IMG/VR virus record: IMGVR_UViG_3300013307_000019
Source of the DNA: an uncultured virus (IMG/VR IMGVR_UViG_3300013307_000019)
Taxonomy: Duplodnaviria; Heunggongvirae; Uroviricota; Caudoviricetes
DNA: 64,000 nt
Reading direction: 5' to 3' (one strand)
In this document: one piece after another, positions 1-64,000 of the stretch
Layout of the letters: each line of letters opens with the position of its first letter
How positions within the stretch are numbered: position 1 is the stretch's first letter
The notes under the pieces: model-generated
Databases searched by the model: none
What the model was told of the DNA's origin: nothing
What the model saw: the letters and a program-made list of their open reading frames with translations, nothing else
Program-made: the position numbers and the translations under genes

Positions 1-1917
1 ACTAAGCCAAAGCAATCCAAGTCTTCTTACGTTGCCGACCGCAAGGTGCTCATCGGACAGCAACTAGCAAATCCTGACCAGCGTGGATTCGTACCTCCTC
101 AGTCCACGGGTAAGAACGGCCAGCCATGGTGGGAAGACCCCTCCATGAAGCCTTTCGCAAACTGGTTGCGCGGTCTTTTCGGCCAGGGTCCTGTCCAAAC
201 CCCAACAGGTGGACACGGCGGCACGGGAACCGGTGTAGGCATTCCTTCGGTCAACTCACTGAGCCTAATGCCGGTTGGAAACACCAAGACTCCTTCTCAG
301 CAGGCAGATGAAGAATCCAAGAAGACGCAAGACACTTGGAAGAAGTTCTGGGCGGACACGTCTTCCGGATGGACCACATTCTGGGACGGCCTGCGTCAAG
401 GACGTAACAAGTTCTGGGCTGACACAAGCGCCAACTGGGCCAGCTTCAGCAAGGGCTTCCGCGCCAACTGGGATAGCTTCTGGGGCGGAATCCGCACTAG
501 CTGGAATGGCTTCTGGGACGGTGTTGCTCGCAACTTCGCCAACATAGTCTCTGACCTTTCAACCACGTGGGCACAAATTCAGAATGCCTTCGCCAACCCC
601 GTAAACTGGGTTATCACCAACGTATGGAATAACGGAATTGTCAAGTTCTGGAATGACATCGCTGGGCGACTTGGCCTAGGCAAGCTTGCCGCGGCTGGAC
701 TCATCCCTCTTGCTAAGACGACACCACAGACAAAGACGGCGAGTGCTCGTAATGGTGCGGTTGCCTTCGCTGGCGGTGGAGTCATGCCAGGGTGGTCACC
801 GGGACGCGACATTCACACCTTCACATCGCCAACCGGTGGAACTCTAAAGCTCTCCGGTGGCGAGGCCATCATGCGCCCCGAATTCACAAAGATGGTGGGC
901 GGCAAGAAGGGCGTTGATGACCTCAACAAGGAAGCCATTCGTCACTACGCTACGGGTGGTCTTGTTGACGGTTTCGGTGTCACAAGAAGGTCTTCGACGC
1001 CAGCCACGTCCAACAGCACCAAGAAGGCTACGAACACATCAAGTAACCCTCTCGACGCTCTCTTCCGTGACCCAGTAGGCTACGTCACCAACGGCCTTAA
1101 GAACGCCATTGCTCCGCTCGTAAACGGCATGAGCGACAACGGGTGGTCTGGAATTCTCAAGGCTGTCCCGAATGCTCTTATTGACGGTCTCGCCAAGAGC
1201 GTTTCGGGTGCCGCACTGGGTGGTGCCCTCGCCGGTGGTGGTAGTGGTGGCGGAATCGGCATGGGATGGCAGAAGCAGTGGAGCATTGTCCACTCCGCAT
1301 TCCCATGGGCAACACTGAACAGTGCCTACCGTAGCCCTTCGCAGAACGCCGCCGCGGGTGGTGTGAGCGGTTCGTACCACACCATGGGTCGCGCTATCGA
1401 CGTTTCCGCGTCCATGGAAATTTTCGACTGGCTACGTAAGAACTTCCCGAACTCTCGTGAGCTTATCTACTCACCAGCTAACGGTCGTCAGCTTAGAAAC
1501 GGTGCCAACTACTTCTGGCCAGAGCCAACACGTAGCCAGCACTTCAGCCACGTTCACTGGGCCATGAAGAATGGTGGTGTCATCCCAGGTCTCTACGATA
1601 ACGGCGGATGGCTACCTAATGGCGGCATGGGTGTCAACGCTTCCGGCAAGCCTGAGGCTGTTCTGACGAATGAAGAATCTCGCGGTCTGAAGGCTCTTCT
1701 TTCAGGCTCCGGTCTCACCGGCTCCATGGCTTCTGGTGCCTCTCTAGGCGCTTCGCTGGGTGGCCGCGGAACAAGTGTTGTGGATGCTTCTGTGAACATC
1801 GAGAAGGTTGTTCTGAACAACCCTGTGCCAGAGAAGCCTTCGGAGTCGCTTGCCAAGACGATTCGTTCTGCTTCGTACATGAACCAGGCTCGTGCAAATG
1901 CCGCAACTGGAAAATAA
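1..1917 (+). CDS. tape measure protein, C-terminal part (5' truncated), with M15-like peptidase domain
   Basis: Frame open from base 1. W/F-periodic repeats (FWADTSSGWTTFWDG) are typical of TMP. The AYRS...SYHTMGRAID...HFSHVH motif matches M15/LAS peptidases. Lies upstream of minor tail genes. Confidence 0.85.
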   Translation, partial: TKPKQSKSSYVADRKVLIGQQLANPDQRGFVPPQSTGKNGQPWWEDPSMKPFANWLRGLFGQGPVQTPTGGHGGTGTGVGIPSVNSLSLMPVGNTKTPSQQADEESKKTQDTWKKFWADTSSGWTTFWDGLRQGRNKFWADTSANWASFSKGFRANWDSFWGGIRTSWNGFWDGVARNFANIVSDLSTTWAQIQNAFANPVNWVITNVWNNGIVKFWNDIAGRLGLGKLAAAGLIPLAKTTPQTKTASARNGAVAFAGGGVMPGWSPGRDIHTFTSPTGGTLKLSGGEAIMRPEFTKMVGGKKGVDDLNKEAIRHYATGGLVDGFGVTRRSSTPATSNSTKKATNTSSNPLDALFRDPVGYVTNGLKNAIAPLVNGMSDNGWSGILKAVPNALIDGLAKSVSGAALGGALAGGGSGGGIGMGWQKQWSIVHSAFPWATLNSAYRSPSQNAAAGGVSGSYHTMGRAIDVSASMEIFDWLRKNFPNSRELIYSPANGRQLRNGANYFWPEPTRSQHFSHVHWAMKNGGVIPGLYDNGGWLPNGGMGVNASGKPEAVLTNEESRGLKALLSGSGLTGSMASGASLGASLGGRGTSVVDASVNIEKVVLNNPVPEKPSESLAKTIRSASYMNQARANAATGK

Positions 1918-1951
1918 CCGATAGTAAGACCAAGGCAGGAGGCTTGAAGCC

Positions 1952-2794
1952 GTGGCACTTTCTACAGACGTTTATTGGGATATCGCGGGAGTCCCTCTTC
2001 AAACGTATGCGTACAACATCACCACATGGGGTGGAGACCTACAGGCTCCCCCAACTCTCCGTGGTGAGGACACGACTCTACCGTACCGTCCGGGAACTAT
2101 TTTCCAGACCCGTCGTCCCACAGGCCGCTCCATCACATTCAACATGTGGGTGACCGGCTCAGATGTTGACGGAAACGTACCGGCTTCCAAGACCATGCGT
2201 ATGGAGTTCGAGAAGAATTTCAAGATGCTCCGCGGTCTCTTCTGGAACCAGGGCAAGCAGGTTGCAATCACCAAGCGCTGGAAGGACTACACCACTGGCG
2301 TAGTGCAGGCCGCAACTGGCTACGCTGTGTTCGCTAACGGTTTGGCTCCTACGATGAACGGCCAGCTTCGAGCTACGTTCACGGTGGAAATGTACATGTC
2401 TGACCCGTTCTTCTACGGGACCACGCAGACTGTGAACTTCGCAGGAACTACGACATCCAACCAGTCTCCTACAGTCCTGGGGGACTACGAGACCACAGCT
2501 ATCTCCCTGGATGTCAACGGTGCCCGCAACAACTTCCGCCTTACCAACACGTCTGAGTCCGTCTACGTCAACGTAAACAAGAATTTGTCAGCAGGCCAGC
2601 TAATCCGCCTGGATGTCAACAACTTCACTGCCCGTCAAGACCCATCCGGTGCGAACACCAACGTCATCGGCTCTGTGACGAACTTCGGCCACCCGTTCTG
2701 GATGGTTCTCCGCCCTGGTGTACAGAACCTATCTCTGACATCCTCGACAGGAGCGGGTACCGCCACCTTGACATACCTTCCTAGGTGGATTTAA
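1952..2794 (+). CDS. minor tail protein (distal tail, Dit-like)
   Basis: Directly after TMP; SDPFFYG and LRPG..NL motifs typical of siphovirus Dit proteins. Confidence 0.75.
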   Translation: MALSTDVYWDIAGVPLQTYAYNITTWGGDLQAPPTLRGEDTTLPYRPGTIFQTRRPTGRSITFNMWVTGSDVDGNVPASKTMRMEFEKNFKMLRGLFWNQGKQVAITKRWKDYTTGVVQAATGYAVFANGLAPTMNGQLRATFTVEMYMSDPFFYGTTQTVNFAGTTTSNQSPTVLGDYETTAISLDVNGARNNFRLTNTSESVYVNVNKNLSAGQLIRLDVNNFTARQDPSGANTNVIGSVTNFGHPFWMVLRPGVQNLSLTSSTGAGTATLTYLPRWI

Positions 2795-5700
2795 TGGCGT
2801 GGCTTGATACTTGGTCTGGAATTTGGGCGAGCACCTGGGGACAGTTCGCCCCTACTGCCGTGTCTTCGGACTCGCAGTACTACAACACGGTCGTTGAGAT
2901 TTACGATGACAGCGCCGCTTCCACACTCGTTGACATCATCCCTGCCCGCTACAACCCAACCTGCCTGAACGAAATCCGTGGTCACGGTGCAGGCTCCTTC
3001 AAGGTCTCCAAGACTGACCCTCGCGTTCTCGCTACGCCTACACTTCTCGACTACCGCAAGTTCGTCAAGATTCGCATGAACGGCATCGTTGTTGGCGCGT
3101 TCATCATCCAGAACAAGAAAACGGTCATCGTCGGTGAGGGTGAAGAAGCCGACGAAATGTGGGAAGTCTCCGGTGAGGGGCTTCGCTCCTGGTCGCGTGA
3201 CGCCGCTGTGTACCCATCGAAGGGTCTACAGGCGAACAGTGCAGACACACGCTACTTCAACTTCGCTACAGAGCAAGGCTCGTGGTACAAGTCCGCACAG
3301 TGGACAAACGCCGTAGTTTCGTGGACCTGGAATCAGTCTGGCAACTGGTACGGCACCGCTCCCGCCAACTGGCCAGACGCTCCCAGCGCTAAGTGGATTT
3401 GGGACCGCTCTGGACCCTACGCGATGCCACAGGGCTACGTGTACTTCCGTCGTGAGTTCACTGCCGCCTCTGACGCCTCTTACTCGTTGTTCATCTCCGT
3501 AGACGATGCCGCAGAAGTCTATGTTGACGGTGAGCTTCTTCTCACCACGGCTGAGCACGCCTGGCAAGATACCAATCGTATCGATATGGACCTCAAGGCC
3601 GGTGCACACGTCATTGGCATCAAGGCCTACAACTACATGTCTACCGGCCCTGGGGGCTTGCTGGCGGCTTTGTTCACGTTCGGTGACCCTCTGGTACCAA
3701 CTAGCGCAACTCTCGTCCTCGTGAGCGACACGCAGTGGAAGGTGCAGGGCTACCCAGCCATTGAGCCTGGCTGGAACATGGGAGACCTTCTGGTGACCCT
3801 CATTACTGAGGCCAAGAATCGTGGAGTCCGCTGGGCTAATAACGTCACACTGTCTTTCACGGCCACGACAGACTCCGCAGGACAGGCGTGGGCCGACCCT
3901 GTGCCATGGTCATTCTCCGTGGGCGCTTCTTACGAGGAAGTCATTTCTGCCGTAGAGGAAATGGGTTGTGACATCTGGCTCGATCCAACCGCGCTTACCC
4001 TTAATGCTTACAAGAAGCGCGGAGTGGATCGGTCACTTCAGGGCACGACTCCTGACAGCGCCATCATCTTCCGTCCCGGTCTAAATCTTCTTTCCGGAGA
4101 AGAAACCGGGCAGGCTGAGATTGCCAACACCCTCATCCTCCACGCCAGTGACGGTTGGTCTGAGAACGCCTACTCTGACACGACCTCTCTCACCAAGTAC
4201 GGTCGCGTGGAAACCCAGATGGCTACACAGTTGACCAACAAGGGTGCGGCTCCGCTGATTCAAGAAGTTTTCCGCACGAAGGCTCTCCCTGAGAAGAGTG
4301 CTACTTTCGAGATTTTGCCTATTGCGGGCATGACGCCCTTCGTAGACTTCAACGTGGGCGACACAATCTCCGCTCCTACTGACGTGCCTGGACTATTCGA
4401 TGCTCGCCGCATCATGTCGATTGCCTTCGCAGAAGACGATGCTACCGGTCTCCCACAGTTCTCCCTTGAGTTCGACACCATCTTCAAGGACCGTCAGGAT
4501 GAGCTAGAGAAGTGGATGTCTAGACTAGCCAACTCGTCGGCAATCGGCGGTGGGTTCACGAACTCTTCTACGCTTCCTCCTACAGCCGTACAGGGTACGC
4601 CGGGTGCTCAGCTTGGTAGCGTGCCAGATGCCCCGACAGGTCTCGTGGTTTCTTCCATCGGTCGATTCGCTCCTGACGGCACAAGCACGTCTGACTACTC
4701 TCTGACGTGGAACGCCGTTGTCACAGGAACCGGCTTCGGAACCGTCACGGTAACGGAGTACGAGGTTTGGGGACGCCGTTCCTCAGAATCGCAGTCCAAC
4801 CTCATGGCTGTGGTCTTTGACGTGTTCGCGTACCTTCAGGGATTCCGTTCCGGCGATACCTGGTACTTCAAGATTCGAGCCATTTCTAGAACTGGCGGGC
4901 CAGGACCATTCTCCGGTGAAGTTTCTCTCACCGCCGCCAATCCAGTTGTAGCGCTGGGCGCTCCTTCGGCTCCAACACTGACCACCAGCATGGGAACAGT
5001 CACCATCAATTGGGACGGTCTCATTGCCGGTCAGCCTGCCCCAGGTTACGTGCGCTACGTGCGCGTGGATCGCTCCGGTGCCGGGAGCGGTGGTACTTGG
5101 GTGGAAAAGCGCAGGAACCTCTTCAACGACCCGCGCGGTACCGCACTAACGAACTGGTCTTCTGGCGATGCCGGTGTCTCGGTTACCCTGTCCACGCGCA
5201 CAGACATGGTGGGTGCTACGACCACCGCTGTCCGAAGCACAAGGACTACATCAAGCAACTCCGTTCGTGCCATCGAGCTTCCTGTTGGTACGTCCATGCT
5301 TGCTAGCACCAAGTACAGAACAAGAATTAGGATTCGCTCGTCTGCCGCCATCACGAACGCCATCGTTACCTATCGACCCGCGGTAGCATCCTCTACCAAC
5401 CAAGTCGTGGTAGACACAGTGAACATCCCCGTGGGTGAGTCGTACATCGACGTGGAAGGTATCACCTTCGGCGTAGCTCCCTCCTCCACAGCCGGTGTAG
5501 CGATTCTCACAGACGGTTCGAACGGTGCTACCACCGGGACATACATCGACTTCACCGACGTTCTGATTGAGAAGTCCTCCACGACAGATGGGACGATGGT
5601 CGCGGGTGACCTGACTTCTACTTCTGCCTACCGCTACCGCTGGCTGGGAACCACCAACAACTCTCAGTCGGTCTACGAAATCAACGACCCTTGGGTGCAG

Positions 5701-6882
5701 GTAGGAACTCTGGTACGCGGACAGACCGTAGACGCCTCTGTAACGACCGGAAATGCGTACGACTACCGTCTAGTCGCCATCGACACGTACGGTGGCGCTA
5801 GTACACCCTCAGCCTCTTCTAGCATCACTGTTCTGGGTGTGCAGTCCGGAGATATCACGGGCGGTCTAGCTTCGCAGAACCTTGTCGCCAACGGCTCCTT
5901 CGAATCCGACCTCACCAACTGGACTGTCGTACAGATGTACCCCAACGGCGGCTCCGGTGCCACGGTCATTACGGGTGGCTTGTCAGGCTCCAAGTACCTA
6001 CAGATGGTACGTGGAACAGAAATCCCCGGAGGAGAAATCGACCTCGTTGTTGGGCAGGCAACCAGTGCGGCTATCCCTATCTCCTCGGTAGGCGCTGGCG
6101 GATACTTCATTTCTGCCAAGGTGCAGGGATTGTCCAACTACACAGGTGCTTTCTCCCTCATCGCCTTCTGGTACCAGGGAGACAAGGTAACCCCAGCTTC
6201 TCAGCCAAGCTCCAACGCCGTGGGTCTGTTCAGTGTGACGACATCTGCACAGTACGCCGTGGGTCAGGTCTTCCCTCCCTCGGATGCGCGCTTCATGCGT
6301 GTAGGTGTGGTCCTCAACGCGCAGAACGCCACCATCTACGTGGATGATGTCGTAGCTCGTGAGGTAATCCAGTCCGGGATGATCGGTGACAACTCCATCA
6401 TTGCTACGCACCTGTCCGCAGGTAGCGTCACAGCAAACGCCATCCAAGCTGGCGCGGTAAATGCTGACGCTATTGCCGCGGGTGCTATTACCGCGGACAA
6501 GATTGCGGCAGGCTCTATCACTTCGAACAAACTTTCGTCTGAAGTGGGAGCGTCCCTAGACATTTCCAGCAACTCTTCTATCAACCTCATCGTGGACCGC
6601 CAGGACTCCGTTGAGGATGATGTGGCGGGAGTGCAGGGCGATGTGGAGAGCCTGAAGACGTACTACTCCTTTGGCCCTGAGGGAGCAATCATCGGACAGA
6701 CGGACTCCGCATTCAAGCTCGTGCTTAAGAACGACCAAATCCAGATTCTAGAAAACGGAGTCGTCGTTTCGTACTGGGACTCCGGACAGATGGTGGTGGA
6801 TCGCTTCGTAGGTAATGAGGTTGTGCTCGCTAACCACAAGTTTGAGACTTACGGCACGGGAACGATTGTAAAGAAGATTTGA
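2794..6882 (+). CDS. minor tail protein (Tal-like) with FN3 and carbohydrate-binding-like domains
   Basis: VDDAAEVYVDG beta-sandwich, FN3-like PDAPTGL...WYFKIRA, NLVANGSFE CBM-like segment, ITADKIAAG repeats. Confidence 0.8.
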   Translation: MAWLDTWSGIWASTWGQFAPTAVSSDSQYYNTVVEIYDDSAASTLVDIIPARYNPTCLNEIRGHGAGSFKVSKTDPRVLATPTLLDYRKFVKIRMNGIVVGAFIIQNKKTVIVGEGEEADEMWEVSGEGLRSWSRDAAVYPSKGLQANSADTRYFNFATEQGSWYKSAQWTNAVVSWTWNQSGNWYGTAPANWPDAPSAKWIWDRSGPYAMPQGYVYFRREFTAASDASYSLFISVDDAAEVYVDGELLLTTAEHAWQDTNRIDMDLKAGAHVIGIKAYNYMSTGPGGLLAALFTFGDPLVPTSATLVLVSDTQWKVQGYPAIEPGWNMGDLLVTLITEAKNRGVRWANNVTLSFTATTDSAGQAWADPVPWSFSVGASYEEVISAVEEMGCDIWLDPTALTLNAYKKRGVDRSLQGTTPDSAIIFRPGLNLLSGEETGQAEIANTLILHASDGWSENAYSDTTSLTKYGRVETQMATQLTNKGAAPLIQEVFRTKALPEKSATFEILPIAGMTPFVDFNVGDTISAPTDVPGLFDARRIMSIAFAEDDATGLPQFSLEFDTIFKDRQDELEKWMSRLANSSAIGGGFTNSSTLPPTAVQGTPGAQLGSVPDAPTGLVVSSIGRFAPDGTSTSDYSLTWNAVVTGTGFGTVTVTEYEVWGRRSSESQSNLMAVVFDVFAYLQGFRSGDTWYFKIRAISRTGGPGPFSGEVSLTAANPVVALGAPSAPTLTTSMGTVTINWDGLIAGQPAPGYVRYVRVDRSGAGSGGTWVEKRRNLFNDPRGTALTNWSSGDAGVSVTLSTRTDMVGATTTAVRSTRTTSSNSVRAIELPVGTSMLASTKYRTRIRIRSSAAITNAIVTYRPAVASSTNQVVVDTVNIPVGESYIDVEGITFGVAPSSTAGVAILTDGSNGATTGTYIDFTDVLIEKSSTTDGTMVAGDLTSTSAYRYRWLGTTNNSQSVYEINDPWVQVGTLVRGQTVDASVTTGNAYDYRLVAIDTYGGASTPSASSSITVLGVQSGDITGGLASQNLVANGSFESDLTNWTVVQMYPNGGSGATVITGGLSGSKYLQMVRGTEIPGGEIDLVVGQATSAAIPISSVGAGGYFISAKVQGLSNYTGAFSLIAFWYQGDKVTPASQPSSNAVGLFSVTTSAQYAVGQVFPPSDARFMRVGVVLNAQNATIYVDDVVAREVIQSGMIGDNSIIATHLSAGSVTANAIQAGAVNADAIAAGAITADKIAAGSITSNKLSSEVGASLDISSNSSINLIVDRQDSVEDDVAGVQGDVESLKTYYSFGPEGAIIGQTDSAFKLVLKNDQIQILENGVVVSYWDSGQMVVDRFVGNEVVLANHKFETYGTGTIVKKI

Positions 6883-6883
6883 C

Positions 6884-9577
6884 ATGACAGACAGAATTCA
6901 CATCGGTCACTCCGGACCTTCTACGGACTTCTGGCTAGAAGCCGACGAAATCGGTACGAACGTAGCTACAAACCAGTCTACGGTTCGCTTCTACCTACGC
7001 TGTGCAAACGGTGGCGCAGGTTCTACGTCTTCGCGTGACTCCAACACCGGTTGGCAGAACGCAGAAATTGATGGTATCGGACAGATTGCCATTCACGGTC
7101 CTACTGCACCGTTCCTTCCTTCGGGATACGCCGCAGGCCAGCTTCGCTGGCGTGATGGACCATACGATGTCAACGTAGGTCACAACGCGGATGGTACCGG
7201 TGGTATCACCATCCGAATGAAGCTGTACTACGGTGACAACGTTTCGACGTACCTGCCACTTTCCACGATTCCTCGTGCGTCTACTCCATCGTTCTCCGGA
7301 AGCTCTACATTCGACCCCGGCACGACTCAGACAATCAACACGAACCGTGCATCCTCCTCGTTCACGCACGACATCCTTTACAGCTTCGGCTCCTCAGGCT
7401 GGGTGACTATCGCTACAGGTGTTGCCACATCCACCACGTGGACGCCTCCAATGTCGCTTCTGGACTCAATTCCGAACTCTCCGTCCGGTGTGGGCACGCT
7501 TAGGTGTAACACCTACAACGGTGGTAGCCTCATCGGCACCAAGGACATCAACTTCACAATCACCACGCCAGCTTCAGTCATCCCTACTTGGACTTCGGTA
7601 TCGTCTTCTGAGGCTGTGAGTGCAGTTTCCTCTACTGTCGGTGCTTACGTGCAGAATGTGTCAAAGCTTAATTACGCCATTACCGGCGCGGCGGGTGTCT
7701 ACAGTTCTACCATAGCTCTTCAGCGCTTTACGTGCTCTGGCCAGACGGTGGATGGTGCGTCCGGAACTACACCGAACGTCATCAGCGCAAGCGGAACCGT
7801 TCCAGTTACATGGCTGATTCAGGACTCCCGTGGCAAGCAGAAGACACAGACTTCGAACATCACTGTTCTTCCATACACGAACCCACTAATCAACAGCGTG
7901 ACGATTCAGCGATGCCTCAGTGACGGGACGCTGGCTCCGGACGACGGAACCTACCTCAAGGTCACCATCAATGCACAGTCTCAGTCTCTCATCAATGGAA
8001 CTGAGAAGAATATCATCCAGCTAAAGATTCGCTCTCGACTCCTGGGAGCTACTACCGCCTGGACTGACCCCACAACGCTGAAGACCACGCTCAACCCCAG
8101 CGGCATTACCTACAACTCGAATACGGTGGTAGCGGGTCCGTACGACGTGGACAAGTCCTATGAAGTTCGTGTAGAGGCACTGGACCGGTTCAACCTGTCC
8201 GCCAGCCAGCAGACGGTCGCCGTGGGTGCCATCTTCATGCACTGGACCGCCACCGGTATGGGTCTAGGTAAGTATCTAGAAAAGGGCGCTCTAGACGTTC
8301 AGGGAGACATCTTCCAGAGCGGTGCTCTTGTCATGGATGCAAACGACATGTACAACCGTGTCGCAGTCCTGGACAAGGATTATCGCGGCCAGGGACCGGC
8401 TACAGTCAAGCTCCTATCCAACGGCACAACAATCACTAGCGTGCCGTGGGCCGGAAGGTACGTTCCCAACGGTCCTCGCGTAGTCATCCTTGCTCGCACC
8501 GAAACCGGTTACTACATTGTCGGACAAAGCTGGCGAACCGACCACGGAGCGTGGGCGGACCTGACTTTCCAGAACGGTTGGCAGAACTACAACGTCAACG
8601 TGAACGACAATTCCTGGAATACTGCCGGGTACACTAAAACACACACCGGAATAGTAGTTCTCAAGGGACTAATTCGCGGAGGTACCGCTACGGGTGGAAC
8701 GACAATCGCCACCCTTCCAGTGGGCTACCGGCCTGATACAGAGACCCTGTTCCTTGCATCTACCAACGACACTCCTACATACATCCGTGTGAGAACTGAC
8801 GGGCAAGTACAGGTAGGTGTGAACACGACCAACCAGTACATCACTCTAGAGCATGTGAGGTTCCCCGCCGCGGGAGTTGCAACCTGGACGGACGTGGGGT
8901 CCGGAGGCTCCTCATTCGCAAACTCCTGGGTGGGATACCAAACAGTTCAGTACGGAACTCCCGGATTCTGGAAGGACCCATACGGTCACGTGTGGTTCCG
9001 CGGAATGGTTTCCAGCGGTTCAAATACCGTGGACAACACCACTATTATCAACATGCCCGCCACGCACCGCGTAGACCTAGAACAGCACTTGCCAACTTCC
9101 TCAAATGGAGGTTACGGGCTTGTCGGTGGCCAGCCTACGAACGGCCTGAACTGGAAGAACGGTGGAGCAAACTCAAACGTCTGGATTACTCTTGGTGGAG
9201 TTGTCTGGCGAACATCTGACTCGCTGACGGCAAATACGTGGGTAACCCCAGCTATGTCTAATAGCTGGGTGGCGTACAGCGGGACGTTCACAGCACCGTC
9301 TTACACTAGACGTGAAGATGGTTTGTGTTTCCTCGCGGGCCTGATGAGAACCGGAACCATCGGAACCAAGGCTTTCCAAATTGCATCTCCTGAATTCTAT
9401 GGAGTGCGCAGTGGGTTGCGCATGTCGGTGGCCGCGCTAGGTAACGCTCGTCTAGACATTCAGGGAGTTTACGCCAACAACGCTCCAAGCAATGCGGGAG
9501 TGGTTCTTCCTGCCGCGGGAAGCAACACGTGGTTCACACTAGACGGGCAGACCTGGATTCCAGAACCTGTCGTCTGA
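6884..9577 (+). CDS. minor tail / receptor-binding protein
   Basis: DUF859-like N-terminus (TIPRAS...SFTH) and three C-terminal repeats of type NxWxxY...YxK...GxVxLxG. Confidence 0.75.
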   Translation: MTDRIHIGHSGPSTDFWLEADEIGTNVATNQSTVRFYLRCANGGAGSTSSRDSNTGWQNAEIDGIGQIAIHGPTAPFLPSGYAAGQLRWRDGPYDVNVGHNADGTGGITIRMKLYYGDNVSTYLPLSTIPRASTPSFSGSSTFDPGTTQTINTNRASSSFTHDILYSFGSSGWVTIATGVATSTTWTPPMSLLDSIPNSPSGVGTLRCNTYNGGSLIGTKDINFTITTPASVIPTWTSVSSSEAVSAVSSTVGAYVQNVSKLNYAITGAAGVYSSTIALQRFTCSGQTVDGASGTTPNVISASGTVPVTWLIQDSRGKQKTQTSNITVLPYTNPLINSVTIQRCLSDGTLAPDDGTYLKVTINAQSQSLINGTEKNIIQLKIRSRLLGATTAWTDPTTLKTTLNPSGITYNSNTVVAGPYDVDKSYEVRVEALDRFNLSASQQTVAVGAIFMHWTATGMGLGKYLEKGALDVQGDIFQSGALVMDANDMYNRVAVLDKDYRGQGPATVKLLSNGTTITSVPWAGRYVPNGPRVVILARTETGYYIVGQSWRTDHGAWADLTFQNGWQNYNVNVNDNSWNTAGYTKTHTGIVVLKGLIRGGTATGGTTIATLPVGYRPDTETLFLASTNDTPTYIRVRTDGQVQVGVNTTNQYITLEHVRFPAAGVATWTDVGSGGSSFANSWVGYQTVQYGTPGFWKDPYGHVWFRGMVSSGSNTVDNTTIINMPATHRVDLEQHLPTSSNGGYGLVGGQPTNGLNWKNGGANSNVWITLGGVVWRTSDSLTANTWVTPAMSNSWVAYSGTFTAPSYTRREDGLCFLAGLMRTGTIGTKAFQIASPEFYGVRSGLRMSVAALGNARLDIQGVYANNAPSNAGVVLPAAGSNTWFTLDGQTWIPEPVV

Positions 9578-9608
9578 GCGCGATAGTAAAAGACGGAGGT
9601 CATCACCC

Positions 9609-10139
9609 ATGAACACACTAACCCAGTGGCTCAGCCCCGCAAACCGTGAGAAGATTTACACGGCAATTGCGGCTCTTGCGCCCATCTTTGTCGCCGCAGG
9701 CCTTGTTCTTCCATCCAACGTAGAGCCAATCATGGTTCTCGTTGGTGCAGGACTTCAGGTCTTCTCCGGTGTCCTAGCTCTCGTCCACCTGAAGCCAACT
9801 GACGCCGCTCGTTGGTTCGGTACGGTTGGCCGTGGAGTCATCTATGGTGGTGCAACAACCGTTGCCGCCGCCGTGGTCACTCTCGGTTTCATCACTCAGG
9901 ACTGGGCTAACGGAGCGCTCACCTACGTTTCTCTAGGTCTGACAGCACTGCAAGCAATCCTTGCTGTAGTCACACCTAAGGAAGTTTCCTTCCCAGTCAG
10001 CGACACACCGGTTGTTGTAAAGGCTGTCGTCACGACAGACAACGCCGTTGTTTCGCCAGTACAGGAACCCGTAGCTGAGGCAACACCTGTCGTCGTAGTT
10101 CCCGACGCAGAGCCAGAGCCAACCGGTGACGGCGCGTAA
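9609..10139 (+). CDS. putative holin
   Basis: Four hydrophobic segments in two related halves (REKIY.../RGVIY...), as in actinophage holins; SD GGAGG. Confidence 0.65.
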   Translation: MNTLTQWLSPANREKIYTAIAALAPIFVAAGLVLPSNVEPIMVLVGAGLQVFSGVLALVHLKPTDAARWFGTVGRGVIYGGATTVAAAVVTLGFITQDWANGALTYVSLGLTALQAILAVVTPKEVSFPVSDTPVVVKAVVTTDNAVVSPVQEPVAEATPVVVVPDAEPEPTGDGA

Positions 10140-10176
10140 AACAAGAAATTAGCACCTTAGCCCGTTCGGAGCAGTC

Positions 10177-11250
10177 ATGCCAGGACCATACACATTCTCA
10201 ACCACGATCAACCCCGGTGATTCGGGGCAAACGACGTGGGCGAATGCTATTGGCCAGGCGCTCAACGAAGCCGACTCAGCCGCTACCCCGAGTGTCTTCA
10301 TTGAACGTGACAGCGCTGGGCGGGCTAAGGTTGCTGACCCCTCTGTGGCATCGGACATTGCCACCAAGAACTACGTAGACAACGCAGACAGCTTCAAGGC
10401 CCCTCTGGCAAGCCCAACCTTCACCGGTACTCCTGCCGCTCCTACAGCTACCGCAGGTACAAACACTACACAGTTGGCCACTACCGCTTTCGTCACAGGT
10501 GGTATCGCTACCGCCATCGGCACAGCCATCCTTAAGTCGCTCTACACGACTAAGGGTGACCTTGCTGTAGCAACAGCGGCAAGCACTCCTGCCCGCCTAG
10601 GCGTAGGTTCTGACAACCAAGTTCTGACTGCCGACTCTACACAGGCCAGCGGTGTGAAGTGGGCCACACCGTCAACAATCGCCGCGCCTGTGCCGGTAAC
10701 TTCGGCTACCGCCACGTGGTTCACTCCATTCCAGTCTGTAGGCTCTTTCACAGCTTCATGGACAACAGGAACCATGGTTCTGGCTCCTATGCGTCTAGAG
10801 CGTTCAGTTCAGCTTGACGGTCTGTCCATGTTTCAGTTCGCTACCGGTGTCACAGGAACCGCGTACATCTGTGTCTACAACGACACAGGTTCCTTTGCAC
10901 CGGGCACCCTGAACAAGGCAACGACCGCCATTGCCATTGCCGGTCCTAGCCTCATGACTCAGACGTTCACAGCAACAACTCTGAGCGCCGGAATGTACTG
11001 GGTAGGAGTTCTCCTTGTGTTCTCCGCAGGAAGTCCGTCTATACGTGCCGCCTCCCCATTCCCATTGGGCTGGACTACTGACCTAAGCCTAGGCACCGGA
11101 GCAAACCCTAGAGACCCTGGCGGTAACCCAACAACAATCGCGCTTCAGACGGGTCTATCCACCCCACCATCTACGTGGGCTGGCTCTTTCCCAACTAACT
11201 CGACTGCGCCAAACATCACGCCATGGGTACCAATGCGCATCAAGACCTAA
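10177..11250 (+). CDS. tail fibre-like structural protein
   Basis: KAPLASPTFTGTPAAPTA...TTQLATTAFV tail-fibre repeat; Thr/Ala rich. Confidence 0.65.
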   Translation: MPGPYTFSTTINPGDSGQTTWANAIGQALNEADSAATPSVFIERDSAGRAKVADPSVASDIATKNYVDNADSFKAPLASPTFTGTPAAPTATAGTNTTQLATTAFVTGGIATAIGTAILKSLYTTKGDLAVATAASTPARLGVGSDNQVLTADSTQASGVKWATPSTIAAPVPVTSATATWFTPFQSVGSFTASWTTGTMVLAPMRLERSVQLDGLSMFQFATGVTGTAYICVYNDTGSFAPGTLNKATTAIAIAGPSLMTQTFTATTLSAGMYWVGVLLVFSAGSPSIRAASPFPLGWTTDLSLGTGANPRDPGGNPTTIALQTGLSTPPSTWAGSFPTNSTAPNITPWVPMRIKT

Positions 11251-11308
11251 TGCCCGATAGTAAAAATCGAGGCATGCTGTCTCTCGCATAAATCCTGAGG
11301 GGGACACC

Positions 11309-11758
11309 ATGAAGACAATTAGACACATAAGAGCTAGAAACTGGGCATGGGTATCCGTGCTCGCAATTGTCGGTATCTGGTGGCCTGCCTTCATCATTTT
11401 CTCTCCACCGGACTTCTTGACCGATGCTGTAGACCCCAACATTCTTATCATTTGCATGTCGGTGGCATTGTTCGGCTCTATCGTCAAGATTTGCGGCTAC
11501 CTCGCATCCCAGCTTCCCGGTAAGGCCGGGGTGCTAGGAGTGTCTTCAGAACTCGTAGGCTTGATTCTGTCCGCTGTTGGACCCTTTACCTATCTCGCTA
11601 TCTCGACGTATACCTTCATGCACCCCATAGGGGACTTGAAACTGAACTCTGCTTTCATCTTCGCTTGCGCTGTAATTACCATCTACATTTATCGAGCCTT
11701 CATCATCGTGCCTAGATTCTTGTCTGAGGCACACGACCCTTCAAAGGATGACTCGTAA
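11309..11758 (+). CDS. membrane protein (4 TM)
   Basis: Hydrophobic segments; follows CGATAGT motif; possibly lysis-related. Confidence 0.65.
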   Translation: MKTIRHIRARNWAWVSVLAIVGIWWPAFIIFSPPDFLTDAVDPNILIICMSVALFGSIVKICGYLASQLPGKAGVLGVSSELVGLILSAVGPFTYLAISTYTFMHPIGDLKLNSAFIFACAVITIYIYRAFIIVPRFLSEAHDPSKDDS

Positions 11759-12180
11759 TGGACCTACTTAGCATCCTCCTGGGGGGCGGTGTTGGAGTAG
11801 CAATTGTCACATCTGTGTCGGTTATCACGCAGGTAATTCTAAACAAGAAATTGCGCACGCCCGCTGACCGTACGGCGGAAGTCACAGCAGTGCTCACTTT
11901 CTTCAAGGAAGGCATCGCGGACTCTCGCGCTGACCGTCAGGCGTTGGAAGAGACCACCAAAGACCTCCGTGACTATGTGGCGCAACTTGAGCGTGAGGGT
12001 AGGGAGAACTATGCCCTTCGCGTGAAGCTGGAAGACCGCATCACCGACCTTGAGCGCCGCATCAAGGAAAAGGATGAGCGTATCGCCTACCTTGAGAAAG
12101 AACTCCTGAAGTACACTCAGGTAGCTCAGGGAGTCGAAAATATTGACGGAACTAAGAACGCACATCAGGGCCGAGATTAA
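11758..12180 (+). CDS. membrane-anchored coiled-coil protein
   Basis: N-terminal TM then heptad-rich region; coupled by TAATG overlap. Confidence 0.65.
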   Translation: MDLLSILLGGGVGVAIVTSVSVITQVILNKKLRTPADRTAEVTAVLTFFKEGIADSRADRQALEETTKDLRDYVAQLEREGRENYALRVKLEDRITDLERRIKEKDERIAYLEKELLKYTQVAQGVENIDGTKNAHQGRD

Positions 12181-12203
12181 TACATTTTTGCTACACTGTG
12201 TAA

Positions 12204-12374
12204 GTGCCCAAGGACTTTGATGTAGAACCGTTTCGTGAACTCCTAGCGGAGGCGCGAGAAGCTTTTCTAACTGATTCGGCGTACGCAATCGCCATCGCAA
12301 GGCCTGCCGGGGCACTAGCCGCTCGCCGTCAAGCCAAGCTCCCGATTGGAGACTTGGCTTCGCCAGCCGTATAA
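12204..12374 (+). CDS. small hypothetical protein (56 aa, probably leaderless)
   Basis: GTG 6 nt after TACACT; MPKDFDVEPFRELLAEARE...; fills the intergenic gap. Confidence 0.45.
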   Translation: MPKDFDVEPFRELLAEAREAFLTDSAYAIAIARPAGALAARRQAKLPIGDLASPAV

Positions 12375-12381
12375 GTAACTG

Positions 12382-14061
12382 GTGACCTTGCTCTCCTTTG
12401 ACGTTCGAAACTTCTCCGACTCCACTCGTGAGGCTATGGCCGCGCGTGTGCGCGTTGCGCCAGACTTTGCCCTACCCAAACTAGACACCTGGAACTACTC
12501 TCCTTGCCGCAAACATGCCACAGGATGGGTTGAGACCTACTGGGATGCTGAGGCCAGAGAAGATCGTCAGCGTACGGTCTATGATCGTCCCGCGCCCGGA
12601 TGTCGTATGTGCGGTGTCAACTTCCGTCAGCACCAGAGAGTTGGCGTGGCCTGGATGTACCTCAAGAAGCGAGGTCTCCTGGCCGACACCATGGGTACCG
12701 GTAAGACGATGCACGCCGCAGGACTCCTAGCCATGCTTCACCAAACCGGTGAGATTCACGATGTGGGCCGAGCACTCATCATCCCTCGTGCTCCTGCCCT
12801 AGGCCAGTGGCAACACGAACTCTTGCGCGTTCTCCCAAATCTGAATCTTGCCACGACATCCAACATGAAGCCTGCCGAACGCATGGAACTCTACGCTGAG
12901 CCGTGGAGCACTCTTCTGATTTCTCCGCAGACGTTCAACAACGATCAAGAGATTCTGCGTCACAACTTCGACTTCTCCCTTGTCCTCACAGATGACATCG
13001 ATGCCATGCGGAACCGTCACACCGATACCGCAGTCAACATCAAGAGGCTTGCGCGAGAGTCCGACAGATTCTTCCTCATGACCGGTACGCCGCTACAGAA
13101 GCGGCTAGCAGAGCTATGGTCCTCCCTAGAAGAAGTGGGTGGCCGAGAGGCCTTCGGTTCTGAAGAGAGTTTCCTGAAGCGCCACCAGACCACAACCACG
13201 GTTCGTGAGTACGATGAGCGTACGGGACTGCAAACAAGAATTCGCTCAGTTCCCGCGTACCGTAACATGAACGAGGTCCGCGAGAAGATCGCACCTATGG
13301 TTCTTCGTCGCAAGGTTGAAGACCTAGCTGACGTAAATCTCCCCGAGGTCAACGTATCTGACGTGATGCTGGAACTCTACCCGGCACAGCGGAACAAGTA
13401 CGAGGAGCTTCGCCGTGGTCTTCTTCGCATCATGAAGGAGACCGGTGAGGAGACCAAGTTCATCACCGCCATGACTTCGATCAACTACGGTGCACAAATC
13501 TGTGGAGGTCTCGCAACTCTTGGTGAGCCAGACGGTCCCAACACGTCCGTGAAGATGGACTGGATTATGGACGCTCTCACCGGAGACCTTGAGGATGAGA
13601 AGGTTGTCCTCTTCGCCAACTACAAGAATTCCGTTCGCGCCCTACAAGATCGCTTCCGCGGTGCAGGCGTTGGATTCGAAACTGTATGGGGCGAGGAGAA
13701 TAGTCCCACCAAGCGTAAGGATGCTCAGGACCGTTTCTGGGACGACCCCAAGTGCAAGGTGCTTATTGGAACGCAGGCAATCGAACAGTCCTTGAACCTT
13801 CAGGTAGCCCGTCACCTGATAAATATGGACATGATTATGAATCCGAGCCGCATGGCTCAGCTAGCGGGTAGAATTAGGCGTGACGGTTCCGCATTCAAGC
13901 ATGTATTCGTGCACAACTTGCTGACTGTCAATACTCAAGAAGAGCGCTATCTCCCGCTTCTCGAAAGAGAAGCCGCACTCTCGTCTTTCGTGTGGGACGA
14001 GAACAATGAGCTATTCGCACAACTCAGCCCACTCGTATTGATGCAGTTGATTACAGGATGA
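12382..14061 (+). CDS. SNF2-family helicase-like ATPase
   Basis: LLADTMGTGKT, MTGTPLQ, VLRR, SLNLQ.A, QLAGRIRR motifs. Confidence 0.85.
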   Translation: MTLLSFDVRNFSDSTREAMAARVRVAPDFALPKLDTWNYSPCRKHATGWVETYWDAEAREDRQRTVYDRPAPGCRMCGVNFRQHQRVGVAWMYLKKRGLLADTMGTGKTMHAAGLLAMLHQTGEIHDVGRALIIPRAPALGQWQHELLRVLPNLNLATTSNMKPAERMELYAEPWSTLLISPQTFNNDQEILRHNFDFSLVLTDDIDAMRNRHTDTAVNIKRLARESDRFFLMTGTPLQKRLAELWSSLEEVGGREAFGSEESFLKRHQTTTTVREYDERTGLQTRIRSVPAYRNMNEVREKIAPMVLRRKVEDLADVNLPEVNVSDVMLELYPAQRNKYEELRRGLLRIMKETGEETKFITAMTSINYGAQICGGLATLGEPDGPNTSVKMDWIMDALTGDLEDEKVVLFANYKNSVRALQDRFRGAGVGFETVWGEENSPTKRKDAQDRFWDDPKCKVLIGTQAIEQSLNLQVARHLINMDMIMNPSRMAQLAGRIRRDGSAFKHVFVHNLLTVNTQEERYLPLLEREAALSSFVWDENNELFAQLSPLVLMQLITG

Positions 14062-14813
14062 AGATGACGAAGACTCGACCGCTTACCTCAGAAGAGAGGG
14101 CTCTAGTAGAAAACAATCTAGCCCTAGCGCAATATCTCTTCCACCGCCAATGGGCCAGGCTACGCCACAGGGCCGACTACGGTGTTGACCAATCAGACTT
14201 GCTTTCCCAGGCATACTACGGACTCATTAGAGCCGCATTGCGATATCGAGATTACGGGCAAGAGAATGGATATTCCGAGGAGAGCATTGCTTCCGGGCAA
14301 TTCTTTGGAGTGTTTGCCAGGAAGAGCATCAATGGTCAGATGCTTGACTACCTGCGAAAGCTTGACCACGTGCATACCCTGGTTCGAAAAGACTACAAGC
14401 TCCTAATAGAAAATGGCCTGGGGACGAATAAGAGTCAGGACGAACTAGCGCTAGCCGCAGACCTCCCCATTGAGAGAGTGCAGAAGGTCATTAAGCTAGT
14501 CCACGCCCGTCCTGTGAACCTAGAGGACTCCATGATCGGCTCTCCCGACCAAACGGTGGGAGAGCAGATTCATGCAGTAGGTGGAGTAGAGTCCTCCGCA
14601 CTAGAAGCTTCCCTCAGGGAAGCACTGGTAATTTGTCTAGACGAACTCCCTGAGGAGACTCAGGTTGTAGTTGTCTTGAAGTATTACGTAGGTATGGAGC
14701 TACCAGAGATTGCCGAAATGCTCCACGAAACCCTCACCAACGTTCGTCGGATGCACACCGAAGCGTTGGTATTGGTCCACGAGGCGTTTGTTTCTCGTGT
14801 CCAAGAGGCGTAA
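14058..14813 (+). CDS. RNA polymerase sigma factor (FliA/WhiG-like)
   Basis: LVENNL...DLLSQAYYGLIRAA.RY...F..FA..SI.G.MLDYLR region 2; region-4 HTH LPE...VVVLKYY.GMEL.EIA. Confidence 0.85.
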   Translation: MKMTKTRPLTSEERALVENNLALAQYLFHRQWARLRHRADYGVDQSDLLSQAYYGLIRAALRYRDYGQENGYSEESIASGQFFGVFARKSINGQMLDYLRKLDHVHTLVRKDYKLLIENGLGTNKSQDELALAADLPIERVQKVIKLVHARPVNLEDSMIGSPDQTVGEQIHAVGGVESSALEASLREALVICLDELPEETQVVVVLKYYVGMELPEIAEMLHETLTNVRRMHTEALVLVHEAFVSRVQEA

Positions 14814-14822
14814 ATAGAAGGT

Positions 14823-15263
14823 ATGACTCAACATTCCCTAGAAGACCTAATCGAGCAGTCGGGCCAGAACGCTGAGGACAAGGGGTTCCATGACGACGGC
14901 AACGTTATGCGCCTCATCCTAGACCACCTGGTAGACAACGAGGGTGGAGTTCTGATTCTGAAGAACGCCACCATTGAAATCCCAGCGGGGTTCTGGAAGC
15001 GACAGTACTCCGCGTATAAGGGCAACCGACAGTTCCTCATTGTGAGTGAAGTCGTAGAGGCCCTAGACGAGGTTCGCAATGACAGGCCATCTATCTACGA
15101 GGTAGATGGCAAGCCTGAAGGTTCCGCAGTGGAGCTTGCTGACGCTGTTATTCGTATCGCAGACTACACCTGGGAGTTCAAGGAGCCTGTCATCGAGGCC
15201 ATTGACACCAAGGCCGCGTACAACGCAAAGCGTGAAAGAATGCATGGAGGGAAGCTCAGCTAA
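14823..15263 (+). CDS. MazG-like NTP pyrophosphohydrolase
   Basis: SEVVEALDE...ELADAVIRI acidic motif; K..YNA.R..HG.K terminus. Confidence 0.8.
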   Translation: MTQHSLEDLIEQSGQNAEDKGFHDDGNVMRLILDHLVDNEGGVLILKNATIEIPAGFWKRQYSAYKGNRQFLIVSEVVEALDEVRNDRPSIYEVDGKPEGSAVELADAVIRIADYTWEFKEPVIEAIDTKAAYNAKRERMHGGKLS

Positions 15264-15508
15264 TGCCCGGTGGAATCAGTAAGCCCAAGCCGTTCAGTAG
15301 GGCCTCCGTAGAGATTTCCACGGAGAAGCGTGAATGGAAGTCCACACCCGTCTACTCGATTCAGGTAGGGGATTTGGTTCACGGTAACGGCAGAGGCACG
15401 GTCACTCAAGTATCCGACTCCCCAGAGGGAATCAGACTGTTCTTCCAAAACGGAAACTCAGAAAACTTCTCTGAAGGTGAGAGTCTTTTCGCATTCGTAA
15501 AGGTTTGA
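15263..15508 (+). CDS. hypothetical protein
   Basis: Coupled ORF in operon. Confidence 0.6.
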   Translation: MPGGISKPKPFSRASVEISTEKREWKSTPVYSIQVGDLVHGNGRGTVTQVSDSPEGIRLFFQNGNSENFSEGESLFAFVKV

Positions 15509-15509
15509 T

Positions 15510-16985
15510 ATGAACAATAAGGAACATGGCCGCAGAGTTCTTGGCGGTGTCATTCCTGCCCGTATCGACCTGTTCAGCACGGCTCTCAAGGAACTAACCG
15601 CAGAGCACTTCTCAGACACCACGCAAGTGGCTATCTGGAAGTTCCTTGAGTACTACTACCAGAAGACGGGGGGCGTCCTCACCAAGGGGGCGCTCTCCGA
15701 CATTCTGACTAGAACGATGTCTGACCCAGGTCGCATTGCGCTGTACGAGGAGACCTTCGCAGACCTCTTCAATCTCAAGGTTGACGACATGGACTTCATG
15801 TGGTCTATCCACGAGTTGAAGGAGGACTACGCTTCTCAGAAGCTCACCGCCGCTCTCGTGAAGGCCGCGGAGATTACGACTACGGGCGTGGAGCAGAAGG
15901 GTGGGGAAATCCTCAAGGGGCAGGAGGATGCCCGAGAGTTCCTAGCGGCACAACTCTCCGACATCGAGGTTGCCACCCGAGGGATGGAGACCCCGCATGG
16001 CAACATGCGTGACGAGGCTGACCTGATAAAACAAGAATATCAGGCCGCTAAGAACGCCTACGAGTCTGGCACGCAGACGGGTGTTCAGTTCGGTATCGCT
16101 GAGCTAGACGAGAAGGTGGGCGGTCTTCAGCGTGGCGACCTGGCGCTCTCTGCCGCCTACACAAACGACGGTAAGACGACGCTCTGTGTCCAGTTGGCAT
16201 GGAGCGCGGTAGTGGAGCAGGGTAAGAATGTCTTGTTTCTCTCAACAGAGACCGTCAACACGGTTATTCGCCGTCGCCTGATTGCCAGGCACTCCAAGAA
16301 TCCCAAGTTTCAGGACTGGAATCTTCCTGACGGATTGAACTCCAAGGCTCTGAAGAACGGAACACTCAGCCCTCACGAGGAAGAATTCTTCGATGTCATC
16401 CGCCTGGACTTCGCCAATCGCAAGAACGACTACGGTGAGCTAGAGATTTATCAGCTTCCCGAAGGTTCCAGCATGTCAGACGTTCGTCAAGTCATGATGG
16501 ATACCCAGAAGAAGTTCCCGATTGATCTTGTGGTGTGTGACTACCTACAGCTTCTTCGAGCCACTGCGCGCCGAGACACCAACCGAGAAAGCCTGTCAGA
16601 TGTCATTAAGGGCGCTAAGCAAGTAGCCGTGGCATTCAACAAGGGTCAGGGCGTGCCGTTTATTTCCCCGTGGCAGGTAAACCGTGCCGCTAAGGAACAG
16701 GCTGACCACGACGGCAGATACACAACCATGGCTATGGCGGAAACAGCCGAGGCCGCAAACACCCCAGATATCATCGTTTCCCTCCTTGCTCCGGTAGACA
16801 ACACCGACAGATACGCAAATCTGGCGGCGCAGGTTCTCAAGCACAGGGATGGGGAAACGGCAGACGGAATCCAACTGGCCGTGGATTACGCAACCTGTCA
16901 CTTCTCAAGTCGCGGTACACTAGATACGTTCTCTTCTGCACCTTCGGCTGGCGGATTCGGTGGTATCGACAGCCTTATCAATTAA
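15510..16985 (+). CDS. dnaB: DnaB-like replicative helicase
   Basis: GGLQRGDL...AYTNDGKT Walker A, LFLSTE, VCDYLQLL, QVNR, K.RDG motifs. Confidence 0.9.
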   Translation: MNNKEHGRRVLGGVIPARIDLFSTALKELTAEHFSDTTQVAIWKFLEYYYQKTGGVLTKGALSDILTRTMSDPGRIALYEETFADLFNLKVDDMDFMWSIHELKEDYASQKLTAALVKAAEITTTGVEQKGGEILKGQEDAREFLAAQLSDIEVATRGMETPHGNMRDEADLIKQEYQAAKNAYESGTQTGVQFGIAELDEKVGGLQRGDLALSAAYTNDGKTTLCVQLAWSAVVEQGKNVLFLSTETVNTVIRRRLIARHSKNPKFQDWNLPDGLNSKALKNGTLSPHEEEFFDVIRLDFANRKNDYGELEIYQLPEGSSMSDVRQVMMDTQKKFPIDLVVCDYLQLLRATARRDTNRESLSDVIKGAKQVAVAFNKGQGVPFISPWQVNRAAKEQADHDGRYTTMAMAETAEAANTPDIIVSLLAPVDNTDRYANLAAQVLKHRDGETADGIQLAVDYATCHFSSRGTLDTFSSAPSAGGFGGIDSLIN

Positions 16986-16995
16986 GGCCAACATC

Positions 16996-17241
16996 ATGCG
17001 CGACGTAATTCAACTAATTTTCTGGGCTGTCTTCGGATTCTTCATCACGTGGGGAATCTACTTTGCGTACGTTGGTTTCCGCCAGGTTCCGTCGTATAAG
17101 AATAGAAGGCTCGCAAAGACGGCATCTACGTTCGCGCTGGTCATAGGCATTATCTGGATTATGTTCTGGGTGAGCGCCGTCATCTTTAACGCTATTCAAA
17201 TTGCAGGAGGAACCCCATGGCCACTAGAGGAACCGCGGTAA
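16996..17241 (+). CDS. small membrane protein
   Basis: Two TM segments. Confidence 0.6.
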   Translation: MRDVIQLIFWAVFGFFITWGIYFAYVGFRQVPSYKNRRLAKTASTFALVIGIIWIMFWVSAVIFNAIQIAGGTPWPLEEPR

Positions 17242-17936
17242 TCGAGACTTTCTCTGAGCCTGTTGTTGAGCTAATTCAAGTATCCGGTGATGACACAGCC
17301 ATCGCCCGAGCCGCGTGGATTTCCACGGGCACAGACGAGCGTGAGAAGGAAGACGGAAGAATACCCGGACTTCTCAACTACCTCATGGAGAAGCGCCACG
17401 GCACGCCATTTGAGCACGCCTGGCTTACTCTTCGCATTGAGGCAGAGCTTTCCACGTTCTACGAGTGGCACCGCCACCGCACGCAGAGCTACAACGAGGA
17501 GAGCGGACGCTACAGCGAGCTAGCCCCCGTTTTCTACGTGCCAGGTCCAGACCGTCCTCTTGTGAATGTGGGAACTTCGGCCCGTCCCAAGATGGAAGCG
17601 GCTGACCCGGATGTTCACGCTTGGTTCGTGCAGGACTTGATGGAGTCCTACGAGTACGCCTACAACAAGTACAAGATGTATCTTGAGAGCGACATCGCCA
17701 AGGAAGCCGCCCGCTGGGTTCTCCCTGTAGGCCTCAAGAAGAGCATGTACGCCTCTGCAAATCTTCGCGGCTGGCTTCACTTCCTCAGTCTTCGGACGAA
17801 CGAGGAGTGGTCAACCTACCAGGGCCACCCTCAATACGAGATTGAGCAAGCCGCCAAGAAGGTGGAGGACATTCTCACTGAGCAGTTCCCTCTCGTGATG
17901 GAACTCTTCAACAAGCACGGCAGAGTGGCACCGTAA
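17217..17936 (+). CDS. thyX: FAD-dependent thymidylate synthase
   Basis: HGTPFEH, RHR..SYNEESGRY, EAAR.VLP, HFLSLR, Q.EI signature. Confidence 0.95.
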   Translation: MATRGTAVIETFSEPVVELIQVSGDDTAIARAAWISTGTDEREKEDGRIPGLLNYLMEKRHGTPFEHAWLTLRIEAELSTFYEWHRHRTQSYNEESGRYSELAPVFYVPGPDRPLVNVGTSARPKMEAADPDVHAWFVQDLMESYEYAYNKYKMYLESDIAKEAARWVLPVGLKKSMYASANLRGWLHFLSLRTNEEWSTYQGHPQYEIEQAAKKVEDILTEQFPLVMELFNKHGRVAP

Positions 17937-17989
17937 ATTCTTTACACGTAACACTTGACATCCTGAAGTCTGGGGCGTATAAAGGAGAC

Positions 17990-18472
17990 ATGCCAACCTG
18001 CGGAAACTGCCACCAGACGGGAATGACCGTCAACCACATTCGTGAGTGCTACGCCTCTGCCCGTTCTGTCACGCAGACGGTCGAGGTCTCCAACTTCGCC
18101 AAGCAGTACGCGGAGAGCCGGGATTACAAGCCCATGGCCATCGCTGAGGACAACTATATCCCGGCCTCCTGCTACGCGCTGGACACCCCCGCGGGCCTTC
18201 ACTTCTACCGAGTGAAGTACGGTAAGAAGGGCGGCAAGTGGGAGACCTTCGCGTTCGTGGAGCGCATGATCGGTCACCCCGGAGACTTCCTTTACACGCC
18301 GGTCAAGGGGGCCAACCGCATGGCTGTGCTCAAGCTCATTCGCATCGACCCCAAGGAAGCGGCTGTCCGCTTCTCCCGTGAGTATACGGTGTGCGCCGTG
18401 TGCGGCTCACCCCTTACCGACCCCGAGTCCATGGAGCGCGGACTTGGCCCTATCTGTGCTGAGAGGTTCTGA
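17990..18472 (+). CDS. DUF6011-like Zn-binding protein
   Basis: C-terminal CAVCGSPLTDPES..RGLGPIC motif. Confidence 0.75.
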   Translation: MPTCGNCHQTGMTVNHIRECYASARSVTQTVEVSNFAKQYAESRDYKPMAIAEDNYIPASCYALDTPAGLHFYRVKYGKKGGKWETFAFVERMIGHPGDFLYTPVKGANRMAVLKLIRIDPKEAAVRFSREYTVCAVCGSPLTDPESMERGLGPICAERF

Positions 18473-18696
18473 TGGAGACAGTTTGCCCTTGCGGTTGCGG
18501 TACCCCTATCAATACGGAGTCTGCCGAAGAGAAAGCGCGCTCATGGGTCGTGTCAACCCGAGAACTGGGACACAGAGAAATCTCTGTCGGTGACTTGCGC
18601 GATTTCATCCAGTCTGGGCCTATCCCAGGGGACGCGGAATTCCGCATTGAGCACAATGGCTACAGCGCCATTCTTATTGCGGAGTGGACGGCGTGA
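18472..18696 (+). CDS. hypothetical protein
   Basis: Coupled ORF with CPCGCG motif. Confidence 0.55.
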   Translation: METVCPCGCGTPINTESAEEKARSWVVSTRELGHREISVGDLRDFIQSGPIPGDAEFRIEHNGYSAILIAEWTA

Positions 18697-19730
18697 TGAG
18701 CAATCTCGACCTTGCCCTAACACAGGCACGCAACGGCTGGCCGGTCTTTCCCTGCCAGGAAGACAAGAGACCAAAGAAAGGTCTCATGGACTGGGAAACT
18801 GCCGCCACCCAAGATGAGGAGCAGATTCAGTCCTGGTGGAGGGAGAATCCTGAGTTTCTTGTTGCGGTGCCTCCCGGCAGACGCGGCAAGGCCGTCATTG
18901 ACATTGATCGTCACGATGGCAAGGATGACGGATTCGCCTCCCTAGAAGAGGCTGGCATCACTCTTCCACTCGCTTTCAACGCACCTTCTGTGTCTCGCAA
19001 GGGACAACACTGGTGGTTCGCCAAAGAGGTTGGCTCTGTCAACGGCATCTACCCAGGAGTAGACCGCAAAGCGCAGGGCGGGTACATCGTCACGGCGTAC
19101 ATCCTTCCGCCTCCTGACCAAATCGCTACTCCTCTTCCGGAGATTCTTTCCGCTGGCGTCCAAGCATCCAACGTAGAACGTCGGGACCTCTCCAATTTTC
19201 AGCTTAATGACTGGCTGAGGACCGTGGGAGCGGGAGACCCTGACGACGACATGTGGCAGGTTGTAGAGTCCTTCCTGCCCAAGGGCAATCAGCAGATGTC
19301 GGTCAAGATTGCCAAGGTGGTATCACTTGGTGCTCAGGGGCACCCCGGCGCAACAGTGGCACTTGACCGCATGAAGGATATCTGGCTCTCTGTTACGCAC
19401 TACTCCGGTGACCCGGATGAAGAATTTCAAGTCAACGTCCGGAGTGCCATCGAGAAGTTTGGTGAGCCGGTATCTCAAGAGGAAGACCCGGTAGAGGCCT
19501 TGAAGAAAGCTCTCACTCCTGACGTGACAATCAACCTGAACGAGTTGCGTGAGTCTTTGCGCCTCTACTGCACAAGCCTCATGCCCGACTGGGAGTCTCA
19601 CAAGTACATCGAGGATCGTTTCGTGCGATGCGTCTGCATCCTTCAGTACGTGCGGTCGGTGGCTGATGCGGAGATTTGGCGTGAGAAGACCAAGGTCATC
19701 ATGTCCCAAGTAATTTTCAATACTCCTTGA
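18696..19730 (+). CDS. bifunctional DNA primase/polymerase (Prim-Pol) domain protein
   Basis: GWPVFPC...KRP...AT.D..QI..WW, VIDIDRH, G.HWWF, GVD....GYIV. Confidence 0.85.
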   Translation: MSNLDLALTQARNGWPVFPCQEDKRPKKGLMDWETAATQDEEQIQSWWRENPEFLVAVPPGRRGKAVIDIDRHDGKDDGFASLEEAGITLPLAFNAPSVSRKGQHWWFAKEVGSVNGIYPGVDRKAQGGYIVTAYILPPPDQIATPLPEILSAGVQASNVERRDLSNFQLNDWLRTVGAGDPDDDMWQVVESFLPKGNQQMSVKIAKVVSLGAQGHPGATVALDRMKDIWLSVTHYSGDPDEEFQVNVRSAIEKFGEPVSQEEDPVEALKKALTPDVTINLNELRESLRLYCTSLMPDWESHKYIEDRFVRCVCILQYVRSVADAEIWREKTKVIMSQVIFNTP

Positions 19731-19755
19731 CACTCTCAAGTTTTGGGAGTACGCT
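19727..19755 (+). promoter_or_regulatory. host sigmaA-type promoter (class I)
   Basis: TTGACA-17-TACGCT followed by ACCAACCATAGGAGG leader. Confidence 0.75.
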
Positions 19756-19787
19756 CTAAGAAACGGCACCAACCATAGGAGGAAGCC

Positions 19788-20081
19788 ATGACTCAGTATC
19801 TCGTCGGTGAGACTGTCCAGTACGTGGACACCAAGGGCAACGTGAAGGCCGCAATCATCACGGCCACCCATGACACCATTCGGGACTTCGACCCCGAACT
19901 GGAAGAGGATCAGATCATTCAGCCCGCCGAGGGCTTCGCGCACATCGCCATCTATGGCCTGAGCGACCTCTTCCACACTCAGCCGCGTGCACAGGTGCCG
20001 TTCGAGGAGACCGCACAGGACATCCCGGACTTCACCATCGACGGTGAGCTTGTCGGCTACATCCGGAAGCCCCGCCTGTGA
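19788..20081 (+). CDS. hypothetical protein
   Basis: Strong SD, own promoter. Confidence 0.7.
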   Translation: MTQYLVGETVQYVDTKGNVKAAIITATHDTIRDFDPELEEDQIIQPAEGFAHIAIYGLSDLFHTQPRAQVPFEETAQDIPDFTIDGELVGYIRKPRL

Positions 20082-20479
20082 GCCTCCTGACTCTCACGCT
20101 TCTCGCAACTGACCGTCCTCATCCCGAGGGCGGTCGGTTCGTGGAGCAGTGGTTCTACAACGAGGTTTCGCAGAACTATCCGGCACAGCTTGTCTGGCAT
20201 GGACAAGAGTCGTTCATTCTGTCAGTCCCCGCCACCTTCTACGGCGTTGACTACCAAACCCCGTATGACCTTCACGCCGCCTCAGTCCTGTGGCTCGTGG
20301 GGTCTCTCTTCGCCCCGTTGGGAATCGATGTGCTCTGGCAGAACAGTGCACTTGACCACGGTCACCACCGGAACACCCAAGACTTGGAAGAGTTGATGGA
20401 CTCTCCCCAAGCCGCCGTCTGGCTGATTACAGAGGTTCGCCCTGCGTTCCAAGCTCGGTACACCGGAAGAACTTTTTGA
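20078..20479 (+). CDS. hypothetical protein
   Basis: GTGA overlap with upstream gene. Confidence 0.6.
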   Translation: MSLLTLTLLATDRPHPEGGRFVEQWFYNEVSQNYPAQLVWHGQESFILSVPATFYGVDYQTPYDLHAASVLWLVGSLFAPLGIDVLWQNSALDHGHHRNTQDLEELMDSPQAAVWLITEVRPAFQARYTGRTF

Positions 20480-20482
20480 GAC

Positions 20483-20511
20483 TTGACAGATGTGAGAACC
20501 CTGTGTAGTCT
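20483..20511 (+). promoter_or_regulatory. host sigmaA-type promoter (class I)
   Basis: TTGACA-17-TAGTCT; TACCAAC leader. Confidence 0.75.
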
Positions 20512-20539
20512 GTAAGTACCAACTGAAAGGAAAGAACAG

Positions 20540-21031
20540 ATGACCAGGAACCTCATTCTCTTCGACATTGACGGCGTGCTTGCTGACGACACTCACCGGG
20601 TGCCGCAGGCGCTTACCGGAAACTGGGCGGCGTATTTCTGGATGGCCACCGAGGACCCGGTAATTCTTGACGGTCTTGCTCTCGCAGTGGGCATGGCCGC
20701 TGACCCCAACAACGAGGTTCAGTACCTCACCGGACGCCGGGTGGACATGTACGAAGTCACCAAAGAGTGGCTGGGCAAGAACGGATTCCCCAACCCGGAG
20801 CGCATCACAATGCGTGGATTCGCAGACCGTGACATTCTCGCAAAGTACAAGGCCGGTGTCATCGGACACGCCCTCAACGGTGGCGAGTTTGACAGCGTTC
20901 ACCTGTACGAGGACGACCCCGCCGTGGTGAATTACGTCAATGAGGTACACGGCACTGAGGAAGAACCCGCGGCAACTCTGGTGCCCTGGGGTAAGAAAAA
21001 TCCTGCTATGGTGAAGCACGCTATCGCATGA
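20540..21031 (+). CDS. HAD-family phosphatase (PNK 3'-phosphatase-like)
   Basis: FDIDGVL, LTGR, T..WL, MR, EDD motifs. Confidence 0.8.
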   Translation: MTRNLILFDIDGVLADDTHRVPQALTGNWAAYFWMATEDPVILDGLALAVGMAADPNNEVQYLTGRRVDMYEVTKEWLGKNGFPNPERITMRGFADRDILAKYKAGVIGHALNGGEFDSVHLYEDDPAVVNYVNEVHGTEEEPAATLVPWGKKNPAMVKHAIA

Positions 21032-21058
21032 TCTACTAAAAAACAAACGGAGAAAAAC

Positions 21059-21658
21059 GTGAGCATTGTCGCCGCCTCAACCCCCCAGACCGACGCCGAA
21101 CTCTTTCAGACATACTTCCCGTACATTAAGTACCTGGTATCGCGTGCGCACATCCGCCCGGAGCACGTAGAGGATTACGCGATGATCCTCATGGAGAAGA
21201 TCATCGACAAGAAGTTGGTTTCGCAGTACGACGAGCACCACGTCAGTTCTGCAAACTTCAAGACTTTCCTCTCGAACTTCTGCAATGCGTACCTTTACCA
21301 CTTCGCAGAGCGTGACCGTATCGACAAGGGACGCTCAACGCTTAGTTCTGACATGGTGGTTCTCTATAACGAGAGTCACAAGTCAGGAGCAGAGGCAGGA
21401 ACCCCGCTCCTGGACTACCTGGGAATGGTGGTAGAACCGGATACTGAGAGTGTAGAGATTGACGAGCTTATCGCCAACGTTTTCAAGCACTTCGAGGAAG
21501 ATTCCAAGATGACGCTTTTCTTCGAAATGGTTCTCCTTCAGGTTCAGGAGCACGGACAGGTCATTGTAAAGGAGCTTGCGGAGCTTTTCGATGTGACCCG
21601 CTCAAGCATCCACAACTGGCTCAAGAAGTTGTACGTAGGATTCGAGTCCTGCCGGTGA
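21059..21658 (+). CDS. second sigma-factor-like / HTH protein
   Basis: N-terminal helical region with F.TFL..F (region 2-like) and C-terminal HTH KELAELFDVTRSSIHNW. Confidence 0.6.
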   Translation: MSIVAASTPQTDAELFQTYFPYIKYLVSRAHIRPEHVEDYAMILMEKIIDKKLVSQYDEHHVSSANFKTFLSNFCNAYLYHFAERDRIDKGRSTLSSDMVVLYNESHKSGAEAGTPLLDYLGMVVEPDTESVEIDELIANVFKHFEEDSKMTLFFEMVLLQVQEHGQVIVKELAELFDVTRSSIHNWLKKLYVGFESCR

Positions 21659-22449
21659 ACTACTTCGGCCACGAGAGGAACGTGAGGGCGGTCAGAGCGC
21701 ATCTGCCCTCCGTTCTCCTCTTCCTGGGTCCGGAGTCGGTGGGAAAGTGGACACTGGCAGAGTTGATCCGCTGGGAGTGGAAGTTCAAGAACGCTGACGT
21801 TTTGCGCATCAAACGTCTGACTCAGGAGAATGCCCGTTTCATAGCCTCATGGGCCGCAGGACGCCCACAGGGCTGGGCGAAGCTTGTCATCGTACATCTT
21901 GACAAGAAAGCCACGAAAGGCGCTCAGAACGCCCTCCTTAAGACGCTGGAAGAAGCACCTAACGTCATCTTCATCCTGGTAGCTGAGGAAATGCCTCTGG
22001 AAACCATCAGGTCTCGTGCGGTGCTGTACCCCTTCGGTCTCCTCACCGAGGAGAATGTTGCTGACATTCTCAAGTACAAGAAGAATTTCGGGGACGCCAG
22101 GGCTGAGGAGCTTGCCAAGCTCTCCAAGGGTCAAGTCAAGCGTGCACTCAACCACGCTCGCACGCAGGAGAGCAAGATGGTTGTCCTTCGCGCCCTGGAT
22201 GCTGTGAACCGGAAGGATGCTCATGCTCTGGAAGACCTGACCAACTGGTGGCAGGAGGAGCACACAGACCTCTTGATTCAGTGGTGCTACGAGCATCTGA
22301 CCAAGAAGTGGAAAACTTTTGACAGCGGTGAGGTAGGCATTCAGGGGACCAAGGTTCCTCTTCGCATCCTCATGTCCGTCAAGGAAGATTTGAGGCCGCG
22401 CTTGGTCATCCGGAGCGCGCTGGCCTCAGTACTTCAGGAGCAGAAATGA
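21655..22449 (+). CDS. DNA polymerase III delta-prime-like clamp loader subunit
   Basis: LFLGPESVGK, AQNALLKTLEE, FIL, TIRSRA: HolB/DnaX-family signatures. Confidence 0.8.
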   Translation: MNYFGHERNVRAVRAHLPSVLLFLGPESVGKWTLAELIRWEWKFKNADVLRIKRLTQENARFIASWAAGRPQGWAKLVIVHLDKKATKGAQNALLKTLEEAPNVIFILVAEEMPLETIRSRAVLYPFGLLTEENVADILKYKKNFGDARAEELAKLSKGQVKRALNHARTQESKMVVLRALDAVNRKDAHALEDLTNWWQEEHTDLLIQWCYEHLTKKWKTFDSGEVGIQGTKVPLRILMSVKEDLRPRLVIRSALASVLQEQK

Positions 22450-22664
22450 CTACCGACGACGAAGACCTTATTCCAGACCACGAGTACGAGATTATCGCTA
22501 CCTTCCGCTCGCAGTTTAGCGGGTGGTGCGGCCTGGTAGACGTACACAAGATTCGTAAGGGAGACCTTGTGGCTAAACTTCAGCGTGCGGACAACCCCAT
22601 GGTTTCTGTGCCGGGAGTGGCGTGCAAGACCTGCATGTTGGACATTCCTAGGGCAAGAACATGA
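22446..22664 (+). CDS. hypothetical protein
   Basis: ATGA overlap; Cys/His pattern. Confidence 0.55.
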   Translation: MTTDDEDLIPDHEYEIIATFRSQFSGWCGLVDVHKIRKGDLVAKLQRADNPMVSVPGVACKTCMLDIPRART

Positions 22665-22739
22665 TTCTGATTCCCCTCCTCTTGCTGGCGATATGGATTG
22701 CCCTAGCAATTGACGAATGGATTGACGGGCTGTGAGCAC

Positions 22740-23003
22740 ATGATTGAAGAAAAGAAAGTTACGACCTACACCGCTGTGTGCGACACGTGCGGAAAAATCA
22801 TGGGAAGGCGCTACCGCAAAACTCTCGCGGAAGCAGACCTCCACAATCACAGGCATCTATGCGGTAAGCACTATCAGCAGTACGACAATACCGGTGGCTA
22901 CCGCGGCATCCTGGGCGGCTGGAATGTCTACTGTGCCTGTGGAGAGCATTGGGTGACAGACAACCCCAGTGAGCCATTCAAGTGCCCTAAGGACCCGAAT
23001 TGA
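22740..23003 (+). CDS. Cys/His-rich hypothetical protein
   Basis: CDTCG, CACG motifs; start uncertain (22710 or 22740). Confidence 0.55.
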   Translation: MIEEKKVTTYTAVCDTCGKIMGRRYRKTLAEADLHNHRHLCGKHYQQYDNTGGYRGILGGWNVYCACGEHWVTDNPSEPFKCPKDPN

Positions 23004-23977
23004 GTACTTGGAGTCAGTGGTGGCTATCGTTTCGTAAGAGCGGTACGCCCCGGCAGATTACCTGGGTGTGTGGTCCCGAACCGATTCTTGTTGACGAGGT
23101 TGTGGACCTCATCAAGGGTTCGCTTACGGTAGACCCTATCAACCTGGTCTACTTGGACGCCAAGGAAGAATCTGAGCGAACCATCTGGAACGAGCTTCGC
23201 CAGCTTCCTTTCGGCAACAACAAGATTCGGCTGACCATTGTTCGCGGTGCCGAGAAGCTGAAGCAGTCAGATTGGTTCATCCAGTACATCAAGGACCGCG
23301 GTTCTCTTCCTCGTAACTACGTGGTGTTCGTGTCTTCGGAGACCATTCTTCGCAAGGGTGAGGATGAGCAGAGCCGCTTGCTCTGGCTTCCTCTTGAGTA
23401 TCTGAAGACTCGCGGGGCGGTAGTGGAGTGTAAGGCGTTCACCAACAACACGGCCAAGCACGCAGTTTCCTGGGTCAAGGAGAAGCTGGACATCCGAGGA
23501 CGGGTAGCCGAATTTCTTCTTAATCGCGCCACGGGGGACCTCCGTCTGGTTCGTGACACCATGGGCAAGATGGCGCAGTTCGAGGGAGAAGTGACCCTCA
23601 GGCACATCAGCGAAATGTTTGACGAGCGTCCCGACGATTCCTTCCTGGGTGCACTGTTCGCTTTGGACCGTCGCACAGCCATGAAGGCCCTCAAGGAGCT
23701 TCCTACCTCTGAGTACGCCAAGACTCTGGGTCTGGTGGACGCCCGCCTTGAACTGGCAGGAATGGTTCACGACATGCTGGTGCAGAAGAAGACTCCCGGA
23801 GACATCGCTAAGGCCGCAGGGAACAAAGGCTTCCTGGTCCCTGAAATGCTCCCAGTTGCCAAGCACTACGACAAGAACCGTCGTCAGCGCATCCGCAACT
23901 ACCTGGCTACAGTGGACACTTACTCAGAGTATGGAGTCCCGGACGGTGCTTTGGAAGCATTGGTAGTGCTGTGGTGA
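23000..23977 (+). CDS. DNA polymerase III delta-like clamp loader subunit
   Basis: W.CGPE..LV.E, LPFG...RLTIV..AEKL, GDL..V...M.K: HolA-like pattern; next to the delta-prime-like gene. Confidence 0.65.
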   Translation: MSTWSQWWLSFRKSGTPRQITWVCGPEPILVDEVVDLIKGSLTVDPINLVYLDAKEESERTIWNELRQLPFGNNKIRLTIVRGAEKLKQSDWFIQYIKDRGSLPRNYVVFVSSETILRKGEDEQSRLLWLPLEYLKTRGAVVECKAFTNNTAKHAVSWVKEKLDIRGRVAEFLLNRATGDLRLVRDTMGKMAQFEGEVTLRHISEMFDERPDDSFLGALFALDRRTAMKALKELPTSEYAKTLGLVDARLELAGMVHDMLVQKKTPGDIAKAAGNKGFLVPEMLPVAKHYDKNRRQRIRNYLATVDTYSEYGVPDGALEALVVLW

Positions 23978-23995
23978 GAGGCGTATAGATAAGTT

Positions 23996-24163
23996 ATGGA
24001 CTGGCTCTTCTTCTGGACACTGGTGTGGCAGATACTCATTGTTGTAGGAATCGGTCTGGTTGCGGGCACTGTGGTCCGCATCTGGTTCATCATCATCTTC
24101 GGTACAAATCGACAGGACTCAAACTCGTATGGTATCTACTTCGGAGCTAGCTCAGACGACTAA
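23996..24163 (+). CDS. small membrane protein (55 aa, leaderless)
   Basis: ATG 8 nt after GAGGCGTATA; hydrophobic. Confidence 0.5.
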   Translation: MDWLFFWTLVWQILIVVGIGLVAGTVVRIWFIIIFGTNRQDSNSYGIYFGASSDD

Positions 24164-26660
24164 GGACTACGGCCTACTCCGTGACGTAGATGAAATCAAG
24201 ACGTACGTCGGGGGAGTCATGCGCCGAGGCCAGCCATTCGGATTCGACATCGAGTCCGGGTACGACGGTGAAGACACCGACGACCTAGCCAAGTGGGCAT
24301 TCCACCCGCGCTGGAAGATCGTTGGCTTCTCCTTCACGGATTCCCTAGAGTGGGCACGCTACATCCCCCTAGGTCACGATGATGAGGAGAATGCTGACCC
24401 GCTCGTGGTCGCACGTGTTCTGTGGAAGCTTCTGAACACCGGTAACGGTGTGGCTCACAACTCCATGTTCGAGCTTCAGGGCTTGGCCAGGTTCTTCCGT
24501 GACCAACTGTGGAACGACGAAATCCTGGGAGCCGAGGTCAGGGCTTCCAACGGGTACTACCCGGTGCTATCGGACACGCTCATTGAGGCGTTCATGTCCA
24601 ACAAGTTCGAGCCGCGCGAAATGGGCCGAGGAGTCGGTAACGGTCTGAAGGCCATCACAAAAGAAGAATTTGGCCACGAGCAGATGGAGCTTGTGGAACT
24701 CATTCGCTCGCATGGCATCAAGCTTCCCAAGATCAAGGCTCTTCGATTCAACCCGCTCCCCCTGGACGATGAGACCATTGCGTACGCCTGTGAGGATGCC
24801 CTGTGGTGTCTCGCGCACCATTTCGTGAACTACCCACCCATCAAAGACTCCCTGGTGTTCCGCACTGAAATGGCTCTACAGCCGGTGCTCTGCCAGATGG
24901 AGTACGAGGGCATCGTTCTGGATTGGAAGAAGTTTGAGGACGTAGAAGCGATCCTTGCGGACTTCAAGGACCGGATGAACGAGGATATCCAAGAGGAGTT
25001 CTCGCGCCGCCTGAATCGGCTCATGTCTATCAACTTCGGTTCTCCTAAGCAGGTTGCCGCGGTTCTCTATGCAGAGGAGCCAGAGGGTCTAGGCCTGCCA
25101 GTCAAGTACCGTTCGGACAAGACCGGAGCACCTTCTACGTCAGAGAAAGCTCTGCGTGCCCTAGCCAAGCAGGACAAGACCATCAAGAGAATTCTTGAGT
25201 GGCGAGAGCTAGGAGCGTTGCTGTCCCGGTACATCACCAAGTACCTCAAGGAACTGCACTACGACGAGCGCGGGCACCCAAACCACAAGCAGACCGGAAC
25301 GAACACAGGAAGATTTTCTGTAGACCACGTTTCGTATCAGCAGTGGCCAAAGCCGTACGACTACACGTTGGACAACGGTGACACGTTCAAGCTGAACTAC
25401 CGAGAGTTCCTTCTCGCGCCTGAGGATTCCCGCATCATCGGGTTCGACTTCTCGCAGGTTGAGCTTCGCGTGCTGGCCGGTGTGTCTAACGAGACCGTCA
25501 TGCTGGATGCCTTCAGAAACGGCATTGACATTCACAGGGCTACCGCCGCCGCCATGTTCAACATCCCGCTTGAGGATGTCACAAAGGACTTGCGAGCCAA
25601 GGGTAAGACCGGAAACTTCGCCGTGGTCTACCAGTCCGGGGCGGGTAACATGGCTGAGCTTATGGGCACAACCCGCAAAGAAGCCACCGAAATGCTTCAG
25701 GCCTACTACGACGGGTTCCCGAACCTCCGGTCCTGGATGGACGCACAGATTCGTGAGGGCCAGCAGACAGGCTACGTGACGAACATCTTCGGAAGAAGAT
25801 TCCGCATCTGGGAGTACGAGGATGCCCGCAAGAAGATGGCTATGGCCGCAAGGGAGAAGGACCCTACGAAGGCCGAGAAGCTGAAGAAGCTCGCTGAGTA
25901 CATTTCTTCCAAGGGTGACCGCATGTGCATCAACGCCCCCATTCAGGGCGGCGCGGCAGACTACATGAAGGTCGGTATGGTTCGGGTGAGCAAGGCCATC
26001 AAGCGTGCCGAGGAAGAGGGCATCATCCCCGTGGGTGGTATCCGCCTAGTCATGACCATTCACGACGCCCTTGAGTTCTACGTGCACAAGGACGTAGCGA
26101 CTCAGACTGTCATCGACCTTATCAACCCGGCTGTATCTTACGAGGTTCCCGGTCTTCCTGAGATTCGCGCAGACTGGCACGAGGGCCGCACCTGGGGTTC
26201 GGTTGTCGAGATTGAAACCGACGCAGACAAGCAAATCACCGGATACAGCTTCGAGGACGAGTCAGGCAACAAGCATCACTTCGATAACATCGATGACGCC
26301 TACTACCGCTACGACAACCCTCTCACACCTGAAGAGGCACCGGCTGTCAAGGAGGCACCGCCCATGTTTGAGGAAGAAGAATTTGATCCCGACTCCATCG
26401 ACTGGGAAGAAGAACTCCCCTCGCAGGAGGACTTGCCGAAGGTGGTCATCGAACTGGGTGGTCTCCCCGACGCCGAGCAATGGGCTAGTGTTAAGGACTA
26501 CTTGAGCCTGCACGATTGGGAAGCAGGCCGAGAAGTGTGGGTAAAGGTGCAAGGAGCTTCCAAGCAACTTCCCCACCACATCAAGGGAACCTCTACGCAG
26601 TTGGAGGATTTGAGGTTCCTGATTCCCGCATCGAATATCCAATTGACACACTCCATTTAG
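24129..26660 (+). CDS. polA: DNA polymerase, family A, with 3'-5' exonuclease
   Basis: FDIE/HN..F/YACED exonuclease motifs; TGRFS, DFSQVELR, R.K.K..NFAVVY, NAPIQGGAAD, IHDAL polymerase motifs. Confidence 0.95.
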   Translation: MVSTSELAQTTKDYGLLRDVDEIKTYVGGVMRRGQPFGFDIESGYDGEDTDDLAKWAFHPRWKIVGFSFTDSLEWARYIPLGHDDEENADPLVVARVLWKLLNTGNGVAHNSMFELQGLARFFRDQLWNDEILGAEVRASNGYYPVLSDTLIEAFMSNKFEPREMGRGVGNGLKAITKEEFGHEQMELVELIRSHGIKLPKIKALRFNPLPLDDETIAYACEDALWCLAHHFVNYPPIKDSLVFRTEMALQPVLCQMEYEGIVLDWKKFEDVEAILADFKDRMNEDIQEEFSRRLNRLMSINFGSPKQVAAVLYAEEPEGLGLPVKYRSDKTGAPSTSEKALRALAKQDKTIKRILEWRELGALLSRYITKYLKELHYDERGHPNHKQTGTNTGRFSVDHVSYQQWPKPYDYTLDNGDTFKLNYREFLLAPEDSRIIGFDFSQVELRVLAGVSNETVMLDAFRNGIDIHRATAAAMFNIPLEDVTKDLRAKGKTGNFAVVYQSGAGNMAELMGTTRKEATEMLQAYYDGFPNLRSWMDAQIREGQQTGYVTNIFGRRFRIWEYEDARKKMAMAAREKDPTKAEKLKKLAEYISSKGDRMCINAPIQGGAADYMKVGMVRVSKAIKRAEEEGIIPVGGIRLVMTIHDALEFYVHKDVATQTVIDLINPAVSYEVPGLPEIRADWHEGRTWGSVVEIETDADKQITGYSFEDESGNKHHFDNIDDAYYRYDNPLTPEEAPAVKEAPPMFEEEEFDPDSIDWEEELPSQEDLPKVVIELGGLPDAEQWASVKDYLSLHDWEAGREVWVKVQGASKQLPHHIKGTSTQLEDLRFLIPASNIQLTHSI

Positions 26661-26677
26661 AGGCGTATAGGAATAGT

Positions 26678-26989
26678 ATGAACGTTCGACTAGGTTGGTC
26701 CGGGGACATCCACGGCACGTGGACGAAAATGGACGTTGAGGTAGACGAGAATGACCTCAGCAACCATTTCGCGGACGCGGGTGTTCCGGATGGTGCCACC
26801 TTGAGGTATTCTCCTTTGGAGAAGTTCAAGTTGATGTACTCCATTGCGGAGACATTCGTGCAATTGCACAAGATGAGCAGGTTTCCTGACTATTTCGGCC
26901 AAGAAAAAGACAAGCAGGAACTTGCCAACCTCATTGCCTCACGCGACAAGCTGACCAAAGATATCGTGAATAGAGCAGTCAGTGTTTGA
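26678..26989 (+). CDS. hypothetical protein (leaderless)
   Basis: ATG 8 nt after GAGGCGTATA. Confidence 0.6.
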   Translation: MNVRLGWSGDIHGTWTKMDVEVDENDLSNHFADAGVPDGATLRYSPLEKFKLMYSIAETFVQLHKMSRFPDYFGQEKDKQELANLIASRDKLTKDIVNRAVSV

Positions 26990-27131
26990 TTTCGAAGAAA
27001 TGAAGACCTATCTGCGTGGTCAGATTCAGAACGCTCTCAGCATTCCGGACGATGCGTCAGTAGTTCACGCCGCGGACAAGCTGGGCAAGATTCTTTTCAT
27101 TGAGAAGCTGATGGAGGAACGCCGTGGCTGA
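26982..27131 (+). CDS. small hypothetical protein (49 aa)
   Basis: Fills gap and overlaps both neighbours. Confidence 0.45.
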   Translation: MFDFEEMKTYLRGQIQNALSIPDDASVVHAADKLGKILFIEKLMEERRG

Positions 27132-27633
27132 TGTAGAAAATGAGCTACTAGCGTGGGCAAGTGAGGCTCTAGAGCTACGGCACGGCGAGGCTGACGACCC
27201 TCAGGGGAAGGTGTCTCTACCAGAGTTTGAACTGGGTCAGCCCGCCGCCGTAGACATGCTAGCCAGGGTACGTGTCCGCCTAGACCGTGTAGAAGAATTG
27301 CAGTCTAAGGCACGCAGAGCTAAGGGCCGTGTCATGCGTATGCGTGAGGAGGCAGACTTCGAGGCCTCTCTCAAGTATGACGAGGAAATGGCCAACGGCA
27401 AGAATCGTTGGAGAGAGTACGTCACCGCAGATGAGAAGCGTGCAGACGCAATGCTGGCCTCTCTCAGCGAGAAGCGCCAGGCTCACCAACTAAAGCGTCT
27501 GGAATCCGTAGCAACAGAAACCCTAGATGTCATTGGTCAGTGCTATTGGGGACTGGGGAAACTCCGTGAGGACATCCTTCAGATTCTCCGCTTGCACAAC
27601 AACTTCCTGACCACGGAAGAGACCCTGACTTAG
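27124..27633 (+). CDS. helical protein, possible UvsY-like recombination mediator
   Basis: All-helical, YVTAD motif; lies before SSB/resolvase/RecA. Confidence 0.4.
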   Translation: MADVENELLAWASEALELRHGEADDPQGKVSLPEFELGQPAAVDMLARVRVRLDRVEELQSKARRAKGRVMRMREEADFEASLKYDEEMANGKNRWREYVTADEKRADAMLASLSEKRQAHQLKRLESVATETLDVIGQCYWGLGKLREDILQILRLHNNFLTTEETLT

Positions 27634-27713
27634 GGGCCACAAGCCCCTGAAATCTACTAGGCTTGAGTATGAGCCGAGTAGCGCTCCCAGTCAAAACAAA
27701 CAGGAAAAAGAAA

Positions 27714-28676
27714 ATGCCTAGAGTAGAATTCAGTGAAGAGAACGTTAGCAAGAACGATTACAACTACCCCAAGTTCAAGCTAGAAAAGAAGGGTGAGAAG
27801 GCCCGAGTTGCCATTCTCGAATCCCCTTATGCGGAGTATGTTCACAACATCCGCAAGCCAAAGCTAGTCGGTGGAGTTCCCCAGAAGGAATGGAAGACCA
27901 CTAAGTCTGGCGAAAAGTACGAAGACTACGTATACGAGTTCGTTTCCCGCCCAATCTGCCTGGGAGACTATGGAACTCTTCAGTCTGACGGTTCGGACCC
28001 CGACCACTGCCCCGTGTGCGCAGAGGCCAAGCGTTCCGACAAGTTCTTCGGTCCTCAGCGTCGTTTCGCTCTTCACCTGGTGAAGTACGACACTGTGCCA
28101 GGAACCACCACGGTCAAGGAGCCATTCAGTGCTCAGACTCTCATCTACAGCTTCACTAACAAGGTCTACGACGAGCTTTTCGCTCTCAAGGGACAGGGCT
28201 TCGACCTTGTGAACCACGACCTCATCTTCACGTCTGAGAATCCGATGTTCCACGGATACGGAATCCAGCCGTCCATGGAGGCCGAGTGGCAGAAGAGCGA
28301 CGAGCGCAAGAAGTACATCAAGGCGCTCATGAGCAAGGAGAACCTTGCACCTGACCTCGCAATCTTCTGCGGTTCCAAGAAGAGTGAGAAGCAGTTGGAG
28401 TACGACATCCGCGCCGTCAACGAGGCGTGGGAGATTGCTACCGGTGTGGTCAGCGCTTCCGCTCACGACCAGGCTCTCTCCTCTGTAGGTGGGTCGCTGG
28501 ACCTCTCCGCGGGACTGGCTGACATCCTGGGTGACACCACTCCGAACACGGATTCGGACGGTTGGCACAAGGAGCCTGAGGCCGCGACCTCTTTCGAGGC
28601 GCTGGGTATCGGCTCTGACAAGCCAGCCACCGGTGACTCCGCAGACGACATTGAAGCAATGCTTCGGAATCTGTGA
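27714..28676 (+). CDS. single-stranded DNA-binding protein (T4 gp32-like)
   Basis: H...C......CPVC Zn site, acidic C-terminal tail (ADDIEAMLRNL). Confidence 0.7.
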   Translation: MPRVEFSEENVSKNDYNYPKFKLEKKGEKARVAILESPYAEYVHNIRKPKLVGGVPQKEWKTTKSGEKYEDYVYEFVSRPICLGDYGTLQSDGSDPDHCPVCAEAKRSDKFFGPQRRFALHLVKYDTVPGTTTVKEPFSAQTLIYSFTNKVYDELFALKGQGFDLVNHDLIFTSENPMFHGYGIQPSMEAEWQKSDERKKYIKALMSKENLAPDLAIFCGSKKSEKQLEYDIRAVNEAWEIATGVVSASAHDQALSSVGGSLDLSAGLADILGDTTPNTDSDGWHKEPEAATSFEALGIGSDKPATGDSADDIEAMLRNL

Positions 28677-29269
28677 GTATCTACTTCCTAACAGTTGACC
28701 TGGCCAGCAAGTTCTCAGCCGCGTGCTTGACGAACGAAGCTGGCCAGGTTGTCTGGCAGGGCGACTCCATGGGAAAGTCCGCTTCCGAGTGGGTGGACAC
28801 CCTAACCTCCGTAGCTGACCGAATCTCTCAGAGCTTCGAGCTTCTAATTCTTGTTGAGGATGTGCCCTACGGTATCTCCTCGCAGGCGATGACCAAGCCG
28901 GTTCTCCGTCTACAGGGCATGCTCATCCACGCTATGAGCGGCATCCCCTTCTACTTCATCAACCCGAGCACGTGGCAGAAGCGTTTCGACGGGGTAGGAC
29001 GCGCACCCAAGGGCATGAGCAAGACCGATGGAGCCAAGTACCGCATTGCCAAGGCCGCTGAGTGGGCCAAGGAGTACGGCTACGAGCCGCCGAATCTTGT
29101 TCAGAAGTGGCAGGACGAGAATCCTGACCTCAAGCCTCTGAAGAAGTACACCGCTCCACTAGAGAAGAACATGACGGACTACGTAGATGCGTACCTCATG
29201 AACATCTGGCTACAGGAGCACAGAGAAGACTTCACAACTCTTACCGGGGTTCAAGCCCCGATGATTTAA
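28673..29269 (+). CDS. RuvC-like Holliday junction resolvase
   Basis: TVDLA, ILVED, INPSTWQ, DYVDA acidic RNase H-fold motifs. Confidence 0.7.
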   Translation: MSIYFLTVDLASKFSAACLTNEAGQVVWQGDSMGKSASEWVDTLTSVADRISQSFELLILVEDVPYGISSQAMTKPVLRLQGMLIHAMSGIPFYFINPSTWQKRFDGVGRAPKGMSKTDGAKYRIAKAAEWAKEYGYEPPNLVQKWQDENPDLKPLKKYTAPLEKNMTDYVDAYLMNIWLQEHREDFTTLTGVQAPMI

Positions 29270-29278
29270 GGACGTGCC

Positions 29279-30508
29279 ATGAGCGCAGATTTCGCCGCCG
29301 CACTAGCCCAAGTTCAGAAGAAGTACAAGACCGGCGTGGGGCCAATCAGCAAGATTGCGCAGGAAGCAACCTTCATCACGACCGGCAACCTAGCCATTGA
29401 CTTCATCGTTGGTGGAGGATTCCCGCTGGGCAGACAGGTTGAGCTTGCGGGGCCACCATCGTCTGGAAAGACTTCGGTAGCGCTTCAGTGTGCCGCGGAG
29501 TTGCAGAGGATCATCCTTTCCGGTGGCGATGCGAGCAAGGGTATCAAGGCAGACGACAAGATTCTGTATATGGATTATGAGCAGACCATCGACCAGGATT
29601 ACTGCAAGAGTCTTGGCTTGGATATCGATGATGACAGCTTCCTTCTGTGCCAGCCCGACACTCTTGAGGATGGAGCCAACCTGGCTATCAACCTCATTGA
29701 GACCGGGTACATTCGCATGGTCATCTGGGACTCTGTAGCGTCCATGATGCCCTCTGCCAAGGCGCAGGCAGAGATTGGGAAGAGCCTTCCCGCTGTTCAG
29801 GCCAAGCTCATGAGCGATCTTGGTCAGAGGCTCAATCCTCTGCTATATCAGCACAACACCCTGAACATCTGGGTCAACCACCTTAAGGAAATGCTGGACA
29901 TGACGGGCCGCAGGCCCGCTCACCTAGGACCGAAGATGGGCACGCCCGGTGGCGTGGCGCTGAAGTTCTACGCCTCTGTGCGAATCGAGTTCAAGCAGAT
30001 CGGCAATATCAAAGAGAAGATTATTGACCCGCTGACCGGCCTGGAAGTAGAGATTCCCGGAGCCACCAACGTTCTCGTGAAGGTCACGAAGAACAAGGTA
30101 GCACCGCCGTTCAAGCAGGCCGAGGTACGTGTCCGGTTCGGGCGCGGGTTCGACAACTTCTGGACAGCCGTGCAGGTTCTCATTGCCAGCAAGGAAATCA
30201 TGTACTCGCAGGGGTACTACTACTTCCACAAGGTGGAGGAAGCAGGCCTTGCCCCAGAGTGGATGCCGCGTGCGCAAACTGGACAGCAGAGGGCCAACCT
30301 CCGTACGGACCCGATTCTTCTCAAGGCCGCAGACGAGCACCCTGAGTGGAGGCGCGAGGTCATCGACTACGCCGCCAAGTTCATGCGGGAGAATATGTCT
30401 ATCCGTGCAGTCTCCCCGCAGGAGCAGGAAGAGCTTGAGGCTCACGAAGCCGAAATCCGAGAAATCCTGCCCGTGCCGGAAGATGACGAGCACCGCTTGA
30501 CTTTCTAG
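29279..30508 (+). CDS. recA: RecA-like recombinase
   Basis: TG...D...GGGFP.GR..E..GPPSSGKT, DSVA, PGG.ALKFYASVR, KNKVAPPFK. Confidence 0.95.
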   Translation: MSADFAAALAQVQKKYKTGVGPISKIAQEATFITTGNLAIDFIVGGGFPLGRQVELAGPPSSGKTSVALQCAAELQRIILSGGDASKGIKADDKILYMDYEQTIDQDYCKSLGLDIDDDSFLLCQPDTLEDGANLAINLIETGYIRMVIWDSVASMMPSAKAQAEIGKSLPAVQAKLMSDLGQRLNPLLYQHNTLNIWVNHLKEMLDMTGRRPAHLGPKMGTPGGVALKFYASVRIEFKQIGNIKEKIIDPLTGLEVEIPGATNVLVKVTKNKVAPPFKQAEVRVRFGRGFDNFWTAVQVLIASKEIMYSQGYYYFHKVEEAGLAPEWMPRAQTGQQRANLRTDPILLKAADEHPEWRREVIDYAAKFMRENMSIRAVSPQEQEELEAHEAEIREILPVPEDDEHRLTF

Positions 30509-30591
30509 TTTTTGAGGCGTATAAGTTGTAGTGGGTCGGTCTCTTTCTTGAAGGGTCGGAGACCGACCCGCCTACTAATTAAGGAGCCTGC

Positions 30592-31752
30592 ATGGTTGCT
30601 TTCGACATCATGAAGAGCAAGTTGCTCACGCTGGACGATGTTTCTGACCGCATCGGTAAGACAGAACCGCTGGGACAGGCTTACGTATCCAACGAGGACA
30701 AGATTACCTTCGCCTTCGAGCCTACCTGGTGGCTGGGCATTGACGAGAAGGACGGCACCGAGTTGGTGGATGCCGTTATCAGCGTCAACAACAGCGACTA
30801 CCAGTTGACCAAGGACGCCGCGCTTCAGGCCGGTTCTGTCTTCGGTTACCCCGGCAAGCTGGCCAAGGACACCCCATCTACGCTCTTGGAGCAGAACCTC
30901 AACTACTGGTGGGGACCGGGCATGGGTGATAGTGACTTCAACATGCTCACGACCGGCAAGGATCAGTCAGTGGCGGCATTTACCCGTCCCACCATCCAGC
31001 CATTCTCCAACAATCTTCTGTTGGAGGAGGTAGTGAACGGTATCCACGAGCGCTACGGAAACGTACCTGTGTTCGCAGATTACAAGTTCAACCACTCGCT
31101 GATTAGAACAGACATTCGACTCATCGTGCCGGAAATCCTGCGTCACATCAGCAACGGAGGCATGAATGATGTGCCTCACGGCCAGCAGGACGAGTGGAGT
31201 GGTGGCATCCATCTGACGAATTCGCTCATCGGCAAGAGTCAGACCAAGTTGGAGACCTATCTCTTCCGCTGGTGGTGCACCAATGGGTGCACGACGACTC
31301 TGCGTGACGTAGGCGTGTACAGCCGCCGTGGGGACCATGACCCCAACGACGTGTACGAGTGGGCCGCGAACGCCGTAGATGACGTTCTGGGAGGCTTGGA
31401 GAGCCAGTTCGACCTCATCCAAGCACTGACCGAGCTTCAGCTTGGAGCCAACACGGGTGATGTGGTGGCAGAAATCTTTGACACCTTCCGGATGCCGAAG
31501 AGCCAGCGCCTTCCCGTTGCCGAGGCTTTGCAGGAGGCCGACACGCTGAGCATGTATACGCTCATGAACGCCATCACGCAGACGGCGAACAACCCGGACC
31601 TCTCCGGAGACCGCGTTGACGCTCTGTTGCGCATCGGTGGAGCAATCCCCGGAGCCACGTTCAACGGCATCAAGAAGAAGATTTGGGCAGAGGGCCACAC
31701 GGCCAGCCCGGATGCGCCGAACCCATACGACGTGTCCACAATCGTCCAGTAA
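30592..31752 (+). CDS. DUF932-like protein
   Basis: LTNS..G...LFRWWCTNG motif. Confidence 0.6.
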   Translation: MVAFDIMKSKLLTLDDVSDRIGKTEPLGQAYVSNEDKITFAFEPTWWLGIDEKDGTELVDAVISVNNSDYQLTKDAALQAGSVFGYPGKLAKDTPSTLLEQNLNYWWGPGMGDSDFNMLTTGKDQSVAAFTRPTIQPFSNNLLLEEVVNGIHERYGNVPVFADYKFNHSLIRTDIRLIVPEILRHISNGGMNDVPHGQQDEWSGGIHLTNSLIGKSQTKLETYLFRWWCTNGCTTTLRDVGVYSRRGDHDPNDVYEWAANAVDDVLGGLESQFDLIQALTELQLGANTGDVVAEIFDTFRMPKSQRLPVAEALQEADTLSMYTLMNAITQTANNPDLSGDRVDALLRIGGAIPGATFNGIKKKIWAEGHTASPDAPNPYDVSTIVQ

Positions 31753-31774
31753 GGTCCCGAGCCACTGGACAACG

Positions 31775-31822
31775 AGGACCCTCCCAAAGGCCATGGAGCC
31801 GGGAGGGTCCTCAAACTTTTTC
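31775..31822 (+). terminator. intrinsic terminator
   Basis: GAGGACCCTCCC / GGGAGGGTCCTC 12-bp stem followed by AAACTTTTT. Confidence 0.75.
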
Positions 31823-31908
31823 TAGGGAAAAGTTGACACTCTCAAGGTTTGACCGTATAACTGAGTTAAAGCTGTACCAACTAATCGAAAACCCCTAGGA
31901 GATATCCC

Positions 31909-32214
31909 ATGGCTGTTGTCAAGACTGTCCGCCGTACCGACGATTTTGGAAGCGCAGGCGAGGCCACTCAGGTCCGCTTCTCTGTCGAGGGGCGTGACTA
32001 CGCCATCGACCTGAACAAGCGCAACCGCGAGACCTTCCTCCGTCGCATCGCCCCCTACATCGAGCACGGCCTCTCGCTGGACGAGAGCCGCAACCCTGCC
32101 GCCATCCGCGCATGGGCTGTGGAGAACGGCTACAACGTGACCGACCGTGGCCGCATCCCGTACGGCGTGGAGCAGGCCTACGAGGAGCATTTGGCCACTC
32201 TGAGCGCCGCGTGA
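31909..32214 (+). CDS. lsr2: Lsr2-like nucleoid-associated protein
   Basis: DD...A..VRFSVEG..YAIDL N-domain; AIRAWA.ENGY.V.DRGRIP C-domain. Confidence 0.92.
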   Translation: MAVVKTVRRTDDFGSAGEATQVRFSVEGRDYAIDLNKRNRETFLRRIAPYIEHGLSLDESRNPAAIRAWAVENGYNVTDRGRIPYGVEQAYEEHLATLSAA

Positions 32215-32220
32215 CGGTCT

Positions 32221-32257
32221 TGAGGCCCTTCTCCGGAGGGGCCTCAAAACTTTTTTC
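32221..32257 (+). terminator. intrinsic terminator
   Basis: TGAGGCCCTTC / GAGGGGCCTCA stem plus AAACTTTTTT. Confidence 0.75.
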
Positions 32258-32267
32258 TGGAAAGTAC

Positions 32268-32296
32268 TTGACAACATGTCATGTGACATGTAAAGT
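32268..32296 (+). promoter_or_regulatory. host sigmaA-type promoter (class I) with palindromic spacer
   Basis: TTGACA-17-TAAAGT; spacer contains CATGTCA-TG-TGACATG. Confidence 0.75.
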
Positions 32297-32336
32297 ATAA
32301 GTATCAAGTTCGAAACCAACCGAGAGGAGCAAGACT

Positions 32337-33242
32337 ATGTGGGCTTTCTTTAACTTTGGACTCCTGATGCCAGCACTTGTTCCCGAGAAGGTTCGGGAGC
32401 AGGAGGACGTGCTTGCGTGGACCAACAACGGCGAGTACGACCTTCAGGTTCGTGGCCGTCTTGAGGAGCACCTTCAGTACTTCATGGACAACTTCATGGA
32501 GGAAGGCACCTTCAACCCCACCATCCACGCGACCCCGCAGATGGACTACAACTTCCGCTTCTACACCACGGTCGAGGCGTACGCAGAGGGCATAAAGCAG
32601 GCCGCTCTTGCAATGGACTACGAGAAGTTCAAGACGACCTCTGAGCGCTTCTCGTGGAACAAGAAGTACCACTCGATCCTCAACCGCATCTGGGCAACCG
32701 TGTGCGACCTGAACGAGCCTGGTGGCTTCTACGGCCCGAAAAGTGACAGCAACCCCAACGGGTACACGTCGCGGTACAACGGCTGGGGCGGCTACTACGG
32801 TGAGACCTGGGACGACGACGGCGAGGGCTACTACACTCGTCGGCACAATCAGGTCACTGGCGCGGGATCAACGTATACGCCGCGGGTTGGAGACTCCTTC
32901 GGTCCCCGTGACGACGACATGAACTCCAACGTTCGTTTCTCTGACTCAAACCCCAACTCTTCCGCGTTCTTCGCAGACCGTGGGGACCTGGACGATGAGC
33001 TTGACACGGACGACCGCGACTCACTGGAATTCGTTCCGGAGAGCGAGCGGAAGATGTACGAGATTATCGATTCTTTCGATGAGTACGGCATCCCGCCCGA
33101 GGAGTGGTGGTCCTACGCTTCTCCCCGTGAGTTCACAATGGTAGAGCCGGTGCTGTTGGCTCGCTTCGGCAAGAAGGTTCTTCGCTCCATGCGGAAGAAG
33201 AATCGTAAGGCCTCACAGGAGCACGTTCAGCAGTACACTTGA
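32337..33242 (+). CDS. hypothetical protein
   Basis: Long ORF with SD GAGGAG and own promoter. Confidence 0.7.
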   Translation: MWAFFNFGLLMPALVPEKVREQEDVLAWTNNGEYDLQVRGRLEEHLQYFMDNFMEEGTFNPTIHATPQMDYNFRFYTTVEAYAEGIKQAALAMDYEKFKTTSERFSWNKKYHSILNRIWATVCDLNEPGGFYGPKSDSNPNGYTSRYNGWGGYYGETWDDDGEGYYTRRHNQVTGAGSTYTPRVGDSFGPRDDDMNSNVRFSDSNPNSSAFFADRGDLDDELDTDDRDSLEFVPESERKMYEIIDSFDEYGIPPEEWWSYASPREFTMVEPVLLARFGKKVLRSMRKKNRKASQEHVQQYT

Positions 33243-33245
33243 TAG

Positions 33246-33473
33246 ATGGCATATGAGAAGGCAGGATGGGCGACAATCACCGCCCCAAGTGGAGACTTGC
33301 ACATCCTGCCTTCTCACGATGTCATCGAGCACAAGAATAGATTCCACTGCGTCTGTAATCCCACGGTTGAAGTCTACAAAGACCTAACTGGGAAGATTTA
33401 CTGGGTCACCACCCACAACGCTTTCGATGAGTTCTTGGACGACAGCCAGACAGAGCCGTATAAGGGACTATGA
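33246..33473 (+). CDS. hypothetical protein (His/Cys)
   Basis: HILP..D..EH....C.C.P...HNA.D. Confidence 0.6.
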   Translation: MAYEKAGWATITAPSGDLHILPSHDVIEHKNRFHCVCNPTVEVYKDLTGKIYWVTTHNAFDEFLDDSQTEPYKGL

Positions 33474-33679
33474 CAGAAAATCTTCCGAAGGACCGGCCAG
33501 AATTCCTGTGGGAACTCATGGAAGCAATGCCTGTAGGTGCTTCTGTGAAAATCGCTGGGCCTGTCGCCACGGATGGTAGCACTTTCTACAAGGGTGAGGA
33601 CGGCCTGTGGCGCAGAAAGAACGAGGTTGCGGGCTGGATGCCACAGAACTTCACTGACAAGATTGTGCCGGTTCTTTGA
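33470..33679 (+). CDS. hypothetical protein
   Basis: ATGA overlap; GCCGTATA motif 7 nt upstream. Confidence 0.55.
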   Translation: MTENLPKDRPEFLWELMEAMPVGASVKIAGPVATDGSTFYKGEDGLWRRKNEVAGWMPQNFTDKIVPVL

Positions 33680-33864
33680 CTCATTACTCACGTGGACAGC
33701 AAGCACAAATCCGCAAGCGCATTCGACTTCGCGGAACTCACAACTTCACAGCCAAGGACAAGAAGTGCATCGCTTGCGGACACTTCTTCGGAGGGCCAGC
33801 CTGTATCCACACGGTTGAAGAGAATCAAGAAATTCTTCACCAGTTCGGGTTGACAACCGAATAA
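33676..33864 (+). CDS. small Cys/His protein
   Basis: TTGA overlap; CIACGH....C.H. Confidence 0.5.
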   Translation: MTHYSRGQQAQIRKRIRLRGTHNFTAKDKKCIACGHFFGGPACIHTVEENQEILHQFGLTTE

Positions 33865-33866
33865 CC

Positions 33867-33876
33867 GAGGCGTATA
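33867..33876 (+). promoter_or_regulatory. class II (phage-sigma) promoter motif heading the tRNA/ncRNA operon
   Basis: GAGGCGTATA; one of about 19 related copies in the window. Confidence 0.65.
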
Positions 33877-33973
33877 GTAGAGATATAACAACTTCACAGA
33901 CAGCGCGAAAAGTCGTCAGGGACTTCCACCACACAGAATGTGGTTAATCAGGCATTTAGACCGGATAGCGCTC

Positions 33974-34045
33974 GGGCCAGTCTCCGAGGTCTCCTTTCCT
34001 TGGTTGGTAGCTTACGGTTGGTAAATCCGGAGGCTGGCCCCTTTT
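33974..34045 (+). ncRNA. hairpin sRNA antisense to TACCAACC-SD leaders
   Basis: 13-bp stem 33974-33986/34028-34040; loop carries CTCCTTTCCTTGGTTGGTAG and a second GGTTGGTA. Confidence 0.65.
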
Positions 34046-34046
34046 C

Positions 34047-34128
34047 GCCCCCTTGGTGGAATGGAAGACACGGCAGATTCAAAACCTGCTACCTAAAGGG
34101 TGTGAGGGTTCAAGTCCCTCAGGGGGTA
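34047..34128 (+). tRNA. tRNA-Leu(CAA)
   Basis: Cloverleaf, long variable arm, GTTCAAGTCC. Confidence 0.9.
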
Positions 34129-34170
34129 CAAAGTCAAGTAGGGGGAAAGCAGAAGATAGCCCTACTGGCT

Positions 34171-34245
34171 GGATGGAGCGGCACTTTCAAGTAACTACTA
34201 AAAATAGTCGCTCACGCATCATCCGGCAAGAGGGCCGCTCCATCC
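34171..34245 (+). ncRNA. hairpin RNA with 12-bp perfect stem and 51-nt loop
   Basis: GGATGGAGCGGC / GCCGCTCCATCC. Confidence 0.45.
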
Positions 34246-34271
34246 GAAATTCATGTACGATAGTTGAATAT

Positions 34272-34343
34272 GCATCCTTGGTGTAAAGGTGAGCACAAGA
34301 GCTTCCAAACCTCTTAGAGTGGGTTCGAGTCCTACAGGATGTG
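34272..34343 (+). tRNA. tRNA-Trp(CCA)
   Basis: Cloverleaf; loop TTCCAAA; G73. Confidence 0.8.
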
Positions 34344-34368
34344 CGAGAAAATTGAATATAGACGGTGA

Positions 34369-34443
34369 CGCGGGGTAGGGCAGTTAGGTCAGCCCGCTAG
34401 GCTCATAACCTAGAGGCCGTGGGTTCGAATCCCACTCCCGCAA
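34369..34443 (+). tRNA. tRNA-fMet-like (CAT)
   Basis: CGCGGGG start with C1:A72 mismatch; CTCATAA loop. Confidence 0.88.
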
Positions 34444-34485
34444 CGAACCGGGCCACAAGGGTCCGGAATACTGTAAGGTAAGAGC

Positions 34486-34536
34486 ATGACGCATTTTGAG
34501 TACTACCCCGAACTGGAGGACCCAGTGTCGGCTTAG
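34486..34536 (+). other. leaderless uORF MTHFEYYPELEDPVSA ahead of a terminator-like hairpin
   Basis: TAAGGT-6nt-ATG; hairpin 34559-34589 follows. Confidence 0.35.
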
Positions 34537-34609
34537 TGCACCCAAAATGCAGTGCTCTAAGCCTCTTGACAGAAATGTTGGGAGGCTTTAGTCTTGGAAA
34601 AGACGACTA

Positions 34610-34629
34610 GAACTTTCAAAACTCCACAG
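34610..34629 (+). promoter_or_regulatory. boxA-like element
   Basis: GAACTTTCAAAACTCCACAG, 18/20 identical to 40131-40150. Confidence 0.5.
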
Positions 34630-34642
34630 AGGAACACTTAAT

Positions 34643-34717
34643 CGGGATGTAGCTCAGCTTGGCTAGAGCACTCGCTTTGGGAGCGAGGGGTCGCAGGTTC
34701 GAATCCTGTTATCCCGA
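34643..34717 (+). tRNA. tRNA-Pro(TGG)
   Basis: Canonical cloverleaf CGGGATG...TATCCCG A. Confidence 0.92.
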
Positions 34718-34720
34718 CTA

Positions 34721-34788
34721 GTGAGAGGCATGGGTTAGATTCCCATACGGCGACGAGCCGTTAGGCGTAAGTGTACAGCGCCGCTCAC
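34721..34788 (+). ncRNA. circularly permuted tRNA mimic (YrlA-like topology)
   Basis: Order: T arm, closed acceptor stem, TA, D arm; enclosed by GTGAG/CTCAC. Confidence 0.55.
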
Positions 34789-34793
34789 ATTAT

Positions 34794-34865
34794 CCGGTTG
34801 TCGCGTAAGGGTTAGCGCACTAGTTTTGGGAACTAGGGGACGGGTTTCGAGTACCTGCTATCGGA
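34794..34865 (+). tRNA. tRNA-Pro(TGG), divergent second copy
   Basis: CTAGT-TTTGGGA-ACTAG anticodon arm; TTCGAGT T loop. Confidence 0.75.
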
Positions 34866-34997
34866 CGAGAGAAGACAGTTGCTTTCAAATACGGAAGTGG
34901 ACACCTTCTCGTAAGGTCCCTCGCACGAGGGTTCCGGAGAGTGGCCAGTTACGTGGCTGAAGTACATGTGCCAGGAGGTAGGAGCTTGTACACTTAT

Positions 34998-35073
34998 GGT
35001 GTTGTGGTAGACGTTGGTTGTCTAGCTTAGACTGTGAATCTGAGTCTCACGGGTTCAATTCCCGTACATCACC
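34998..35073 (+). tRNA. tRNA-His(GTG)
   Basis: G-1:C73; CTGTGAA loop. Confidence 0.88.
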
Positions 35074-35127
35074 CGCGAGCGTAAGTTGCCGGTAAAATAG
35101 GCCTTTGGGAACTATGAACCGGACCAT

Positions 35128-35202
35128 GCGGATGTGGGGGAGTTTGGAGTCCCCGCCACCCTGTCAAGGTGGAGAACGCGGGTTCAAATCCCGTCTTTCG
35201 CG
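35128..35202 (+). tRNA. tRNA-Asp(GTC)
   Basis: CCACC-CTGTCAA-GGTGG; G73. Confidence 0.9.
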
Positions 35203-35243
35203 CGCAAGTTGACAATCGCCTCAAAGAGGCGTACAAATGATTT

Positions 35244-36033
35244 ACGGGCTTGGCCGATAAGGTACCGCGAGGTACTGAAAGATGGGACGACAACCCATCG
35301 CCATGAAAATGGTAACCCAAGCAATCCGAGTGATTCACTGGTCAGGAGCCAAACACCTGGCCAGCGTCATTCAAGTCACCTGAAGCTCCTCAGGGCCAAC
35401 CGGCGAGAGGAGGCCACCAGTAACGTGCTGTGTGGACAAGGGTTAGACGAGATTGAGGTTCATGAGGAAGGAATAGTAGTCCGAGCCGGTCAAGCAAGGG
35501 CGGATTCCATGAATGACAGAAGTACTGGATCGGCGGGTTCAGGGGAATGTCAGGAGAGATACAAGTAGCCCGACAGCAAAAGTATCCGAGGGTGTGTAGT
35601 ATTCTGGGCCTCAAAAGGGTTCGGAGCTACGCGAGTAAGCACATCCTCCGTCAATAACCGCATCATTAGCTCATTTGGCAGAGCGACTGTATTGGGAACA
35701 GTAGGTAGCTGGTTCAAACCCAGCATGTTTATGCAAAACAAAATCGAAAGACTTACTCAGTCTGGCGTGAAAGTGCCTTAACCCTCGGGCCGTCAGGTAA
35801 CCGAGGCACGGGAAGACTCGAAAGGTCCAACGTGTTGATAGGAAAGTAGCAGGAGTGTAGGGGCTTAGCGGCTCTTCCACGGTTGCAAAATCCGTCGAGT
35901 AATTCCAGACTTAAGGAAGTGGTCAGACCTAAACTGACCAGGCATGACAAGTACGGTGGCGACATCGTGGAGAAGTTGGGAACCAATAATCCAACGAAAG
36001 CTTGTTACGAAAGGCATACTCTCAGCCTTATCA
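35244..36033 (+). ncRNA. large structured RNA, probably GOLLD-type
   Basis: ~790 nt without a credible ORF; ends pair (GATAAGGT 35256-63 / GCCTTATC 36025-32); many hairpins; internal tRNA-like element; flanked by tRNAs. Confidence 0.65.
35660..35735 (+). tRNA. degenerate tRNA-Pro(TGG)-like element inside the large RNA
   Basis: D, anticodon (ACTGT-ATTGGGA-ACAGT) and T arms intact; acceptor stem has a TTT bulge. Confidence 0.6.
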
Positions 36034-36063
36034 CCCTCCGGGGCTTCGAAACCCCCGGAATTT

Positions 36064-36135
36064 GCTCTCATCGTTTAGTGGTTAGGACGCCAGCCTCTCA
36101 CGCTGGTAGCACGGGTTCGAATCCCGTTGGGAGTA
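36064..36135 (+). tRNA. tRNA-Glu(CTC)
   Basis: CCAGC-CTCTCAC-GCTGG. Confidence 0.9.
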
Positions 36136-36246
36136 CGATTCGGTCAACCGCACGCCTCCAACTGCCGGTGGTCACTAGTCGAAAAAGTAGGTGGGGTAGA
36201 CGCAGAAACTCTTGTCTGGGGGGTTCCGAATCAAAACCAGACACTT

Positions 36247-36321
36247 GCTCTCATCGTTTAGTGGTTAGGACGCTGGCCTTTCAAGCCGGTAGCACGGGTT
36301 CGAGTCCCGTTGGGAGTACCA
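36247..36321 (+). tRNA. tRNA-Glu(TTC)
   Basis: Near-duplicate of the preceding tRNA; encoded CCA. Confidence 0.92.
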
Positions 36322-36392
36322 GAGGACGTGTTGTGACGGCGGCACGTTGAAAAAAGGTAGCCCTTTCACACGGGAGCCGAGTCGTCCCATAT

Positions 36393-36475
36393 GCCGTAGC
36401 GCCGAAGTTGGAGAGTCGGGGCGGTCTGTAAAACCGTTGCCATTGGCTGAGTGAGTTCGAATCTCACATGCGGTA
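36393..36475 (+). tRNA. tRNA-Tyr(GTA)
   Basis: CTGTAAA loop, long variable arm. Confidence 0.88.
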
Positions 36476-36605
36476 CAACTACATTCCTGGTCTTTTTCCG
36501 CCAGGGGTGGAAGCGAGATAAGGAAAAGTGACTCTCGCACATGTCCTGGTCAGTACACTGGGGGGCTTTAGGGTCTCCTGGGACGTAAAAAGGACCAACC
36601 AATAC

Positions 36606-36683
36606 GGCACCTTAGCTCAGTTGTGGTATTAGAGCGGTGGATTGAAAACCCACAGGTCACCGGTTCGACTCCGGTAGGTGTCA
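36606..36683 (+). tRNA. tRNA-Phe(GAA)
   Basis: TTGAAAA loop, cloverleaf. Confidence 0.9.
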
Positions 36684-36901
36684 CGCAGGAAGACGCTAGC
36701 CTTCCTAATCCGTACAGACGCCGTAGGCGCGCTAGGGTACTGTCTAGTACGGGTCTCCATAACCGGTCGAGGCAATGACACGGAGGGGGAGTCTTGTGCG
36801 GAGGCGCACAGAGTCTTAAAGGTTTGAGAAGCGCTGTCGCCAGTTGCAGATACGGACCAAGTAGGGCTTTGTACGCTGACCAATCAAGCTCCCCCGCATA
36901 T

Positions 36902-36983
36902 GGCTTCTTGGTGGAATTGGTATACACGCTGGTCTTAGGAACCAGTGCCGCAAGGCATAAGAGTTCGAGTCTCTTAGGAGCTA
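36902..36983 (+). tRNA. tRNA-Leu(TAG)
   Basis: CTGGT-CTTAGGA-ACCAG, variable arm. Confidence 0.9.
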
Positions 36984-37087
36984 CGTCGTAAAAGGAATAT
37001 GTAACTTGTTATCGGGTACCCGCTGTAGCTGAGACAAGCCCTATCCCGGAGGACCCTAATCAGCGGTGGGTTCTCCACGAACACTTT

Positions 37088-37170
37088 GCACGTATGGTGA
37101 AATGGTAGACACGCCAGCTTGAGGGGCTGGTGCCCGCAAGGGCGTGCTGGTTCGAGTCCAGTTATGTGCA
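37088..37170 (+). tRNA. tRNA-Leu(GAG)
   Basis: CCAGC-TTGAGGG-GCTGG, variable arm. Confidence 0.9.
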
Positions 37171-37199
37171 CGCGAAAGTAGTGTTGTATACTGAGCACC

Positions 37200-37234
37200 G
37201 CCCCCGGTCACTGCAAATGGCCGGGGGTTTTCTT
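37200..37234 (+). terminator. intrinsic terminator ending the first tRNA block
   Basis: CCCCCGGTCA / TGGCCGGGGG plus TTTTCTT. Confidence 0.8.
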
Positions 37235-37317
37235 GTTTCTGGGGTTTGACAACCGTATAGTCTTACGTATAGGGTAATTGCAGGCACAGAGAGTGCCGCT
37301 AATTGAAGGAGAAACAT

Positions 37318-37524
37318 ATGAAGCAGAAGATTCTTGCCGGTCTCGCTACCGCGGGCATCGTCACGGCCCTCGTGTTCGTTGGAGCCGCTGAGGCCAACGC
37401 AAAGACGACCGTGCCGGTTCCCAACCCCACCGCACCGATTGTGACCCCGGACGAGGCTCACTCGCTTCTTCCCTCTCCATACGGCACGGGTACCGTTTGG
37501 GGAGGAACGCCCTGGACTCCGTAA
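37318..37524 (+). CDS. small secreted protein
   Basis: Signal peptide (MKQKILAGL...AEANA); TTGACA promoter at 37246; SD AAGGAG. Confidence 0.65.
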   Translation: MKQKILAGLATAGIVTALVFVGAAEANAKTTVPVPNPTAPIVTPDEAHSLLPSPYGTGTVWGGTPWTP

Positions 37525-37538
37525 GCTCCTAGACATCA

Positions 37539-37569
37539 ACCCCTGGTCCTCTGTGACCAGGGGTTTTTG
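37539..37569 (+). terminator. intrinsic terminator
   Basis: ACCCCTGGTC / GACCAGGGGT plus TTTT. Confidence 0.8.
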
Positions 37570-37644
37570 CTTTTGTGGGCTATGAGGCGTAAAGAAAAGG
37601 TATGCTGGAAGGAATAGTGCCAGCCATTACCCAAGGAGTTCCAA

Positions 37645-37881
37645 GTGTCAAGGTTGAGTGAAAGACTCAAGGAAGCCAAGAATCCAACCAAGAAGTCGAA
37701 TATGGACCTCTGGCTGGAATCCCTCTCTGACGAGGACCGCAAGGCCGTTCTGGACGCCGCAAAGGACGAGAACCTCAAGAACTACACGCTTTACGGAATC
37801 CTCCGTCAGGAGGGCTTGAAGGTCTCTAAGGATACCTTTATCAAGTGGCGTGACGCACAACTGGGAGTGATGGTCGTATGA
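37645..37881 (+). CDS. small helical protein (possible DNA-binding)
   Basis: SD AAGGAG; coupled to the phosphoesterase. Confidence 0.65.
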   Translation: MSRLSERLKEAKNPTKKSNMDLWLESLSDEDRKAVLDAAKDENLKNYTLYGILRQEGLKVSKDTFIKWRDAQLGVMVV

Positions 37882-39089
37882 GCCTGTCAGACGCGCTAGA
37901 CGCCGCTAAGACGAAAGCACTCGCCGCTATCAAGGCAGACGAGGAAATCATCTACACGTCGGACGGCGAAGTTCTGTCCGCAAGTCTCATGATGGCTTCC
38001 GCCTGGGGCGAGGATGACTGGAAGGCCTGGCTAGAACTGAAGGGCACCAACCCTGAGGAAGTCACCTTCACCTTCGGTGTGACGAGCAACCCTAACGGCG
38101 GCTACTGGAACAAGCTCCTCAACGTCAAGTACACGAACAAGATTTTGGGTGACGAGGTTCCCGCTTGGCCCGTCATTCAGCCTTCGCGTAAGCAGTACAA
38201 GATTACGCCGGTAGTGCGGAGCCGCAAGAACTCCAAGTTCAAGACCGCCGTAGTCGGGGCTGACACGCAGATTGGGTTCGACATGGACCCACAGGGCAAC
38301 CTCACGCCGTACCACGATGACGCGGCCATGGACATCTTCAGTCAGATTGTCCAGATGGAGGACCCGGACGTTACTGCGCTCGCAGGAGACATCATTGACC
38401 TGACCGAGCAGGGCCGGTGGGTGCAGGAAGCAAGATTTGCTCACACGACCCAGCCTTCTCTTGACCGCACACGCGAATTCGCCGCAGACCTGAGAGCCAG
38501 GACTTCCGGCAAAATCATCTTTATCGAGGGAAACCACGACAAGCGGTTCCAAGGCTTCATGGAAGCCAACGCCAAGAGCGCCATGGGACTCAAGAAGGCA
38601 GGCTACCCAGACTCCTGGCCCGTCATGAGCGTGCCAAATCTTGTCGGTCTGGATGACTTCGACATCGAGTACATCGACGCCTATCCCGCAGGGGCTTACT
38701 GGCTCACCAACGACCTCAGAATCATCCACGGCACCAAGAGCGTGTCCAAGGGTTCTACGGCCTCTCAGTACGCCAACGAGACTCCTCACCTATCAACGAT
38801 CTTCGGGCACAGCCACAGGCTAGAAGTTCAGAGCAAGACAATCTTCGACCGAGCCGGAAAGATTCGGACGATGAACGTAAACCCCGGCTGTCTGTGTCGA
38901 GTTGACGGCATGGTTCCCGGAGTTCACGGAGCACGCCACCTAGACGGATCAAAAGCTACGTACTGGGAGAACTGGCAACAGGGCGTGACAGTGGTAAGGT
39001 TCAAGGAGAGCGGAGAGTTCTTCGTAGAACTGATTCAGATTGACGACGGCGTAGCGTTCCACCTGGGACAAGAATTGAGAGCATCATGA
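37878..39089 (+). CDS. calcineurin-like metallophosphoesterase
   Basis: D.Q, GDIID, GNHD, HG, GHSH motifs. Confidence 0.85.
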   Translation: MSLSDALDAAKTKALAAIKADEEIIYTSDGEVLSASLMMASAWGEDDWKAWLELKGTNPEEVTFTFGVTSNPNGGYWNKLLNVKYTNKILGDEVPAWPVIQPSRKQYKITPVVRSRKNSKFKTAVVGADTQIGFDMDPQGNLTPYHDDAAMDIFSQIVQMEDPDVTALAGDIIDLTEQGRWVQEARFAHTTQPSLDRTREFAADLRARTSGKIIFIEGNHDKRFQGFMEANAKSAMGLKKAGYPDSWPVMSVPNLVGLDDFDIEYIDAYPAGAYWLTNDLRIIHGTKSVSKGSTASQYANETPHLSTIFGHSHRLEVQSKTIFDRAGKIRTMNVNPGCLCRVDGMVPGVHGARHLDGSKATYWENWQQGVTVVRFKESGEFFVELIQIDDGVAFHLGQELRAS

Positions 39090-39394
39090 CTGACGAGAAG
39101 AAGCCGCTCCTTAGCGGAGACTACGGGCTTACCCTGACCTACCTCAACGAAGACCTCGCATGGGGCATGAAGGTGTGGCGCGAGAACGGGATTCCTGTGT
39201 ACCTCTACGAGGTTCACTACCGCGACGACGAGCACCCGGAGCCTATCTATGTCCGCGAGAAGATGGTAGGAGACCCAGAGGGCGCAACCAACTCTAGCGA
39301 AATGACGGTGGTACCCAGCCTGGTGAAGCGTCTGGTTCTTCTTCTCACAGATGAGGACTTCAGAAACAAGCTTCGAGTTCTTGGTTCCGACTGA
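39086..39394 (+). CDS. hypothetical protein
   Basis: ATGA overlap. Confidence 0.6.
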   Translation: MTDEKKPLLSGDYGLTLTYLNEDLAWGMKVWRENGIPVYLYEVHYRDDEHPEPIYVREKMVGDPEGATNSSEMTVVPSLVKRLVLLLTDEDFRNKLRVLGSD

Positions 39395-39438
39395 CCTAAG
39401 GCGTATATCTAAATAATCGCTCGGGAAGGGGAACTACC

Positions 39439-39594
39439 ATGAGAGCAACATTCGATGATGAGGTTAACGCCTACCACTTCAGTTCTGAGGAGCTTCGTCC
39501 GGGCGAGGTAGTGAAGACTATCAACCTGGGTTCTCGCAACGTAGTACTGGATATCGACCGCAATGGCCGCATCGTGGGTGTAGAGGTTTTCTGA
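39439..39594 (+). CDS. DUF2283-like small protein (51 aa)
   Basis: MRATFDDEVNAYH...VVLDIDRNGRIVGVEV pattern. Confidence 0.65.
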   Translation: MRATFDDEVNAYHFSSEELRPGEVVKTINLGSRNVVLDIDRNGRIVGVEVF

Positions 39595-39620
39595 TGTCTA
39601 CAACTACCGATAGTAAGTCT

Positions 39621-39905
39621 ATGGATGCCGTTGTAGACCCGGCGCTTGAAGCCGAAATCGAAGAAGTATCGGTCACGGAACTCCCCGCCGTGGGACAGTT
39701 CGTCGCGTGCGAGGCCTGCCCGCACACGGACCACGTAGGGAAGCCGTGGGGACTCCGGTCCTACATGTTCTTCTACTTCAAGGACGGCCTCTTGGCCTAC
39801 TGCAAGCACCACGGAGAAATCTTCCAAGAGAAGCTTGAAGAGGCTGGCGGCATCCTGGTTATGGACACGCGGTACCTCCTCATCGAGAACCGCCTCAAGG
39901 ATTAG
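39621..39905 (+). CDS. Zn-binding hypothetical protein
   Basis: CEAC...L.YCKHHG; ATG 6 nt after CGATAGT. Confidence 0.6.
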   Translation: MDAVVDPALEAEIEEVSVTELPAVGQFVACEACPHTDHVGKPWGLRSYMFFYFKDGLLAYCKHHGEIFQEKLEEAGGILVMDTRYLLIENRLKD

Positions 39906-39941
39906 TGGCCACGTGCCAGATTTTAGTGTATAGTGGATGTC

Positions 39942-40013
39942 ATGAGTATTCAGTCAACGAATCAGAAGCGCGGAGCGACCATCGTCGTATCCGGCGCTGA
40001 GAGGCGTACCTGA
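39942..40013 (+). other. leaderless uORF MSIQSTNQKRGATIVVSGAERRT ahead of a terminator
   Basis: TATAGT-7nt-ATG; terminator 40036-40078 follows. Confidence 0.45.
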
Positions 40014-40035
40014 AGACTTAGAACCAGTCTACTAG

Positions 40036-40078
40036 GAGCCTCTGAAAGCAAAAAAGTTTTCAGAGGCTCTTGCTTTTC
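40036..40078 (+). terminator. terminator/attenuator hairpin
   Basis: GAGCCTCTGAAAG / TTTTCAGAGGCTC plus TTGCTTTT. Confidence 0.65.
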
Positions 40079-40130
40079 CTCCGAGAAAGGCGTAAGTTTT
40101 AGACATCAGCCACCTACGGGTGAGCAACAA

Positions 40131-40150
40131 GAACTTTGAGAACTCCACAG
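40131..40150 (+). promoter_or_regulatory. boxA-like element
   Basis: GAACTTTGAGAACTCCACAG, resembling actinobacterial rrn leader TTTGAGAACTCAA.AG; short hairpin upstream. Confidence 0.55.
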
Positions 40151-40223
40151 TGGAAATCCGAGCGGGACAGTAGTCCGGGCCTGAGCCAAGAAAGCTTTCA
40201 GGTACAACTAGTCTGCCCGCATT

Positions 40224-40313
40224 GGTGATGTGGCCGAGAGGCTTATGGCGCTCGCTTGGAAAGCGAGTAGAGTAGTGACCCTACTCTCGCAGGTTCAAAT
40301 CCTGTCATCACCG
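40224..40313 (+). tRNA. tRNA-Ser(GGA)
   Basis: Long variable arm, G73. Confidence 0.92.
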
Positions 40314-40391
40314 CGCGTATAAGGGACTCGTATGCCGAGGGCAACTACATCGGTTGTGCCAACCATATGGCGGGTTGGCCCTTATACCTAT

Positions 40392-40476
40392 GGAGATATG
40401 GTCGAGAGGCTTATGGCATCTGTTTCGAAAGCAGACGTACCGGAAGGTACCGGGGGTTCAAATCCCTCTATCTCCG
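40392..40476 (+). tRNA. tRNA-Ser(CGA)
   Basis: Long variable arm, G73. Confidence 0.92.
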
Positions 40477-40526
40477 CAGGGTCAGGGGTGTAGTGACGAC
40501 CGTGTTGTTGCATCTACTGACCATTT

Positions 40527-40612
40527 GGTGGGTTGGCAGAGAGGCTTATTGCGTCACTCTTGAAAAGTGAAAGTACCGGAAGGTACCGGGGGTTCAAATC
40601 CCTCACCCATCG
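40527..40612 (+). tRNA. tRNA-Ser(TGA)
   Basis: Long variable arm, G73. Confidence 0.92.
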
Positions 40613-40690
40613 CAATGCAAACCGCCCCTGCGGGGGTATGGAGCAGAAATCCAGTTACTAGTGCTGGTACGGTAGTGCGTACGACTGCCG

Positions 40691-40766
40691 AGGACAGTAG
40701 TATAGTGGCCGATTACCCCGCACCTTAACAATGCGGTAACGCGGGTTCAAATCCCGCCACGTCCTG
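40691..40766 (+). tRNA. atypical tRNA with 9-nt anticodon loop (identity undetermined)
   Basis: CCGCA-CCTTAACAA-TGCGG; GCGGG-TTCAAAT-CCCGC; bulged acceptor stem. Confidence 0.6.
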
Positions 40767-40769
40767 AAT

Positions 40770-40856
40770 GGTGATATGGCCGAGAGGCTTATGGCTCAAC
40801 TTTGCTAAAGTTGCGTAGCAGAAATGCTACCGGGGGTTCGAATCCCTCTATCACCG
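40770..40856 (+). tRNA. tRNA-Ser(GCT)
   Basis: CAACT-TTGCTAA-AGTTG, variable arm. Confidence 0.92.
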
Positions 40857-40987
40857 CAATTGGGTTCTCGATAAGCCATTAGGCAATCGTAGGGATGAGT
40901 AGGGTGGCTCCCTACAACACGGTCCTGGTGAGGCGCAGATGCGGCTCAAGCTTCCGAAGCCCAGCCAGTGGAGGGAAGTCGTTTTTT

Positions 40988-41060
40988 GGGTCCATCGTAT
41001 AACGGTTGATTACTGCTGACTCTTACTCAGTTAATCAGGGTTCGATTCCCTGTGGGCCTA
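40988..41060 (+). tRNA. tRNA-Lys(CTT)
   Basis: GCTGA-CTCTTAC-TCAGT. Confidence 0.85.
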
Positions 41061-41061
41061 C

Positions 41062-41176
41062 GAGGGAAGCAAATTGGGAGCGCAGTCAAGTCGGGCGAGC
41101 GGTTGCAAACGCGGACTTATGACCCGGTAGCGTCATGAACTACCGCGCGACTGCCTGGGTTCGAGTCCCAGCCCTT
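41062..41176 (+). ncRNA. tRNA-like RNA with T arm, no D stem and an internal pseudoknot
   Basis: CTGGG-TTCGAGT-CCCAG; GCAGTC/GACTGC arm; ATGAC/GTCAT plus CGGTAG/CTACCG pseudoknot. Confidence 0.5.
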
Positions 41177-41232
41177 AAACACTTGGCCGAAAAGGTCACA
41201 GCGGGGAGTATAGTTGTAGTGGAGGAACTACC

Positions 41233-41958
41233 ATGACAACTACCCCGGACGTGAAGGTTATTACCGTCCAACAGAAAAGCCCGCTACTTGGTCGTAATGT
41301 TGTTCACGACCCGCGTAGCCGAGCTTTCCCCCTACTACTTTCTTCCCCGGTGGACAAGTCCACTTGGAAGAACAAGGTAATTCGTGTCTACGACCCAACT
41401 CCTAATCCCAACCAGGAAATTGGATGTTGCACCGGAGTTGCGAAGTGCATCCAGCTAAATTCGGCTGGAAACCGGGTGAGCAAGAGATTTCTCACTTTCC
41501 GCGTGGGAAGCCGCGTCCTGAACATGTCGGACGCTGTGAAGCTGTACTCTCGTGCTACGGAGATTGACCCGTATGACGGTACCTACCCTCCTACGGACAC
41601 CGGTTCCTCTAGCCTAGCTTCGTGCAAGTCCGCACAAGACTTTGGTATCGCAGGAGCGTACAACTGGATTTTTGGTGGCGCTGACGAGGTAGTTCAGAAC
41701 ATCATGCAGGGTCGCACAATCTCAGTGGGAACCTGGTGGTACGAGGGCATGTTCAACAAGGATTCCAAGGGACGAATTAGGCCCACGGGAGAGAAGGTTG
41801 GCGGTCACCAATGGGCGGTACGCGGATACGATGTAGACCGTGATTGGGTCATGGGTCGGTGCTGGTGGGGAGACTTCCGAGACTTCTGGATTGCCCGCAC
41901 AGACCTTCAGTCCCTTCTCTTGGACGATGGGGATGCACATTTCCAGAAGTCCATTTAA
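41233..41958 (+). CDS. papain-like cysteine protease domain protein
   Basis: NQ.IG.CTG (oxyanion Q, catalytic C), GGHQ...GYD, WG. Confidence 0.7.
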   Translation: MTTTPDVKVITVQQKSPLLGRNVVHDPRSRAFPLLLSSPVDKSTWKNKVIRVYDPTPNPNQEIGCCTGVAKCIQLNSAGNRVSKRFLTFRVGSRVLNMSDAVKLYSRATEIDPYDGTYPPTDTGSSSLASCKSAQDFGIAGAYNWIFGGADEVVQNIMQGRTISVGTWWYEGMFNKDSKGRIRPTGEKVGGHQWAVRGYDVDRDWVMGRCWWGDFRDFWIARTDLQSLLLDDGDAHFQKSI

Positions 41959-42013
41959 GTAAACCAGAGATTTGCGAACTAGCGGGGTTGCTCTTAAACT
42001 AACTCCCTGCCAC

Positions 42014-42084
42014 GGGCTATTGGTGAAGAGGTATCACAAGACACTTCCAATGTTTTATCGCGGGTTCGATTCCCGCATAGCCCT
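42014..42084 (+). tRNA. tRNA-Gly(TCC)
   Basis: CTTCCAA loop, U73. Confidence 0.9.
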
Positions 42085-42258
42085 CAGCGGTCACTTGAAG
42101 GATGGACAAGTATCAATCTCCAGAGGCGATTGTTAGGACTCCTATATCCTAAGCAACTAGGACAGTGACAGTAGCTCGGGAAGGTTGCAATTCCATGGGG
42201 CTACGGCGAATCCCATCGTCAAATGCAATACCCCGGGCACACGGGGTAACGGGAATTT

Positions 42259-42329
42259 GGGATATTGATGTAATGGTAGCCTACGACCTTGCCATGGTTG
42301 TCGCGCGGGTTCGATTCCCGCATATCCCT
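42259..42329 (+). tRNA. tRNA-Gly(GCC)
   Basis: TTGCCAT loop, U73. Confidence 0.88.
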
Positions 42330-42514
42330 CTGGAATTCTAGTGAGTCAAACAGCGTGAAAAGTAGAGTCACTTTCTCCCCCTGTTGGGTGGGCATCGCTA
42401 ACCGGTTATTCACGGTGCACGTTGAAGGCGTACTGGGGTTTTTAAAACGGTTCTCTACTACCGCCTCCTTTCGGCCCTGTAGCGGACGACCTGCTCATTA
42501 CGAATTCCTACCCT

Positions 42515-42588
42515 GCCCTTATAGCTCCAACGGCTAGAGCGCTTCACTTGTAATGAAGATGTTGTGGGTTCGAATCCTACTGGGGGCA
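42515..42588 (+). tRNA. tRNA-Thr(TGT)
   Basis: CTTCA-CTTGTAA-TGAAG. Confidence 0.92.
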
Positions 42589-42750
42589 CGCTTTGACAGA
42601 GGCCGTCCGAAAAAAGGTTCGCACTAGGACGTTAAACAGAGACAAACCAGGAACCTTGCGGGGCGTAAACAGTTCCCCAAGACCCGAAGCGGCTTTCGTA
42701 TTCGAAGAGTCATGGATAGACGCAGTGAAGCTGTTAGGTCTCACCAATTA

Positions 42751-42824
42751 GCCCGATTCGCTTAGTGGTAAAGCGGCTGTTTCGTAATCAGCAACCGTCA
42801 GTTCGATTCTGGCATTGGGCACCA
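42751..42824 (+). tRNA. tRNA-Thr(CGT)
   Basis: TTCGTAA loop; encoded CCA. Confidence 0.9.
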
Positions 42825-42825
42825 A

Positions 42826-42901
42826 GCCTCCATAGCTCCAATTGGTTAGAGCGCATCCTTGGTATGGATGAGGATTCTGGGTTCGAGTCCCAGTGGTGGC
42901 A
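42826..42901 (+). tRNA. tRNA-Thr(GGT)
   Basis: CATCC-TTGGTAT-GGATG. Confidence 0.9.
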
Positions 42902-43029
42902 CGGGGGAAAGTAACGGGTGGTGCCGACTTCGAGAATCTGGAAGTAAGCGCACGTATTCTAGATACTACGTGTGATAGGTAAGGCATAAGTTCTCTACCA
43001 ACCTGAAAAGGACGAGAAACCCCCACCAA

Positions 43030-43102
43030 CGTTGCGTAGCCAAGTGGGAAGGCGCTGGCTTCATAATCCAGTCACGAGTGAGTTCGATTCTCACCGCAAC
43101 GA
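43030..43102 (+). tRNA. tRNA-Met(CAT) (elongator or Ile2)
   Basis: TTCATAA loop; paired 1-72. Confidence 0.82.
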
Positions 43103-43108
43103 CAGTAC

Positions 43109-43182
43109 GCCGCGTAGGCCGATTGGTGAGAGGCACCAAGCTTATATCTTGGGAAATGTAGGTTCAATTCCTACACGCGGTA
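43109..43182 (+). tRNA. tRNA-Ile(TAT)
   Basis: CCAAG-CTTATAT-CTTGG; A73. Confidence 0.8.
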
Positions 43183-43271
43183 CGGCGGGAGACCATGAAC
43201 CCCATCATGGGCAGACGTAGTGAGGTCGCAATGACAAGTCTGTAGCTGACTGGGTAACAGCGCCGCAATTT

Positions 43272-43345
43272 GGTCATGTAGCTCAGTAGGTTAGAGCGCT
43301 ATCTCGACACGGTAGAGGCCAAGAGTTCGAATCTCTTCTTGACCA
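43272..43345 (+). tRNA. tRNA-Val(GAC)
   Basis: CTATC-TCGACAC-GGTAG (C at position 33). Confidence 0.85.
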
Positions 43346-43348
43346 CAG

Positions 43349-43377
43349 TTGACACAGGCTGAAGTAGCACGTATACT
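43349..43377 (+). promoter_or_regulatory. host sigmaA-type promoter (class I)
   Basis: TTGACA-17-TATACT; TACCAACCAA leader. Confidence 0.8.
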
Positions 43378-43411
43378 TAAAGTACCAACCAACGAGAGGA
43401 CGGTACAGAAA

Positions 43412-43927
43412 ATGCCTTGTCGATACGACCCCACGGAAGCGGAGATTGAAGCGGCCCGTGAGAAGAAGTTCGCCCTTCAGACCAAGCCCATGCGCGAAGC
43501 GCTGGATAGGCTGACACACGAGAACGATGTTCTCCGGGAAGCACTTCTGGCTCTCCGTCCTTACACTCTTGTCAAGACACTGAGTGGAATCATCAAAAAG
43601 GTGGACGACGATCAGTGGTCCAACATTTTCGATGAGGAGCGCGATCAGATTGTAGGAGCGTTTGAGGCCTACCTGGAAGAGCTTGGCATCCCTAGCGATG
43701 TTTGGGACAAGATTCAGGAGGATCAGGTAGAGCACCGCAAGGAAGACCTTCGTCGTCTTGAGAAGACCTTCAACGATAAGCTGGCAGACCTGTACAAGTC
43801 CGGTCGCCGCTGGGACGGATTCAAAGAGGAACGCAACACACTCTTTGACCGTCTTCGTAAAGTTGAAGAGGCGGACCCGGATAAGCCCCTTGCGCCTCAG
43901 TTGGGTTTTGATCCCGACGACTTCTAA
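43412..43927 (+). CDS. hypothetical protein
   Basis: MPCRYDP start, helical; own promoter. Confidence 0.7.
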   Translation: MPCRYDPTEAEIEAAREKKFALQTKPMREALDRLTHENDVLREALLALRPYTLVKTLSGIIKKVDDDQWSNIFDEERDQIVGAFEAYLEELGIPSDVWDKIQEDQVEHRKEDLRRLEKTFNDKLADLYKSGRRWDGFKEERNTLFDRLRKVEEADPDKPLAPQLGFDPDDF

Positions 43928-43991
43928 GAACTTGAAGCGGTCCTAGTAACCGCTCGTTACAGGTTAGCCACCTGTTCAAGAAAACGGCTAC

Positions 43992-44063
43992 GCCCCGGTC
44001 ATTCAACGGCAAGGATTCCTGTTTTACACACAGGTCATGTGGGTTCGATTCCCGCCTGGGGTA
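43992..44063 (+). tRNA. tRNA-Val(TAC)
   Basis: CCTGT-TTTACAC-ACAGG. Confidence 0.88.
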
Positions 44064-44219
44064 CGAGGAACAATGTAACTACTCTACGCAACCTCATAAA
44101 CGCAGAAGGAGTAGACGGTGGGAAAGCCCTGTAATGGGACTCCGGAAAAGTCCGTAAAGCTTTTCCCAATTGACATGACAGCCAGTTATGGACGCTATAA
44201 TCGGAAAAGGAGGTCCATC

Positions 44220-44693
44220 ATGTCAGGGTATGTAGAACTGTACAATCAGGGTGGCACCGAGTTTCTGAAGAGAGTGTCCCTGAAGCACGCCATGCAAATG
44301 ATTTGGCGTGGAGTAGCGCGCGCCATCGAGACCGATGGTTCCTTCAACACGTCCCACGGTGCCTTCGAGCGCCCAAAGACTCTTGAATTGGTCCGCTACA
44401 TCTACACAAAGTGGCGGTATGAGAAGAAGGTTGACGCAACCGTAACTAGAAACCGGATTCTTAAGCGGGACAAGCACATCTGTGCATACTGCGGAGTCTC
44501 CGGTGCCAACACAATTGACCACATCCAGCCTAAGTCACGGGGTGGAGAAGATTCTTGGTTGAACTTGGTAACGGCTTGCTTGAAGTGTAACAACCTCAAG
44601 GACGACCGGACTCCTAAGGAAGCCCGTATGAAGCTTAAGTACGAGCCAAGAGTTCCTTCGTTCGCGGAGGTCTACTCTTGGGGACGTACCTGA
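44220..44693 (+). CDS. HNH endonuclease
   Basis: ILKRD...CAYCG...TIDHIQPKSRGG..SW.NLVTAC..CN..K. Confidence 0.9.
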   Translation: MSGYVELYNQGGTEFLKRVSLKHAMQMIWRGVARAIETDGSFNTSHGAFERPKTLELVRYIYTKWRYEKKVDATVTRNRILKRDKHICAYCGVSGANTIDHIQPKSRGGEDSWLNLVTACLKCNNLKDDRTPKEARMKLKYEPRVPSFAEVYSWGRT

Positions 44694-44731
44694 GTGAGTG
44701 ACCTGAGACATGTCACGAAACTGTCTCACAT

Positions 44732-44803
44732 TGGATTGTAGTGTAATTGGCAACACGGCTGGCTGTTACCCAGCTATTTAAGGTTCGAATCCTTACATTC
44801 CAG
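44732..44803 (+). tRNA. tRNA-Asn(GTT)
   Basis: GCTGG-CTGTTAC-CCAGC; U1-A72, G73. Confidence 0.85.
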
Positions 44804-44906
44804 CGCAGGTTAGCAGAAACCATCCGAAATGCGCACGGACAGGTCTGCTAAGCCTCCCGTTTAGTCGGGCGTGCCGAGGGCCACGATACAAAAGCCCTCT
44901 CCTTAT

Positions 44907-44979
44907 TCCTCCGTAGCTCAGTTGGTAGAGTGGGTGACTGTTAATCACTTGGTCGTTGGTTCGAGTCCAGCCGGGGGAG
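44907..44979 (+). tRNA. tRNA-Asn(GTT)
   Basis: Canonical TCCTCCG...CTGTTAA. Confidence 0.92.
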
Positions 44980-45033
44980 CGCAAAACTGAAGAGTTTCTT
45001 GAAAACCACCAATCAGAGGCGTAAAGATACAAC

Positions 45034-46101
45034 ATGACCTACTACCTTCGGCAAGGTGACATGTTCTCGGTGACATCCGAGAGTGCCATTGACCTTCACA
45101 AGATTCTTCCGGCATGGACGTTCACCGTTGGTCAGAATCCCATGACCGGCGCGTTCTACCTGCAACGTGTCAAGGATTACGTGTTCAAGAACAAGATTTA
45201 CGGCGACACGCTCCGGAACACCCAACGCATCCTCAGCACCTTCGACCTTCGTGCGAACGCCACGGGCGTGATGCTCACCGGCGAGCAGGGTTCGGGAAAG
45301 ACTCTTCTGGCCACCATGCTCAGCATTGTAGGCCGCGAGGAGGGCATTCCCACCATCGTTATCAACGAGCCGTGGCACGGGGAAGGCTTCAACGCTTTCA
45401 TCCAGAGCATCGAGCAGAAGGCTATCGTCATCTTCGATGAGTTCGAGAAGGTGTACGACAAGGAGACTCAGGAGAAGATGCTCACGCTCTTCGACGGGGT
45501 TTACCCGAGCAAGAAGCTCTTCATCATCACGTGCAACGACAAGTACCGCGTGAACGACCACATGAAGAATCGGCCAGGAAGATTCTTCTACCGCCTTGAG
45601 TTCAAGGGACTCGAATCTGAGTTCATCGAGGAGTACTGTCAGGACAACCTTGAGAACAAGGACTACATCGACAGCATTTGTCGCATCGCCCTCCTCTTCG
45701 GGGAGTTCACCTTCGACATGCTCAAGGCCATGGTCGAGGAAATGAACCGCTACGGCGAGTCTCCTCAGGAAGTCATGAAGGTTCTGAACGCCAAGCCTGA
45801 GTACTCCGAGTCGGTTCCCTACGACATCGTTCTCGCAGTGAACGGCAAGCGCATCCCAGAGTCCAAGCTGTACAACCCCACGTGGACCGGCAACCCACTC
45901 AGCGGTACCCTGAAGATCATGTACCAGGGCAAGCCAGACAAGGACGGGGACTGGGAGTACGTGCAACAGAAGTTCACGACTGAAGACCTGAAGAACATCG
46001 ATACAGAGTCGGGGAAGTTCATCTTCGACAATGGCAAGGGTGCACAGCTTTCTCTTCAGAAGAAGAAGCCAGTTCACTCCAACTGGGAAGTCCTGGTCTG
46101 A
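45034..46101 (+). CDS. AAA+ ATPase
   Basis: GEQGSGKT, FDEFEK, TCN, NRPGR. Confidence 0.88.
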   Translation: MTYYLRQGDMFSVTSESAIDLHKILPAWTFTVGQNPMTGAFYLQRVKDYVFKNKIYGDTLRNTQRILSTFDLRANATGVMLTGEQGSGKTLLATMLSIVGREEGIPTIVINEPWHGEGFNAFIQSIEQKAIVIFDEFEKVYDKETQEKMLTLFDGVYPSKKLFIITCNDKYRVNDHMKNRPGRFFYRLEFKGLESEFIEEYCQDNLENKDYIDSICRIALLFGEFTFDMLKAMVEEMNRYGESPQEVMKVLNAKPEYSESVPYDIVLAVNGKRIPESKLYNPTWTGNPLSGTLKIMYQGKPDKDGDWEYVQQKFTTEDLKNIDTESGKFIFDNGKGAQLSLQKKKPVHSNWEVLV

Positions 46102-46145
46102 CAAGAAATTCAGGGGCGCGTCTGAATGAGAACAACGCGCACTTT

Positions 46146-46217
46146 GCCTCTATGGTCCAAAGGATATGACACCGGTCTACGGAACCGGGGATGGGGGTTC
46201 GATTCCCTCTAGGGGTA
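46146..46217 (+). tRNA. tRNA-Arg(ACG)
   Basis: CCGGT-CTACGGA-ACCGG. Confidence 0.9.
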
Positions 46218-46256
46218 CGGGCAAAAGTAAGAGCCTACGACGTAGAATGGAAGTAC

Positions 46257-46329
46257 GCCTTGATAGTTCAGCGGAGAGAATAGCAGTTTCCTAAACTGTC
46301 GGTCGCGGGTTCGAATCCCGCTCAGGGCA
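46257..46329 (+). tRNA. tRNA-Arg(CCT)
   Basis: GCAGT-TTCCTAA-ACTGT. Confidence 0.9.
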
Positions 46330-46382
46330 CTTGCCTTAGGATGGGCAACTCCTGAGCATGAGAATAAACTGCTCACTCATAT

Positions 46383-46455
46383 TCCCTGTTGGTGTAAATG
46401 GCTAACACGACTGACTCTGACTCAGTTATTTTTGGTTCGAATCCAGAGCGGGGAG
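46383..46455 (+). tRNA. tRNA-Gln(CTG)
   Basis: ACTGA-CTCTGAC-TCAGT; U1-A72. Confidence 0.9.
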
Positions 46456-46509
46456 CGAGGTTGGAAAACCAACACAGGCCGCGTGCCGCTGTGTAAAGCT
46501 TCCACATAT

Positions 46510-46580
46510 TCTGGAATCGTTTAATGGTAGGACGACAGTCTTTGGAACTGTCTATGTTGGTTCGAATCCAGCTTCCAGAG
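46510..46580 (+). tRNA. tRNA-Gln(TTG)
   Basis: ACAGT-CTTTGGA-ACTGT. Confidence 0.9.
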
Positions 46581-46603
46581 CGACAAACAAGAAGGGCAGT
46601 ACC

Positions 46604-46780
46604 ATGAACACGGATATTCACCAGGACGACAGGTTTGTTTCCCTCAAGGGCGACAGAACCGTAAGAGTGGTAGTTGTGGACTCCCTTGGTGAGCGGTACC
46701 AGATTGAGAACGAGGCAACAGGCCGCAAGACCTGGACTACCGCCGACAAGCTCTTCAGGAATTACGCTCCACTTATTTGA
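46604..46780 (+). CDS. small hypothetical protein (58 aa)
   Basis: SD-like AAGGG; MNTDIHQDDRFVSLKGDRTVRVVVVD... Confidence 0.5.
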   Translation: MNTDIHQDDRFVSLKGDRTVRVVVVDSLGERYQIENEATGRKTWTTADKLFRNYAPLI

Positions 46781-46872
46781 TCTACGCAATACCGGACGTG
46801 CACAGAGGGTATTGTATGCCGCAGGGTGAGTGCGGTTCATCGGGTCCTCATCGAATTAGACCCGATTTATTC

Positions 46873-46946
46873 GTCCACGTAGTTCAACAGGACAGAACAT
46901 CAGTCTCCGACACTGAAGGTTAGGGGTTCGAATCCCCTTGTGGACA
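46873..46946 (+). tRNA. tRNA-Arg(CCG)
   Basis: TCAGT-CTCCGAC-ACTGA. Confidence 0.88.
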
Positions 46947-46947
46947 C

Positions 46948-47172
46948 ATGGAAGAAAAAGAAGATTATCCCTGCCCACACGACGAACACAGCATCGACAT
47001 CGGAGTCTCTATCGGCAAATACGATGCTTGGCGTGAAGCACAAGCCGCTTTCGACAAGGGTGAGATTGAGCTTTGGTTGGACTACAACCGGCCCAAGACT
47101 CTTGAGGCTTGGAAAGAGTGGAGAGAGCTTCACGGCTCTCACGAGGACATGGAAGCTCGCTGGAAGGACTAG
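46948..47172 (+). CDS. hypothetical protein
   Basis: ATG immediately after the tRNA 3' end. Confidence 0.45.
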   Translation: MEEKEDYPCPHDEHSIDIGVSIGKYDAWREAQAAFDKGEIELWLDYNRPKTLEAWKEWRELHGSHEDMEARWKD

Positions 47173-47173
47173 A

Positions 47174-47467
47174 GTGTTCAAGCGGATAGTAAGCCGTGAG
47201 AACGGCACTCCCTGGCCTCCTACGGGCATGAACACCGAGAAGTGGCGCACACTTCCACTCAACCAATTCCCCATCAGCGAGCTTATCGCTATGCAGGATG
47301 GCGTATACTTCCACGCTCTTGCAGAAGATTATGTGCATATGCACGACGATTGGCCGCATGTAGTTTTGTGGAACGGGGAAGCCTATCTAGAAGATGGGCA
47401 CCACAGAGTGGTTAAAGCACTCTTGCGGGGCGAGGAGTTCATAGTAGCAAGGGTTTTGGGTCTCTAG
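47174..47467 (+). CDS. ParB-like nuclease domain protein
   Basis: PHVV.W.G..YLEDGHHR..KA motif; stop overlaps tRNA-Lys. Confidence 0.65.
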   Translation: MFKRIVSRENGTPWPPTGMNTEKWRTLPLNQFPISELIAMQDGVYFHALAEDYVHMHDDWPHVVLWNGEAYLEDGHHRVVKALLRGEEFIVARVLGL

Positions 47468-47530
47468 TTTAACGGTAAAACCGCAGACTTTTAATCTGTC
47501 AGAGTGTGGGTTCGAATCCCACGGGGCCTA
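47458..47530 (+). tRNA. tRNA-Lys(TTT)
   Basis: GCAGA-CTTTTAA-TCTGT. Confidence 0.9.
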
Positions 47531-47545
47531 CGCGATAGTAAACGT

Positions 47546-47812
47546 ATGAAGATTTTCAAGAAAGCACTTGACAAGCTAGACGACTCGACTTTCCTACAAA
47601 AGTTCCACGGTTGGTTCACGGTCATCTGGTTCGTGGCGGCATTCCCCGTCTGCATCTGGCTCAACCAGTCAGTGCCATTCCTTGTCTTCATCAGTGTGTA
47701 CGCCATCGTCATTTCCCATTGGAGCGCCTGGCAAGCCGCGCGCATCGAGGTTAAAGACGACGCTAAGGAAGAAGCTGAAAATGAAAATGCTGGGGAAGAT
47801 TCACGAGGGTAA
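47546..47812 (+). CDS. membrane protein (leaderless)
   Basis: Two TM segments; ATG 6 nt after CGATAGT. Confidence 0.65.
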   Translation: MKIFKKALDKLDDSTFLQKFHGWFTVIWFVAAFPVCIWLNQSVPFLVFISVYAIVISHWSAWQAARIEVKDDAKEEAENENAGEDSRG

Positions 47813-47946
47813 CTGTGACTGCAACATCGAGCACATTGTCTCCGGTAGTAACGAGAAGTGCAACCATCGCTACGGCGTAAAGCGTCAGCGCGCAAAAGAG
47901 AAGCGCGTTTGGAAGAAGAACAATCCAGACGTATAGATTTAAGTAC

Positions 47947-48020
47947 GGCGGTGTGACCGAGTGGTTTCAGGTGACAGATTGCAACCCTGTTTTACGCCGG
48001 TTCGATTCCGGCCACCGCTT
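47947..48020 (+). tRNA. tRNA-Cys(GCA)
   Basis: TTGCAAC loop, U73. Confidence 0.9.
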
Positions 48021-48042
48021 CGACATTCGAGAAAGATGAAGC

Positions 48043-48324
48043 ATGCGTTACAGAACTTTTTACGTTAGCCACAGCAAAGACGGATTCCAGCTTCACCTTA
48101 CCGACCGTTCTATTTTCCGGGATGCAGTAGTCGCAGTAGCCGAGTGGGTGTGTGGCATTACAGGGCATCGCGGTTGTAATACCTGGCTCACCAGTATTAT
48201 GGTTTGGTCAGACAAAGAGGAGAGAGTTCTGGTACGTCGCTCTATCGACAAGCCCACGGCAGTAGCGGTCGCATATTCCGACGATGCCTGGGGATGGGTT
48301 GACGAGAAAGAATCTAAGGCGTAA
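48043..48324 (+). CDS. hypothetical protein
   Basis: ORF filling the gap between tRNAs. Confidence 0.55.
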   Translation: MRYRTFYVSHSKDGFQLHLTDRSIFRDAVVAVAEWVCGITGHRGCNTWLTSIMVWSDKEERVLVRRSIDKPTAVAVAYSDDAWGWVDEKESKA

Positions 48325-48337
48325 AGTAAAAGAAAAT

Positions 48338-48410
48338 GCCCTTGTAGCTCAGTGGACAGAGCATCTGGTTTCTACCCAGTGTCGCGCGGGTTCGAATCCT
48401 GCCAGGGGCG
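48338..48410 (+). tRNA. tRNA-Arg(TCT)
   Basis: TTTCTAC loop, cloverleaf. Confidence 0.88.
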
Positions 48411-48518
48411 CGTCGAGACTGATACGTAGCAGTCAAGACAAAAGGCCAGCGTTACCCGCGCGTGGGTAAGAGGAGAAGCCATTCGCTGGGGCCAGGAGAA
48501 CTGGAAACTGGCAAACAT

Positions 48519-48591
48519 GCCCACATAGTGTAGCGGTTCTGCACGTCACCCTGATAATGTGGAAGTCCTAGTTCAACTCTAGGTGTGGGTA
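48519..48591 (+). tRNA. tRNA-Ile(GAT)
   Basis: CTGATAA loop. Confidence 0.85.
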
Positions 48592-48623
48592 CCCGTCGCT
48601 CGGCCCGACGTTAAAAGGCCCAT

Positions 48624-48696
<73 letters not shown>

Positions 48697-48770
48697 CGGG
48701 GTGGTAGGGGAGCGACGGGCAACCTACCCAGCCTCAGAAAGCTGAATCGCAATTACCCCTTCGTCGCCTT

Positions 48771-48842
48771 GGGCTGTTAGTGTCAATGGGAGCACGACTG
48801 TTTTGCACGCAGTAGGAAGGGGTTCGAATCCCCTATGGTCCA
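48771..48842 (+). tRNA. tRNA-Ala(TGC)
   Basis: G3:U70; TTTGCAC loop. Confidence 0.9.
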
Positions 48843-48931
48843 CGGAGAGGGTCCGGTTGGGTCCGGATAAAACGGAAGACTGTAGCCTGGGACGCTACGG
48901 CACCTTATCCCCACTCTCAGAGGAGCAATGA

Positions 48932-49285
48932 ATGACTCATACGACAGACCCGAAAGACCCGCGCCTTACACACGGTGCGGACTCCGAGCCTACGAAGCAG
49001 GCTGAGGCCTACCTTGTAGACGACGGAGAGGGAGAGTTCATTCGTCCCGTACGCTACACGTACATTCACGTGGGAGTTGGCGGGCACGAGATTGACCCGA
49101 ACAACATGGCTCGCCATGGTCGAACAGGTCTGGCTTGCGGAGCCGCAACAAGAATGTCAAAGGCTATTGCTGAGACATACGCGCGTAACCCCAAGTTTTA
49201 CGGAGCTACGTACTGCGTCGGTTGCCAGATGCACCTTCCTGTTGCCGAGTTCGTCTGGGAAGACGACACGGTAGTAGGGTCATAA
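48932..49285 (+). CDS. conserved phage Zn-binding hypothetical protein
   Basis: RPVR..Y.H...CG..T.M...IAETYAR.P.FYGATYC..C..H.P..EF.W. Confidence 0.7.
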   Translation: MTHTTDPKDPRLTHGADSEPTKQAEAYLVDDGEGEFIRPVRYTYIHVGVGGHEIDPNNMARHGRTGLACGAATRMSKAIAETYARNPKFYGATYCVGCQMHLPVAEFVWEDDTVVGS

Positions 49286-49326
49286 TCGGATTTCCACTGT
49301 AGAGCGCTGTCCATCCTAAGAAGTAG

Positions 49327-49367
49327 AAATACCCTCTCACTGCGGTGAGGGGGTATTTTTCGTTTTT
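49327..49367 (+). terminator. intrinsic terminator
   Basis: AAATACCCTCTCAC / GTGAGGGGGTATTT plus T tract. Confidence 0.8.
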
Positions 49368-49441
49368 CTCTTGACTCTATAGGTAGGACGGGTGTACAAT
49401 CCCAGACAACCGCAGTACATAGATTCTAAGGAGTAGATAGC

Positions 49442-49750
49442 ATGTTTAGTACAAACGCTCACCCCCCGCATAGTAGGTGGTATTGGACCAACCTCTTGCG
49501 CATTCGCACATGGTGGTTCACCCTCATGGCACCCGTCATTGTGATTGTTCTCTTTCACCTTGTGGGTATCCCGCTGGCCTGGATCATGTGGCTTTACATC
49601 CCACTTGCCGCCATCACTCTTCTCACGAGCCTTCGCACGCAGATGGCGTGCCGCTACTGTGCGACCCTCCTCCGCGTAACCCGCTTGGCCGGTGAGCAGG
49701 AAGTCTGCCAGAAGTGCGGACGGCCTACTGACGCCGCTCTGAGGAGCTAA
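49442..49750 (+). CDS. membrane protein with C-terminal Zn ribbon
   Basis: Two TM segments then CRYC...CQKC. Confidence 0.6.
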   Translation: MFSTNAHPPHSRWYWTNLLRIRTWWFTLMAPVIVIVLFHLVGIPLAWIMWLYIPLAAITLLTSLRTQMACRYCATLLRVTRLAGEQEVCQKCGRPTDAALRS

Positions 49751-49843
49751 TTTCTCTAGATCGATAGTACGTAGTGGACAACTCTACTTAAAACGCCGGA
49801 TTGGCCGATTAGGCCGATAGTAGTACCCAGAGAGGGTACTACT

Positions 49844-51850
49844 ATGGCTACATACACTTACACTTCAATCGACGGACAGCGCGTCCAAGTTGACGTTGCT
49901 TCTGCCTACAACAACCTCAATGCCGCTTTCCGTGCCGCCTTCGGGCTAGTCCTCCACGTCAAGAGTGGTACTCGCACCTATGACGAACAGCGCGCTATTT
50001 TCTTGTCGCGCTACACTCCGCGCACTTCAGACAACGGTCCCTACAACGACGTTCGGTACTACCAGGGAGTGCGCTACGTTCGTATTTCTTCCGCTGGTAC
50101 GGTCGCTGTTCCTGGAACTTCGAATCACGAAGAGGACGGCCCTATCGGTCCTCGCGCCCTGGACATCTATGACTCGGGTTCGAACGCGGGCGTAACGTCG
50201 GCTGGTAACGCGCGCTCCAACTGGATTCGCTCTAACGCTTCCAAGTACGGCTTCAACCCTGCCGGTTACAACTTCGGTGAGCCGTGGCACATCGAGTTCA
50301 CTGGCAACTTCGGTGGAGGTTCCGTAGCCGGTGGAGAAACTGGCGGCGACATCTACGCTCAGTGGGGCGGGGCTACCTACGTCAAGAGCATCCAGACCAA
50401 GCTCAATAGGCTTGCCTACAATCTTGTTGTTGACGGGGACCCAGGTCCAGCTACACGAGCCGCTATCACGGACTTCCAAGGTAAGCACGGACTGACAACT
50501 GACGGAGTTGCTGGTCCTCTCACCAACGCCAAGCTTGACGAGGTTCTAAATTCTTCTGGCACCGGCCCTATCGCAGTAGACGGCCAGTGGGGAGAAGCTA
50601 CTACCCGCAAGCTTCAGAGCGTGCTCGGAGTTACGGTTGACGGTCAGATGGGACCAGAGACCATCAAGGCTCTTCAGGGTCGCCTAGGTGTGACGCAGGA
50701 CGGTCAGATGGGACCGGACACAGCGAGGGCGCTACAGAAGACTCTCGGGGTTACGGCTGACGGAGCTATCGGTCCTCAGACTGTCACGGCTCTTCAGAAC
50801 TACCTCAACGCTGGCGGAAACTTCCTGAACGCTCCTTCCCAGCCACCGGTTACTGAAGAGAAGATTGTTGTTGACGGCCAGTGGGGAGCCGCAACGACTA
50901 CCGCCCTACAGAAGAATTTGGGCGTTTCTCCGGTAGACGGCCAGTACGGACCTCAGACCATCAAGGCTCTTCAGATAGCCATGGGTCAGGTAGCTGACGG
51001 AGTTCAGGGGCCAACAACAATCAAGGCTCTACAGATGAACGTAGGGGCCACGGTTGACGGTTCTCTGGGACCTGAGACTGTCAAGGCTCTTCAGACGTTC
51101 CTCAACGATGGGAAGATTTTCCACCCCGTCACGGTAGCTCCTTCCGCTCCTGTGGTCACGTACCCCAAGCCGGAAGCTCCTACGTACCCCGGAGCCAACT
51201 ACTGGAACCACAGCCCGAACAGTAACTCGCGTAACGGCACGAAGATTACTCACTTCTACATCCACCACGCGGCGGACACTTCGAGCGTGCAGACGCAGAT
51301 CAACCGCTTCATGGACCCGAACAACGACCGTCACGTGTCGCCTACGTGGTTCGTCGGGCAGGACGGGTCCATTAACGAGATGGTGCCACCCGATGAGTGG
51401 GCACCGTGGACAACGCCAAGCAACAACATGTACTCGGTGTCGGTAGAGACAGGCAACACGTCTGGTTCGCCAACCTGGGGCATCAGCGAGGAGTCTCACG
51501 TGGCTATCGCCAAGCTGGTCGCCTGGGCCGCTAACCGCTACGGGTTCCCCATCGACCGTGACCACGTGAAGGGGCACCGCGAGGCACCTAACGTACCGGC
51601 TACATCCTGCCCTGGTCCTTCGATGGACCTAGACAAGATTGTCTCGTATGCGCTAAAGTTCGCCTCAGACGTACCACCTGTTGTGACTCCTCCGGTTGAC
51701 CCGCCAGTGGACCCACAGCCACCCGTAGTGGTACCTCCGGTTGAGGATACCATCACCATCACTCTGAGCAAGAGTGAGGCCACGGCCCTCAAGACAGGAA
51801 TTAATGAGACTGTAGGGCTATTGACACAGCTAGATAGTCTGCTACCCTGA
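49844..51850 (+). CDS. endolysin: M15/VanY peptidase + PG-binding repeats + amidase_2
   Basis: R...EQ...A.PGTSNH...ALD...EPWH; VDG..GP.T..ALQ repeats; IHH...SVE...GHRE...TSCPG. Confidence 0.9.
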   Translation: MATYTYTSIDGQRVQVDVASAYNNLNAAFRAAFGLVLHVKSGTRTYDEQRAIFLSRYTPRTSDNGPYNDVRYYQGVRYVRISSAGTVAVPGTSNHEEDGPIGPRALDIYDSGSNAGVTSAGNARSNWIRSNASKYGFNPAGYNFGEPWHIEFTGNFGGGSVAGGETGGDIYAQWGGATYVKSIQTKLNRLAYNLVVDGDPGPATRAAITDFQGKHGLTTDGVAGPLTNAKLDEVLNSSGTGPIAVDGQWGEATTRKLQSVLGVTVDGQMGPETIKALQGRLGVTQDGQMGPDTARALQKTLGVTADGAIGPQTVTALQNYLNAGGNFLNAPSQPPVTEEKIVVDGQWGAATTTALQKNLGVSPVDGQYGPQTIKALQIAMGQVADGVQGPTTIKALQMNVGATVDGSLGPETVKALQTFLNDGKIFHPVTVAPSAPVVTYPKPEAPTYPGANYWNHSPNSNSRNGTKITHFYIHHAADTSSVQTQINRFMDPNNDRHVSPTWFVGQDGSINEMVPPDEWAPWTTPSNNMYSVSVETGNTSGSPTWGISEESHVAIAKLVAWAANRYGFPIDRDHVKGHREAPNVPATSCPGPSMDLDKIVSYALKFASDVPPVVTPPVDPPVDPQPPVVVPPVEDTITITLSKSEATALKTGINETVGLLTQLDSLLP

Positions 51851-51863
51851 GAGTCCCTGGGGA

Positions 51864-51922
51864 CGGCAGAAGGGCAGAGAAACGTTGAGACTCGGGTTGT
51901 CTCCGTACTCTGCCCTTCTGTC
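51864..51922. terminator. long hairpin after the endolysin
   Basis: GGCAGAAGGGCAGAG / CTCTGCCCTTCTGTC 15-bp stem. Confidence 0.55.
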
Positions 51923-51956
51923 TCTACATCGTACCCCCTGAGGCGTACATAGGGGT

Positions 51957-52271
51957 ATGGGAAGAATTGTACGCATCCAGAAAACGCTCCTGGCCGACGC
52001 CATCCACATGGACACGCCAGAGGACGAGCGGACTATCCGGGAGTGGTTCGCTGAGCACTTCGAGGCCCTGGGGGAGAGTGCCGCTGAGGCCTTCGCTAGT
52101 GCTGTAGCCATCGACCTCTCGGACCTCACTCAGAACGACTTCTGGGTTGCTCGGGACTTCGGGACCAAAATCTTGTATTTCATCCCCGGAGACAGCTTCG
52201 AATCCAACTTCCAAGTGATTTCTTCCCAGACGATCCCGGCAGACGATGATCCCTCCCCGTTCAAGTTCTGA
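51957..52271 (+). CDS. hypothetical protein (leaderless)
   Basis: ATG 7 nt after GAGGCGTACA. Confidence 0.6.
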   Translation: MGRIVRIQKTLLADAIHMDTPEDERTIREWFAEHFEALGESAAEAFASAVAIDLSDLTQNDFWVARDFGTKILYFIPGDSFESNFQVISSQTIPADDDPSPFKF

Positions 52272-52361
52272 CGATAGTACAACCGTAGCCCGGTTGTCCC
52301 CGTCAGTGTGTCGTCCTGGCGGGGACTTCCGTATTTCTAGATAATGCGCTACTGTGACCTC

Positions 52362-52541
52362 ATGAGCGAGCGACACGTACCCCCGGCAGGACAGAGCATG
52401 GTCAAGCACACGGCCACGGCCAACTGTCGGTGCGAGCCTACGAAGAAGGTTATTCGCAAGCAGAGCACGTCCGGAGCCTATGGGAAGCACCAGGGCTACA
52501 AGCAGGAGGTTACGTACCTCCACAACTTTTTGGAGAGCTAG
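52362..52541 (+). CDS. small His/Cys protein
   Basis: HVPP...H....C.C.P...HN, same pattern as 33246-33473. Confidence 0.55.
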   Translation: MSERHVPPAGQSMVKHTATANCRCEPTKKVIRKQSTSGAYGKHQGYKQEVTYLHNFLES

Positions 52542-52816
52542 TGACTGAGGAAGAAAACGAAAAATCCGCGGACCTGTGGCAGATGGCCGCGGCCATCGAC
52601 GTGAAGAGGGAGCCGCTGAAAAAGTTCGACGTTCTCAGAGCGTATCGGGATGCCGCAGGAGAGCTTGACTACCTCCTCGTGCTTTCGGTTGACGACGTGC
52701 AAACTCTTCTCTCACAGGCCTGGACACGGGCCATGGAGCAGTTCGGTGACTTCCAAGCCGAGCAGGAATGCTACGACTGGGTGCTCCCCGGTGAAATGGA
52801 GAATCCTTACCAATGA
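52541..52816 (+). CDS. hypothetical protein
   Basis: Coupled GTG start. Confidence 0.55.
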   Translation: MTEEENEKSADLWQMAAAIDVKREPLKKFDVLRAYRDAAGELDYLLVLSVDDVQTLLSQAWTRAMEQFGDFQAEQECYDWVLPGEMENPYQ

Positions 52817-53145
52817 CACGCTGGGGCTTCCGCAACCACACAGGCCATTTCGTACAGTACTGGCTTCCCGCTGGGTTTGACGAGAGAGTTGAGTACGTTC
52901 AGATTGGTTCTCGTGCTCCACAAGATTCTGGTAAGCGCGGGAACAGGCGCGGGTGGGACTTGAACTTTCGCATCCCCCGTACCGGCTGGCCATCTGGGTG
53001 GAGGAACTTGCGCCGTGAAGGACTGAGCGGACGTGAGGCTGTAGCGCTGGCCAAAGAGGTACAGCGGGCCGGGTTTGACTCTCGTGTTGTTCTTCGCACC
53101 AACAGTGGGGAAAAGGTTCTGCACTTTTTTCAGAAAAAGGGTTGA
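52813..53145 (+). CDS. hypothetical protein
   Basis: ATGA overlap. Confidence 0.55.
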   Translation: MTRWGFRNHTGHFVQYWLPAGFDERVEYVQIGSRAPQDSGKRGNRRGWDLNFRIPRTGWPSGWRNLRREGLSGREAVALAKEVQRAGFDSRVVLRTNSGEKVLHFFQKKG

Positions 53146-53170
53146 CGCTAGCGCACGTGTGCTGTAATGT
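53142..53170 (+). promoter_or_regulatory. host sigmaA-type promoter (class I)
   Basis: TTGACG-17-TAATGT; GCACGTGTGC in spacer; CTACCAAACCAAGGGAGG leader. Confidence 0.75.
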
Positions 53171-53198
53171 AGGTACTACCAAACCAAGGGAGGACCAC

Positions 53199-53426
53199 AT
53201 GGACATCACCATCGCGGACATCAACAACCGGACCACGAGCGCCGTGCGCGCCAAGGTGCAGGTCGCCCCGCGCCGTGAGGGTGCGCCCTCCTACCCCGGA
53301 GCCGCCTGGAAGACCGTCAAGGGGACCACGGGTCTCTTCTCCGACGAGGCCGGTGTCAAGGCCTACGAGTTGTCGCAGGCGCACCCGGAGAACCTGTACA
53401 AGGTCGTCACGTACAACGTGAAGTAG
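53199..53426 (+). CDS. hypothetical early protein
   Basis: Strong SD, own promoter. Confidence 0.65.
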   Translation: MDITIADINNRTTSAVRAKVQVAPRREGAPSYPGAAWKTVKGTTGLFSDEAGVKAYELSQAHPENLYKVVTYNVK

Positions 53427-53816
53427 GGGGAACCGTGGACGAATTCATCGAGAAGCTGTGGCAGGAGTACGCATCCCAGCCCGTGAACTGGGGACCGGAC
53501 TCCGGAGCCTATCTGGCCGCTGAGCACGATGCTTTCGTAGCTGGCGCGCAGGCCATGTTCGAAAACTTTCACAAGCTGACGGGGGACTGACATGTTCTGG
53601 ATCATGGATATCCCATCTGGCGTGAGCTTTACCACCGGCTACAAAGGTCTTATGTGGGGACTCAAGCGGTTCCCCCTGGAACCCGGAGAATTCTTGATTT
53701 ACGACGGAGGCTACTAGTGAACATCTGGATTGCACTGGCACTCATCGCAGTGGCGTTTCAAGTTGGCCACTCGCTCGGGTACTGGACCCGGAGCAAGGAC
53801 GAGCAGGAGAACAAGA

Positions 53817-54050
53817 ATGTCTAACTACAACGCAGGCATCGCGCAGATGCAAGCAGTCACGCGCACCGCACAGCTTGTGCAGGAGGCGAAAGACGACCTC
53901 CACACGAAGAAGGTGCACTACTCTCTGGGCAATGCCACCAAGCAGGCCGTGGATGCCGCAGAGCACACGCTGGGTGTCGCACGGGCCGCGTACCGTGCCG
54001 CTTTCAAGGCCTACACCAATCCGTTCGGAGTCACCAAAACTGTCTCTTGA
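53817..54050 (+). CDS. hypothetical protein
   Basis: SD AGGAG. Confidence 0.55.
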   Translation: MSNYNAGIAQMQAVTRTAQLVQEAKDDLHTKKVHYSLGNATKQAVDAAEHTLGVARAAYRAAFKAYTNPFGVTKTVS

Positions 54051-54076
54051 CAGATGTTGCACGTGTCCGCTAACCT
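54047..54076 (+). promoter_or_regulatory. host sigmaA-type promoter (class I)
   Basis: TTGACA-18-TAACCT; GCACGTGT in spacer. Confidence 0.7.
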
Positions 54077-54102
54077 AATAACACCACCAAGGGAGGCACA
54101 CC

Positions 54103-54318
54103 ATGAACATCAAGATTCTTGAGCTTGACAGGGCAGAGCGGGAAGACATCTTTTCTGCGGAGGAGGACATTCCCTTTTTCGAAGACGGGTACCTCACGGA
54201 AGCGGGCGAGAAGTACTACTTCGAAACGTTCGGCAACCTCTGCAAGGACTGTTCTCCCACCGGGGAGACAAAGTTCGTCACTCTCACTCACTGCCGCAAC
54301 TGTGGAAGGATTCTCTGA
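54103..54318 (+). CDS. Zn-ribbon hypothetical protein
   Basis: CKDC...CRNC; SD GGGAGG. Confidence 0.6.
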   Translation: MNIKILELDRAEREDIFSAEEDIPFFEDGYLTEAGEKYYFETFGNLCKDCSPTGETKFVTLTHCRNCGRIL

Positions 54319-54740
54319 TGGCCGCACGTAAGCCCGCATGGAAGGCAACCGGACTCAACTTCGGGAACATCACCTACCGCTGGGAAGGAACCGGCAAGAA
54401 CAAACGTGCCATCACCATAGGTGCAACCACCATCTGCACGTGGGGAGTGATGCCCTGGGTTGACTTTCTGGAAAAAGTTCTGGAGATTCAAGACCTCTAC
54501 ATCGAACCGTTTTCTGTGTCCGTCGAGACTGACTACGGCTACGGCGGGGAGGAAGAGCACTCCATCGCACTGTACGGTACACGCTACGCCACCGAGACTG
54601 AGGTTCAGGCAATTCTTGAATACGAGCAGTACCAGAGGGATATCGTCAAGAAGGAGAAGGAGCGTCAGGAGAACGAAGAGCGCACGGAGCTTAAGAGGCT
54701 CTTGAAGAAGTACGGAGAGGAGTTGCTTGACAATGCCTGA
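54318..54740 (+). CDS. hypothetical protein
   Basis: Coupled ORF. Confidence 0.65.
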   Translation: MAARKPAWKATGLNFGNITYRWEGTGKNKRAITIGATTICTWGVMPWVDFLEKVLEIQDLYIEPFSVSVETDYGYGGEEEHSIALYGTRYATETEVQAILEYEQYQRDIVKKEKERQENEERTELKRLLKKYGEELLDNA

Positions 54741-55032
54741 GTACCAAGGGCGTAAGTACCACTTCACCGAGTCTAGGACGGAAAGATTCTTCTTCACCAA
54801 GGACTTTCCTCATCAATGGACTACCGGTCCTGGCGTCTTCCATTTTGACCCGCAGACTTACGAGGACATCCGGACTCTTGAGCGAGCTAAGGAGCTTTCG
54901 GAGCAGTACTTTGTCGGAGGCTACGGCGAAGATAGGTGCGTGACTACCTACGGCGTGGAGTACGGGGTTTTCCCAGGTCTCCCGGTTTGGGACGATGAGG
55001 AGCCGGAAGAAAATGCTGATTCGAGCAACTGA
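54733..55032 (+). CDS. hypothetical protein
   Basis: SD GAGGAG. Confidence 0.6.
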   Translation: MPEYQGRKYHFTESRTERFFFTKDFPHQWTTGPGVFHFDPQTYEDIRTLERAKELSEQYFVGGYGEDRCVTTYGVEYGVFPGLPVWDDEEPEENADSSN

Positions 55033-55315
55033 GACTGTGACCATCGTTCAGGCTGGCAACGCCCCGACCATTCCCGGTTACACGTTGTCGGACTGGAAGA
55101 ACCTGATTGCTGTAGGCATTCAGCGCAACGTCACCACTGGGCGGAACCTGTACGACTGGGACTACCACGAACAGAACAAAGCATCCTTCGGCAACGCTTG
55201 GAAGAAAGTTCCGGGCCACCCGGAGCACGAAGTGGATCGCAACAAGATTCAGTATCACACCTACCAACACGGAGGCCGCACAGAACTGCAAGCTGTGTAC
55301 TTTTTCGAGGTATAG
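55013..55315 (+). CDS. hypothetical protein
   Basis: Overlapping ORF in operon. Confidence 0.55.
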   Translation: MLIRATETVTIVQAGNAPTIPGYTLSDWKNLIAVGIQRNVTTGRNLYDWDYHEQNKASFGNAWKKVPGHPEHEVDRNKIQYHTYQHGGRTELQAVYFFEV

Positions 55316-55481
55316 TAGAAGTACCACAAGAGGAAGGGGTTTCCACACAATGAAGCTTCCAACTGACAAGACTAGGGAAGGTGGGCGTGCGACATTCCGA
55401 CAATGAAGCCAGTATCGTTGTTCACTGACCTAGGAGTGTGGTCCAATATCTCGTCTGTCTGAGCAGACGTAAAAACAAGGT

Positions 55482-55677
55482 TTTAGGCTCAGAGCGGGGG
55501 AGGCTAGTCCTCCCCGTAACACTGAGACACTGCAACTCTTCAGACAACCGAGAAGCCGCACGCGCGTGAGCGGGGGAGCCGGGAACCGAGTCCCTGAAGT
55601 CAGAGTCTCCAACCAACTAATCAGATACCACCACGGCAGAAGCCGGAAGACCCTCGCAGACGTGCGGGGGTTTTTTA
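55482..55677 (+). ncRNA. ~190-nt structured RNA with own terminator (possibly Ms1/scr3559-like)
   Basis: ORF-free; preceded by AGACGTAAA (class II-like); hairpins; ends in CCCTCGCA/TGCGGGGG plus T6. Confidence 0.45.
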
Positions 55678-55686
55678 GTTTTAGTG

Positions 55687-55715
55687 TTGACGTACTACAT
55701 CACATGCTCTAGACT
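55687..55715 (+). promoter_or_regulatory. host sigmaA-type promoter for leaderless pncB
   Basis: TTGACG-17-TAGACT, ATG 6 nt downstream. Confidence 0.75.
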
Positions 55716-55721
55716 CAAACC

Positions 55722-56891
55722 ATGACATCAATCCTCAGCGGTCTTGACTTCTACAAGCTCACCATGTCTCAGTTCGCATGGCTGAAGGCCCCCGACGCAC
55801 AGGTGACGTTCACGCTGAAGAACCGCAACCCCAAGCAGAATCTTCTCAAGCATGTGGACATCGAGAAGCTGAAGGACCGTTTCAAGACTTTCAGCTACGG
55901 GTTCGGTGGCGGGGACATCGAATACCTCAAGAGTCTCAAGATGTTCTCCAAGCAATACCTGAACTACCTCTACGCGAGCATGCTTCCCACCCCTGAGGTT
56001 ACCGTGCGAAACGGGGACTTGCACGTGGAAGTGACCGGAGCCTGGCCGCTGGTGACGTTCTGGGAAACTGTCATCATGTCCACCATCAATGACCTGTACT
56101 TCGAGGACCGCGGCCCGGAGTACCGCACGCTGGGACACACGATCCTCTCGCAGACCATCACGGCACTTCGAGAGTTCCCCACCATCAAGATTACGGACTT
56201 CGGCACCCGTCGCCGTTTCAGCGGGGAGTGGCAGAGCATCGTGATTGATCGCTTGATTGAAGAGTTGCCCGGTCAGTTCATCGGCACGAGCAACCCTCAC
56301 TGGGCGCAGGTTTACGGTATCAAGCCGATTGGCACGTTCGCCCATGAGCTTCCCATGGTCTACGGAGCCATGGCAGATGCACAGAACAAGAATCCGCTGG
56401 CCGCACATGGCCGGATGCTGGACGACTGGTACAAGGTTTACGGCGAGCAGTTGAGCATCGCTCTTACTGACACGTACGGGTCGGATTTCTTCTTCGAGAC
56501 TTTCGGAGAGGAGCGCGCACACGCATGGCGCGGACTTCGACACGACAGCGGCGACCCCTACGCATTCGCCAACCGCGCACTTCGGTTCTACAACGGCTAC
56601 GGCATCAACTCCCGCCTGAAGACAATCGTCTTCAGTGACGGTCTGGACCTCAACAAGATTCTGAACCTGAACCGCTCATACGAGACCTCATTCAACCTCA
56701 TGTTTGGGTGGGGAACTGGACTCACCAACAACGTGGGCGCACCGGCACTCAACATCGTCATGAAGGCCACCGCAGTCAACGGGACTGGAACTGTCAAGCT
56801 CAGCGACGACGCAGGCAAGCACACGGGAAGTAAGGAAGACATTCAGAAGTATCTCAAGATGAAGGTTGACATTCTGACGAACGTGCACTAA
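55722..56891 (+). CDS. pncB: nicotinate phosphoribosyltransferase
   Basis: DFYKLTM, DFGTRRRFS, GTSN, GTFAHE, LTDT, RHDSGDP, FSDGL, GWGT, VKLSD..GK. Confidence 0.92.
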   Translation: MTSILSGLDFYKLTMSQFAWLKAPDAQVTFTLKNRNPKQNLLKHVDIEKLKDRFKTFSYGFGGGDIEYLKSLKMFSKQYLNYLYASMLPTPEVTVRNGDLHVEVTGAWPLVTFWETVIMSTINDLYFEDRGPEYRTLGHTILSQTITALREFPTIKITDFGTRRRFSGEWQSIVIDRLIEELPGQFIGTSNPHWAQVYGIKPIGTFAHELPMVYGAMADAQNKNPLAAHGRMLDDWYKVYGEQLSIALTDTYGSDFFFETFGEERAHAWRGLRHDSGDPYAFANRALRFYNGYGINSRLKTIVFSDGLDLNKILNLNRSYETSFNLMFGWGTGLTNNVGAPALNIVMKATAVNGTGTVKLSDDAGKHTGSKEDIQKYLKMKVDILTNVH

Positions 56892-56894
56892 CGT
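56866..56894 (+). promoter_or_regulatory. host sigmaA-type promoter (class I)
   Basis: TTGACA-17-TAACGT; CTACCAACCA leader. Confidence 0.75.
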
Positions 56895-56923
56895 GGGTAC
56901 TACCAACCACGAGGGAGCACATC

Positions 56924-57448
56924 ATGTACACAGACGCAGTGACCGGGAAGCAGTTCGAATGCACTGAGCTTCACAGCAAGTGGACTACGTGCAAGGACTG
57001 TGAGAACAGTCGAGAGAAGCTGACCCGCACTTTCGTCAACGCCTCAGGCCGGGCGTATGAAGCCCTCATGGGCGATTACTCTTCGTCAAGCATCCGGAGT
57101 GCACAGGAGGAGTTCAGGGTAGCCAAGCAGGCAATTGAGCAGGCCGGGGGAGTGGTGAACGGCAACCATGAGGTTTCCTGGCCCGAGCCTGAGATTCAGA
57201 GCGTGAGCGGGAATGTTCGCTACGGTATCTGGAACACCGTAACCGAGGAGTTCGTCAAGTTCGTGAGCACGGGTGTAGAGCCTGGCACTACGTACGCACG
57301 CGAAACCTCCTCTGACAGTGGGCATTACACCTGGATGGTAGCAGACAAGAATGTTGCCAAGGAAGAATGCGCGCGCATCAACTTGCAGTACAAGCCTCAG
57401 TACCGCTTCCACACCGTTGTCACCATTGTTTTCGACCCGGAGGTTTGA
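56924..57448 (+). CDS. hypothetical early protein
   Basis: SD and own promoter. Confidence 0.65.
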   Translation: MYTDAVTGKQFECTELHSKWTTCKDCENSREKLTRTFVNASGRAYEALMGDYSSSSIRSAQEEFRVAKQAIEQAGGVVNGNHEVSWPEPEIQSVSGNVRYGIWNTVTEEFVKFVSTGVEPGTTYARETSSDSGHYTWMVADKNVAKEECARINLQYKPQYRFHTVVTIVFDPEV

Positions 57449-57449
57449 C

Positions 57450-57761
57450 ATGACCGAGAATCTTGACGCAGTGTTCACGCACGCAGACGCAGTGCGCGCA
57501 GTACTGGAGTTCCACACCATCGCGGACCTGGCCGCGAAAGAGTATGCGCGCCGCGGGTACAGCCGCGCATACGTTGAGATTCAGGAGGACCGCGCGCGGG
57601 CATTCAAGGATATCGCTGACATGCTGTCAGATGAGGACATTCTGGCCGCAGTTCTTCGAGCCGCCGACATGCGAGAGGAGCGCGAGCAGGACAAGCGTGC
57701 TCACCTGGACTCTCTGCCCGAGCCTCAGAAGATTTTTCAGGACGACACCGAGGAGGCATGA
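57450..57761 (+). CDS. hypothetical protein
   Basis: SD GGAGG. Confidence 0.6.
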   Translation: MTENLDAVFTHADAVRAVLEFHTIADLAAKEYARRGYSRAYVEIQEDRARAFKDIADMLSDEDILAAVLRAADMREEREQDKRAHLDSLPEPQKIFQDDTEEA

Positions 57762-57833
57762 GTTGAGCTTCCTCTCTATCTGCATCCTCATCATCCTCAT
57801 CGGCACACTCTTAGGGAAGAAGAAAAAGAAGAA

Positions 57834-58049
57834 ATGAGCAAGTACAGCCCCGTCATCAGACGTGAGAAGGACCAGACCACCGGCACGTGGTTCGACGCTT
57901 ACAAGAGCACGCGCAACTACAAGCCCATTGACCTCGCGCATCCCTACAGCGCGGCCAAGATTACCCTCTGGGAAGAGGAGAAGACTGGCGTTGTCGTTCA
58001 GGATGTGGAGAAGTTCGAAACGTTCTTGAAGAGTGTGTCCCATGAATGA
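57834..58049 (+). CDS. hypothetical protein
   Basis: Coupled ORF. Confidence 0.55.
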   Translation: MSKYSPVIRREKDQTTGTWFDAYKSTRNYKPIDLAHPYSAAKITLWEEEKTGVVVQDVEKFETFLKSVSHE

Positions 58050-58257
58050 GGCACTGGGCGCAGTGGGACTCATCCTCGCGTACGGGGTTCTTTTCGGCTA
58101 CGTCATCCGGACTATCCACGTTCGTTCAATTCTTCGCACACAGCAACTTGAGGCCGCAGACAGGGCGGCAAGACTCGCACGAGAGGAGTTCGGGCGCAGG
58201 GACCGAGAAGCACACCGCCCCATGGCACTCTTCGGACCCGACGAGTGGGGAGACTGA
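58042..58257 (+). CDS. small membrane-anchored protein
   Basis: N-terminal TM. Confidence 0.55.
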   Translation: MNEALGAVGLILAYGVLFGYVIRTIHVRSILRTQQLEAADRAARLAREEFGRRDREAHRPMALFGPDEWGD

Positions 58258-58276
58258 AAAAGTTTTTGGAAAGTGC

Positions 58277-58306
58277 TTGACACCTAGTGCACGTGTGCTG
58301 TAACGT
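58277..58306 (+). promoter_or_regulatory. host sigmaA-type promoter (class I)
   Basis: TTGACA-18-TAACGT; GTGCACGTGTGC spacer; CTACCAACCAA leader. Confidence 0.78.
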
Positions 58307-58335
58307 TGGTCCTACCAACCAACTAGGAGGACATC

Positions 58336-58722
58336 ATGGACATCAAGAACATCGACCGTATGTGGGATGAGCTTGACGAGTGGGCGGACAAGCGACTTCA
58401 GGAGTGGGCAGAGTTCATCGCTACGTGGGCGAACGACATCGACCCCGAGCAGGTGTACTTCTCAAGTTTCGCGCTTGAGGAGCTTGTTCAGAAGCAGTCG
58501 AACGCCACTCTCGCCCGCACGGTGCGCATCGTCCTTGACGGTCTGAAGCCCGAGCACGACGACCGTCTTGAGCGCATCGAGTCCATCGTGAAAGAGGCCG
58601 AGAACAAGATTCGTCACGCCAACCTCATGTCCAGCACGAGCATGCAGGCGAACGCCATGAGTCTCGCAGAGTTCCGCACCGCGAGCGGCATCCTTGATTT
58701 CATGTCCTGGCGCAACTACTAA
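58336..58722 (+). CDS. hypothetical early protein
   Basis: SD AGGAGG. Confidence 0.7.
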   Translation: MDIKNIDRMWDELDEWADKRLQEWAEFIATWANDIDPEQVYFSSFALEELVQKQSNATLARTVRIVLDGLKPEHDDRLERIESIVKEAENKIRHANLMSSTSMQANAMSLAEFRTASGILDFMSWRNY

Positions 58723-58723
58723 C

Positions 58724-58894
58724 ATGTTCTTCTCGGAGAGGTTCTGGGAGTTCGTGAGCCGGATGCACGTTCGTCGCTGTGGCAAGCACGGGCATGTAAT
58801 CTACATCGTGGGACACGTGGAGTACTGCACTCATTGCGACCTCCACAAAGAGCAGTGGGAACCTGGAATGATGGAAGCGGGGATGCACGCATGA
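58724..58894 (+). CDS. small Cys/His protein
   Basis: C..HGH.........C..C. Confidence 0.5.
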   Translation: MFFSERFWEFVSRMHVRRCGKHGHVIYIVGHVEYCTHCDLHKEQWEPGMMEAGMHA

Positions 58895-58981
58895 GACACA
58901 ACAAGACTCACTACAAGTGCAACCACCCGCCGTGCGTTCGAGCACGCGAAGAAGCAAAGCAAAAAACTTTGGCCGCAGGAC

Positions 58982-59011
58982 TTGACAGCGCTGAGGTTTG
59001 GTCGGTACCAT
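58982..59011 (+). promoter_or_regulatory. host sigmaA-type promoter (class I)
   Basis: TTGACA-18-TACCAT; TACCAACCAAGGAGG leader. Confidence 0.75.
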
Positions 59012-59037
59012 GGGGAGTACCAACCAAGGAGGACAAA

Positions 59038-59271
59038 ATGCTTACAATCCCCGCCATCAGCGTTCCGTTCAGCAACTACCTGACATACGGTGTGAAGTCT
59101 GACGGCACCCTGGCGTTCGTGTACGCACACGACACCGAGCGCGGCGCACAGATGAAGACTTCGCGTATCGGCAACGGCAACGACAAGCACTGGAAGCCGC
59201 AAGACCTCAAGAGTTGGGGTTTTGTCGAGGTTCAGGCCAAGTACCACACTGAAGGTGTCAAGGTCTGGTAA
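59038..59271 (+). CDS. hypothetical early protein
   Basis: SD AAGGAGG. Confidence 0.65.
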   Translation: MLTIPAISVPFSNYLTYGVKSDGTLAFVYAHDTERGAQMKTSRIGNGNDKHWKPQDLKSWGFVEVQAKYHTEGVKVW

Positions 59272-59472
59272 TGGCCACGGACGCGGAGATTCTTGAAGAC
59301 TTCCACTACGAGGAGTGTGACAAGAAATGAGATTCGACCTCATCACAGCCCTGGTAGTTCCGATTCTCTTGCTGTGGGGAGTTCCCTACAGCATCAAGAA
59401 TTTCCTGGACGGGGCGAGGACCCTCCACGAAGCATCACTGATACGCAGAAACCGACTGGCGAGGAGAGAACG

Positions 59473-59730
59473 ATGAGCGCACTGGACACCGCGACATACG
59501 AGCTTGCACAGGCCAAGCGGGAGATTTTCGAGAACATCGAGAAGCAGGCCGCAGACATCCAGTATCGCCTCAGGATGGGGATTTACGCGACCGAGCGTGA
59601 CTACGATGCAGACGAGTGCTGGGCGCGCTTGAAGGCCGCACAGGATGCCGAGCCGTGGGACATGGTTGGGACATTCGGGTACCTCGCAGAGCTTCAGCGG
59701 CGGGGACAGGTACGCGACCGCGACTTGTAA
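59473..59730 (+). CDS. hypothetical protein
   Basis: SD GAGGAG. Confidence 0.6.
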   Translation: MSALDTATYELAQAKREIFENIEKQAADIQYRLRMGIYATERDYDADECWARLKAAQDAEPWDMVGTFGYLAELQRRGQVRDRDL

Positions 59731-59749
59731 AAAAGTTTTGAGGTTTTGC

Positions 59750-59779
59750 TTGACACGTAGTGCAGGGACGCAGTAACCT
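59750..59779 (+). promoter_or_regulatory. host sigmaA-type promoter (class I)
   Basis: TTGACA-18-TAACCT; CTACCAACCAAGGAGG leader. Confidence 0.78.
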
Positions 59780-59804
59780 GTAACTACCAACCAAGGAGGA
59801 CCCA

Positions 59805-59957
59805 ATGGCAACTCTCATCGGCACAGACTACGCATCGATGCTGAACTACCGGATGAAGGTTCGGCTCTTCAGCGGTACACGAGAGGAGTGTGAGGAGCGT
59901 AAAGAGTTCTACGAGAAGCACAAGGAATACGGAGTCGGCAACCTCAAGATTTACTGA
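59805..59957 (+). CDS. small early protein (50 aa)
   Basis: Promoter, SD AAGGAGG, downstream hairpin 59978-60025. Confidence 0.6.
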   Translation: MATLIGTDYASMLNYRMKVRLFSGTREECEERKEFYEKHKEYGVGNLKIY

Positions 59958-60100
59958 CACACAGCACAAAACCAGAACCGCCATCGGGTGAGACTTTCAA
60001 ATGAGTCCCCGGTGGCGTTTCGTTTGTCCGAAGGAGCAGTTCTGATTATCAAGAAAATGAACGAGGCCATAGCTCACAGAAATGTGTCAACCTAGTTCAC

Positions 60101-60334
60101 ATGACAGACTCCACACAAGACAAATTGTCAGTCTCACTAGCCCTACAAGCCCTCTCAGAGGCCGCAGATGAGGTTAGACGGCTGGAAGCACTACTAGCAC
60201 AAGCCCGAGCCGTTAGAAACGGTATTCTCATGGACGCGGCAAGACACGTGTCTATCACGAGGCTAGCGCGCATCACCGGACTCTCACGCGAGCAGGCGAG
60301 CAAGATTGCAAGTACGCACTTGAGGGGCGTATAG
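60101..60334 (+). CDS. HTH DNA-binding protein
   Basis: R...L.DA...VSITRLARITGLSREQASKI. Confidence 0.65.
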   Translation: MTDSTQDKLSVSLALQALSEAADEVRRLEALLAQARAVRNGILMDAARHVSITRLARITGLSREQASKIASTHLRGV

Positions 60335-60340
60335 ATTAGT

Positions 60341-61273
60341 ATGCTCTCTCAAGTTACCGTCAAGAACTTCCAATCCCTAAGCAATGTCGCACTTGAGCTA
60401 AAACCATTCACGGTCATTGTCGGCCCCAGCAGTTCAGGCAAGAGCGCGTTTACCCGAGCGCTCAAGACACTGACCAGCAACGCCCGTGGAGATTCTTTCA
60501 TCAGCCACGGGGAGAACCAGTGTCTCATCAGCGCAAGCACCGAAGCTGGCACCGTGGCACTCATGCGAGGCAAGAAGAATGAGTATGCCATCATCCCCGA
60601 GCACGGCGACCAGAAGAGTTTCACGAAGCTCTCAGGGGGAACACCACAAGAAGTCTCAGAGTTCATCGGCATCCCAGCCAAGGACCCACTGAACTACTCC
60701 AATCAGTTCGACATGCCATACCTCTTGACGAGCAGTGCCGCAGAGGTAGCCCGTGAGTTGGGCGCACTCACGAATGTCAGCGTAATCTACGAGGCCGCAC
60801 GCGAAGCAAGCCGCAGACGCTTGCAGGCATCGAGCACACTCAAGACACGAGCCGCAGACTACGCGGACCTCACCAAGAATCTTGATAGATACCGCACGCT
60901 CAAGGACGACCAGCAGACTCTCGCTGACATCCAGCAACGGCAGGCTGTGGCGCAGGAGACTCAAACAAGAATTGATAGGCTGGCACAGGCCATAGCGGCA
61001 GTCGAGGCCATCCCCGAGGTTACCGAGCCGCGCGCCATCCCGGACTGCACTCAAGCAGTCGAGGCGCATCAGCGTCTAGCCCGCCTGGCATCACTCATCG
61101 CTCAAGTAGAGTACGCAGAGCTAGAAGCCGAGGGCGCAGGCGAGGACATTACCCAGTACAGCCTCAAAGCATGGCAGGCGCAGGAAGAGTACCTAGAAGC
61201 ACTACGCGAAGCAGGCACATGCCCGACATGTGGGCAGGACACACACCAACTGGAACATGCAGACACTCACTAA
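60341..61273 (+). CDS. SbcC/Rad50-like ATPase, N-terminal half ending at the Zn hook
   Basis: V.NFQS, GPSSSGKSA..RA, Q-loop NQFD, coiled coil, CPTCG. Confidence 0.8.
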   Translation: MLSQVTVKNFQSLSNVALELKPFTVIVGPSSSGKSAFTRALKTLTSNARGDSFISHGENQCLISASTEAGTVALMRGKKNEYAIIPEHGDQKSFTKLSGGTPQEVSEFIGIPAKDPLNYSNQFDMPYLLTSSAAEVARELGALTNVSVIYEAAREASRRRLQASSTLKTRAADYADLTKNLDRYRTLKDDQQTLADIQQRQAVAQETQTRIDRLAQAIAAVEAIPEVTEPRAIPDCTQAVEAHQRLARLASLIAQVEYAELEAEGAGEDITQYSLKAWQAQEEYLEALREAGTCPTCGQDTHQLEHADTH

Positions 61274-62198
61274 GAAACTCTCACCGGCAGAGCTTACGCT
61301 CAAAGCAGTTCAGCACGCACAGAAGCTTGAGGAGCAGAAGCAACGCGCCGAGGAGTGGGCGCGCTACGAAGCAGAGAACCGCAGGCTCCGTGACGAGCGG
61401 CTGGGCATCAAGCCCGAGAAGCCAAAGAAGATTTACGAGCACGGCACCCGCAGTCGCTACGACCAAGGATGTCGCTGTGACCCGTGCCGCGAGAAAATCA
61501 ATGCCACGGCCCGTGCGACCAGGGCCAAGAAGCGTGCGCAGATGCAGGCGGGCGAGCTTCCCAACTACTGTGGCACAGCCACGGGGTATCAATACGGTTG
61601 TCGCTGTGACAACTGCAAAGCCGCAAAGAGAGCGTACGTAGGAGAACGGTCACCACGACCCGTTGCACAGCACGGCACAGCAACCATGTATCGCAAAGGT
61701 TGCAGGTGCGAGCCGTGCAGGCACTCAAGAAGAAATGTCAAGCATGGCAAGCCTCAGACATACCGTGAGGGTTGCAGATGCTTGCACTGCACCAAAGCAT
61801 GGGCGAGCTACCAACTACCGTTGAACCGGGAGCGTCGAGGCACGAAGGTTGAAAGAGTCGAGGCTGAGCCGTACATATATCACATGGCTTCCAAATATGG
61901 AGATTTGACAGGACCGCAGTACTACCGGTTGCACCCCGAGGAGATTCCCGCACACGTGCACGGGACCTCAGGTGGATACAGCAACTACAACTGTCGCTGT
62001 GATGCTTGCACAGAGGCGCACAGCGCTGGCCTGGCACGCAGTAAGGAACGCAGGCTGACGAGGCCTATCCCCCATCACGTTCATGGGACGAGCAACGGCT
62101 ACGGCAACTATGGGTGTCGCTGTAAGCCATGCACGAAGGCATGGAGTGCAGAATCAGTCGAGCGCGCTAGGCGCAGGCGGGCGAGGAGCAACGCATGA
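61257..62198 (+). CDS. protein with six HG-x4-Y-x3/4-CRC-x2-C repeats
   Basis: Repeats visible in the translation. Confidence 0.75.
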   Translation: MQTLTKKLSPAELTLKAVQHAQKLEEQKQRAEEWARYEAENRRLRDERLGIKPEKPKKIYEHGTRSRYDQGCRCDPCREKINATARATRAKKRAQMQAGELPNYCGTATGYQYGCRCDNCKAAKRAYVGERSPRPVAQHGTATMYRKGCRCEPCRHSRRNVKHGKPQTYREGCRCLHCTKAWASYQLPLNRERRGTKVERVEAEPYIYHMASKYGDLTGPQYYRLHPEEIPAHVHGTSGGYSNYNCRCDACTEAHSAGLARSKERRLTRPIPHHVHGTSNGYGNYGCRCKPCTKAWSAESVERARRRRARSNA

Positions 62199-62539
62199 GT
62201 TACACACCAAGAGTGCTGAGAGCATTTTCTGTGAATCACAGAGCACTCAGACGCGGCACACCGTTCAACAATATTCTTCAGTACCTTGACGAGCTTAAGC
62301 ATCAGCTTGACCGCATTGAAGCACGACAGGTTCATGTGCCAGCCGCGCCTCAGCCGTACACCGTGCCATATCCTCAGCCACAACCATGGTGGGCACCCAA
62401 CCAGGGACCGTTTTGGGTAATCAGTAGCAGTGAGGGCACACAGACATCCAACGCAACAAACAAGTGTCAGTGTTTGTGTCACGTAGAGCCTGGCGTATCT
62501 CACGTCAATCCTTGCTGTAACTTCCCACCGGCCAAATGA
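62195..62539 (+). CDS. hypothetical protein
   Basis: ATGA overlap; Pro/Gln-rich, Cys-rich tail. Confidence 0.55.
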   Translation: MSYTPRVLRAFSVNHRALRRGTPFNNILQYLDELKHQLDRIEARQVHVPAAPQPYTVPYPQPQPWWAPNQGPFWVISSSEGTQTSNATNKCQCLCHVEPGVSHVNPCCNFPPAK

Positions 62540-62692
62540 CACCTGAACAGGCACTCAAAGAGTGCAGGGCGAAGATACGCGAGATATCCGAGCAGTACAC
62601 AGGTTCACGTGAAGACAGACTGAGACTCAACTCACTCAGGGTTATCGAGCGCAGGCTTGCACAAGAGATAGAACGAGGCGTATAGATATCTT

Positions 62693-63898
62693 ATGCTTGA
62701 AGTTCTTGCGACTATCGTCATGGGTGGATTGGGTGGAGCATCCATCGGTCTCGTTGTGGTTTCAACCGTGAGTTTGTTCCGCACTCGCGCAGACATGAAG
62801 AACACAACCAAGAAATACGCTGAGCTTACGCTGTCACAAGAAAATGGGCGCCTGTCTCTTTCGGCTGAGATTAGAGCCGAGATTGAAGAAACACCTGAAT
62901 GGTGGCAAGCGAAGTACGACGCATTGCTCATGGATGTAGACCCAGAGGCTTACGCGAAAGAGCACGCACCGGACCCGAACCGCAAGAGTTGGAACAAGTA
63001 CAGCACCGCGTATCTTCTGGGCGCGTGCGACGATATGCATGAGTGGATGAGTACCAACACTCAAGCGCTGGCCACCAATGACAGTGTGACGTGCTCAAGG
63101 TGTCGTGAAGTCTTCTACGTGACAGCCATCAAGCAAAAGCGGGGACCACTCCAGCGCAGTTGGAACAAGTATTCAGACATGTACATTGTCAGTGCGTGCG
63201 ACCGTGTGCACGAGTGGATTCAACAAACTGAGTCTAGGATGCTGGCAGGCGACCAACTGACATGTGACTGTGGCGAATGTGCAGGAGTTCACATGGTGCA
63301 GGGAGTCGATACAAGATTCGGCTCCAAGAGTGTCAAGTATCAAAAGCGTGACCTCGCGGCATTGCGCACTCAAGACCTTAAGGATGAGGCTGAGAAACTC
63401 AGGGCCAGGGCAGAGCAGAAGTCTTGGGAGAGCATTGAATCCCTGAACAAGAAAATGAACCTGCCCTCTTACGAGAGTCTGAACGCAACACTTGAGCAGT
63501 TGTCTAAGCCAGTAGTTGTTAGCGAGCCAGAGCCATTGAACTGTGAGCGCGCCATTACAGAGGCAAAAGAGTTCTACAAGCGTAGGATTGGACGCTCACC
63601 CGGCTACCCGCTGTACGTATCAACAAAGCACGGCGATATGATTATCAAGTTCCGTGACGCAGAAGTGCTCATGGATGTCAACGGCGATAAAACACTTTCA
63701 ACCAAAACGGATATCTGGTTCGAGTCTCACACCGAGGCATGGGACCATATGAAGATTGGTGAGCCGTACGCAAAGTCAAGTTGGCCCTACTCGCATGGAA
63801 CCATGAAGAGTTACAAACAGGGATGCGCTTGCATGGAGTGCACTCACGCTTACGAGTGGGGCAAGAAAACCAGTAACTACAGCTACCGCGCATTCTGA
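62693..63898 (+). CDS. membrane-anchored protein with a duplicated Cys/His domain
   Basis: N-terminal TM; two SWNKYS..Y...ACD..HEW...TC units; C-terminal HG..CAC..C. Confidence 0.7.
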   Translation: MLEVLATIVMGGLGGASIGLVVVSTVSLFRTRADMKNTTKKYAELTLSQENGRLSLSAEIRAEIEETPEWWQAKYDALLMDVDPEAYAKEHAPDPNRKSWNKYSTAYLLGACDDMHEWMSTNTQALATNDSVTCSRCREVFYVTAIKQKRGPLQRSWNKYSDMYIVSACDRVHEWIQQTESRMLAGDQLTCDCGECAGVHMVQGVDTRFGSKSVKYQKRDLAALRTQDLKDEAEKLRARAEQKSWESIESLNKKMNLPSYESLNATLEQLSKPVVVSEPEPLNCERAITEAKEFYKRRIGRSPGYPLYVSTKHGDMIIKFRDAEVLMDVNGDKTLSTKTDIWFESHTEAWDHMKIGEPYAKSSWPYSHGTMKSYKQGCACMECTHAYEWGKKTSNYSYRAF

Positions 63899-64000
63899 GA
63901 GGAAACAAGATAATGAGCACAAGCCCTGAGAAGCCCACACAGCACACAGAACAGTGGGAGAGTATCTTTGGTCATCCGGTCCCACACAAGCCCGCAGAGA

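Follow-up and report, generated by a model that had tools for sequence, protein, structure and literature searches.

What could be the role of an RNA hairpin that stands directly before the first tRNA gene of a phage, and whose loop carries the exact complement of a sequence found in the leaders of other genes of the same phage? This question is raised by positions 33974-34045 of the 64,000 nucleotides analyzed here (the window). The window comes from a large soil phage with a genome of the siphovirus type (G+C 52-58%). Besides tail genes, it contains a replication module (SNF2 helicase, DnaB, primase-polymerase, PolA and RecA) and at least 39 tRNA genes, located at 34047-48843. In an earlier note on this DNA, it had been proposed that the hairpin belongs to a small RNA that is antisense to a tag shared by the 5' leaders of about ten early genes.

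The hairpin is formed on the + strand by a 13-bp stem, with the 5' arm (GGGCCAGTCTCCG) at 33974-33986 and the 3' arm (CGGAGGCTGGCCC) at 34028-34040. The stem closes a loop of 41 nt (33987-34027) without conserved internal structure. Its 3' arm is separated by 6 nt from tRNA-Leu(CAA) (34047-34129, +), the first tRNA gene of the array, where an RNase P site is expected at the 5' end. The positions that the earlier note had given for the stem, the loop and the tRNA proved correct. The predicted fold has a minimum free energy of -32.8 kcal/mol (z = -3.18) and none of 200 shuffled sequences was equally stable. ARAGORN and the Rfam tRNA model called nothing at 33974-34045, and the 13-pair stem comes without a T-arm. 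No Rfam family was found at the hairpin, neither with cmscan of 33800-34300 (E up to 10) nor in the whole window at the gathering score, and the covariance model of the C4 antisense RNA (Rfam family C4) did not match it in 33800-34300 at E up to 10.

No close DNA relative of the window was found in the phage collection, where the sole DNA-level match was that of tRNA-Trp to Streptomyces phages. A distant blastn search with 33840-34050 gave no match, and the neighboring gene of 301 aa has no relative among viral_contigs. The closest PolA is that of Microbacterium phage Magritte (43% identity), in which the region from the replication genes to the tRNA genes has the same gene order as the window, including tRNA-Leu(caa) followed by tRNA-Trp. 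Relatives were sought with RecA (29279-30508), which led to one viral contig (locus L001, genome G001; 74% identity), and with a two-sequence RecA alignment (A3) as query, which led to 30 metagenome loci. In each of these loci, the DNA 5' of the first tRNA was inspected. A homologous hairpin occurs in three other metagenomic phages: G001 (L001), G002 (L011/L012) and L024. G002 is a 136.5-kb record rated as 100% complete, with a RecA that is 71% identical, and L011 and L012 are the same record. G001 is half a genome, without the small-gene arm that follows the tRNA array, and the contig of L024 stops just after the hairpin. The sample thus comprises four hairpin sequences, three of which have the tRNA in sight, and two genomes with the early arm. 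The distance from the end of the stem to tRNA-Leu(CAA) is 6, 5 and 5 nt in the window, L001 and L011, respectively.

The stem has changed in sequence while its pairing was kept. Pairwise, the arms are 71-73% identical among the four phages. In a MAFFT alignment of the four sequences (A4), standard pairs make up 82.7% of the cells of these 13 pairs, compared to 36-60% for slid partners, and the observed value was reached by 5 of 500 shuffled alignments. Two pairs are altered on both sides. These counts are conservative, since MAFFT mis-registered the loop and 3' arm of L024; when the register of L024 was mended by eye, a third double change (G-C to A-T) came to light. Furthermore, the stems of the window and L024 contain U.G pairs that hold on the + strand alone and would be C.A on the other strand, so that the hairpin structure belongs to an RNA of the + strand. 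As far as four sequences can tell, the covariation of the stem and the strand-specific G.U pairs both point to a + strand RNA.

A covariance model made from the four hairpins (R1) detected no further member in the 377,538 bases of the loci, and an exact search with a 27-nt loop pattern found nothing. Looser loop patterns also matched L003/L040 and L005. These matches were rejected, as they are leaders on the other strand of unrelated contigs without a nearby tRNA. A control with a random 14-mer returned about 180 stretches, from which roughly 0.2-0.5 chance matches follow for a 19-mer; because of this expectation, the matches in L003/L040 and L005 were taken as chance. The three matches of the loop pattern in genome_contigs were likewise rejected, being in unrelated bacteria and set against about 13 expected by chance. 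In the window itself, a strong hairpin (GGGTCGGTCTC...GAGACCGACCC, 30522-30575, +) lies directly 3' of recA and is preceded by a class II-type motif (30516). This hairpin, probably the terminator of recA, gave a weak match to the four-sequence model R1 (12.6 bits, E 1.5).

The sequence of the loop is far better preserved in one part than in the rest. The conserved loop core (33990-34012, +; TCTCCTTTCCTTGGTTGGTAGCT) consists of an anti-SD part, CTCCTTTC, which is followed by an anti-tag part, TGGTTGGTAG. The 14 nt at 33997-34010 (+) are the exact reverse complement of the tag at 59784-59797, a match between the minus strand of the loop and the + strand of the leader that had been reported in the earlier note and is confirmed here. 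Over its 21-23 nt, the core has a mean pairwise identity of 95% among the four phages, while the remaining loop is 47-50% identical and the 100 nt upstream are 53% identical. With neighbors at about 50%, the core is constrained in sequence, beyond what structure demands. Its consensus is CTCCTTTC[CT]0-2TGGTTGGTAGCTT, and both CTCCTTTC and TGGTTGGTAG are invariant in all four loops. The reverse complement of the conserved core reads CTACCAACCA(AG)GAAAGGAG, i.e. the tag plus the Shine-Dalgarno sequence (SD), which is more than the tag alone. The adjoining AGCUU is also conserved, though pairing does not account for it. Presumably, CTCCTTTC resembles the 3' end of the 16S rRNA. No internal pairing of the core is conserved, but its predicted mean unpaired probability is only about 0.5. 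In our judgment, the hairpin element is very probably a conserved structured RNA with a sequence-constrained loop.

Not every part of the loop follows this pattern. A second copy of GGTTGGTA at 34015-34023 (+), which the earlier note had described as a second seed, does match the leader at 32315 over 8 nt. However, this copy is confined to the window, as none of the three relatives has it.

Several more conventional roles for such a hairpin have to be weighed. A minus-strand gene that would use the loop as its own leader, which the earlier note had put forward as a contrary case, was rejected: no start codon or ORF following the minus-strand SD is conserved in the four sequences. There is no ATG, GTG or TTG 5-10 nt past this SD in the window or L011, L001 has a TTG 1-2 nt past it and L024 a frame of four codons. 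No TTGACA was found upstream of the minus-strand tag, where the tRNA gene occupies the position of the promoter. A simple intrinsic terminator is unlikely, given the loop of 41 nt and a terminator scan that makes no call.

A wider alternative sees in the hairpin an element for processing, stability or termination that serves the tRNA precursor or the upstream operon. Its loop would bind a protein or another RNA, and its match to the tag would have no function in trans. After the upstream ORFs, which end at 33864, no other strong hairpin precedes this one, which would suit such an element, as would the fixed distance of 5-6 nt to the RNase P site and the conserved AGCUU that has no pairing role. 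A T-run is found 3' of the stem in the window and L001 but not in L011 and L024, a 41-nt loop is untypical of an intrinsic terminator and the scan makes no call. In 64 kb, about 2e-4 exact 14-mer complements to a repeated motif are expected by chance, and the conserved part of the loop covers precisely the tag plus the SD. We consider it unlikely, with enough in its favor to be taken seriously.

The complement of the loop is a genuine family in the window. When CTACCAACCAAGGA was searched at up to 2 mismatches, 6 matches were obtained against 0.42 expected, a number that none of 100 shuffles reached. They comprise four leaders (59784, 59017, 58312 and 43382), the loop itself on the minus strand and one site in a coding region (5393). 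Six + strand leaders are strongly tagged. The tag at 59784-59797 matches in 14 of 14 positions and lies in the leader of a 50-aa ORF (promoter 59750), and that at 59017-59030 matches in 13 of 14 (promoter 58982). At 58312-58325, CTACCAACCAA provides an 11-nt match (promoter 58277) and at 56900-56913, CTACCAACCA provides one of 10 nt (promoter 56866). The tag at 53176-53189 (CTACCAAACCAAGG; promoter 53142) contains a one-base insertion, and the one at 43382-43395 (GTACCAACCAACGA; 10-nt match; promoter 43349) is situated within the tRNA array. Weaker tags of 8 nt are found at 32315-32328 (ACCAACCG, +), directly before the SD of the 301-aa gene and complementary to the second seed, and at 19768-19781 (ACCAACCA, +; promoter 19727). 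The lengths of all these matches are as the earlier note had described them. The matches of 7-8 nt (20517, 31875, 54084, 19768 and 32315) are individually at chance level, each being too short for significance alone. The strongly tagged genes encode small proteins without a PHROG match. Among the weakly tagged genes, 20540 matches polynucleotide kinase and 31909 is Lsr2-like.

The strong tags and those at 19768 and 32315 stand between a promoter of the form TTGAC-N16-19-TAnnnT and an SD plus ATG. A scan of the + strand for this promoter form returned 18 matches. In 10 of these, a tag-like ACCAAC leader comes next, with SD plus ATG after it. The other eight are untagged (30497, 33850, 34566, 37246, 48299, 49371, 51821 and 55687), from which it follows that the tag is dispensable for promoter function. 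Besides the tag itself, the tagged promoters have similar spacers and an upstream AAAAAGTTTT-like element in common, and so the tagged sites can be understood as repeated promoter-leader cassettes. If transcription is assumed to start about 7 nt past the -10 box, the first 1-2 bases of the tag would fall outside the RNA.

The tag family is retained in a relative. G002 contains nine exact copies of TACCAACCA on the gene strand, all at 22020-32109 in the small-gene arm after the tRNA array, and the lone exact copy on the opposite strand is the hairpin loop. When context is taken into account, ten tag-like sites follow TTGAC promoters and precede SD plus ATG, and an eleventh follows a weaker -35. 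The window and G002 have the -35, the -10 and the tag in common but differ in their promoter spacers. A 9/10 copy of the anti-tag (GGTTGGTAG) was also noticed at G002:C1:26941-26950 (-), in the spacer of a tagged promoter whose own tag follows about 25 nt downstream; this is probably a coincidence. The expectation of the earlier note, that the loop would be conserved in relatives that keep the tag, is borne out by the 95% identity of the core in four phages and by the roughly ten tagged promoters of G002. In the two genomes with both partners, the 10-nt core is invariant in loop and tag alike, which amounts to conservation and not to covariation, and the variable junction within the loop core (C, CT or CCT) does not follow differences between the tags.

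The tag and the hairpin are also absent together. In Magritte, the tag has no exact copy and 7 one-mismatch matches, compared to 10 for a control word, and the hairpin is absent, as tRNA-Leu(caa) abuts a CDS and leaves no room for it. G003, a complete 124-kb relative with a RecA of about 52% identity (the record behind L016/L053), has neither tag nor hairpin. Tag and hairpin co-occur in the two genomes that show both and are jointly missing in two relatives, in what are small numbers.

The more distant clade (L014, L016, L017 and L019) has other CA-rich leaders with AGGTCAAC. Short CA-rich leaders are a general habit of these phages, and the clade of the window is distinguished by the complement in a hairpin. 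In G003, AGGTCAAC occurs 15 times on the gene strand versus 3 times on the opposite strand (control word: 1 and 0). Its complement GTTGACCT is present at L016:1576 and L017:3135, in both cases with a promoter-like site before it and a terminator-like hairpin after it. As evidence for an anti-leader system in this clade, these sites were nevertheless rejected, since three copies on the opposite strand are about chance and the word contains a -35-like TTGACC. At L016 1541-1632 and L017 3055-3200, a conserved intergenic sequence (TGTGTTGACCTACA) is flanked by a promoter-like site on one side and a terminator-like hairpin on the other. This region could be a small RNA; its complement is not enriched.

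The leader of the 301-aa gene helps to tell an RNA element from a DNA element. In G001, the loop copy is accompanied by a tagged leader before the orthologue of this gene only (GCTACCAACGAAAGGA), and the orthologue in G002 is preceded by TTACAACCAACGAAAGGA. The distance from the -10 box to the tag is 18-20 nt in the window and G001 versus 5 nt in G002, and the tag is always directly before the SD. That the tag stays with the SD, together with the eight promoters that lack it, suggests an element of the 5' untranslated region rather than of the promoter. The same leader bears on the idea that early promoters carry the tag as a double-stranded DNA operator to which a phage regulator would bind, the loop then containing an additional, inverted operator. 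In most promoters, the tag does adjoin the start of transcription, and DNA-binding proteins are encoded in the window (a Sigma70_r4 protein, 14058-14810, and an Lsr2-like protein, 31909-32211). However, an operator that keeps to the SD and not to the -10 box is hard to reconcile with this idea, which also leaves unexplained why the loop should have a conserved stem with compensatory changes and strand-specific G.U pairs and why the adjoining anti-SD is conserved. We give the operator very little credence.

Predicted duplexes agree with pairing between the loop and the tagged leaders. With the 23-nt core as query, tagged leaders account for 6 of the 10 best + strand sites of the window. The best single site in the window is the coding site 15965 (-32.2 kcal/mol), and among the minus-strand controls, values down to -25.6 kcal/mol (window) and -25.2 kcal/mol (G002) were obtained. 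When the core was paired with start regions of 32 nt, 10 of the 11 listed leaders gave -19.8 to -27.8 kcal/mol, the remaining one (31909) giving -11.4 kcal/mol; 24 control starts, hand-picked from the ORF list, had a mean of -11.6 kcal/mol (sd 3.7) with a best value of -19.5 kcal/mol. Opening of the loop core costs 7.8 kcal/mol. In the first 40 kb of G002, tagged sites are the top 3 and 7 of the 15 best duplex sites, and the pairing there is contiguous for 10 nt, after which a 3-nt bulge is needed to reach the SD. Queries with the whole 41-nt loop were dominated by long imperfect GC duplexes, and RNAcofold is unable to represent loop-target pairing with the stem closed. In these models, duplex energy alone is not decisive and the concentration of sites on leaders is the signal.

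The energies of the controls also bear on a broader activity, in which the CUCCUUUC part would act as a general anti-SD mimic. It would titrate the SDs of host and phage alike and favor the leaderless genes of the phage, with the tag match being secondary. The anti-SD part is as invariant as this activity would require, the phage has a large class of leaderless genes, and controls with a strong SD do reach the -19.5 kcal/mol mentioned above. Nonetheless, TGGTTGGTAG is just as invariant and would be left without a role, and the advantage of tagged leaders over the controls amounts to about 8-16 kcal/mol. A general mimic is therefore highly improbable in our view.

How would the hairpin RNA be made? 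A promoter is present at 33850-33878 (+), with TTGACA, a 17-nt spacer and TATAGT. It agrees with the host-type consensus in 11 of 12 positions and is overlapped at its -10 box by a class II extended -10 (GGCGTATAGT, 33869). The start of the tRNA-array transcript is expected near 33886, which would make 33886-33973 (+) the 5' part of a leader RNA predicted from this promoter. A similar promoter is found 5' of the hairpin in L001 and L024, and the class II motif is kept in the promoters of the relatives. The earlier note was right to report a class II motif before the hairpin. The motif (gaGGCGTA[TA]A[GA]a) is followed by an ATG 6-7 nt downstream, which defines a class of leaderless genes, and often has a weaker -35. 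Examples are found at 14807, 17974, 23980, 26662, 37586, 45018, 60326 and 62677, and the extended -10 also occurs 5' of the tRNAs at 48318 and 40089. The leader promoter has a host-type -35 and -10, as the tagged promoters do, and a temporal switch is not evident from it. With a promoter of this double kind, the transcription by a phage sigma factor that the earlier note had proposed is a conjecture; the window does encode a protein with a Sigma70 region 4 domain (14058-14810).

The leader itself contains further conserved pieces. A block near its start, AACTTCACAGAC (33890-33901), is near-identical in all four phages (L001 at about 14447, L011 at about 14160 and L024 at about 3890), with the consensus AACTTCA(C/T)AGAC(T)G. 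A second block of 27 nt, GGTTAATCAGGCATTTAGACCGGATAG (33945-33971), is identical to L019 7904-7930, from a distant phage with a RecA of about 52% identity. In both, it is preceded by a small hairpin, the arms of which differ and yet pair (CCACA/TGTGG versus CCAAG/CTTGG). In L019, the 27-nt block is directly 5' of tRNA-Trp, without the big hairpin. Among the four phages and L019, the small hairpin and the 27-nt block are common to the window and L019 only. Another noncoding block (AAGACAAACGGG...CAGCCCCGGCGATCTTGC) is shared by L011 (about 14000-14060) and L017 (about 15990-16040), two diverged phages in which it is found near the start of the tRNA array, after a promoter-like site.

Like an RNA from the spacer of a tRNA precursor, the hairpin is located within the predicted tRNA transcript and adjoins the expected RNase P site. 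From the fixed spacing, its release by RNase P is plausible. The same position could also serve regulation in the reverse direction or in cis: abundant leaders of early mRNAs (or a factor) would bind the loop and thereby govern how far the tRNA-array precursor is read through, processed or kept stable, which would make the hairpin a sensor or attenuator and not a repressor. The complementarity is symmetrical and the regulated partner cannot be read from the sequence; moreover, the hairpin lies between promoter and first tRNA in all cases. Pairing of the loop would, however, leave the 13-bp stem closed, and a conserved alternative, anti-terminator fold was not found in the alignment. For these reasons, a sensor or attenuator seems quite improbable.

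The explanation that we favor is a trans-acting anti-leader RNA, to which we assign a probability of roughly 45%. The hairpin would be the conserved 3' module of a noncoding RNA of roughly 160 nt, the 5' leader of the tRNA-array transcript. With its start near 33886, this RNA would owe its release to RNase P cleavage before tRNA-Leu (34046/34047). The 13-bp stem would keep the large loop open and thereby display the core CUCCUUUC..UGGUUGGUAG. In about ten small early genes with TTGACA promoters, the core would pair with the leader CUACCAACCA of the 5' untranslated region and with the Shine-Dalgarno sequence next to it. We infer that this pairing takes place in vivo and that its direction is repressive: the ribosome-binding site would be occluded and the whole gene class shut off in trans, possibly at a set time. 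The leaderless class II genes, which are without such a leader, would escape. In its strongest form, the proposal describes a master switch, in which rising transcription of the tRNA array yields an RNase P-released RNA that silences the entire early class by means of a 10-nt barcode plus the SD and spares class II. Such an RNA would also exemplify a wider, undescribed class of anti-leader RNAs that recurs in the tRNA operons of large phages. We hold this extended version to be doubtful at present.

Elements of the anti-leader RNA have precedents. The c4 RNA is reported to be a substrate of RNase P. In phages P1 and P7, this antisense RNA of the immI operon binds with its loop sequences around a ribosome-binding site and blocks translation, as described in PMC12197685. 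According to the same source, c4 is a phage-encoded small RNA cut from the leader of a longer transcript, with single-stranded loops that block the ribosome-binding site, as is predicted for the hairpin. In contrast, c4 acts on one operon (icd/ant) as an immunity factor of temperate phages, whereas here about ten separate promoters carry the target and the phage of the window looks lytic. In addition, RNase P makes the 5' end of c4, while it is the 3' end that would come from an RNase P cut at the next tRNA in the present case.

A regulatory RNA as by-product of tRNA-precursor processing, as predicted for the hairpin, is also found in E. coli. There, 3'ETS-leuZ is a 3' trailer derived from the spacer of a tRNA operon that sponges other sRNAs with the help of Hfq. 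The hairpin differs as a 5' leader that is predicted to bind mRNA leaders and not sRNAs, and, to our knowledge, actinobacterial hosts generally do not have Hfq. With such close precedents in the c4 RNA of P1/P7 and the tRNA-spacer sRNAs, the statement in the earlier note that it knew of no description of such a system was too strong. In Gram-positive bacteria, RNAIII and the Rsa RNAs have hairpin loops with C-rich or UCCC motifs that pair with the SD of several mRNAs. The pyrimidine-rich anti-SD in a hairpin loop is shared with these RNAs, which are host-encoded and have short seeds; in the loop studied here, the anti-SD is extended by a 10-nt anti-tag, from which specificity for a class of genes would result.

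Phages that stop the translation of their own early mRNAs, as is predicted here, are known from T4, which employs proteins and not RNA for this purpose. Its nuclease RegB and its repressor RegA shut off early mRNAs via their ribosome-binding sites, and temporal shut-off of early genes in lytic phages is in general known mainly through proteins. The tRNA cluster of T4 also yields stable RNAs, species 1 and species 2, whose function is unknown. They resemble the predicted RNA in being small non-tRNA RNAs that are encoded in a phage tRNA cluster and co-processed with it. There is no sequence relation to the hairpin, and we know of no target complementarity in the T4 RNAs. In a literature search on phage-encoded sRNAs that act on early genes and in passages of the review PMC12197685, no RNA from the leader of a tRNA array that targets a shared leader was found, which is not proof of absence.

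If the anti-leader RNA is real, an RNA made as a by-product of tRNA processing would silence a whole promoter class via a shared leader barcode, which would be a compact and new regulatory logic. It would also provide a function for non-tRNA sequence inside phage tRNA arrays. The simple pairing rule could furthermore serve as an orthogonal translational switch in actinobacteria.

Some other features of the window deserve mention. The tRNA array harbors a full-length GOLLD RNA (35587-36028, +; 220.7 bits, E 3.8e-61), in which a tRNA-like match is nested at 35664-35727, and a gene for a protein with a VapB-like antitoxin domain (46940-47464). The 251-aa protein encoded at 14058-14810 (+), just 3' of the SNF2 helicase, contains a Sigma70 region 4 domain (E 3e-9) and is a candidate phage sigma-like factor by its domain content; the syntenic gene in Magritte is annotated merely as DNA binding protein. 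The Lsr2-like protein at 31909-32211 is of the DNA-bridging type. The early arm includes a gene for nicotinate phosphoribosyltransferase (55722-56891). Finally, a match to the Pistol ribozyme (55453-55521, +) scores 48.7 bits, compared to a gathering score of 34.5, and sits in the early small-gene arm, flanked by small ORFs and the promoter at 55687.

Follow-up and report, generated by a model that had tools for sequence, protein, structure and literature searches.

A GOLLD RNA gene with an embedded, acceptor-defective tRNA-like element in the tRNA array of an uncultivated tailed phage

GOLLD is among the few natural RNAs known to build a protein-free cage. In an uncultured virus (IMG/VR record IMGVR_UViG_3300013307_000019), a stretch of about 790 nt lying between tRNA genes had been assigned to this family in a preliminary description made from the sequence, and a tRNA-Pro with a broken acceptor stem had been read in its interior. 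Is this locus a GOLLD gene, and what would a tRNA-shaped element be doing inside it? All coordinates given here refer to the window, that is, the whole stretch of 64,000 nucleotides that was analysed. The interval at about 35245-36028 (+) is the gene for the GOLLD RNA of an uncultivated tailed phage from soil. As the best explanation of the whole, to which we assign a probability of roughly 0.7, we propose a GOLLD gene with a built-in, non-decoding tRNA-shaped module that mostly stays in the RNA.

Setting, family and fold of the RNA

The window carries genes for a tape measure protein, tail proteins, helicases, DnaB, primase, DNA polymerase, a UvsX-like recombinase and an endolysin. The polymerase places the phage nearest to Microbacterium phage Magritte, with 43% identity across 81% of the query, and its host is probably an actinobacterium. 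ARAGORN called 39 tRNA genes at 34047-48843, every one on the plus strand, and Rfam added one that ARAGORN had missed, at 36606-36683, which by eye is a tRNA-Phe(GAA) whose D loop is long, bringing the array to 40 tRNAs in all. The proposed phage and tRNA setting is therefore borne out, both by the virion and replication genes and by the tRNA-Asp and tRNA-Glu genes flanking the RNA (Table 1). A tRNA-Asp likewise lies upstream of GOLLD in four related loci (L122, L138, L131 and L132), and 15 of 80 viral GOLLD loci have a tRNA within a few bases of the GOLLD 3' end. The tRNA order of Magritte is the same (Leu, Trp, Pro, Asp, Glu, Glu, Tyr...), but its Asp-Glu gap is only 20 bp; hence, the two arrays differ at a syntenic point by insertion or deletion of the GOLLD gene. 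Scans of this neighbourhood also called a promoter-like site at 33850-33878, ahead of the tRNA array, and a terminator-like site at 37200-37228.

The family call, which had rested on size, context and motif resemblance, was upheld when the proposed comparison with the Rfam GOLLD and ROOL models was run. Positions 35587-36028 (+) match GOLLD (RF02032) end to end (model positions 1-416 of 416), scoring 220.7 bits where the gathering score is 150 (E 3.8e-61). This is the one large non-tRNA match in an Rfam scan of the whole window, in which ROOL (RF03087) had no match at its gathering score. The estimated size also holds, the gene measuring about 785 nt, and both motifs are present, GTAGTATTC...CTCAAAAGG at 35596-35618 and CTCTCAGCC at 36019-36027, each within the best-conserved parts of the RF02032 alignment. 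The minimum free energy (MFE) of the 790 nt is -267.7 kcal/mol, compared with -243.1 +/- 8.5 kcal/mol for shuffled sequences (z -2.88; none of 20 shuffles as good). The locus is thus a GOLLD of the known family and adds no new kind of system.

Table 1. Features of the GOLLD locus and its immediate neighbours, in window coordinates
Feature	Position	Strand	Basis or detail
tRNA-Asp(gtc), upstream neighbour	35128..35203	+	ARAGORN; Rfam tRNA, 55.1 bits
Promoter-like TTGACA - 17 nt - TACAAA	35209..35237	+	read from sequence; spacer hairpin CGCCTC AAA GAGGCG
GOLLD 5' domain (variable domain)	35247..35586	+	nhmmer profile; covariation; closing helix 35248-53/35317-22
First hairpin of the conserved 3' domain, apex GUAUUC...CUCAAAAG	35587..35649	+	Rfam model positions 1-62
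Variable linker	35650..35758	+	unpaired region of the RF02032 model, 45-nt insert
tRNA-like element	35660..35735	+	Rfam tRNA, 42.7 bits at 35664-35727, model positions 5-66 only
Element, acceptor 5' strand	35660-66	+	
Element, D arm	35669-84	+	
Element, anticodon arm	35686-35702	+	
Element, T arm	35708-24	+	
Element, 3' side	35725-27; 35728-30; 35731-34	+	ATG; TTT bulge; ATGC
Pseudoknot 5' strand	35759..35768	+	pairs with 35902-35911 (Rfam alignment brackets)
Conserved 3' domain core	35759..36028	+	RF02032 alignment; covariation on six sequences
Clade-specific hairpin TCCGGGG CTTCGAAAC CCCCGGA	36037..36059	+	between GOLLD end and tRNA-Glu
tRNA-Glu(ctc), downstream neighbour	36064..36136	+	ARAGORN; Rfam, 62.4 bits

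The RNA is built of a covarying 5' domain, a variable linker and a conserved 3' domain. Covariation among homologues, which had been named as a test of the family call, was found in both domains. In the 3' domain, 94 of 175 predicted pairs change on both sides among six clade sequences. Its first hairpin has 54 of 63 bases in common between the window and the related locus L122, and its pseudoknot, which RNAalifold pairs as well (alignment columns 561-571 with 706-716), shows two-sided changes at all 10 pairs, each in one or more of the six sequences. The core ends in a terminal hairpin (36013-15/36025-27, UCUCA loop) that also covaries, being GGC/GCC in the window and GGA/TCC in L122. A different pairing of the ends, 35256-63 with 36025-32, had been claimed in the preliminary description; in the window alone it forms 8 pairs including one G.U and is present in the single-sequence MFE structure, but it is not conserved: pairing reaches 50% of cells, a level matched by 334 of 500 shuffles. 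As a conserved helix it was rejected, and 36025-27 belong to the covarying terminal hairpin.

Upstream of the Rfam match, an nhmmer profile built from six clade sequences found full-length 5' domains in three loci outside the profile (L057, E 3.9e-31; L035, 6e-22; L029, 1.1e-19), and the 5' domain is present in eight other GOLLD loci. RNAalifold on nine sequences folded 35247-35586 into 50 pairs in 11 helices. Across the nine, 91.5% of cells are paired compared with 76.9% in shuffles, and 29 pairs change on both sides compared with 16.0 +/- 2.3 (none of 500 shuffles reaching 29), values that favour structure somewhat because it was derived from the alignment used to test it; sliding the partners by one to three columns lowered pairing to 34-46%. 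The region upstream of the 3' domain is thus structured RNA and not protein-coding. That it encodes a protein, through the 144-codon ORF open in the window at 35134-35568 or through opposite-strand ORFs, deserves hardly any credence: this ORF begins inside tRNA-Asp and is open in none of eight homologues, all of which have at least two stops in every forward frame, Pfam gave no match to it or to any of four ORFs searched, indels of 1 or 2 nt separate the window from L122, and the conservation is explained by base-pair covariation.

Regarding the ends of the RNA, a promoter of its own had been suggested from motifs that include TTGACA. This hexamer is present at 35209-35214, with TACAAA 17 nt further on at 35232-35237. 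The motif recurs, as TTGACA, a 17-nt spacer and TAnnnn, in L122, L138 and L132, with TTGACA-17-CAAGAT in L131, but a consensus promoter scan made no call at this site in the window, nor at the motif in L122 and L132. The motif is absent from L124, L057, L035 and L029, and in the last two a tRNA lies directly upstream. Hence, we consider a promoter at about 35209-35237 plausible, and transcription would most likely start there. Past the GOLLD end, the stem of the clade-specific hairpin is identical in L122 and L138, and in L132 it is changed on both sides yet still pairs (CCCTCG...CGAGGG). Since tRNA-Glu starts 5 nt past this hairpin, an RNase P cut there would set the 3' end, and processing at this tRNA seems the most likely origin of that end.

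A tRNA-like element in the linker

The linker holds the embedded element with a TTT-bulged acceptor that had been described, and the sequence, a partial Rfam tRNA match and the silence of ARAGORN all agree with it. Its letters run GCATCAT TA GCTC ATTTGGCA GAGC G ACTGT ATTGGGA ACAGT and continue AGGTA GCTGG TTCAAAC CCAGC ATG TTT ATGC A, with the anticodon TGG at 35693-95 in the 7-nt loop ATTGGGA. The acceptor stem consists of 4 bp, the TTT bulge on the 3' strand and 3 bp, so that with the bulge ignored only four of seven positions pair. ARAGORN called no tRNA at 35660-35735 even at a relaxed threshold, and no CCA is encoded there. The bulge is present in RNA too: two metatranscriptome contigs, beginning at 35712 (run X3) and 35708 (run X4), match the window at this place.

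Relatives came from pattern scans of public collections and from blastn of a plasmid collection; blastn of GenBank phages matched two records, both over just 75 nt at a tRNA gene (Mycobacterium phage Rey). The pattern GTAGTATTC-N5-CTCAAAAGG gave 12 matches in metagenome contigs. Three of them extend the clade (L131, L132 and L138), three duplicate known loci (L128, L135 and L137), and one, L133, is by eye a GOLLD-like locus at a greater distance, with a degenerate tRNA-like element. The other five (L127, L129, L130, L134 and L136) were judged by eye to be chance matches, and so were all eight matches in genome contigs, where the GOLLD sequence does not continue. A pattern of the T arm and the strand ATGTT..TG gave 20 loci in viral contigs, with GOLLD only in the contig of L032. 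That locus, which is the same as L122, is 76% identical to the window over 870 nt, has the same order His-Asp-GOLLD-Glu-Glu-Tyr and carries an element with the same bulged acceptor. L138 has a 3' half identical to that of L122, a 5' domain 83.9% identical to it and the same element. L132 and L131 have the Asp-Glu site as in the window, the former with the element and the latter without it. L124 lies in different surroundings, L123 is a more distant GOLLD (Rfam, 191.7 bits), and L057, L035 and L029 are those with 5' domains homologous to that of the window. L167 is the GOLLD of the Mycolicibacterium sp. CBMA 213 plasmid pCBMA213_1 (Rfam, 196.7 bits; 69% sequence similarity to the window over 31% of the query).

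Across these loci the parts of the element fare very differently. In six rows, which include the phage's own tRNA-Pro, pairing is 95.8% in the D arm, 96.7% in the anticodon arm and 90.0% in the T arm, and all five pairs of the anticodon stem change on both sides. Compared with L122, the acceptor 5' strand and D arm are identical at 24 of 26 positions (92%) and the acceptor 3' strand with its TTT at 11 of 11, but the anticodon arm at just 5 of 17 (29%), the rest of the RNA being about 70-73% identical. The arm in L122 reads ATTCC CTCTAAC GGAAT, giving the anticodon CTA; by locus, the anticodon is TGG in the window, CTA in L122 and L138, CAA in L132, TTG in L123 and TGA in L035. Thus, of the tRNA-Pro label in the preliminary description, the TGG anticodon of the window copy stands, but it is not kept in the homologues (CTA, CAA). 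A search for an intramolecular partner of the anticodon loop (5-7 nt; window, L122, L138 and L132) found no 6- or 7-mers, and 5-mer complements fell at unrelated columns, with none in L132.

The acceptor stem is irregular wherever the element occurs. It is bulged by TTT in the window, L122 and L138, and by one A, with an added G.U pair, in L133; L123 has an outer helix of four pairs and an internal loop, L132 seven pairs of which three are G.U, and L167 four pairs only, together with an anticodon loop of 8 nt. L035 and L029 have the three arms and lack the acceptor stem, the element of L124 is down to two small hairpins, and L131 has lost it altogether. A clean seven-pair Watson-Crick acceptor stem is found in none of the seven lineages with the element; ARAGORN still calls the elements of L132 and L123 as tRNAs. 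We read the acceptor stem as the part that decays or is selected against, and the element as a tRNA-derived module that would be kept for its shape, not for decoding, with the D, anticodon and T arms under selection. Because its acceptor is bulged and its anticodon is not conserved, the element is a non-decoding pseudo-tRNA and not a tRNA-Pro gene. The earlier suggestion that the TTT bulge blocks excision of the element is plausible, and it fits the clade-wide loss of a proper acceptor stem.

By comparison, it is very improbable that the element is a functional tRNA-Pro(UGG) which the cage keeps in store until it is needed, an idea of storage put forward in PMC12990946 and PMC12286853. The D loop (GG), the T loop (TTCAAAC) and the 7-nt anticodon loop with TGG are canonical, and the element is closest to the phage tRNA-Pro(tgg) at 34643, to which it is 72% identical. 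However, its acceptor is bulged, ARAGORN is silent there even at a relaxed threshold, the anticodon reads CTA and CAA in the closest relatives, L131 lacks the element, and ARAGORN finds two ordinary tRNA-Pro(tgg) genes in the phage 900 nt upstream of the element.

Inserts of this kind are rare among the viral GOLLD loci searched. ARAGORN called a tRNA in the linker of none of 44 loci, these being the ones among 77 that had enough flank and whose first hairpin matched a regular expression, with the remaining 33 outside the count. When 80 of 120 viral GOLLD loci were searched with a covariance model of the element, three had a match in the linker: L032, by construction, and L035 and L029, weakly (E 0.12).

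Expression and the continuity of the RNA

A third or more of the sampled words of the locus were found in two DNA and five RNA runs, all from rhizosphere samples, and the contigs of four RNA runs were placed on 33500-37500. In all four, contigs (depth 6-42) cover GOLLD alone within this 4-kb stretch. Zero depth was recorded over the flanking coding DNA on either side, so the signal is not explained by carried-over DNA; the GOLLD locus is made as RNA. A G>T difference at 35457 in all four runs shows that the contigs come from a near-identical strain. The RNA runs represent one year, one habitat and maybe one campaign, and their contigs reveal neither the true ends of the RNA nor its strand or level.

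Contig cover comes in two pieces, jointly 35254-35680 and 35708-36013. In run X3 they span 35254-35680 (depth 37.4) and 35712-36013 (10.4), in X4 35255-35661 (27.3) and 35708-36013 (11.4), and in X5 35254-35633 (41.7) and 35732-36013 (11.6); X7 has a 5' contig at 35255-35661 (6.0) and no 3' contig. The 5' contigs thus stop between 35633 and 35680 and the 3' contigs begin between 35708 and 35732, and positions 35681-35707, comprising the 3' strand of the D stem, the anticodon arm and the variable loop, are spanned in none of the four runs, loose ends being unreported there. Moreover, in each of the three runs with both pieces, depth on the 5' side exceeds that on the 3' side by a factor of 2.4-3.6. 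RNA-contig cover is likewise missing from 35204-35253 (promoter and first helix strand) and 36014-36063 (terminal and extra hairpins), where contigs cannot show absence. The break in the linker and the unequal depth could reflect cutting or, equally, a tRNA core whose tight fold or modifications cause reads to be lost.

These data bear directly on our preferred reading, the built-in module that mostly stays in the RNA. A single intact RNA does not predict the contig break and the 5' excess, and the 5' contigs of X4 and X7 end two bases past the would-be RNase P site; the ARAGORN calls in L132 and L123 and the promoter without a scan call also count against it. Possibly, the element is instead a cutting site, the 5' and 3' domains being mainly two RNAs of different stability that may assemble non-covalently. 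RNase P recognises the D and T arms of tRNAs, and these arms are intact in the element. The contig break falls inside the element in all four RNA runs, without loose ends, the 5' piece is the deeper one in all three runs with both, and two 5' contig ends adjoin the canonical RNase P site. However, since the contigs of X3 enter the element by 21 nt from the 5' side and 24 nt from the 3' side, any cutting precisely at the tRNA ends must leave at least some molecules uncut; the true ends of an RNA are not visible in contigs, reads could be lost just as well through tight tRNA structure or base modifications, and the acceptor stems are degraded across the clade. In addition, the pseudo-tRNA of M. 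aubagnense gave no product of its own (PMC6582537). Taken together, we regard the cutting site as unlikely, yet as the most serious competitor of the retained module.

More doubtful still than the stored tRNA is an explanation of the 5' fragment excess by weak internal termination, in which the T-arm hairpin and the U-rich ATGTTTATG would act as a terminator and the TTT would be conserved for that purpose. A scan does call the site terminator-like in the window, L122 and L132, and the 5' half is the deeper one, but the stem has just 5 pairs, terminator-like calls are no commoner than in shuffles (3 found, 4.0 expected), the 5' contigs stop 45-95 nt short of the site, and L167, L123 and L035 have no U tract there.

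The retained module can thus be drawn as follows. By homology with two solved GOLLDs, 12-14 copies of the RNA would be predicted to come together in an RNA-only cage that encloses the linker, and this linker holds a degenerate tRNA descendant whose acceptor is interrupted by a conserved TTT bulge. Such a damaged acceptor should make a poor substrate for RNase P and for 3' processing, so that most of the element would probably stay covalently in the RNA. Our picture of the cage, of where the linker lies and of resistance to RNase P draws on other GOLLDs or on what is generally known of tRNA processing.

What the module might serve is a matter for speculation. It could be a tethered, acceptor-disabled tRNA mimic acting as a decoy or sponge in the cage, or the GOLLD could work as two pieces cut at the element; we consider this pair of ideas improbable, more so than the cutting site itself. 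Under the first, each cage would contain a dozen or more copies of the mimic. A constant elbow (D and T loops) combined with an exchanged anticodon arm would be in keeping with a decoy for host proteins that bind or cleave the anticodon loop, among which anticodon nucleases and VapC-type toxins are widespread in actinobacteria, or else with a sponge for tRNA-modifying enzymes. If the decoy or sponge were true, the anticodon arm would be evolving in an arms race.

Comparison with other GOLLD RNAs and with ROOL

Structural reports describe GOLLD env-38 as a 14-mer cage and Streptococcus agalactiae GOLLD as a 12-mer (PMC12286853, PMC12990946), with a variable linker that is unresolved but inside the cage and in which tRNAs are sometimes found (PMC12286853). 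A Mycolicibacterium GOLLD with a tRNA-Phe in its linker is presented in PMC12990946, along with the idea that the cage might hold this tRNA back from maturation. To this picture the present locus adds a clade in which the module is present, altered or lost at one syntenic site. It adds as well a pattern in which the acceptor is always the damaged part, the D and T arms are conserved, and the anticodon arm changes fastest, being swapped wholesale between close relatives. Finally, it adds natural expression data from rhizosphere metatranscriptomes and a hint that the RNA may be discontinuous through the module. These points are directly relevant to the published proposal that the cage stores tRNAs, and they speak against that proposal in its simple form.

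Like the GOLLD family in general (RF02032), the RNA matches the model over its full length, measures about 785 nt, has a conserved 3' and a variable 5' domain with a linker between them, originates from a phage and lies among tRNA genes. Unlike other GOLLDs, it is far in sequence from the GenBank phage records searched by blastn, and it is preceded by what looks like its own promoter and followed, past the 3' end, by an additional hairpin; the tRNA-like linker insert sets it apart from most, occurring in 3 of 80 viral loci searched. ROOL (RF03087) is similarly a large phage RNA found near tRNA islands, and forms, according to PMC12286853, an RNA-only cage with a disordered internal linker, but its sequence and fold are unrelated and it had no match in the window at the gathering score.

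The closest likeness is to the GOLLDs of Mycobacterium and Mycolicibacterium (L167; PMC6582537), which are also actinobacterial, have a tRNA array on both sides and carry an element in the same linker. The elements of the window and L167 have almost identical D arms (TAGCTCAACTGGCAGAGC versus TAGCTCATTTGGCAGAGC) and share a TTCAAAY T loop, and each has a defective acceptor, as 4 bp with an 8-nt anticodon loop in L167 and as 4 bp, TTT and 3 bp with a normal 7-nt loop in the window. The window copy lies in a phage with virion genes, whereas the Mycobacterium-type copies lie in a plasmid or chromosomal array. The figures of Morgado et al. (RNA Biol, 2020) may already show acceptor defects of the L167 type. 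In M. aubagnense, the GOLLD sits in a cluster of 32 tRNAs and contains a pseudo-tRNA that gave no signal of its own on northern blots (PMC6582537). A GOLLD that carries a tRNA look-alike with a damaged end stem is thus a type of arrangement known from mycobacteria before.

Domain divergence and the embedded module

The nearest homologous GOLLD locus (L122) and a further relative (L138), both from metagenome contigs, are 100% identical in the 3' domain, in the tRNA-like module of the linker and in the tail hairpin, whereas identity between their 5' domains reaches only 287/342 (83.9%). Judged from these alignments, the two GOLLD domains seem to have been swapped between loci or to be evolving independently. 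The linker module that both loci share carries a CTA anticodon, which is predicted to read the amber stop codon.

Features in the window and in related loci
Feature	Location	Strand	Details
Embedded module of nearest homologue	L122 713-775; also L138		anticodon CTA
Conserved GC-rich hairpin	window 36037-36059	+	between GOLLD 3' end and tRNA-Glu
tRNA	window 36606-36683	+	Rfam tRNA, 58.5 bits; not in ARAGORN list
Weak tRNA match	window 40692-40765		Rfam tRNA, 34.5 bits; absent from ARAGORN list
Pistol ribozyme (RF02679)	window 55453-55521	+	Rfam match, 48.7 bits; gathering score 34.5
Nicotinamide phosphoribosyltransferase-like gene	window ORF 55722-56891
tmRNA gene (Rfam RF00023)	L029 1-247; L035 1-112		upstream of GOLLD

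The GOLLD 3' end and the tRNA array

The GC-rich hairpin that follows GOLLD in the window has a counterpart in another metagenome-contig relative (L132), in which both strands are altered and pairing is nevertheless kept. Among the 80 viral GOLLD loci searched with the tRNA-type model (L001-L080), 15 have a match on the same strand that starts no more than approximately 5-10 nt from the GOLLD 3' end. Such a close tRNA start is consistent with a GOLLD 3' end that would be made by tRNA 5' processing.

Further into the array, the stronger of the two additional tRNA matches was judged by eye to be tRNA-Phe(GAA) with a D loop of 13 nt, and the tRNA-Phe genes of L122 and of Microbacterium phage Magritte (L121), a distant relative with the same tRNA order, occupy the equivalent position. 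Adding this gene to the ARAGORN list therefore brings the array of the window to at least 40 tRNA genes.

Neighbouring genes in the window and its relatives

Elsewhere in the window, the nicotinamide phosphoribosyltransferase-like ORF starts about 200 nt downstream of the Pistol ribozyme match. Directly after its tRNA array, Magritte has an annotated Ro-like RNA-binding protein (39068-40699). In L029 and L035, GOLLD loci with a homologous 5' domain that lie on viral contigs of approximately 84 kb each, the tmRNA gene and GOLLD are separated by a few hundred bases.
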